29,232 bases of DNA, from positions 1 to 29,232 of IMG/VR virus record IMGVR_UViG_3300030116_000681; one strand, written 5' to 3'. Every line of letters begins with the position of its first letter. Positions within the stretch are counted from its first letter, which is position 1. Positions 1 to 29,232 of the stretch are shown here, one piece after another. The position numbers and the translations under genes are program-made. Origin of the DNA: a virus (lineage: Duplodnaviria; Caudoviricetes). The notes beneath the pieces are model-generated. The model had not been told where the DNA came from. It saw only the letters and a list, made by a program, of their open reading frames with translations, and did no database searches.

Positions 1-1
1 A

Positions 2-28
2 GCTTTCGTATTTAGGAGACAAATATGA
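2..28 (+). CDS. 3' end of an upstream gene (…AFVFRRQI*), truncated by the window edge
   Basis: Open frame from 2 ends in TGA 26-28 overlapping ATG 25 (ATGA coupling). Only 8 codons are visible. Confidence 0.4.
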   Translation, partial: AFVFRRQI

Positions 29-213
29 TAAATAAACTGTGGAAATGGTTTGTTGAAGCAATTAAAGAAACATTAAACCTTAGTTGGACTTTGGTTGGTT
101 TGATTATTGCAACGCTGACATTGACAGGGTCTGCACAGCAGGTGACAGGCGTAGCTACTGTAATTACATTAGCTGTATGGTTATTAACAATAGGATTTAG
201 GAAAGGAGAATAA
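25..213 (+). CDS. Small two-TM membrane protein (lysis region, holin-like)
   Basis: AGGAG SD at 14-18; two hydrophobic stretches (WTLVGLIIATLTL, VTGVATVITLAVWLL) and a charged C-tail. Confidence 0.75.
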   Translation: MINKLWKWFVEAIKETLNLSWTLVGLIIATLTLTGSAQQVTGVATVITLAVWLLTIGFRKGE

Positions 214-214
214 C

Positions 215-262
215 ATGGCAAATGGAGAATGTTGTGGTGGTGGATGCTGTGGCGGAAAGTAA
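215..262 (+). CDS. Micro-ORF MANGECCGGGCCGGK (15 aa, Cys/Gly-rich)
   Basis: AAAGGAG at 202-208, 6 nt before ATG 215; TAA 260-262. Absent from the ORF track because of its size. Confidence 0.5.
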   Translation: MANGECCGGGCCGGK

Positions 263-350
263 CTGCTACACTTATATAGATGAGAATGGAACACATATAA
301 GCGTGTGCCACTGTAAGTATGGAGGTATAGGTGAAACTCACAGTTGTTAG
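249..350 (+). CDS. Small Cys/His-rich ORF (VAESNCYTYIDENGTHISVCHCKYGGIGETHSC; alternative ATG at 222)
   Basis: Fills the gap between the micro-ORF and gene 331; TAG 348-350; start uncertain. Confidence 0.4.
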   Translation: MAESNCYTYIDENGTHISVCHCKYGGIGETHSC

Positions 351-921
351 AACACAATTCGGAACAGATGCAACCAATGGGTTGCTATTTATAGATGGTG
401 TATTTGAGTGTTATACACTTGAAGACCAGTATCAAGCAGTAAAGGTTATGCATGAAACTTGCATACCTGAAGGAACATACGATATACAATTTAGAAAGAC
501 AGGTGGATTTCATGCAAAGTATTCTGAAAGATATAAGAACGCACACTATGGAATGTTACACATACAAGATGTACCTAACTTTACCTATATTCTTATACAT
601 ACAGGAAATACTGATGAACATACATCAGGTTGTTTAATTGTTGGAGAAACTCAACAAGATTTAGAAATATCTAAAGATGGATTTATAGGCAGCAGTACAG
701 TAGCTTACAAGAAAATGTACGCTAAAGTTGCAGCTCAATTACTTCAAGGTAAAAAAGTTACTATTGAATATACAACTATTAACAAGTTATTAGAAAAAGA
801 AGTTGATAATAAAGCTAAAGAACATACAGTATTAGCTAATACTGTGTATGAAAAGCTTCAAGAAATTAATGGAAATGTATTGACTATCAAAGCCAAGCTC
901 AATGGAAAGGTGATAATGTAA
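331..921 (+). CDS. DUF5675-like protein, candidate endolysin/peptidoglycan peptidase
   Basis: GGAGG SD with GTG start; motifs CYTLE, CIPEGTY and ILIHTGN…TSGCLIVG match my recollection of DUF5675; directly upstream of the holin. Confidence 0.75.
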   Translation: MKLTVVRTQFGTDATNGLLFIDGVFECYTLEDQYQAVKVMHETCIPEGTYDIQFRKTGGFHAKYSERYKNAHYGMLHIQDVPNFTYILIHTGNTDEHTSGCLIVGETQQDLEISKDGFIGSSTVAYKKMYAKVAAQLLQGKKVTIEYTTINKLLEKEVDNKAKEHTVLANTVYEKLQEINGNVLTIKAKLNGKVIM

Positions 922-1211
922 TGTCAGATTTATTCGAAAAGAATAATAGAAGAAGAAACCAAGAGGGTAAGTTCAAGAAGGACTTATGGTGGACTCCTTG
1001 GAATGATGCATGGAGTTACAAAATGAGTGAAGACTTAAAAGACATGTTGGAAAGAACTGCATGGACCTTCATTGAAGCGTTCATTGGTGCATTAACAGTT
1101 GCCCCATTAGTTGGTGTAGAAGCTGAAACAATTCAGTTAGCTGCATTAGCAGGTGGTGGTGCTGCACTAGCAGTTGTGAAAACATACGCTAAAAAACAAA
1201 TTAGCAAGTAG
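921..1211 (+). CDS. Holin (r1t-like) with N-terminal extension
   Basis: ERTAWTFIEAFIG…AALAGGGAALAVVK two-TM pattern typical of r1t-type holins; TAATG coupling at 919-923; second in-frame Met at 1023. Confidence 0.75.
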   Translation: MSDLFEKNNRRRNQEGKFKKDLWWTPWNDAWSYKMSEDLKDMLERTAWTFIEAFIGALTVAPLVGVEAETIQLAALAGGGAALAVVKTYAKKQISK

Positions 1212-1218
1212 TTTAAAT

Positions 1219-1260
1219 AGCAAAGCCGAGGGTGTTATCCTTTCTACCTCGGCTCTTGCT
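1219..1260. terminator. Stem-loop between convergent lysis and early modules
   Basis: agcaa-agccgagg (1219-1231) pairs with cctcggct-c-ttgct (1247-1260). No strong U-tract on either strand. Confidence 0.6.
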
Positions 1261-1267
1261 TATCTAA

Positions 1268-2029
1268 TTAAAAGGGTGCTTCACCCGGTTTGATGTCATC
1301 TAATGATTTTGCTTTAGGTAATGTCATACCATTTTGAACTGCAGCAAAATCTTTCCAACCATCAGGTGTTGCTTTGTTATCCATCCACCAAGATTTAGCA
1401 AATACTTTACCATCTACTGTATCTCCACCTACACACTGACCCATCATTGAACATCTAAAGTCAGGACTTTTTGCAGATTTCTTTTCTGAATCAGGTATAT
1501 ATTTAACTTCACACTGCTTATCGCAAGGACATAAAAGTCCATCACTACTCATAGCAGGTTTACCATTAGCGTGTTTAGAAACCTTATCACCAAAACCAGC
1601 TTCCTTAAGCTGTTGAGCAGGAGAAACAGTAGTAGAAGTTCCTGACTCTTTACCTTTTACTACTGGTTTCTCCTGTGGTTTTGGCGTTGTGGATACCTTT
1701 GACATTTCTTGTACTGTAGGTCTTTTCTTATTAGAGCCTTGATATTTCCAATTACCTAATGCACGACCAATCGCAGATGTTTCACAGTTTTCCATCCACG
1801 CATCAGCATTAGCAAAGCCACCTTGACCTTTAGTTTCCTGAGCTATTCCTGTTGCCACAGGTAACACTACCTTTGCATCAGGGAATACCTCTGCTTTAAT
1901 TGTTACACATGTACCATCATCAGTAATGTGTACAACGCTTGTATCTATACGACCGTTAGGATTTTCAGCCCAAAACTTCTTGAGCCTATCTTCCACCATT
2001 TCGTATTCATTTAAATTAAATTTAGCCAC
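1268..2029 (-). CDS. Putative single-strand annealing/recombination protein with C-terminal Zn ribbon
   Basis: Y-x2-V-x2-R…ATGxAxE…ENCETSAIGRAL N-domain; C-terminal CPC…PDFRC…C…SWW; AAGGAGG SD with GTG start. Confidence 0.65.
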   Translation of the reverse strand: MAKFNLNEYEMVEDRLKKFWAENPNGRIDTSVVHITDDGTCVTIKAEVFPDAKVVLPVATGIAQETKGQGGFANADAWMENCETSAIGRALGNWKYQGSNKKRPTVQEMSKVSTTPKPQEKPVVKGKESGTSTTVSPAQQLKEAGFGDKVSKHANGKPAMSSDGLLCPCDKQCEVKYIPDSEKKSAKSPDFRCSMMGQCVGGDTVDGKVFAKSWWMDNKATPDGWKDFAAVQNGMTLPKAKSLDDIKPGEAPF

Positions 2030-2049
2030 TACGCCTCCTTTGACTATTT

Positions 2050-2199
2050 TTATTCTTCTTCTAATTTAACATTGTCAATATGAGTAATGCCTACTTTAAT
2101 AAGCACTTGTTCATACTTGCCATCTTGTTCTATTAAGAGTTTAGGTATTGTACCTACTCCTGCGAACTCAACAGCTTTGACATTAATTGTTTTTGCCAT
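2050..2199 (-). CDS. Hypothetical protein, 49 aa (MAKTINVKAVEFAGVGTIPK…LEEE)
   Basis: Translated by hand; GAGGA SD in the end of the upstream gene; fills the intergenic gap. Confidence 0.75.
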   Translation of the reverse strand: MAKTINVKAVEFAGVGTIPKLLIEQDGKYEQVLIKVGITHIDNVKLEEE

Positions 2200-2202
2200 A
2201 TA

Positions 2203-3270
2203 CTATTCCTCTAAATTGACTAAGTATTCTGCAGTTACACCTTTGTCAGGTTTCACAAACAAACAAAACTGTGATGGTCTACCCATACTAGCTAATTGTT
2301 CTTGTGCATAACTGTTGTAACTTTCAGTCGAACCATTTACCCATACACGAACATCATTAATATATAGTGATGTTGGTGTGTGATAATGTCCTGCAACTGC
2401 GTGTGTAAAGTCTTCCATCAAACCATTTGCTGCAAGAGCTTTCCAACCTAGTATCTTCTTGTTATAACCGTAAAACGGAACGCCCATTGAACCACGGATA
2501 TTATCTCCATGGAAACAAAAGAACTTAGCAGCTTCCCCTAAATTAGCTACTGTGTACCAATGATTATCAACGCCTTCAGGGATGATAAAGTTTATTCTCT
2601 TTTCACCCTTGAACATAGTCTGTAAGATTTTTCCTAACATTCTATCAGCATTCGTTTCCGGATTGTAATCTCTGCGTGACCTTCCCCCAAGAGCACCATG
2701 ATTACCTATCACCCAGTATACATCTACTTCTTGAAAGTTTTCTAACAAAATTGACAAGAAGCTGTGCATCATTCTAGGTCCATCTACTGTTACTTGCCTA
2801 TACAAAGAACTATCAATTAAATGTGACTGCCCTGGAAATATAAGCTCTCCTTCGACTATATCTCCTAGACATAATACGGCACACTTATTTATTTTATGTG
2901 TAGCCCTTTGTATCTCTGCAAGCTTTACAATCTTATGTGCATATCTTATTACTCTCTCCTCAGCTACAGAACTGTCGTAGTCCGGGGTTCTCTTCGCAAG
3001 TTGTATATCTGATAGCAACGGCACACAAATCTCCTCTTGTTTTGTGCGTTTTTTAGATGGTGTTGGTTTAGATATTTTGGGAAGTGTGAGAGTAGACATG
3101 CCGTCTTTAGCACCACGATAAACTGCCTCAATCATATCAGCTTTCTTGTCTTTCAGCTTGTCGATTTGTTTAAGCAATCTCTCGTTAGTGTTCTTTAATT
3201 CTTTAACTTTGTCGCTCTCAGCCTCAGCTAAAAGCTCTGCAAGGTCTTTCTCTTTAGGATTTTTCGGCAT
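2203..3270 (-). CDS. Calcineurin-like metallophosphoesterase with N-terminal coiled coil
   Basis: Five motifs: LSDIQ, LGDIVEG, IGNHG, FHGD, AGHYH. Confidence 0.9.
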   Translation of the reverse strand: MPKNPKEKDLAELLAEAESDKVKELKNTNERLLKQIDKLKDKKADMIEAVYRGAKDGMSTLTLPKISKPTPSKKRTKQEEICVPLLSDIQLAKRTPDYDSSVAEERVIRYAHKIVKLAEIQRATHKINKCAVLCLGDIVEGELIFPGQSHLIDSSLYRQVTVDGPRMMHSFLSILLENFQEVDVYWVIGNHGALGGRSRRDYNPETNADRMLGKILQTMFKGEKRINFIIPEGVDNHWYTVANLGEAAKFFCFHGDNIRGSMGVPFYGYNKKILGWKALAANGLMEDFTHAVAGHYHTPTSLYINDVRVWVNGSTESYNSYAQEQLASMGRPSQFCLFVKPDKGVTAEYLVNLEE

Positions 3271-3529
3271 ACTGTTTCTCCAAGTCTGCTAGCCACAAAC
3301 GAACACGACTACGGGAAACAATAAAATTATATTCTCGTTCCAATATTTCACTAACTACTCTAGCGTTAGCTTTTGTGCCTTCTTGTGCAACCCTCTTTGA
3401 TAATGTTTCAATAAAAGGAATAGCCTCTTTAGGTATTCTCTCATACCAATGGACATTACCACCATTGATTTTTCTAGTAGCCTCATCTATGAGAGAGGTT
3501 ACTTCTTTGATATTGTCTGTATTACTCAT
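3254..3529 (-). CDS. Small possible HTH DNA-binding protein
   Basis: NARVVSEILEREYNFIVSRSRVRLWL is helix-turn-helix-like; overlaps the phosphoesterase start. Confidence 0.65.
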   Translation of the reverse strand: MSNTDNIKEVTSLIDEATRKINGGNVHWYERIPKEAIPFIETLSKRVAQEGTKANARVVSEILEREYNFIVSRSRVRLWLADLEKQYAEKS

Positions 3530-3535
3530 GAGTTA

Positions 3536-3564
3536 AGTGTAATGTGGTTGTGATTTAAGTGCAA
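3536..3564 (-). promoter_or_regulatory. Sigma70-type promoter giving a leaderless mRNA
   Basis: TTGCAC (3564-3559)-17 nt-TACACT (3541-3536); ATG 3529 lies 6 nt further with no SD; T-tract upstream. Confidence 0.7.
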
Positions 3565-3601
3565 GTATTTAAAAAAAGATTATGCATATGCATATGCGTA
3601 G

Positions 3602-3654
3602 AAAAAAATAAAAAAAAGTAGAGGTGTGGAAACTATAAAAACACACCTCTACTT
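3602..3654 (-). terminator. Rho-independent terminator
   Basis: 13-bp perfect stem aagtagaggtgtg (3616-3628)/cacacctctactt (3642-3654) followed by a long U-tract on the - strand. Confidence 0.9.
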
Positions 3655-3685
3655 ATACGGCAGATAAAGTACTGAGAGTTATACC

Positions 3686-5440
3686 TTATCTTTTTACTGA
3701 TAGCTCTTTTGCTACCTGTTTAACCATTTCAATATCCTCAATCGGAATTATATTGTTCAACAATACAAAGCGTTCAATTTCTTTTAACTTGTCTTTAGCA
3801 AGAGTTTTAACTCTCCTGCTACCACTACTACCTACACCAATAACTTGTTGGTCTGATACCCAAATTCTTGGCTCTGGTTTTTCTGCTAGTAATTTCAACG
3901 CTTCAAAGTCAATAGAGTTGTTACCATAATGAGTAAGTTTGTCTATTGCATCTGTGTCCATGTTGCCGTTGTCTGCAATAATATGGACTTCACCATCATA
4001 ATTGTCTATGTCATATCCATAACCGACATAACCAGCAATCCAACTAGCTGGGAGTAGATTAACAACTTCCTCAATATCCTCTGAGGAAAAGCCCATACTA
4101 CCCGAACAGTCAATCATCATGCTACCACCTGCAACAGTCTTTCTACTTTGGAATACTTTTCTATCAGTAGTTAGTCTGTGCATGTTCTTAGGAACTACAC
4201 CACTATCGTGGTTTCTTTTCCTAAGTTCTCTAATGGCTTTATGTATTTTCTTGTTAGGACTAAACCTATTCAACTTAGCAATACCATGAACACCACCTTC
4301 GTTAGAATTGTGGTCTACAAAATGTCTGAAGTTTCTTTCATGTTTTCTATCAGCATCTTGCATAATCTTGTCAGCAAGTTCATCACTAATCTGTGGAGGT
4401 AGAACTAAACCATCAGGATTTAATTCTACTTCTTTTTCAGTAGGTTTGTACTCCTCACTAGGTAGGACAGTAGTACGAACATATCTCATGTTCCTCTCTC
4501 CCCACCAACTAGCAGTACCCATTAAGAACTTGTAAGTTCTATTTAGTCTGTATCTAATTTGCTTAGATGATAGTTTGACTTGAAATGACCTTGTATGTCC
4601 TACCTCACTGTCATACCTGTACTTATAATCATATGTACTGTATCTTGAAACATATCTCATAGTTTCTTGTACAGTATCTTTAACTTTGCCGATTACATTG
4701 TGTATGTATCTAACATCATCATCAGCTACATCAACAGGTATATCATAAGAAAGCAAACTTCTTACAATGTTTTCTAGCTTAGACTTATCTATCAAGTCAT
4801 ACCTACCTAATGACAAGTTGTATAAAGCTAGGTCTTTCAACAGTTTGAAGTAGAACTTTTCAAGACTTTTGTGCTGATAGAGTTCTCTAACAGCTCTGTA
4901 TATCTTGAGTTCTACATCTGTTGTATCGGGATAAACACCAATCTTGTTACCCCAACCACCAAACTGTTTCCATAGGTTGTAGAAGTAAAGTTCATTTCTA
5001 CCAATTACTTTATCCTCTGCTTCTTCATCAGAACAGTCATAGTCCATAGCATACTTCTCTACTTTGTTTTTGAGTTTGTTATATCTTGTATAACCACCCA
5101 TTTTCTCAAGAGTATTCTTAACTCTGATAAGTGCATACTTGTAACCATTTAGCATTTGTGCTATGTAAAGTATCTCTGGATTTTTCCTTAGAAACTTCAT
5201 ACCACGATACAATATCTTTGCAAAGATACCTGCTTGAACAACGAACTGCCTATCCATTTCATTACTTGTTGTAAGCCAAGTAGGGATATTGATATCGTTC
5301 TTGTCCTCGTATATGTGTGGAGTGTCTGTATAAACAACTTTGTGTTGCCTTACATCATTACCAAACAATGACATGTTCGGTAATGATACAGGTAGTCCAC
5401 TTACTTTAGCTTTCCTAACTTTGAATAAACTATTCATCAT
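3686..5440 (-). CDS. VWA/MIDAS-domain protein, partner of the MoxR AAA+ ATPase
   Basis: C-terminal MMIDCSGSM (DxSxS) and RIWVSD; adjacent to the AAA gene. Start may be 5437. Confidence 0.8.
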   Translation of the reverse strand: MMNSLFKVRKAKVSGLPVSLPNMSLFGNDVRQHKVVYTDTPHIYEDKNDINIPTWLTTSNEMDRQFVVQAGIFAKILYRGMKFLRKNPEILYIAQMLNGYKYALIRVKNTLEKMGGYTRYNKLKNKVEKYAMDYDCSDEEAEDKVIGRNELYFYNLWKQFGGWGNKIGVYPDTTDVELKIYRAVRELYQHKSLEKFYFKLLKDLALYNLSLGRYDLIDKSKLENIVRSLLSYDIPVDVADDDVRYIHNVIGKVKDTVQETMRYVSRYSTYDYKYRYDSEVGHTRSFQVKLSSKQIRYRLNRTYKFLMGTASWWGERNMRYVRTTVLPSEEYKPTEKEVELNPDGLVLPPQISDELADKIMQDADRKHERNFRHFVDHNSNEGGVHGIAKLNRFSPNKKIHKAIRELRKRNHDSGVVPKNMHRLTTDRKVFQSRKTVAGGSMMIDCSGSMGFSSEDIEEVVNLLPASWIAGYVGYGYDIDNYDGEVHIIADNGNMDTDAIDKLTHYGNNSIDFEALKLLAEKPEPRIWVSDQQVIGVGSSGSRRVKTLAKDKLKEIERFVLLNNIIPIEDIEMVKQVAKELSVKR

Positions 5441-6167
5441 CAGTTTCTTCTACATAACCATTTTCGGTTTGTATACCCAAAGCATTTAGAACAGCAAATT
5501 GTTCCTCATCATTTGGAAACAACAACCCAACTGCAACTTCGGTTTTCACTCCGTTGTCCATTAGTTTTTGTAGCTCAACCCACTTACGAACAGAGAAGTT
5601 TCTCTTGTCTGTATCTAGGTATATAGATGAAAGTCTGTTACCCAAAGAACTCAATGCCTCGGGATGTACAGTATCAATGTTTAGCTTTACAGGAAACCTA
5701 TCAGCTAAAGCCTCAGGTAAGTCATCAGGAGTTCCGTTCATTGTAGCAACAACTTGGAAACTATCCATTGGTCTTACATACTCAGCTTCATCATTAGGTA
5801 GATTGAAACCTGCAAACTCTTTATCATCAAGCAACGCATGGAGAAATGTTTGCACATCTGCACCTGCATGGTCTATCTCATTGATAACAAGTCTTGCACC
5901 TTCTTTAAATGCTCTTACACCATTACCATCTTTCCAACGAAAACCACCATCACTAGTAGCAATATAATGCCCCATGAGTTCAGTAGCCGTACTGTCTGCT
6001 GTTAGTGTAATGTTGTAAGTACCTTGTCCTTTCCTCAAACCAAATCTGTTGGCTTGATATGTTTTACCTGTACCTGCAACTCCATACAGAAGTATTCTAT
6101 CTGCACTTTGAATTACGGCACTTAGCTTATCCCAACAATTCATGTCGGCATAATCTTTTTCTTCCAT
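5430..6167 (-). CDS. MoxR-family AAA+ ATPase (CbbQ/NorQ/CobS-like)
   Basis: Walker A GVAGTGKT, ELMG…FRWKDG, Walker B variant LVINEID, sensor VVATMN, arginine finger ALADRF. Confidence 0.9.
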   Translation of the reverse strand: MEEKDYADMNCWDKLSAVIQSADRILLYGVAGTGKTYQANRFGLRKGQGTYNITLTADSTATELMGHYIATSDGGFRWKDGNGVRAFKEGARLVINEIDHAGADVQTFLHALLDDKEFAGFNLPNDEAEYVRPMDSFQVVATMNGTPDDLPEALADRFPVKLNIDTVHPEALSSLGNRLSSIYLDTDKRNFSVRKWVELQKLMDNGVKTEVAVGLLFPNDEEQFAVLNALGIQTENGYVEETDDE

Positions 6168-6679
6168 TATTCTTCCTCTCTCTTTAGCATTTCTTCAAAC
6201 TGAGAAATGACATCAGTTGTTAGTTTGTCTTTATCAATGTTATTCCAAACATCTTTCCTGTCTTTTCTAGCTAGAGTTTCATCTATCCACCTAACATCAG
6301 GTATGTTTGGTAGTATCTCTAGTGCCTCAATAGGAACATCAACAGCAACTTGTGAATACTCTGTTTCCAATAGAGTTCCATCTTTGCTTTTGATAATAAC
6401 CTCAAAGAACATACGGACATGAGTATCTACTCTTTCCCCTGCTCTGTGATAATGAGGCATAGCCATTAGCAATACAACAGGAAACCTGTCATCTGCTACA
6501 ACTTTCATATCGCTTTCAATAGTTTCATCAAGAAACTCTGGAAGGATTTGTCTGTTGTACTCTAGGTCAATAGCTAGTCCATTGAGATATTTGAGTATCT
6601 CTACTGTGATAGCACAGTTCTTTAGTCTTTCACTAAATTCAGCAATGTCTTTACTATCTCCTTCTATTCCACTAGGCAT
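6167..6679 (-). CDS. Hypothetical protein
   Basis: AGGAG SD; TAATG coupling to the AAA gene. Confidence 0.8.
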   Translation of the reverse strand: MPSGIEGDSKDIAEFSERLKNCAITVEILKYLNGLAIDLEYNRQILPEFLDETIESDMKVVADDRFPVVLLMAMPHYHRAGERVDTHVRMFFEVIIKSKDGTLLETEYSQVAVDVPIEALEILPNIPDVRWIDETLARKDRKDVWNNIDKDKLTTDVISQFEEMLKREEE

Positions 6680-7019
6680 TATCTCTCCTCACTACTTTTG
6701 CATACAATCTAACAGTTCCACCTTTCTCGGTAGCGTTTTGTCTTATAGCAGTTTTCAACTCGCACTCAGGATATAGCTCATCAAATTGCTTCGTGTAATA
6801 CACACATGAAGTTCTAATAGAGTTAGCTTTGTTAGTAGTTCTCTTACCACCACCTACATTATGTTCCTCATGTATGAGAAATACTTTTCCTATATTCGCC
6901 ATTAGCAAACTAACTGTTGAATTAGTAAAGTATTTTTTCTGTCTTCCGTGTAATACACCACGCTTTGTATAAGCAGGAAACTCTGTTCCTACCATCTTTA
7001 CTTCAAATTCATCACTCAT
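6672..7019 (-). CDS. Hypothetical protein
   Basis: AAGGAGG SD at ~7026-7032; several tandem ATG/TTG starts (7019-7025). Confidence 0.8.
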   Translation of the reverse strand: MSDEFEVKMVGTEFPAYTKRGVLHGRQKKYFTNSTVSLLMANIGKVFLIHEEHNVGGGKRTTNKANSIRTSCVYYTKQFDELYPECELKTAIRQNATEKGGTVRLYAKVVRRDNA

Positions 7020-7281
7020 CATCAACCTCCTTTAGATATGGTGATTTAGCAAACATTGTCGGCTTGTAAGTAAATTCTTTTGCTTTTCTCTTTGCTTCAG
7101 AACTTACACTAAAGATATAATCTTTCGTTCCAACTTTGTGTGCTGTTAATAACTTAGACATCAAGCTAATTGTTTCTATTGCTTCTTCTCTAGTAACTTC
7201 ACTATCAAAGACATAATCAACAATTAATGTATTGACATCTTTTGTACTGCTTCCATCTATGAACTCATAAATGTCGCTCAT
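7012..7281 (-). CDS. Hypothetical protein
   Basis: GAGGAGG SD; TAATG coupling. Confidence 0.8.
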   Translation of the reverse strand: MSDIYEFIDGSSTKDVNTLIVDYVFDSEVTREEAIETISLMSKLLTAHKVGTKDYIFSVSSEAKRKAKEFTYKPTMFAKSPYLKEVDDE

Positions 7282-7712
7282 TATTCCTCCTCAAGTAACT
7301 CGTGTTGCATACCTGCTATAGTAAACATCTCTCTAGCATCACCCCACGCTTTCTTGAAGTCTTCTATTTCTTCATCTGTCAATTCCTCTGGAACATTGAA
7401 CATTGGATTAGACTGCATAGCTTTCAGCACATCCTCAGCACTTTCTTTTCTAGAAAGTTCCTCTGCAAAATTAACAAACTCCTTGTTAGATAACATTTGT
7501 ACTTGTATCTTTTCTGTACAATCCTGAGGTAGTTCCCCATTAAGTACAATAGTCATAAGCATTTTGCTTACTTCCATTAGTTTGCTATCAAGGATTTCTA
7601 TTCTTTGTTTGAGATACTCAGTATTACCCATGAGTTTCAACATCATTTCAATCATGCCGTCATCATCAGCTAGATACTCTTTCATCTCTAACATGTCCTT
7701 TGGTAAGGTCAT
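7281..7712 (-). CDS. Hypothetical acidic, Met-rich helical protein
   Basis: GAGGAGG SD; TAATG coupling at both ends. Confidence 0.8.
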   Translation of the reverse strand: MTLPKDMLEMKEYLADDDGMIEMMLKLMGNTEYLKQRIEILDSKLMEVSKMLMTIVLNGELPQDCTEKIQVQMLSNKEFVNFAEELSRKESAEDVLKAMQSNPMFNVPEELTDEEIEDFKKAWGDAREMFTIAGMQHELLEEE

Positions 7713-8242
7713 TATTCCTCCTCTTGTTTAGTAGATACCATTTTCAAAAAGTTCTCTACATCAGCACTAAACTTCTCAGGTTGAATTGCACCTGCAATAA
7801 CATTGTTTAGTATGTGTGGATTACCTATTGAAATAACATCTGGTTGAGTTCTGTATATGGCTTGTAAAAATGCTTTCACAAACTCATCATCATCACTCTC
7901 TATCATTTCACAAAAGCTATTGACTGTTCTTTCTAAGTCATCTTTTTCAATAGCTTTTCTAAATAGTTCTGCAATCGTGGATAGTCCTGCACTTACAGCT
8001 ATCTGAATATGTGTTTCCCACATCTCAGCCATAGCTACTACAGGATTAGTAGCTTCAACATATACTTTAGTTGTATCTACCTTTCCATTTTCATCAGGCT
8101 CTACATCATGGAGTACGCTTACTCCATAAGGTATTATGCCCATAGTTGCACGGAACTTACTAAAATGGTCAAAGCCCATTTCCTCAATTACATTTATCTG
8201 TTCATCAAAGTCGTCTTGGTTATCGGTAGCACCCATGCCCAT
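7712..8242 (-). CDS. Hypothetical acidic protein (start revised to MGMGATD…)
   Basis: AAAGGAGG SD 4-5 nt before ATG 8242 and TAATG coupling favour this start over TTG 8299. Confidence 0.8.
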   Translation of the reverse strand: MGMGATDNQDDFDEQINVIEEMGFDHFSKFRATMGIIPYGVSVLHDVEPDENGKVDTTKVYVEATNPVVAMAEMWETHIQIAVSAGLSTIAELFRKAIEKDDLERTVNSFCEMIESDDDEFVKAFLQAIYRTQPDVISIGNPHILNNVIAGAIQPEKFSADVENFLKMVSTKQEEE

Positions 8243-8385
8243 TACAACCTCCTTTTTGTGTTGAGTTTTCTTACACTTCCATACCCACAAGTCCAACACT
8301 TTACTATGTTGAGTACAGATGATTTTACATTGGCTAATTGTCCGACAACAGACATCTTGCCCTGCTTACAGTTATCACATATCAT
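8242..8385 (-). CDS. Zinc-ribbon microprotein, 47 aa (MICDNCKQG…KCWTCGYG…)
   Basis: Two CxxC motifs; AGAGGAG SD; stop overlaps the next ATG. Confidence 0.8.
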   Translation of the reverse strand: MICDNCKQGKMSVVGQLANVKSSVLNIVKCWTCGYGSVRKLNTKRRL

Positions 8386-8406
8386 TACTCTCTCCTCTGA
8401 TATAAA

Positions 8407-8771
8407 CAGAAAACCACAAACTATCGCTAGTCTGTGGTTTATCTGCGTGTGTGAAATTACCTATGTGTTGTAGTTGTATGTTTCATAGAACACACATAGG
8501 ATTTTGCTACAAGATAAGTAGCTTGATACCTACTGCTTTTGTCCATGTATATACAACCTGCTTCCTTATGTATATACAAACAATAGGCATCAAGCTACCT
8601 ACTTTCAGTCGTTACTAAACAGGGCATAGAAAAGTAACTCCTACTTATAGATAGCTATTACTTACTGCATGAGGAGTTGTTGCATGTTATCGCGTACTAT
8701 ACAGAAAGGGATAACCCCACGCAGTAAGTAATAATTACTATTGAGGGTTTTAATCCACAACCAAAACCCTC
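8407..8771 (-). ncRNA. Tandem array of long RNA hairpins (structured RNA or processing region)
   Basis: Stems at 8407-8445, 8460-8500, 8518-8598, 8656-8733, 8743-8771; + strand A·C mismatches become G·U on the - strand; GCGA tetraloop. Confidence 0.7.
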
Positions 8772-8779
8772 TATACTAA

Positions 8780-9244
8780 TCATCTATCCTTACGGCAACT
8801 TTCACATAATCTTTTACGACCAAAAGCTTTTGGTAAGACTATGAAACAGTTGGTACATAGCTTATTAGTTTGCTCAACAACTTGCTTATCATAGCTGTTG
8901 GGCGACCACTCAGCATCAATAACTCCGAAGGGATTGTTACTATCAGCAGGAACTATACCTTCTCTTGTCAATCTGCTAAGTCGTTTCATCTTTTGTTCTA
9001 GTTCTCTATCCTGTTCTCTACACTCGTAGCAACGAGGACTTAGTACATCAGTTCTTTTCTTACAAGATACACACTCATGAGTAGGATAGTTAGCACCATC
9101 TACTTCTCTGTTGTATTCTCCTGTACCTTTGACTAGTGGTAGTCCTGTATCTGCAAATACAAGATTACCATTAGTATCATCTACTCCTACAAAGGCTTTC
9201 TTTGTAGTAGGATACATAGGCTTTCTATAATTCTTAGGCATCAC
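8780..9244 (-). CDS. Double zinc-finger protein
   Basis: CVSC…CYEC and CTNC…CESC; GAAAGGAG SD at ~9248-9255; start 9244 or 9241. Confidence 0.8.
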   Translation of the reverse strand: MMPKNYRKPMYPTTKKAFVGVDDTNGNLVFADTGLPLVKGTGEYNREVDGANYPTHECVSCKKRTDVLSPRCYECREQDRELEQKMKRLSRLTREGIVPADSNNPFGVIDAEWSPNSYDKQVVEQTNKLCTNCFIVLPKAFGRKRLCESCRKDR

Positions 9245-9553
9245 ACACTCCTTTCATATAACATATGCAACATAAGAAATAATAAACACGAAAACAAATT
9301 CGCAAAGCCAAAGTTAGCTTGGCGAAAAAATTTCACAACTTGCTTATATATATCAAGATGACTTGACATCCCCTTTCGCATCACGCGTGGTAATGGGGAA
9401 TGGCTCTAGTTCGCATATGCGAAAGAGAAAAAAAATTTTAGCTATGTTTCTTGTTTACTTTGCATTTGTAATGAGGGAGATAATATATACTAGGACAAAA
9501 CCACACACACAAGGTTAGGCTATGGTATATATACATTTGATTTACTCGGGCAT

Positions 9554-9598
9554 AAAAAAAACCTAAGTGCTACCTATAATTAAATAAGTAGCACCTAG
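9554..9598 (-). terminator. Rho-independent terminator
   Basis: ctaagtgctac/gtagcacctag stem (G·U on the - strand) followed by U8, downstream of gene 9626-10012. Confidence 0.85.
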
Positions 9599-9625
9599 AT
9601 TATTAAGATAGTTTGTAGGTGTAGC

Positions 9626-10012
9626 TTATTGCTTAGACCAACTATCCATTGTAGCTTTTACTTCAGCTAGGTTACGCACTCCTGATATTTCTTTAGCTAC
9701 TTGATTAGTACCTAGAATTGAAAGCAATTCTTTTGGTAGAGTACCATTCTTGTTTAGCTTGTATTTACCTTTCTTGAAGGTTTCTGGTGCGTTCTCGCAT
9801 ATATCTTTGAACTGTTGATATGCTTGATAGCTGATAAGAGTACCAACTTCTTTGAAGTCGAACTTATCTCTTCTAACACATATGTGATATGAGTTTTTAT
9901 CATCTTTGTGTATAGAGTTTTTACCTGTAAGTTTGAAACCTACGAAATTAGTATTACCTAATCCCATGAGGTCGTATACCTTATCAGCTTTGATATAGTC
10001 ATTTTTAGCCAT
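9626..10012 (-). CDS. Hypothetical basic protein, first gene of the early arm
   Basis: AGAAAGGA SD at 10021-10028; followed by its own terminator. Confidence 0.8.
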   Translation of the reverse strand: MAKNDYIKADKVYDLMGLGNTNFVGFKLTGKNSIHKDDKNSYHICVRRDKFDFKEVGTLISYQAYQQFKDICENAPETFKKGKYKLNKNGTLPKELLSILGTNQVAKEISGVRNLAEVKATMDSWSKQ

Positions 10013-10897
10013 TTTATTTATCCTTTCTATATAGCTTAAATTAACTGAAACTCATCACCTGACAAGTTCCATTGGATTTTTATAAGCATGCTTGTCAAGT
10101 GAGTTTATATCTTATTCTCCGAAGGATATAACTGTTATAAAGGAAATTTACTAGTATGCTATCCAAAAACAAAGAACTTGTCGCTACGCTGGATAATCGA
10201 AACAATGGAATGCTCGTGCTTTAGAAGAAGAGAATAGATGAATTGTATTGTATATATATTATGTATGGTATTCAAGAGAAGGTAGGCATTTATTTTACAA
10301 AACACTACATATGGATACAGCAAGTCAAATATCTACTACATATAGAGGCACACTAACTATAAACAAAACGTAAGTGCCTGTATGTATTCACTGTGTGAGT
10401 GTGCACGCAATTCTGGTCTTTTAATGCGGGGTGGGGGTGTGGTATATACGTAAGTAATCAAGAAATTACTGGTAATTCTGACTACAAAAAAAGTTAAGGG
10501 AAGTCGATTAATTTGGTATTGAAACTCTATTGCTAGAGTAAGTTACAGGCTGTTACAGGCATTACCAAAGTTAAGATAATCAACTTCCCTAATGTAGTAT
10601 ATTAGCATACTTGCTGGTAAAAAAGAAGTAAAATACCTCTTTTTTATTGTGCGTTCGATTAGGGGGGATTTCGAACATAGCGGACATATATGCTACGCAT
10701 ATAAAAAAAGTTGAATTTTTTACTTTCTAAGGTCCTTGGGTACTGACTTTGTGGTAATCCCAGTCCATCTTGTGAGTAAGATGCAGTCAGCTTTTTGCCG
10801 TCCGATAGCTCTTACCTGTAACCTTATAGTTGTAAAAAACTATTTGTGTAATTCACTATACTGCTATAATAATTTTAATCAAGTTACAGGAGATAAA
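10013..10897. other. Divergent non-coding control region (possible origin, packaging site or genome end)
   Basis: ~880 nt without a credible ORF between opposite arms; G-tracts at 10426-10442 and 10662-10667, short repeats and hairpins. Confidence 0.55.
10862..10870 (+). promoter_or_regulatory. Extended -10 promoter TGcTATAAT
   Basis: Consensus TGnTATAAT 27 nt upstream of ATG 10898. Confidence 0.7.
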
Positions 10898-11428
10898 ATG
10901 TTTGATTTCGAAGAACAGCTAGCTATCGGTAAAAAGGGTGAACTACTAGTTAAGAACTATTATGAATCACAAAAGACTGATGAAGGCAAAATAAAATTTA
11001 TAGTACGAGATGCACGTAAAGATGAACAGCTAAAAGGAGCAGACTTTTTTATTCTAAATAATCAATTGGGTACTAGATATGTCGAGGTAAAAACCGACAC
11101 CAGGGCGGAAGAGACAGGGAATGTAGCACTAGAAATACAAGTAGTGTATGGGGATACAAAGACTATTGGATGTGCGTTAAAAACATTCCCTGACTTTCTT
11201 TTCTACTGGATATATCCAACTAACCAACTTCTTTACTGGACACCTGATGCGTTAATACCATATATCATTGACTGGATTATTGAAGATAAATACAGGATTG
11301 TAGATGCAGAAAATAAAAATTTTTTTTCACGCTCTTTGATAGTGCCTATTGAGGACTTACTTGCGACCGGGGTAGCACACTCGATAAGCGTAAGCTACCA
11401 TCTTTTAGACTTAGTGGAGACAAGCTAG
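10898..11428 (+). CDS. PD-(D/E)xK nuclease superfamily protein
   Basis: GKKGE…GADF…YVEVKTD…TGNVALE; AGGAG SD before ATG 10898 (the track's TTG 10736 start is unlikely). Confidence 0.8.
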   Translation: MFDFEEQLAIGKKGELLVKNYYESQKTDEGKIKFIVRDARKDEQLKGADFFILNNQLGTRYVEVKTDTRAEETGNVALEIQVVYGDTKTIGCALKTFPDFLFYWIYPTNQLLYWTPDALIPYIIDWIIEDKYRIVDAENKNFFSRSLIVPIEDLLATGVAHSISVSYHLLDLVETS

Positions 11429-11460
11429 GTAAAGGAGGAAAACCTAGCCCATCTCCTCTA
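11412..11460 (-). ncRNA. Candidate antisense sRNA hairpin with anti-SD loop
   Basis: 15-bp stem (11416-11430/11442-11456) is continuous only on the - strand (3 G·U); loop UUUCCUCCUUU. Confidence 0.55.
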
Positions 11461-11470
11461 TAATTATAGA
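11457..11470. promoter_or_regulatory. Palindromic bidirectional -10 element TCTATAATTATAGA
   Basis: TATAAT on + at 11459-11464 (6 nt before ATG 11471) and on - at 11468-11463 (6 nt before the hairpin's 5' G at 11456). Confidence 0.6.
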
Positions 11471-11629
11471 ATGAGAGAAATCACAAAGTGTAAGCTTTGT
11501 AAACAGAACCTGAAGTTATTCCGACTTAACAAAAAATGTGTTAATCTAGGATGTACAGAATATAACAAGCTAATTCGAAGGAGAGTTAATGTACGGAAAA
11601 CCAATGAAAAAAGGCAAGAAGAAGAATAA
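11471..11629 (+). CDS. Zinc-binding microprotein, 52 aa (CKLC…CVNLGC)
   Basis: Hand translation; probable leaderless start. Confidence 0.65.
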   Translation: MREITKCKLCKQNLKLFRLNKKCVNLGCTEYNKLIRRRVNVRKTNEKRQEEE

Positions 11630-11654
11630 ACGTAGGGGCGGTAAGAAGCTCTAA
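11589..11654 (+). CDS. Basic micropeptide MYGKPMKKGKKKNKRRGGKKL
   Basis: AAGGAG SD at 11578-11583; TAATG coupling to 11654. Confidence 0.65.
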   Translation: MYGKPMKKGKKKNKRRGGKKL

Positions 11655-11857
11655 TGCCTAGTATAAAAAAAGGAGTGAATGTGTTCAGTAGTCCAGTAAC
11701 TCTAAAGGAGTGGGCTATTGACCTTTCTGAAGCATGTGGTTCTGTTTTAATTAACAAGAAACCAAACATATCTAAGATAGATACGTTAGTAGAAAAATTT
11801 GTTATAGATTATAACGAGAATATGGAGAAGATGAATGCCACCGAAGAAGAAGAGTAG
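11654..11857 (+). CDS. Hypothetical protein
   Basis: Coupled start; contains the GGAG SD for the next gene. Confidence 0.75.
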   Translation: MPSIKKGVNVFSSPVTLKEWAIDLSEACGSVLINKKPNISKIDTLVEKFVIDYNENMEKMNATEEEE

Positions 11858-12122
11858 TTCAAGAAAAAAACCTGCTAGAAAGCCTATCAATGCAAAAACT
11901 AAAGCAACGCTACAAAAGAAGGCTAAGAATAGTAAGTATACGTATGGGCAACTTGCACAAGTATATAGGCGTGGACAAGGTGCGTATCTTTCTTCAGGAA
12001 GTAAGTCAGCTTCTATGGCAGCTTGGGCTATGGGTCGAGTTAACTCTTTTATTAGGGGTGGTCATTCTCAAGATAATGATATAAAGAAGAAGGGTAAATC
12101 TCGTGCCAAAAAAAAGAAGTAG
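11835..12122 (+). CDS. Basic protein with QVYRRGxGA…WAMGRVNSF motif (DUF5824-like by recollection)
   Basis: K/R-rich termini; core motif recalled from marine viral proteins, not verified. Confidence 0.7.
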   Translation: MPPKKKSSSRKKPARKPINAKTKATLQKKAKNSKYTYGQLAQVYRRGQGAYLSSGSKSASMAAWAMGRVNSFIRGGHSQDNDIKKKGKSRAKKKK

Positions 12123-12300
12123 GAGGAAAGTTAAATATGAAAAGGGCGTTCCAGCTAAATATCTTAAAAATAAAAAAAACAGTAAAGATGCTGTGGCACG
12201 CGAAATACGAAGTACAGCTAAAGCTTATAAAGAGGGAAGATACATAGATTTGAAAAAAGTACAGAAATCTAGAGCTACACGTAAAAAGAGGCGTAAATGA
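12103..12300 (+). CDS. Small highly basic protein
   Basis: GTG start, GVPAKYL core, ATGA coupling to the next gene. Confidence 0.7.
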   Translation: MPKKRSRRKVKYEKGVPAKYLKNKKNSKDAVAREIRSTAKAYKEGRYIDLKKVQKSRATRKKRRK

Positions 12301-12470
12301 AAATTAAAGGTGTTGATGCAAGTAAGTTAACTAAAAGACAACAAACTGCTTTAAAAAAACATTCTAAGCATCATACTAAAAAGCATATACAATATATGGT
12401 AAACTCTATGAAACGTGGTTCTAGTTTTTCTAAATCACATGTAAACGCACAGAAGAAGGTAGGTAAATAA
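12297..12470 (+). CDS. Small basic His-rich protein, 57 aa (…KKHSKHHTKKH…FSKSH…KKVGK)
   Basis: Hand translation; ATGA and TAATG couplings. Confidence 0.8.
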   Translation: MKIKGVDASKLTKRQQTALKKHSKHHTKKHIQYMVNSMKRGSSFSKSHVNAQKKVGK

Positions 12471-12604
12471 TGCCAAAAGGTAACGGACAGTATTCTGAAG
12501 CTCAGAAAAAAATTGCTGCTGTAGCACCACCGTATGACAAAATTACAGGAGCTGATTTTAAAAAGCTACGTCAAAACGGTAATAGAAAACCAAAGATGAG
12601 CTAA
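12470..12604 (+). CDS. Small basic protein, 44 aa (…KITGADFKKLR…)
   Basis: Hand translation; TAATG couplings at both ends. Confidence 0.8.
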   Translation: MPKGNGQYSEAQKKIAAVAPPYDKITGADFKKLRQNGNRKPKMS

Positions 12605-12726
12605 TGGCTAAAGTTAGTTGGATGTGGAAAGGTAAGAGATACTACGGTACTCTTATAAGAGAAACAAAGACTCATAAGTTTGCAAGAACTAAAAATGGTA
12701 AAATTAAAAAAATTAAAAAAAAATGA
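12604..12726 (+). CDS. Small basic protein, 40 aa (MAKVSWMWKGKRYYG…)
   Basis: Hand translation; TAATG-coupled start. Confidence 0.75.
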   Translation: MAKVSWMWKGKRYYGTLIRETKTHKFARTKNGKIKKIKKK

Positions 12727-12778
12727 AAAGCGTAAAAGAATTTATGCAGGAAATCCTAATTGGGCAGGAGATGATTGA
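12695..12778 (+). CDS. Micro-ORF, 27 aa (MVKLKKLKKNEKRKRIYAGNPNWAGDD)
   Basis: TGATG overlap with ATG 12778; no SD; a competing frame exists at 12723-12791. Confidence 0.4.
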   Translation: MVKLKKLKKNEKRKRIYAGNPNWAGDD

Positions 12779-13068
12779 TGTCACACGCTAATAGAAAAAA
12801 AGCTTTATTAAAGAAACATGGACTAAAGGGTGTTAATAAACCAAAGCGTACACCTAAGCATCCTAAGAAATCACATGTTGTATTAGCACAAGAAGGACAC
12901 CAACTTAAATTAATTAGATTTGGACAACAAGGTGTATCAGGTGCAGGTAAGAATCCTAAGACTGCTGCACAGAAAGCTAGACGTAAATCTTTTAAAGCCA
13001 GGCATGCAAAAAATATTAAGAAGGGCAAAATGTCCGCAGCATACTGGGCTAACAAAACTAAATGGTAA
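12778..13068 (+). CDS. Basic protein with IRFGQ…RRKSFKARH…YWA..KW motif
   Basis: AGGAG SD before ATG 12778; motif familiar from aquatic viral small proteins. Confidence 0.8.
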   Translation: MSHANRKKALLKKHGLKGVNKPKRTPKHPKKSHVVLAQEGHQLKLIRFGQQGVSGAGKNPKTAAQKARRKSFKARHAKNIKKGKMSAAYWANKTKW

Positions 13069-14975
13069 ATAATGTAATCTGCATAGCAGATGAATGTACA
13101 GCACAATTACCACCAGGCAAAACTAAATACTGTTCTCAAAAATGTTACAGAAGAGAATCTATGCGTATGTATAGAGCTAAGAAAGCTGGTAAAGAATATA
13201 CACCACCAAAGAAATCTGTTAACGAACCTAAATCTGCAACTGTAAGAAGAGGTGCATTATATAACAAATTTAAAGACGAAGGTTATGCATTAGATTTAAT
13301 AAACGAAAATATACAACAACAAGAAGTAGCTGATGCATTGTCTTGTTCTACTGCACATGTTTCTAGAATGTTAGCTGCTTATAGAGAAGATTTAGAAAAA
13401 GACATACAAGCAAAAGATTGGGAAGTATCTGATGATGCAAAGCAATCACTAGAAGACTTTGTAAATTTTAGAGATAGATACTTTCTTACAGAACAAGGAA
13501 TTAAGTTTGATACTGCAGACTTTCATAACAAATGGATAAAGTCAATTAACAAAGCATTACTAGAAGGTGGACAGCAAATGATACTAAGCCCACCTAGACA
13601 TGGCAAGACAGAACTACTTATACATTTTGTAGTTTGGCTTATATGTAGAAACCCAAACATAAGAATTATGTGGGTAGGTGGTAACGAAGATATTGCAAAG
13701 AACTCTGTGTCATCTGTAATAGATACATTAGAAAACAATGAAAAACTAAAAGAAGATTTCTGCGGACCAGGTGGACAGTTTAAACCAGCTAATAGAACTG
13801 GTAAGTCTTGGTCACAAAATGGATTTACAGTATCTACAAGAACTGTATCAGGTATTAAGTCACCAACAATGATTGGTATAGGTAGAGGTGGTAAGATACT
13901 TTCTCGTGACTGTGACATTATTATTGCTGATGACATTGAAGACCACAGTTCTACTATGCAACCCGCATCAAGAAACAATACAAAAAACTGGTGGACTACA
14001 ACATTAGGTTCTCGTAAAGAGGAACATACTGCAATGGTAATTATTGGTTCAAGACAGCATCCTGATGATTTATATTCTGCATTATTAGAAAACGAAGCAT
14101 GGGAAACAATAGTAGAAGAAGCACATGATTCTATGTGTACTAAATCAGAACTAGAAGAAGAAGAACATGTTGATTGTATGTTGTGGTCAGATAAAAGAAC
14201 TTTTAAATGGTTAATGAATCGTAAAAGAGATTCTATGACTACAGGTGGTCTTAAGAACTTTGAGATGGTTTATCTTAACAAAGCATTTTCACAAGCTGCT
14301 AGATTGTTTAATCCTGAAATGATAGCTGAATGTTATGTACCAAGTATGAATATAGGTACAGTTCCTAATGGTTCATACTTAGTTGCAGGTCTTGACCCTG
14401 CTGCTACAGGTTATCAAGCAGGATTTCTTTGGGCAGTAGAAACAGTAAATCATGAAATAAAACTTACAATGGTTGATTTAGACAATCATCTTGGTGGTGG
14501 TCTAGATGAAGCATTTGAGTTAATTAGAAGATGGCACGAAATGTATAACTGTTATCACTGGGTAATAGAAGAAAATGGATTTCAAAAAGCTATTAGACAA
14601 GATAAAACAATAAAAGAATATTGTAATGTACAAGGAATTAAATTAGAAGGACACGAAACTCATAAAAACAAATGGGATGAAAGATTTGGTGTTACAAGTT
14701 TAGCTCCTATGTTTAATGAAGGTATGATTGAATTACCTTTTGCAGATGGAGAAGCACAAGACAAAACTACATTGTATACAAAACAACTTACATACTTTGC
14801 CTCAAAAGGTAAAGGTGGTAGAGGATACAAGAGTGACATAGTCATGGCTAGTTGGTTTCCAATGAAAGTGATTAGAACCTTGACAAAACTTACCTATGCT
14901 GATATAGGAATTGACTACACTCCTAGCTTTGATGGTTATAATAGTATACAATGGGATGATATACCTTGGAGATAA
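13062..14975 (+). CDS. terL: Terminase large subunit with N-terminal Zn-finger and HTH
   Basis: Walker A PPRHGKT, Walker B IIADD, coupling motif IGSR, nuclease GLDPA, IEENGFQ and SDIVMA. Confidence 0.92.
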   Translation: MVNNVICIADECTAQLPPGKTKYCSQKCYRRESMRMYRAKKAGKEYTPPKKSVNEPKSATVRRGALYNKFKDEGYALDLINENIQQQEVADALSCSTAHVSRMLAAYREDLEKDIQAKDWEVSDDAKQSLEDFVNFRDRYFLTEQGIKFDTADFHNKWIKSINKALLEGGQQMILSPPRHGKTELLIHFVVWLICRNPNIRIMWVGGNEDIAKNSVSSVIDTLENNEKLKEDFCGPGGQFKPANRTGKSWSQNGFTVSTRTVSGIKSPTMIGIGRGGKILSRDCDIIIADDIEDHSSTMQPASRNNTKNWWTTTLGSRKEEHTAMVIIGSRQHPDDLYSALLENEAWETIVEEAHDSMCTKSELEEEEHVDCMLWSDKRTFKWLMNRKRDSMTTGGLKNFEMVYLNKAFSQAARLFNPEMIAECYVPSMNIGTVPNGSYLVAGLDPAATGYQAGFLWAVETVNHEIKLTMVDLDNHLGGGLDEAFELIRRWHEMYNCYHWVIEENGFQKAIRQDKTIKEYCNVQGIKLEGHETHKNKWDERFGVTSLAPMFNEGMIELPFADGEAQDKTTLYTKQLTYFASKGKGGRGYKSDIVMASWFPMKVIRTLTKLTYADIGIDYTPSFDGYNSIQWDDIPWR

Positions 14976-16703
14976 ATGAAACCGCAAGAAATAATTGAGA
15001 GAGCATCATATCTCAAAAGAATGCATGATGATTCTTTAATAGATAGAGCAAGATACAGAGCAATTTTAAATGGTGGAGAAGATGGAATAAGACAATTACT
15101 TGGTCCTGGACTAGATAATAACGAAGCACATACAATACCAGCACCTAACTTAATGTTGTCTGCTTTAGATAGACTTGCACAGAAAATAGGTAAAACACCC
15201 TCTTTAGATGTACATATTACAAATGGTAGAGATTCTCAAAGAAACAAAGTTAAAAAAGATAAATTAGAAAGAATTATTACTGCATACGATAAGATGCAAG
15301 AACTAGAGTTACAGTTACCACAAGTAGCTAGATGGTTACCAGGTTATGGATTTGCAGTATGGGTTATTACTACAAAGCAAGATATGAATGGACAAATGTA
15401 TCCATGTGCTGAATTAAGAAACCCTTATGACTGTTTTCCTGGATATTACGGAAATAAACAAAAACCACAAGAATTAGCAATTATACAAAAAGTTCCTATA
15501 CAAAACTTAATAAAAATGTATCCGGAACTAAAAGCTTACTATGAACAAAAAGATTCAGAAGATACATCATACGATAGCTACAACCTTAGATATACAGATG
15601 ATGGTAGTTGGGAAAACTCAGATGAGAATGGTGATGTAATTCTTGAATATATGAATATAGAAGGTACATACATTGTGCATGTTGCTTCTAAAAAGATAGT
15701 AGATTTTGTACCTAACCCACTTAAGTCAGGTCCTTCTTTTGTTATTGCTAAGAGATTTAGTTTTGATAGATTACAAGGACAGTTTGACCAAGTTGTAGGA
15801 CTTATGGCATCTATGGCAAAGATAAACATTTTATCTGTTATAGCTATGGAAGATGCTGTATTTACAGAAACAAACATAATTGGTGAAATAGAATCAGGAC
15901 AATACAGAAAAGGTAGAAATTCAATAAACTATCTAACACCTGGTTCACAAATAGTAAAACCAACTACTAACTTGCCATATCAATTATTTGAGCAAGTAGG
16001 TAGATTAGAAAGACAATTAAGAGTTGTCGCTGGATATCCAGTTCAAGACGATGCTATATCACCAAATTCATTTGTAACTGGTAGAGGTCTAGAAGAGCTG
16101 GAGTCCGGTGTAGGTCAAATGGTTAACGAGTATCACACAATACTTGAATACGCATTACAGGAGGTGGATTCAAAGAGATTAGAGTTAGATGAAGTACTTT
16201 TTGGTAAAACAAGAAAACCAATATCAGGTACTTACAAAGGAGCTTCTTTCTCAGAATCATATACTCCTTCTACTGATATAGACATGAACTATGTCACAAG
16301 AAGAAAGTATGGAGCTATGGCTTCCTTTGATGCACCAAATAAGATAATCACAGGGCTGCAATTATTAAATGCAGGTATTATCGATAGAGAAACATTACAA
16401 CAAGAGATGGATGGTTTAGAAAATCTTACACAGATAAATGAAAGAATTACTAAACAAAAGACAGAAGATATTTTATATCAGATGTTGTTACAACAATCTC
16501 AACAAGGTGACAAAGCTGCAATGATGGCTGTTGTTGAAATATATAATAATCCAAAAAATATTGGAAATGTATTAGAAAAGTTCTTTAGTGCATCAGGAGA
16601 AGAACCTAGTCCTGAAGAACAAGCCTTAATGCAACAACAAGCTATGCAACAACAAGCAGGTCCACCTAATTTAGCAGCATTACTAGGAGGTCAAGTTGGC
16701 TAA
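14976..16703 (+). CDS. Portal (head-tail connector) protein
   Basis: 575 aa immediately after terL; Q-rich C-terminal tail typical of podoviral portals. Confidence 0.85.
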   Translation: MKPQEIIERASYLKRMHDDSLIDRARYRAILNGGEDGIRQLLGPGLDNNEAHTIPAPNLMLSALDRLAQKIGKTPSLDVHITNGRDSQRNKVKKDKLERIITAYDKMQELELQLPQVARWLPGYGFAVWVITTKQDMNGQMYPCAELRNPYDCFPGYYGNKQKPQELAIIQKVPIQNLIKMYPELKAYYEQKDSEDTSYDSYNLRYTDDGSWENSDENGDVILEYMNIEGTYIVHVASKKIVDFVPNPLKSGPSFVIAKRFSFDRLQGQFDQVVGLMASMAKINILSVIAMEDAVFTETNIIGEIESGQYRKGRNSINYLTPGSQIVKPTTNLPYQLFEQVGRLERQLRVVAGYPVQDDAISPNSFVTGRGLEELESGVGQMVNEYHTILEYALQEVDSKRLELDEVLFGKTRKPISGTYKGASFSESYTPSTDIDMNYVTRRKYGAMASFDAPNKIITGLQLLNAGIIDRETLQQEMDGLENLTQINERITKQKTEDILYQMLLQQSQQGDKAAMMAVVEIYNNPKNIGNVLEKFFSASGEEPSPEEQALMQQQAMQQQAGPPNLAALLGGQVG

Positions 16704-16935
16704 TCCACATGATACTAATTTTGAATTTGCAAAAATTATTGCTAATAACTACTCAGTAGAAGAACAACCTATGTGGGATGCTGCAACTGAAGATTTAAAT
16801 AATCAAGATATTGTTTTTGACGAAGAAAACATTATTGATGTAATTACATTAGCTTACATTCCTAACGTAGGAAGGCTAGATGTAGTTATTGTAAGAGACA
16901 AAAATATGGATGGAGGATTCTTTGGCTCGCTTTAA
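16696..16935 (+). CDS. Small acidic hypothetical protein
   Basis: AGGAGG SD with TTG start. Confidence 0.7.
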   Translation: MANPHDTNFEFAKIIANNYSVEEQPMWDAATEDLNNQDIVFDEENIIDVITLAYIPNVGRLDVVIVRDKNMDGGFFGSL

Positions 16936-17278
16936 ACCAACTAAAAACATAGGTAATTTTCAATCAGAAAGTTACGGAGATGGTGTTGAACTAGATAACT
17001 TACAACGTAGTGCAGATATGTATGTACAAGATACAGTAGATGCAGAACTTACAGATGCAGGAGTAGATGCACAACAAGTAAATACTGCAAGAAATGTTGT
17101 ACAGAATGTATTTAGAGGAACAGATAGATTAGGAGAATCATTAGCTGCTAATCAGTTACAGGACCAATATGGCATGGGAGTTATGGAAGCTAATATGATA
17201 CTTAGAGCAATGTATAGAGTATTGCCAAGTAAAGATATATTAGCCTTAATGGACGAAGATATAATACCAGGGGGATAA
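16922..17278 (+). CDS. Hypothetical virion-associated protein
   Basis: GGAGG at 16912-16916 favours TTG 16922 (MARFKPTK…); ATG 16910 is the alternative. Confidence 0.7.
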   Translation: MARFKPTKNIGNFQSESYGDGVELDNLQRSADMYVQDTVDAELTDAGVDAQQVNTARNVVQNVFRGTDRLGESLAANQLQDQYGMGVMEANMILRAMYRVLPSKDILALMDEDIIPGG

Positions 17279-20200
17279 ATGGCATATAGATGGACATTTG
17301 ATGCTCCTTGGGAAGATAATGACAATCAAGATTGGAAAGAAGAGTATCTAGCACAAGCTGCTCAGATGGAAGAGTTCTTCAGACAAAATCAAAACATTCC
17401 ACAGAATATGGAAAACATTTCTAAAACTTTTGGTTTCCTACCTAAAGACGTACAAGTAGCAGGTGCAATGATGGGATTGACTGCTGAAAGTCCTGAATTT
17501 ACAGCACTAGTAGATAAGTTTATGGAGAAAGAAACTTCTTGGTGGGATAGAACGAAAGCTATAACTAGAGGTGCAGTAAGAACTGCAGTAGTTGGTATGG
17601 AGTCTGCATCACAGTTTGTAAAGAAGTTTGGTACTGGTGCTATGAAATACTATGCAAAAAGAGAACTTAACCCTATGTTAGCTTTTACAGGTATTGGAAC
17701 ACTTATGCCTTTGATTGACCCTGCAGGTGTAGCAGAGATAAGGCAGTCTATAAAAGACCAAGGACCTACACTAGCAACTAGAGCTATAGAAGAACTTAGA
17801 GCTGGACGTAAAGTAAACCTAGGTGAAGGATATTTTGGTAACTCTACTGTTGCAGAAGATACAGAAATATATAAAGAACTTGTAGGTAGAGGTGCTAATC
17901 CTGATGAAGTAAAAGGTGTAATACAAGATTATTATGGCAAGCCTATATCACAATTAGAGTTTGAAAGTAGAGAAGGACAGTCAGGAACTTATAGAGGTAG
18001 AAAAGGTACTGTTAAGTTATCTCCTGGTCGTGTTACAGCAGTAGAAGTATTTGAACCAGGAACAAGAGGTTTCAATATTATGTCAGGTATTATTGATGCA
18101 GCTTACACAATATTTACAGACCCAACAACATACGTAGGTGCAGGATTTGCAAAAGCCGGAAGAGTATCTAGAACTTTTAATAAAACATATGAACTGCAAA
18201 ATGCAGGACTTATAGATAAAGCTGTAAGAAAAGTTGTACATACTCCTACTGCAGAAGCTTGGTTTAATACCAAAGTAGGTGATGATATTGCACAAATGTT
18301 TGCTGATGCTAAATCATATGATGAAATAGAAATACTTATGAAAGGTCAAGGTAAATCTGATGCTTTACTTTATAGAGAACTTAGAGATGCAACAGATAAA
18401 CAAGTCGTAAAAGATAAACTTATAGAAGCTATAAAAGACCCATTAGCAGGTATTAACGATAGATTTGATGCAAACAGTTTATTGTTCAAAGGTTCTTTAT
18501 CAAGATTAGGTGCAGGTCTTAGATATGGAGATGCACAAAAAGCAGTAGGTATGAAAACTGCTATGAAACTAAAAGGTCAGACAGGTATCTTTAACAGATT
18601 GTTTGATGAGTTTCCAGCACCTAACTTAAATACAGATGATTTAAATCAAACATTCTTTGAACTAAAAGACTGGATGAAGTTTTCTAAAGTAGATGATGAT
18701 GTTGCAAACAAAGCATTAGATAGAATTGCAGATGCAATTACTGATGATAACTTAAAAACATTAGAAGGTTTACCTGCATCATTACAAAAATTAAATATGG
18801 TACTTGATATATATTCAGGTGAAGGTGGTGTACTTAGACACATTATGGATAAATACAATGCATTAGGTATACCTGATGAAGTTGTAAATCAAGTAGGTAA
18901 GTTTGTTGCATCAGTTGATGAAGCACGTAAATACTTTTATACAAAGTATGGAGAAGAAGCTTGGTCAGGACAAAAGATAGATATTGAAGATGCATTAGGT
19001 AATGACCTAAACAAAATAGAGTTTGATATGAAAGAGTCTATAGGTGCATTAAACAGAATAGTTAATGAAGTAAATATAAATATTAAAGGTGTAAAAAATA
19101 ATCAACAACTACAACAGTTGTTTGTAGATACAGTTGAAGGTGTTGGACGAGTACCTGCAGATGTAGCAGATGCTGATGTCATACCTACAAAAATTATATC
19201 AGGTGGTAATGTCGGTGTTGATTTAGAAGCTTTACGTGTAGCTAAAGAACTTAACATAGAAACAGGTGGTAAAGGTACTCCTGGTCTTACAGTTTCATCA
19301 CAAGGTGCAAAGACAGGTAGATATGATGATTTAGCTCCTGAACTCACAGAACTAGGTGTAGAAGATGCAAGACAGTTTGAAATAGATGAACTTAAAGGAA
19401 CTATACAATCTTTAGAAAATACACAGTTAGCAAGACAAGGTACTAGAAAAGTTGCTAGGCAAGTATTACCACAACTTGATGACCAATTAGTTAGAAATGA
19501 AAGAACTCGTCAAGGTTTATCAAAAGGTTTAAAAAACTCTCAGTTATCTCCTGCTGCTTCTGAAGAAGATATATTAGCAGCAATTAAAAAAGGTTTAGTA
19601 GCTAGAGATTTACTTGAAGAATTAAATGTAAAACTTGCAGGTAAATTAACTAGAGGAGTTACACAAGCAGGTAAAAGAATAAAAGAAACATCTGTACAAG
19701 TTCCTAGTAAAGATAGAGATATACTTAGAGACATAGCACAGTATGAAGCTGAATCTAGAATACTTAGATTTGTAAGAGGATTACAAGAAACAAAGGTAGA
19801 CCCTAACGACCCACTTAAAGTAATACAGCAATTAGATTATGAAGATTTTGATTTGATAGGTTATCAAAAAGAATTAAAAGCTATGGCTAAAGAATCTAAT
19901 CAGATATCCGCAAAGATTAGCAAAATAAAAGCAGACATAGAAACTAGGAAAAAAGATTTAAATGATGATTCATTAGTTAGAAAAGTTAGGAAACTACAAA
20001 AAGAAGTTGATGAATTAGAAAGACCTGACTTTGGGGATGTTATGCCTCAAGGTAAATACTTTGCTAGAAGAAGTATTAGAAATGTAGATGAATCAAATGC
20101 AACAGTTATTATATATAACTCAGCTACTAATCCAGCAGGTAAAGGAACTAGAGGAACTTATAACTATGCAACTAGAGGTAATTGGAATACAAAAGCAAAA

Positions 20201-23200
20201 ATAAAACCAGGTATATTTAAGAAAGGTAATAAGCCTGTAATTGTAATAGATACAGCAGAAGAAGTATCTCAACAATTTATACAAGATGCACAAAAGTTAC
20301 TTAGAAAATATAAAACAGTAAACGTTGCTGGTCCTAGAACATATACAGATACAGATGGACTAAAAGTATTACTTAGGTCATTGTTCATAAAATCTAAACC
20401 AGGATATATCGATAAAGATGGATTTAAAGTATTAACAGACGAAAAGATATCTCCAAACCAAATCTTACAATTCTTTGAAGACAAAGGTGTAGATGCAGAA
20501 ACTATGGATGATGTAATAAATGTTTTGATGAAGGAAGCAAACTTTAATGAAGTAGCTAGTGTTACAGGCAGACCTACAGCACATCTCATATCAGAGTATC
20601 TTGCTAGTGGTAACATACCACTTCCTGATGCAAGATTATTCTTAAGAGTATTTAGTCCTGCTAGAGAGTTTTGGATGAGACTAGCAGGTAGAGGACAACT
20701 TATACAAGCTAAATCTACTGTCAAACTAGAAAACAAATATGAAGTACAAGTTAATGAGTTTGAAAAGATGTTATCTAAACCTGTAAAAACTTTGTATGAA
20801 TTACAAATGAAAGATGACAGAACTGCTATGGAAACAGCAAGACTTATGACAAAGTCTGCTAGAAGAAGTTTTAGATTAAGTAAAGATGAACAATCTGTAA
20901 AAGAACTAGCACAAGGTTGGGCTGGTATGTTAGGTGACTACTACATGAACAAAGCTTGGAAACCATTCATACTTCTTAGAGGTGCATGGACTACACGTGT
21001 TGTTGGTGAAGAACAGATACGTATGTGGGCTGCAGATTTAGATAATGTATTTACACATCCTATTTCTGCATTTGCTTGGATTATGGGTAAGCCAAGAAAG
21101 AAAGTATTAGACAGAATTGGTAAAGGTGAATTAGATGTTGATGAAGTTATAAAGAGAGCTAAGGGTGCTATTGATATTAGAGACAAACAATTACTTGCAG
21201 ATTCATTAGAACATCAAGCTGCTATGTCAAAGTCTCACGGTGGTATTTTAGATTCAGATAAACTTAAAAGAACATTCTCATTTAAAAGAGTTAAAAAAGG
21301 TGAAGATAGATATTATGCTTCAGCTACCTCAGAAATTATGCAACTAGCTGATGACCCTATAGCAGCAGAACTAGCAATGATAAAAGGTGGATTAAATGAC
21401 AAAGCATTTAGAGCTGGTCTAGATGATATAAAACAAAGATTTTGGGATGGTGATTTATCAGATTGGAGAACAGCACTTTCTTATGGTTCTGATGATGTAG
21501 GTAAATATCAGAAGTTTAAAATGCAAGACAGTAGAGAACTAGCAGATGCATACATTGATTCTGTACTAGCTAGAGTTCACTACAAAGCTGGTGGTTCTTA
21601 TAAAGCAACAGAGGTATTACCTGATGGAACAAGAATATTATTTGATGATGTTGCAGGAGAATATAGAACTAGAAGAAGTCCTAACTCAAGAATTGAGTTT
21701 GAATTAGATAAACTAGGTGATAGTGAAATACTAGACCATATAGCTAAAGGTAAATTACTACAACAAGTAAAAGCAGGACAATCTAAAAAACCTGTTTATT
21801 TAAATCTAAATGGTGAACAAGTTACATTTGGTAGAGATATGACTGTTGGAGACCATAATAAATATGCTGCTTGGTTAAATAAAAAAGACCCATACGAACA
21901 ATATCATGTGATGAAAAAGTCAGCTTTTGATTTAGATGGTGAAAGAATAAATTCTTATGATGCTGCTATTGAAAGATTATTTACAATAGTTATGTCAGCT
22001 CCTACAAACAGACTATCTAGGTCTCCTGCATTTAGACAATTCTACTGGAGATTTATAGAAGAGAATGCTGCATACTTTGATGATGGACTTAGAAAGAAAC
22101 TATTACAACAAGGTAAGAAAGCAAACCTTGGTAGAAGTTATGCAAACAAAATAGCTAAGACAGGTAAAGTCTCAGCAGATGAAGGTAGATTACTTACATT
22201 AGATAACATAGATGAACTTGATGATGCTGCTAAAGCATACGCACTTACAGAAACAAAAGGGTTACTTTATGACCTAAACAAACGACATGTTGTATCAGAT
22301 ATGTTAAGACTTGCGTTTCCTTTCGCAGAAGTTTATCTAGAGATTATTGGTACTTGGTCAAGATTACTAAATAAGAAAAAACTATTATCTACACGTAAGA
22401 TATCTCGTGCTGTAGAAGGTGCTAGAAAAACAAGATTAGAAGATGAAGATGAAGGCTTTTTCCATGTAGATGATATGACAGGAGAAGAAATGTTTTTCTT
22501 TCCAGGAAGTGAAGCATTATCTAATTGGATGTTCCAAGGCAACAGAGATGGTAGACAATATAGAAACCCTGTAACAGGAGAAGTTATGGATGATGCACCT
22601 GATGCAAAGCTAAGATTAAAAGGTTATGTATCATCATTGAACATGATTGCAGGTAACCCTGCTCCTGGACTAGGACCTCTTGCAGCTTTCCCTGCATCTA
22701 AAGTATTACCTAGTACAGATATGATTGACAAAGTATTCTTTCCATACGGCAGAGAAACAGGTAATCCATTAAATCCTTTAGAGTACGTACAGGCTTTGAT
22801 ACCTTCTTGGGCAAAGAAGTGGTTGTCTATAGGAAGTAGTGACCCTGAACTAAACAGAACATATCTAAACACATACAAAGATGTAATTAAGATGTTTGTT
22901 ACTACAGGTCTATATGATGACAGTACACCACAAAAACAAGCAGAGATGTTAGAAAAAGCTAAAACAACTGCAACTGTTCTTACAGGTATAAGAACTGCAG
23001 TACAGTTTGCTGCTCCAACAGGTGCTGTACTTAGATATGAAGTAGAAGTAGCACCAGGTGGTGCATTACATATTGACCCTGCTAAATATAAAGACTCAGA
23101 CCCTAAACATCATTTGTTTGGAATATCTTTAGTAGCTGATGCATATTACAGAATATTAGCTAAATATAAAGGTGACCAAGTATTAGCTACACAAGAGTTT

Positions 23201-23968
23201 GTTAATCAGTTTGGATTAGACCCTACTGCAATACTTACATCAAAGTCTAGAGAAAAACAAAAACGTTCTTATACAGATGAAGGTGTTAAGTTTGCAGAAG
23301 CAAATGAAGATATTATGAATAGATACAAAGATGTTGCATATTATCTATACCCTGATAATCCATTAGATGAATTTAACTTCCAAGCATGGTCAGATGCATT
23401 CGCTAATAGAGATAGAGTAGATTTGACAGAAGAAGAATACATTACTGCTATTAGACAAGGTCAAGGTAGATTAGCTTATGAGTATCAAAGAAGATTACTA
23501 TTTGAAAGCGGATACTACACTAACATGTCAGCAGAAGCAAAATATGATGCCTTAACGCAGATTAGGAACGGTTTAAGAGAGATATATCCTGGTTATGGGC
23601 AAACTTCCACCGTAGCTTCATCTATTGATGCACAGGCTAAAACAGAACAATTAACTAAATTATTACAATTTGAAGGCGAAAGTTTGGTAGAATTGCCTAA
23701 TGGAGATAAGGTAAAAGTAAAAGACTTACCTTCCATGCAGGGTTTAGCTTTGTATTTAGATAGAAGAAATCAAATGCTTTTACAAATACAAGCAATAGAT
23801 GGTCCTAATGCAAGTCTATCTAAAGCAGATTACTTGCCTATTAGAGAGTCATTAAGAGCTTATGCACAACAGTTGTTTAGTGACTACCCTGACTTTTATT
23901 ATGTGTATGATGGAGTATTGAGATACGAAATAGAGGAAGATTTTACGGAGATTCAGATAGATAGATAA
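17279..23968 (+). CDS. Giant (2229 aa) putative internal virion/ejection protein containing a SLOG (cpYpsA/MoCo-carrier-like) domain
   Basis: Size and position in the structural arm; KIISGGNVGVDLEAL…GGKGTPG and RSIRNVDES…GT..T..YA…KP…VNVAGPR motifs. Confidence 0.75.
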   Translation: MAYRWTFDAPWEDNDNQDWKEEYLAQAAQMEEFFRQNQNIPQNMENISKTFGFLPKDVQVAGAMMGLTAESPEFTALVDKFMEKETSWWDRTKAITRGAVRTAVVGMESASQFVKKFGTGAMKYYAKRELNPMLAFTGIGTLMPLIDPAGVAEIRQSIKDQGPTLATRAIEELRAGRKVNLGEGYFGNSTVAEDTEIYKELVGRGANPDEVKGVIQDYYGKPISQLEFESREGQSGTYRGRKGTVKLSPGRVTAVEVFEPGTRGFNIMSGIIDAAYTIFTDPTTYVGAGFAKAGRVSRTFNKTYELQNAGLIDKAVRKVVHTPTAEAWFNTKVGDDIAQMFADAKSYDEIEILMKGQGKSDALLYRELRDATDKQVVKDKLIEAIKDPLAGINDRFDANSLLFKGSLSRLGAGLRYGDAQKAVGMKTAMKLKGQTGIFNRLFDEFPAPNLNTDDLNQTFFELKDWMKFSKVDDDVANKALDRIADAITDDNLKTLEGLPASLQKLNMVLDIYSGEGGVLRHIMDKYNALGIPDEVVNQVGKFVASVDEARKYFYTKYGEEAWSGQKIDIEDALGNDLNKIEFDMKESIGALNRIVNEVNINIKGVKNNQQLQQLFVDTVEGVGRVPADVADADVIPTKIISGGNVGVDLEALRVAKELNIETGGKGTPGLTVSSQGAKTGRYDDLAPELTELGVEDARQFEIDELKGTIQSLENTQLARQGTRKVARQVLPQLDDQLVRNERTRQGLSKGLKNSQLSPAASEEDILAAIKKGLVARDLLEELNVKLAGKLTRGVTQAGKRIKETSVQVPSKDRDILRDIAQYEAESRILRFVRGLQETKVDPNDPLKVIQQLDYEDFDLIGYQKELKAMAKESNQISAKISKIKADIETRKKDLNDDSLVRKVRKLQKEVDELERPDFGDVMPQGKYFARRSIRNVDESNATVIIYNSATNPAGKGTRGTYNYATRGNWNTKAKIKPGIFKKGNKPVIVIDTAEEVSQQFIQDAQKLLRKYKTVNVAGPRTYTDTDGLKVLLRSLFIKSKPGYIDKDGFKVLTDEKISPNQILQFFEDKGVDAETMDDVINVLMKEANFNEVASVTGRPTAHLISEYLASGNIPLPDARLFLRVFSPAREFWMRLAGRGQLIQAKSTVKLENKYEVQVNEFEKMLSKPVKTLYELQMKDDRTAMETARLMTKSARRSFRLSKDEQSVKELAQGWAGMLGDYYMNKAWKPFILLRGAWTTRVVGEEQIRMWAADLDNVFTHPISAFAWIMGKPRKKVLDRIGKGELDVDEVIKRAKGAIDIRDKQLLADSLEHQAAMSKSHGGILDSDKLKRTFSFKRVKKGEDRYYASATSEIMQLADDPIAAELAMIKGGLNDKAFRAGLDDIKQRFWDGDLSDWRTALSYGSDDVGKYQKFKMQDSRELADAYIDSVLARVHYKAGGSYKATEVLPDGTRILFDDVAGEYRTRRSPNSRIEFELDKLGDSEILDHIAKGKLLQQVKAGQSKKPVYLNLNGEQVTFGRDMTVGDHNKYAAWLNKKDPYEQYHVMKKSAFDLDGERINSYDAAIERLFTIVMSAPTNRLSRSPAFRQFYWRFIEENAAYFDDGLRKKLLQQGKKANLGRSYANKIAKTGKVSADEGRLLTLDNIDELDDAAKAYALTETKGLLYDLNKRHVVSDMLRLAFPFAEVYLEIIGTWSRLLNKKKLLSTRKISRAVEGARKTRLEDEDEGFFHVDDMTGEEMFFFPGSEALSNWMFQGNRDGRQYRNPVTGEVMDDAPDAKLRLKGYVSSLNMIAGNPAPGLGPLAAFPASKVLPSTDMIDKVFFPYGRETGNPLNPLEYVQALIPSWAKKWLSIGSSDPELNRTYLNTYKDVIKMFVTTGLYDDSTPQKQAEMLEKAKTTATVLTGIRTAVQFAAPTGAVLRYEVEVAPGGALHIDPAKYKDSDPKHHLFGISLVADAYYRILAKYKGDQVLATQEFVNQFGLDPTAILTSKSREKQKRSYTDEGVKFAEANEDIMNRYKDVAYYLYPDNPLDEFNFQAWSDAFANRDRVDLTEEEYITAIRQGQGRLAYEYQRRLLFESGYYTNMSAEAKYDALTQIRNGLREIYPGYGQTSTVASSIDAQAKTEQLTKLLQFEGESLVELPNGDKVKVKDLPSMQGLALYLDRRNQMLLQIQAIDGPNASLSKADYLPIRESLRAYAQQLFSDYPDFYYVYDGVLRYEIEEDFTEIQIDR

Positions 23969-23969
23969 G

Positions 23970-25361
23970 ATGGACGAAAATAAAAAAAGTATTTGGTACA
24001 AGATAGGTAAAGCTCTAAAAGGTTCTAATATACCTTCAGACCAAGAAGTATTAATAGCAGACCCTACAGCACAACTTGGATACAACATAGGAACTATCCT
24101 TGTAGATTTTTTAAGTAAATTAAATAGTGGTGAACTAAATGAATTATTTGATGGCACTCCTGTAGTTTCAGACCCTTCTGCACAATTAGGTTATTTACTT
24201 GGTGAAGGTTTAGCTCAAGGCGTTACCATAATGAAAGCTGCATATAACGAAGTAGAAGAAACTCCTGATACTATAGATGCAGCGAATGAAGCTAGAGCTG
24301 CTGAAGTATCTAAGGCAGATGCTGTTACTAAAGGTTTTAGATATCAAAGAAGAGAAGATTTACAAAGACAAAGAGAAGGTACAAGAGAAAAAACTCCACA
24401 AGAATTACAAGATGAAGCTTATGCACAATATAAAAAAGATGGTAATTTAGATTCTTACTTAGACAGAATAGCTGAGATAGATGCTGATATAGACTTAGGT
24501 GCATTATCAATATATCAAAGAGGACAACTTGCAGATGGTTTAACTTACTATGGATTAGGTGATGACCCATTCTTAGAAAGTTATAGAGCAAGTGCAGGAG
24601 ATTCTGATATAAGACCATTGTTTAATTATGGAATAGCAGATACATTTTTAGAAAACATAGCACCTGAAAGAGTTATTGATTATCAGATAGCATTAGTCAA
24701 TTCAGGATTTTTAGCTCCAGGTAGTTACAATCCTGGTCAATATGATGAAGAAACTATAAAAGCAGTAGAAGCTGCATTTACTTATATGAATCCAAAGTCA
24801 GAGTTTGGAATAAGTCAACAAGATTTATTTGACATAGCTTCTGCTACACAGGGAAACAATAATGCTTTTCTTGGATTTGTAAGAGATTTCTTTTTAGATG
24901 GACTAGATGACATAGAATTTACAGATACAATAGCTGCATACTCTAGAGCATCTATAATACCTTTACCTTCTTCAGAATTTTTATTACAACAAATATCAAC
25001 ACAAGGTAAAAACTATTTAGGAGTTCCTTTAAATCAATTTGACTTGCAAGCTGCAGAAGCTTTTGCTAGAGGAGAAATATCTAGACTTACTAAAATACAG
25101 AATGAAGCACAACTTCAATATGAGAATCAATTAAGACAGGCAGAAGCAGATATGCTTAGAAGAGAAAAACTAGGATTGCCTTCAAAAGATTATTACATAG
25201 AAGCTCCTCCTTCAGCAGAACAAATAACACAAGCATTAGGTTATGGAGTTGATAACTACATGCAAGAAAACTTTTCAGAACTAGCAGACTCAGAACAAAA
25301 AGATGCTGCTTATAGACAAGGACTTGGAAGAATAATTAATGCATTTAGTGCAGGAAGGTAA
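23970..25361 (+). CDS. Putative virion protein with peptidoglycan-binding-like motif
   Basis: VIDYQIALVNSGFL…PGQYDEETIKAV resembles PG_binding_1; N-terminal DPxAQLGY repeat twice. Confidence 0.65.
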   Translation: MDENKKSIWYKIGKALKGSNIPSDQEVLIADPTAQLGYNIGTILVDFLSKLNSGELNELFDGTPVVSDPSAQLGYLLGEGLAQGVTIMKAAYNEVEETPDTIDAANEARAAEVSKADAVTKGFRYQRREDLQRQREGTREKTPQELQDEAYAQYKKDGNLDSYLDRIAEIDADIDLGALSIYQRGQLADGLTYYGLGDDPFLESYRASAGDSDIRPLFNYGIADTFLENIAPERVIDYQIALVNSGFLAPGSYNPGQYDEETIKAVEAAFTYMNPKSEFGISQQDLFDIASATQGNNNAFLGFVRDFFLDGLDDIEFTDTIAAYSRASIIPLPSSEFLLQQISTQGKNYLGVPLNQFDLQAAEAFARGEISRLTKIQNEAQLQYENQLRQAEADMLRREKLGLPSKDYYIEAPPSAEQITQALGYGVDNYMQENFSELADSEQKDAAYRQGLGRIINAFSAGR

Positions 25362-25363
25362 GT

Positions 25364-26008
25364 ATGGCAAAGGTTGATGTAAATACATTAGTAGAATATC
25401 TAAGAGGTTTCGGAGTAGCAGATGCTTTGATACCAGCTTTAATTATGACTGCTTCGTTCGAGTCAGGAATACAAACAGGAGTAGAAGGAACTAATCCAAA
25501 TCAAACAAAAGACTTTGGTGTATTTCAAGTCAATGTAGAAGAGTTTTATGATGGTGATGAACCTGATAAAACAATTACTACTTTCTTTGATAAAAAAGGT
25601 AGAGAGTTTACAAAAGATGAACTTAAAAAACAACTAAGAGATAATGAAAAGTTTTCTGCTGAGTTTGCTGCACATTATATAAATAGATTAGAAAACAATC
25701 CTGAAAGTTTTAATACTGGTGGAGACCCATTAGTTAAATGGACAGAGTATAGAGAAAGAGTAAAACCTTTCTTATCAGGAGAAAAGATAGAAGGTAGAAC
25801 TGCTCCTGATATACAAGATGCCATTAATTCATACTTTGATGCATATTTGTTAGTACATAATTTACAAGAAACAGAAAAGTTAAAGAAAAATTTAAAAGAT
25901 TTAAATGACCCTAAAACCGGTAACTACCAAGTATTTAACAGAGTATTTATACCAAACTTAAAAGCTGGTAACATAAAAGAACTAGACCCTTTAGCGAAAG
26001 ATAAGTAA
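25364..26008 (+). CDS. Virion-associated lytic transglycosylase/lysozyme-like protein
   Basis: FESG catalytic Glu followed by NPNQTKDFGVFQVN (SLT/lysozyme D-x-G-x-F-Q-x-N motif). Confidence 0.8.
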   Translation: MAKVDVNTLVEYLRGFGVADALIPALIMTASFESGIQTGVEGTNPNQTKDFGVFQVNVEEFYDGDEPDKTITTFFDKKGREFTKDELKKQLRDNEKFSAEFAAHYINRLENNPESFNTGGDPLVKWTEYRERVKPFLSGEKIEGRTAPDIQDAINSYFDAYLLVHNLQETEKLKKNLKDLNDPKTGNYQVFNRVFIPNLKAGNIKELDPLAKDK

Positions 26009-27384
26009 TGGAAGAAGACGCACAAAATCCTGATTTACCAGTATCAACTGGAGGAGTCGGATTTGATGAGCAAACTCAAGCAGCTATTAATAATCAATCG
26101 CAGTCATCAGCAGTATCAGGTTCAGGATACAAAGGACACTATTTAAAACCAACACCTGAACAAGTATATTTTGATGGTAAGCATTATTACTGGCTATGGG
26201 ATGTATCTAATATTCTAGGACAAGAACCAGGCTCATCATGGATAGCATATAACGGTGGTTCAATATATAACCCAAATGGTTTTTCAAACACAGTAGATGA
26301 CCAACCAAGAGTTGGTCCTAGTGCTACAACTACAGCTCCAGGAACATTGATAGGAGATGAGTTACTTAAACTAAAAGATATATCTACAGCATTTAATTCA
26401 TTAGGTGATTGGAATCCAGGAGAAGGATTTGCTGCAAGAATAGAAATATATCAAGATGTAGCTCCTTGGTTTTTTAATGGAGTAGAACAAGAAGATGGAA
26501 CAATGGACTATCCAGGTATGTCATTACTTATGGATATGGTTGTTAATGGTGCTCAGATAGCAGAGGATGACCCAAGACTATTAGCAATACAAGCACCTTA
26601 TAACTTCGAAACAATTCAATATTTAAATTCAATGGGTAAGACAGGTTACTCTATTACAGGTAAACCAAATGCAAAACTAACAAACCTTAGAGCTACTAGG
26701 GAAAGTCAGTTAGAGCAAACATTTATATCCTTAGGTATTAATCCTAAAGAGTGGAAGATGGAAAATCCTGAGGACTGGTCAGCATTAACAGAAGTACATA
26801 CTATGGGTGTAGTAGGACAAGCAGAGTCTAAGAACTTCGTTGGTTTCGTTGTAGGAATTGAGGGATATGATATAGATTCTTCTAGTCCTTACTATGAAAG
26901 ATTTACTTCTGCTGCTGACAGATTAGGTAATGATAATTTAGGTTTTGATATATCAGACTTTATTAATTCAAATAAAGCTGAAAGACGAGGTATACAATAT
27001 CTAGGTGCATTTGGTTATAATAATTTATCAGCAGAGCAGAAAGCTTCAGTAGCAAGAATATATTCACAAGAAGGTGAAGATGCTGGAGACTCTTATCTAC
27101 AAAACATATTTGATAATCATCCTATTTATGGTGATAAGTATGGAGGTAAAGGATTAAACTTTGCTAGTATAATACAACCATATGTTAGTTTATATACTTC
27201 TGTATTTGGAGAAGCACCTGATATGATGGATTTAGATTTTGCAGAAGCACCTACAATGACTTATCAAGAAGCAGGTAAAGCATTTAGGACTAAAGCTTAT
27301 AATGAGAACAATACGTTTTATGCACAAAACGTTGCAGCTAGTTTAAATAAAGCTTTAGGTGGACCAGTAATTAGAGGATTGTAA
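26008..27384 (+). CDS. Hypothetical acidic virion protein
   Basis: TAATG couplings at both ends; structural operon context. Confidence 0.7.
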   Translation: MEEDAQNPDLPVSTGGVGFDEQTQAAINNQSQSSAVSGSGYKGHYLKPTPEQVYFDGKHYYWLWDVSNILGQEPGSSWIAYNGGSIYNPNGFSNTVDDQPRVGPSATTTAPGTLIGDELLKLKDISTAFNSLGDWNPGEGFAARIEIYQDVAPWFFNGVEQEDGTMDYPGMSLLMDMVVNGAQIAEDDPRLLAIQAPYNFETIQYLNSMGKTGYSITGKPNAKLTNLRATRESQLEQTFISLGINPKEWKMENPEDWSALTEVHTMGVVGQAESKNFVGFVVGIEGYDIDSSSPYYERFTSAADRLGNDNLGFDISDFINSNKAERRGIQYLGAFGYNNLSAEQKASVARIYSQEGEDAGDSYLQNIFDNHPIYGDKYGGKGLNFASIIQPYVSLYTSVFGEAPDMMDLDFAEAPTMTYQEAGKAFRTKAYNENNTFYAQNVAASLNKALGGPVIRGL

Positions 27385-28478
27385 TGGCACAAGTAATAGT
27401 TTATACAGCAGATGGTAAATTCAGTACAACAGCTAATGATGAAAAAAGACCAGGTGAAACAAGGTCTGAGTTAGAAAGATTATTAGCAGGAGATATTGCT
27501 GGAAGAGAAGGTTACAAAGGTGGTTCTTTAACTAAACCTGATGTTTCAGCACCTGATGCCCAAGAGCAACAAAATCTTAACACAGTTACAGATAACAATG
27601 CTGTAGTACAAACACTAGAACAAACTAGAGTTCTTTTACCATACTTAACAAAGCTTGACCCTAAAAGAGGAGAAGCTTTAATTAGAGCATATACAGAAGG
27701 ATTTAATGAAACAGGTAAAGCAGAGTTTGCATTAGCTTCTATGAGAGCAGCTCCTGAATATGATGAAATGTTTACAGGAATAAAAAGAGCTGATGGTTCT
27801 TTAAGACTTACAGAAGCACAATACTTACAAAACAAAGAAGCTGTCATTATACATTTGAATGAAGCTGGATTAGGTGGATATGCTAAAACAAAAATAGATG
27901 CATTGTTTCCTACATTGTTAGAAGGTAATGTTTCTCCTAATGAATTTAAAACTAGATTAGATACAGTTAGAAAAGGTATTACTAACTTAGATGCAGAGCT
28001 AAAACAAAATGTTATGTCACAGTATCAACAATACTTTGAATCCGAATTAGGTGAATCACTTCCTGTGACAGAAGAAGTATTGCTAGCCATAGCTATAGAC
28101 CCTGAAGCTACAAGCGATATTATTGGTGAAAGACTTAAAGTAGCAAACATAGGTGCAAGATTTCAAATATCTACAGGAGAAGAACTTACAGCAGACCAAG
28201 CAACTATGTTTATTTCTGCAGGTTTAGCTCCTACAAAAGCTACACCATTGTTTGAAACTGCTGCAGCTAGAGCATTGACTGCATCAAGACTTGCAAGAAG
28301 ATTTAATCGTGACCAACAATATACAGCAGTACAATTAGCTCAAGCAGAAGTAACAAAAGATTTTGAAACACAACAAGAATTATCTAGATTATCTGCACAA
28401 GCAGCATCTGAATCTGCTGTAGCAATGGGTGCAGCAAAAACTAAAGGTGGAGCAGTAACTGGCTTGACAGAAGGATAA
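27384..28478 (+). CDS. Hypothetical Ala-rich helical virion protein
   Basis: AGAGGA SD, TAATG coupling; last gene before the capsid promoter. Confidence 0.7.
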   Translation: MAQVIVYTADGKFSTTANDEKRPGETRSELERLLAGDIAGREGYKGGSLTKPDVSAPDAQEQQNLNTVTDNNAVVQTLEQTRVLLPYLTKLDPKRGEALIRAYTEGFNETGKAEFALASMRAAPEYDEMFTGIKRADGSLRLTEAQYLQNKEAVIIHLNEAGLGGYAKTKIDALFPTLLEGNVSPNEFKTRLDTVRKGITNLDAELKQNVMSQYQQYFESELGESLPVTEEVLLAIAIDPEATSDIIGERLKVANIGARFQISTGEELTADQATMFISAGLAPTKATPLFETAAARALTASRLARRFNRDQQYTAVQLAQAEVTKDFETQQELSRLSAQAASESAVAMGAAKTKGGAVTGLTEG

Positions 28479-28481
28479 ATC

Positions 28482-28490
28482 TGCTATACT
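28482..28490 (+). promoter_or_regulatory. Extended -10 promoter TGcTATACT for scaffold/capsid genes
   Basis: Shares CTGCTATA with the 10861 promoter; TTGACA at 28464-28469 but with a short 15-nt spacer. Confidence 0.65.
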
Positions 28491-28495
28491 AGATG

Positions 28496-28640
28496 TAGTG
28501 CCTGGCAGGATTCGGCACACTAAATATAGGGCTGCAAATCGGTAACACCGCCAAGGTGTGTTATCTGTCATTCGTAAACCCTTGCGTAAAATCCCTTTAA
28601 TTACCTAGCGATTATGTATATGGGATATTTATATGCTAGA
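28496..28640 (+). promoter_or_regulatory. Structured 5' leader of the scaffold/capsid operon
   Basis: gtgcc/ggcac (28498-28518), ggtaacac/gtgttatc (28541-28565), aggg/ccct (28528-28582), ctagc/gctag (28606-28639). Confidence 0.55.
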
Positions 28641-28656
28641 GAAGATGGAGAAAATA

Positions 28657-29139
28657 ATGGAAGAAAATACACAAATGGAAAATACTACAGATGAAGTTGT
28701 AGATGAATCTACAGACGGAATCAAACAACTTAGAGAAGAGTATAAAAAGCTTAAGGCTGAGAACAAACAGTTCAAGGCTAATGCTATGGATAATGCTTTA
28801 AGTTCTTTAGGACTACAAGCAGATAAAGGTATAGGAAAAGCTGTTACTAAACTCTATGATGGTGAAGTCACAGTAGATGCAATTAAGGAGTTTGTTGCTC
28901 AAGAGTTTGGAGAAGTTAGTAGTTCTGAACAACCTAGTGCAACTCCTGAAGTAACTAACAATGTAGTAGAAGCTCAATCTAGAGTTGAGCAATTAAATAA
29001 AATTGGTGTAAATGCTGAACCTGTTGATATATCACAAGAGTTCAGAAAATTCGTTACAAACTCTAACGCAAAACCAAGAGATACTATCAACGCTAAATTG
29101 CGTATGTTAGATACTCTTAAAGAACAAGACAAAAGATAA
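28657..29139 (+). CDS. Capsid scaffolding protein
   Basis: Acidic N-terminus then coiled coil (IKQLREEYKKLKAENKQF); directly before MCP; GGAG 6 nt before ATG 28657. Confidence 0.75.
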   Translation: MEENTQMENTTDEVVDESTDGIKQLREEYKKLKAENKQFKANAMDNALSSLGLQADKGIGKAVTKLYDGEVTVDAIKEFVAQEFGEVSSSEQPSATPEVTNNVVEAQSRVEQLNKIGVNAEPVDISQEFRKFVTNSNAKPRDTINAKLRMLDTLKEQDKR

Positions 29140-29158
29140 TTTATAGGAGAAGATAAAA

Positions 29159-29232
29159 ATGGCAGAAATATCGTTAACAAACAGTACGATTTATGCACAA
29201 AACATTAATAACTTCACTGGTGAATTGTTCAA
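29159..29232 (+). CDS. Major capsid protein, 5' end (MAEISLTNSTIYAQNINNFTGELF…)
   Basis: AGGAG SD; position after the scaffold; N-x-x-GELF recalls actinophage MCP N-termini; truncated by the window edge. Confidence 0.7.
   Translation, partial: MAEISLTNSTIYAQNINNFTGELF

Follow-up and report, generated by a model that had tools for sequence, protein, structure and literature searches.

A covarying phage hairpin with an invariant anti-Shine-Dalgarno loop, possibly a small RNA that damps early translation

Why would a phage carry, antisense to its local genes, a hairpin whose loop repeats the anti-Shine-Dalgarno (anti-SD) sequence of 16S rRNA? The question arises from the window, by which we mean the whole stretch of 29,232 nucleotides that was analysed, a virus record of 29 kb with a GC content of about 35% and an estimated completeness of 70%. 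Its minus-strand block (1268-10012) encodes an exonuclease and an AAA ATPase among others, and its plus-strand block starts at 10898 and includes the terminase large subunit (13062-14975); these blocks are called early and late here, respectively, a naming inferred from gene content. The late block opens with a 176-aa putative nuclease (10898..11428, +), assigned to the PD-(D/E)XK type from its D...EVK motif. Its matches are weak (PHROG 13596 with an E-value of 3.5e-4, and Pfam NOV_C with 0.002, below the cut-off), and searches returned no PDB relative and no solid family or structure match. Next comes a 52-aa cysteine-rich protein (11471..11629, +), with homologues at 45-70% in eight more distant records, whose leaderless gene is the divergent partner of the hairpin.

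The core hairpin, termed RNA-1, lies at 11416..11456 on the minus strand, with a predicted 5' end at about 11456, and is recognized by fold, conservation and covariation. The first-pass annotation of this DNA had described a 15-bp stem with three consecutive wobble pairs present on the minus strand only, and folding both strands confirmed it: minus-strand positions 11456-11442 pair with 11430-11416, with the wobbles U-G, G-U and G-U in succession. The minus-strand fold has an MFE of -26.0 and a z-score of -4.99, a value as good being reached by none of 200 shuffles. The plus strand folds worse (MFE -19.4, z -3.01), since the wobble positions there turn into a 3x3 internal loop. The 11-nt loop (11431..11441, -) falls in invariant alignment columns and reads CCUCCUUU at 11438-11431, and these eight bases are fully unpaired in the prediction for each of five assumed 3' ends. 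The annotated identity with the 16S anti-SD is correct, as CCUCCUUU matches the 16S tail of the probable host group. Likewise, the plus-strand complement AAAGGAGG (11431-11438) had been said to lack a start codon at ribosome-binding distance, and none is found 3-12 nt behind it. As for a small peptide led by the opposite-strand AAAGGAGG or GGAAGGAG, start codons exist in some variants, and by eye no reading frame is kept.

Two TATAAT boxes accompany the hairpin. One is the predicted -10 box of RNA-1 (11463..11468, -), 6 nt before the first G, and the other is the predicted -10 box of the leaderless gene at 11471 (11459..11464, +), 6 nt before its ATG. Both are supplied by a palindrome at 11457-11470, so that the sharing of one palindrome by the two strands, proposed earlier, is evident from the sequence. 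Neither box has a -35 box in the window, and neither is among the 10 promoter-like sites returned by a promoter scan. A -10-like box 6-7 nt before the ATG of the leaderless gene also occurs in relatives, with or without the hairpin, and in the window's lineage the minus-strand box is partly a by-product of the plus-strand one. Across 31 variants of the hairpin, a -10 box lies upstream on the CCUCC strand in 30, versus 4 of the 31 mirror windows, and an extended TGn -10 is present in 17/17 variants of a second lineage (lineage B, below) versus 0/17 mirror windows. Hence, a promoter belonging to RNA-1 itself is recognizable at the consensus level only.

The 31 variants, distinct from one another, were hand-chosen from among related marine phages and, given this kinship, counts made on them overstate the number of independent events. 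In an alignment of 27 distinct cores, 84% of 216 cells are paired, a figure that is lowered by 4 of 28 alignment rows being one base out of register, and two-sided changes affect six of the eight pairs. Such changes number 51, versus 22 in shuffles; the covariation score is 0.59 versus 0.24, with 0/500 shuffles as high; and sliding the stem partners lowers pairing to 32-63%. RNAalifold recovers the helix unaided. Over the inner eight pairs of the 31 variants, the CCUCC strand has 213 Watson-Crick, 19 G-U, 0 A-C and 16 other combinations, and this strand is the more stable one in 30 variants, with one tie. Invariance extends past the SD-pairing core to the flanking U's and the closing G-C pairs. 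A metagenome scan asking only for TATAAT and the loop yielded 59 hits with 21 distinct cores; although not asked for, a TG was found in 53 hits, a second hairpin in 53 and an anti-SD seed on the other strand in 53, and the stem has at least 7 of 8 pairs in 51. These values indicate that the anti-SD loop is invariant and that the stems covary, which is what the first-pass annotation had called for in relatives; the fold of the RNA-1 hairpin is conserved and specific to one strand.

The element is nevertheless dispensable. Of 25 phage records searched with model R1, 17 have a single copy and 8 have none, six of these 8 being at least 90% complete. In lineage A, to which the window belongs and which was sampled as 46 loci from a scan with the upstream nuclease-like protein, the hairpin directly follows the nuclease gene in 27 loci and is missing at that site in 19; in L017 and L021 it is cleanly deleted and the promoter of the leaderless gene is retained. 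Where present, the loop is fixed while the outer stems are entirely different, and three variants gain a second helix that gives a branched fold. The divergent 52-aa gene is not obligatory beside it: the hairpin is retained with either a divergent leaderless gene or a convergent gene next to it, several relatives having the latter. In the window, the last 13 nt of the nuclease gene overlap the 3' arm of the hairpin. The earlier suggestion that the RNA may also be antisense to the nuclease finds no support, given that the nuclease stop codon precedes the stem in L007, L009, L018 and L031, and that lineage B carries the element at a different site. Nor does RNA-1 have the long perfect complementarity to a fixed opposite-strand target that marks a cis-antisense RNA.

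Lineage B, whose terminase is 51-54% identical to the window's, was found by a motif scan of viral contigs that returned 107 loci. Many of these are chance matches in sequence coding for GKGGKP, recognized as such by their fold and context and left out. In this lineage the hairpin occupies a second site, between the gene of a 406-aa exonuclease and the early operon. Among 80 exonuclease loci fetched, the core is present in 53 of 59 at an identity of at least 81%, the remaining six being cut by contig ends, and in none of 21 at about 63%. On the CCUCC strand the order is extended -10 box, anti-SD hairpin and second hairpin with a partly U-rich tail; the second hairpin, which bears no anti-SD motif, is found in 17/17 lineage-B variants, with a clear U-run in some only. 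In most loci RNA-1 precedes the first early gene and has the same orientation. It had been proposed that RNA-1 is switched on together with the late genes. This proposal is unsupported, the lineage-B unit adjoining the early operon behind an extended -10 box of its own; the late-coupled promoter of the window is not general.

Back to back with RNA-1, all 53 lineage-B loci have a candidate second unit, RNA-2, which would be read from an overlapping TTGACA-type promoter. It comprises a hairpin, a stretch with the anti-SD seed CUCCUUCC or CACCUCCA, and a terminator hairpin with a U-run, and is located at L203:4330-4470 and equivalents, the seed differing in L112, L122 and L217. The RNA-2 variant of L112/L122, as well as the unit of a lineage C, lacks UCCUU and keeps CUCC, the SD complement. 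In four of the 53 loci (L228, L232, L254 and L255) the two-unit cassette is inverted with respect to the flanking genes, and RNA-1 then points away from the early operon. Further candidates for small RNAs, which combine a -10 box and an open CCUCC on different scaffolds, were seen at about 19140-19215 (+) of G291:C36 and at about 30455-30540 (+) of G022, both with a stem, and after the nuclease gene in L072. These three occur in relatives without RNA-1.

Regarding the 3' end, no U-run follows the RNA-1 stem on either strand of the window, no separate terminator lies beside RNA-1 in lineage A, and the stem is not among the window's five terminator-like sites, found by a scan that allows loops of 3-8 only. 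RNA-1 does not show the GC-rich stem, short loop and U-run of an intrinsic terminator, U-less actinobacterial terminators being still conceivable; if the stem itself terminates the RNA, its end would be at or just past 11416. The RNA would measure about 45 nt in the window, and about 80 nt in lineage B. Of 11 sequencing runs, all in the form of unstranded contigs, eight were compared with the window. Six RNA-library runs among them cover parts of 10500-12500 and leave 11371-11504 uncovered, and a run of guessed type spans the whole stretch in a DNA-like manner. This coverage is uninformative on RNA-1 because an RNA of 45-80 nt would be lost in such data.

Whether an anti-SD loop could act selectively depends on the host, which is likely Ca. 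Actinomarinales, the name being inferred. The lineage-B exonuclease matches 823 phage records, 816 of which are named for actinobacterial genera in a collection rich in actinophages, and the best 15 terminase matches are Streptomyces phages at 24-25%. Among 401 genomes of the class of G026 (labelled Acidimicrobiia), a 1.1-Mb genome, G291, contains two phage contigs of the RNA-1 phage family, with terminases at 70% and 52%, which could be co-binned; such a terminase is found in one of 65 genomes of the G291 family. Genomes of 0.6-1.1 Mb with 34% GC fit Ca. Actinomarinales as characterized in the accessible part of PMC7771536. Other markers were of little help: WhiB is found in none of the 25 phage records, a scan of genome contigs for host markers gave one match at 24%, the protein encoded at 1268-2029 has 15 weak matches that point to no host (11 of them Lactobacillus phages), and tRNA and tmRNA calls at a relaxed score are unconvincing as host markers. 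One of them is a tRNA-like element in G006 (about 16217-16294, -), detected at a relaxed ARAGORN score, whose anticodon is unassignable. A host origin of RNA-1 was also considered and rejected. Model R1 has hits in 0/5 and 1/65 host-family genomes, with 96-150 candidates scored per genome, and the sole hit, inside a long reading frame, is due to chance.

In four 1.1-Mb genomes of the probable host group, the 16S rRNA ends in CACCUCCUUUCU, which shares CCUCCUUU with the loop. GGAGG precedes only 2.2% of 953 genes on the 1.0-Mb contig G031:C1 of this group (internal control 1.9%), and a duplex with the loop of -9 kcal/mol or better is predicted for 7.2% of them (control 2.8%), versus 25% of 720 phage genes by the same method. 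These counts, which come from a single contig whose organism may or may not host the window's phage, suggest that the phage commonly starts translation at SD sites and that the probable host rarely does. The SD signal is nearly absent before the genes of G031:C1 despite a canonical anti-SD in the 16S, and a search for bS21 was negative. No mention of near-absent SD use in this group was found in the accessible parts of PMC7771536 and 10.64898/2026.04.03.716425.

The first-pass annotation had named SD-led host or early messages as potential targets. The SD sites that it cited on the minus strand each have a start codon 3-12 nt behind: that of gene 1268-2029 at 2034..2041 (predicted duplex with the loop of -11.7 kcal/mol), that of the gene ending at 6672 at 7026..7033 (-12.5) and that of gene 7712-8239 at 8248..8255 (-12.1). 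Two further candidates on this strand pair more strongly, namely the SD of gene 7012-7281 at 7284..7292 (-14.0) and that of gene 7281-7712 at 7715..7723 (-15.1), the best match to the loop in the window. With hand-picked gene starts, a duplex with the loop of -9 kcal/mol or better is predicted for 9 of the window's 14 early genes versus 3 of its 22 late ones (p = 0.005); when the 16S tail takes the place of the loop, the contrast has p = 0.049. Early messages of the window have the stronger SD sites, in keeping with the annotation. The accompanying split into SD-led and leaderless genes is too sharp: most late genes do have an SD site, though a weak one, and a second gene that looks leaderless, 3254-3529 (-), belongs to the early strand, its -35 and -10-like boxes ending 6 nt before the ATG.

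With automatic gene calls, the early/late contrast is significant in only one of nine other genomes, G001, which is near-identical to the window (p 0.05-0.92 in the rest), and G016, which is without RNA-1, shows the same trend. Genes pairing at -9 kcal/mol or better make up 25.1% of 720 in the 17 records with RNA-1 and 22.6% of 393 in the 8 records without it, and the base following GGAGG does not differ between the two groups. Since neither quantity differs, there is no sign of co-evolution between RNA-1 and its candidate targets. For RNA-2 a weak hint exists, confounded by kinship: start-associated GGAAGGAG occurs 9 times in the 6 records with the seed versus 7 times in 21 others, and TGGAGGTG, which corresponds to the variant seed, occurs twice in the one record with it versus twice in the other 26.

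Taken together, RNA-1 is most likely an anti-SD small RNA encoded by the phage, and we give an even chance to the reading that it is a trans-acting small RNA that damps SD-led translation, mainly of the phage's own early genes. Host RNA polymerase would transcribe it from its own -10 box, and its loop would pair in trans with strong AGGAG(G) ribosome-binding sites and damp their translation. A trans-pairing RNA is the simplest account of the features found because the anti-SD is fixed, the stem is free to vary, a promoter and a terminator bracket the unit, and its site and orientation are mobile. With SD sites rarely used by the probable host, the action of such an RNA would be selective. The strongest SD sites in the infected cell would be the early ones of the phage, and damping of early translation is accordingly preferred over the broad host shut-off that had been envisaged, an idea that fits poorly with a host of this kind. 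RNA-1 would hit the replication and recombination block of the phage and a small set of highly expressed host genes, sparing most late and most host genes. It might serve as an early-to-late timer or keep an infecting or carried phage quiet. We also raise, tentatively and as possible at best, a wider reading, in which a streamlined host largely without SD initiation lets phage early genes use strong SD sites as a private address, controlled by a toolkit of RNAs that mimic the 16S tail. Besides RNA-1, the toolkit would include RNA-2, its back-to-back neighbour, and two or more other scaffolds, the seeds being adapted to variants of the SD.

The reach of invariance beyond the SD-pairing core, to flanking U's and closing G-C pairs, together with the lack of visible co-evolution with mRNA targets, would also be expected if the loop were read by a protein, RNA-1 being a 16S-tail mimic that titrates a ribosomal protein, an initiation component or an anti-SD-cutting host nuclease. 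The site of MazF-mt3 in the 16S anti-SD, UCCUU (accessible part of PMC5408214), is present in both RNA-1 and the common RNA-2, and low-SD hosts can sequester the anti-SD with bS21, bS18 and bS6 (accessible part of PMC7797042). We consider a protein reader unlikely, though worth keeping in view: the PemK/MazF family was found in 0/65 genomes of the probable host family and bS21 in 0/5, these genomes being incomplete, and UCCUU is dispensed with in L112/L122 RNA-2 and the lineage-C unit, where CUCC is kept. An unlikely account, too, is that the hairpin is a cis element of a longer minus-strand transcript, either a terminator or 3' stabiliser or a leader hairpin pairing with the SD of the next gene. 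Relatives of the L007 and L031 types, in which the hairpin is directly behind the stop codon of a convergent minus-strand gene, would suit the former, and the in-line position before the first early gene in most lineage-B loci the latter. Moreover, among 47 distinct hits in unrelated phages outside the family, 8 have the same loop on top of a strong hairpin, compared with an expectation of 2.4% from cross-paired arms; most of these hairpins precede a same-strand start codon by 10-45 nt. In the window, though, no minus-strand gene ends at the hairpin and none follows for 1.4 kb, and in lineage B RNA-1 is directed away from the early operon at the inverted loci, with the unit ended by a separate hairpin whose tail is U-rich. 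Terminators need no invariant loop, and a terminator on the plus strand, which the first-pass annotation had named as what the stem might simply be, is disfavoured by the 19 G-U versus 0 A-C combinations and the missing U-run.

If RNA-1 acts in trans on SD sites, its main targets could instead be a few SD-led host messages. About 7% of probable-host genes pair well, the best including AAAGGAGA-type sites before genes that, from their N-termini, we take to encode EF-Tu, EF-Ts, RpoA/B, ClpP, ABC binding proteins and rhodopsin, and the UUUA flank of the loop fits A-rich host sites. This is rather improbable, as the early sites of the phage pair more strongly (to -15 kcal/mol) than most host sites and would compete, and the host figures derive from one contig, which may come from an organism other than the host of the window's phage. 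Finally, the hairpin always lies beside divergent or overlapping promoter boxes, and G-T is tolerated better than A-C in DNA hairpins too, as would suit a site that acts as DNA, bound by a protein or extruded as a single-stranded hairpin in a divergent promoter region. A double-stranded operator would need no covarying arms, and the one-strand order of promoter, hairpin and terminator resembles a transcript, which makes a role at the DNA level very improbable.

To our knowledge, each phage small RNA characterised so far acts on a single message or a few specific ones. In Firmicutes, the host RNAs RsaE and RoxS act on SD sites through unpaired UCCC or C-rich stretches, with several motifs each. 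The T4 RegB nuclease cuts GGAG in SD sites and so removes early messages; its logic equals that of the switch proposed for RNA-1, RegB being a protein nuclease and RNA-1 an RNA. 6C RNAs consist of paired hairpins with long C runs in their loops, whereas the longest C run in the RNA-1 loop is 2 and no Rfam match to them exists. As described in the accessible part of PMC6486639, 6C sRNA of Mycobacterium and other high-GC Gram-positives, which occurs in the phylum of the probable host, binds several mRNAs through C-rich loops without Hfq or ProQ; it differs from RNA-1 in being host-encoded, with more than one C-rich loop and no copy of the 16S tail. The alphaproteobacterial cuckoo RNAs (alpha-r14, RSs0680) share with RNA-1 an invariant anti-SD-like loop and compensating stems, and occlusion of ribosome-binding sites was proposed for them (accessible part of PMC4615179). 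Cuckoo RNAs, encoded on chromosomes and plasmids, consist of 2-4 hairpins that all contain CCUCCUCCC, while RNA-1 has a single CCUCCUUU loop, is phage-borne with a probably actinobacterial host, and does not match their Rfam model. RNA-1 would work like cuckoo and 6C RNAs and is a member of neither.

Among phage systems, c4 of P1/P7 and sar of P22 are, according to the accessible part of PMC12197685, small RNAs that block translation near the ribosome-binding site, c4 likely with loop-displayed seeds. They target one antirepressor message by specific complementarity, in contrast with the generic SD complement of RNA-1, which has many possible targets. In cluster K mycobacteriophages, non-structural genes share a motif at the position of the ribosome-binding site (SAS), of 13 bp and extending beyond 16S pairing, and four K1 phages have a single opposite-orientation copy away from gene starts, whether for an RNA or a protein binder being left open (accessible part of PMC3203893). 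The opposite-strand SD copy described here sits in a covarying hairpin behind a -10 box, and the parallel with the reversed SAS is suggestive. RNA-1 phages, however, share only the SD itself; AAAGGAGG precedes 3 of the 36 called genes of the window, its one copy away from a start is the loop, and no longer shared motif was seen.

At gathering score, neither the window nor 138 kb of sequence from relatives has an Rfam match, the weaker hits being of miRNA type or due to chance. Literature searches found no description of the RNA-1 family, or of a phage RNA displaying a generic anti-SD for a class of genes; the accessible parts of a 2025 review of phage sRNAs (PMC12197685) and of PMC5737381 name none. 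The motif could be among the 8,495 candidate structured RNAs catalogued from IMG/VR (PMC10690425); a search of part of that catalogue gave no match.

Were RNA-1 to work as proposed, an RNA of 45-80 nt would do the job of the T4 RegB nuclease in phages whose probable host group is among the most abundant actinobacteria of the surface ocean, and the very strong SD sites of phages in a host that barely uses them would be explained. RNA-1 would be a minimal chaperone-free repressor; chaperone-free pairing through C-rich loops is reported for the actinobacterial 6C RNA in the accessible part of PMC6486639. If the wider toolkit reading were true, a whole phage gene class would be under a translational switch made of RNA only, and there would be a testable candidate for the reader of the start-associated sequences of actinophages.

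Several observations touch on the surroundings of RNA-1. A 67-aa gene (11654-11857, +), in the late block here, has homologues that are the second gene of the lineage-B early operon, and RNA-1 is within about 200-700 nt of it or its homologue in both lineages; no family match was found for the protein. Before the terminase, 11835-13068 (+) encodes a series of very small lysine-rich proteins, four of which match PHROGs of unknown function, and contigs from RNA libraries cover 11640-12230 in this region. Upstream of the early operon, 8400-8760 (-) contains an array of long RNA-like stems (MFE -83.4 and z -8.0 for 8400-8630). Within it, a 66-nt unit (8591-8656) has blastn matches in 12 of 26 other records and is flanked by long variable stems with repeated ends. 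With its fixed closing helix and conserved internal loops it looks ribozyme-like, and in Rfam it has weak miRNA-type hits only.

Hairpins with the same or nearly the same loop were also seen in the unrelated phages L103/L347, L128/L389, L403, L406, L414, L424, L427, L158 and L188, of 29-65% GC. They are mostly 10-45 nt before a same-strand start (of the small terminase, or after capsid and tail genes), with one right after a tRNA gene, and, being enriched over chance, possibly represent a cis use of the same motif. A separate, near-invariant intergenic hairpin with a C-rich loop and a U-run, outside the window, follows a late gene taken for the major capsid gene in G001 (-920), G002 (-6192), G003 (+35220), G004 (-19470), G005 (-3418) and G016 (+17738).
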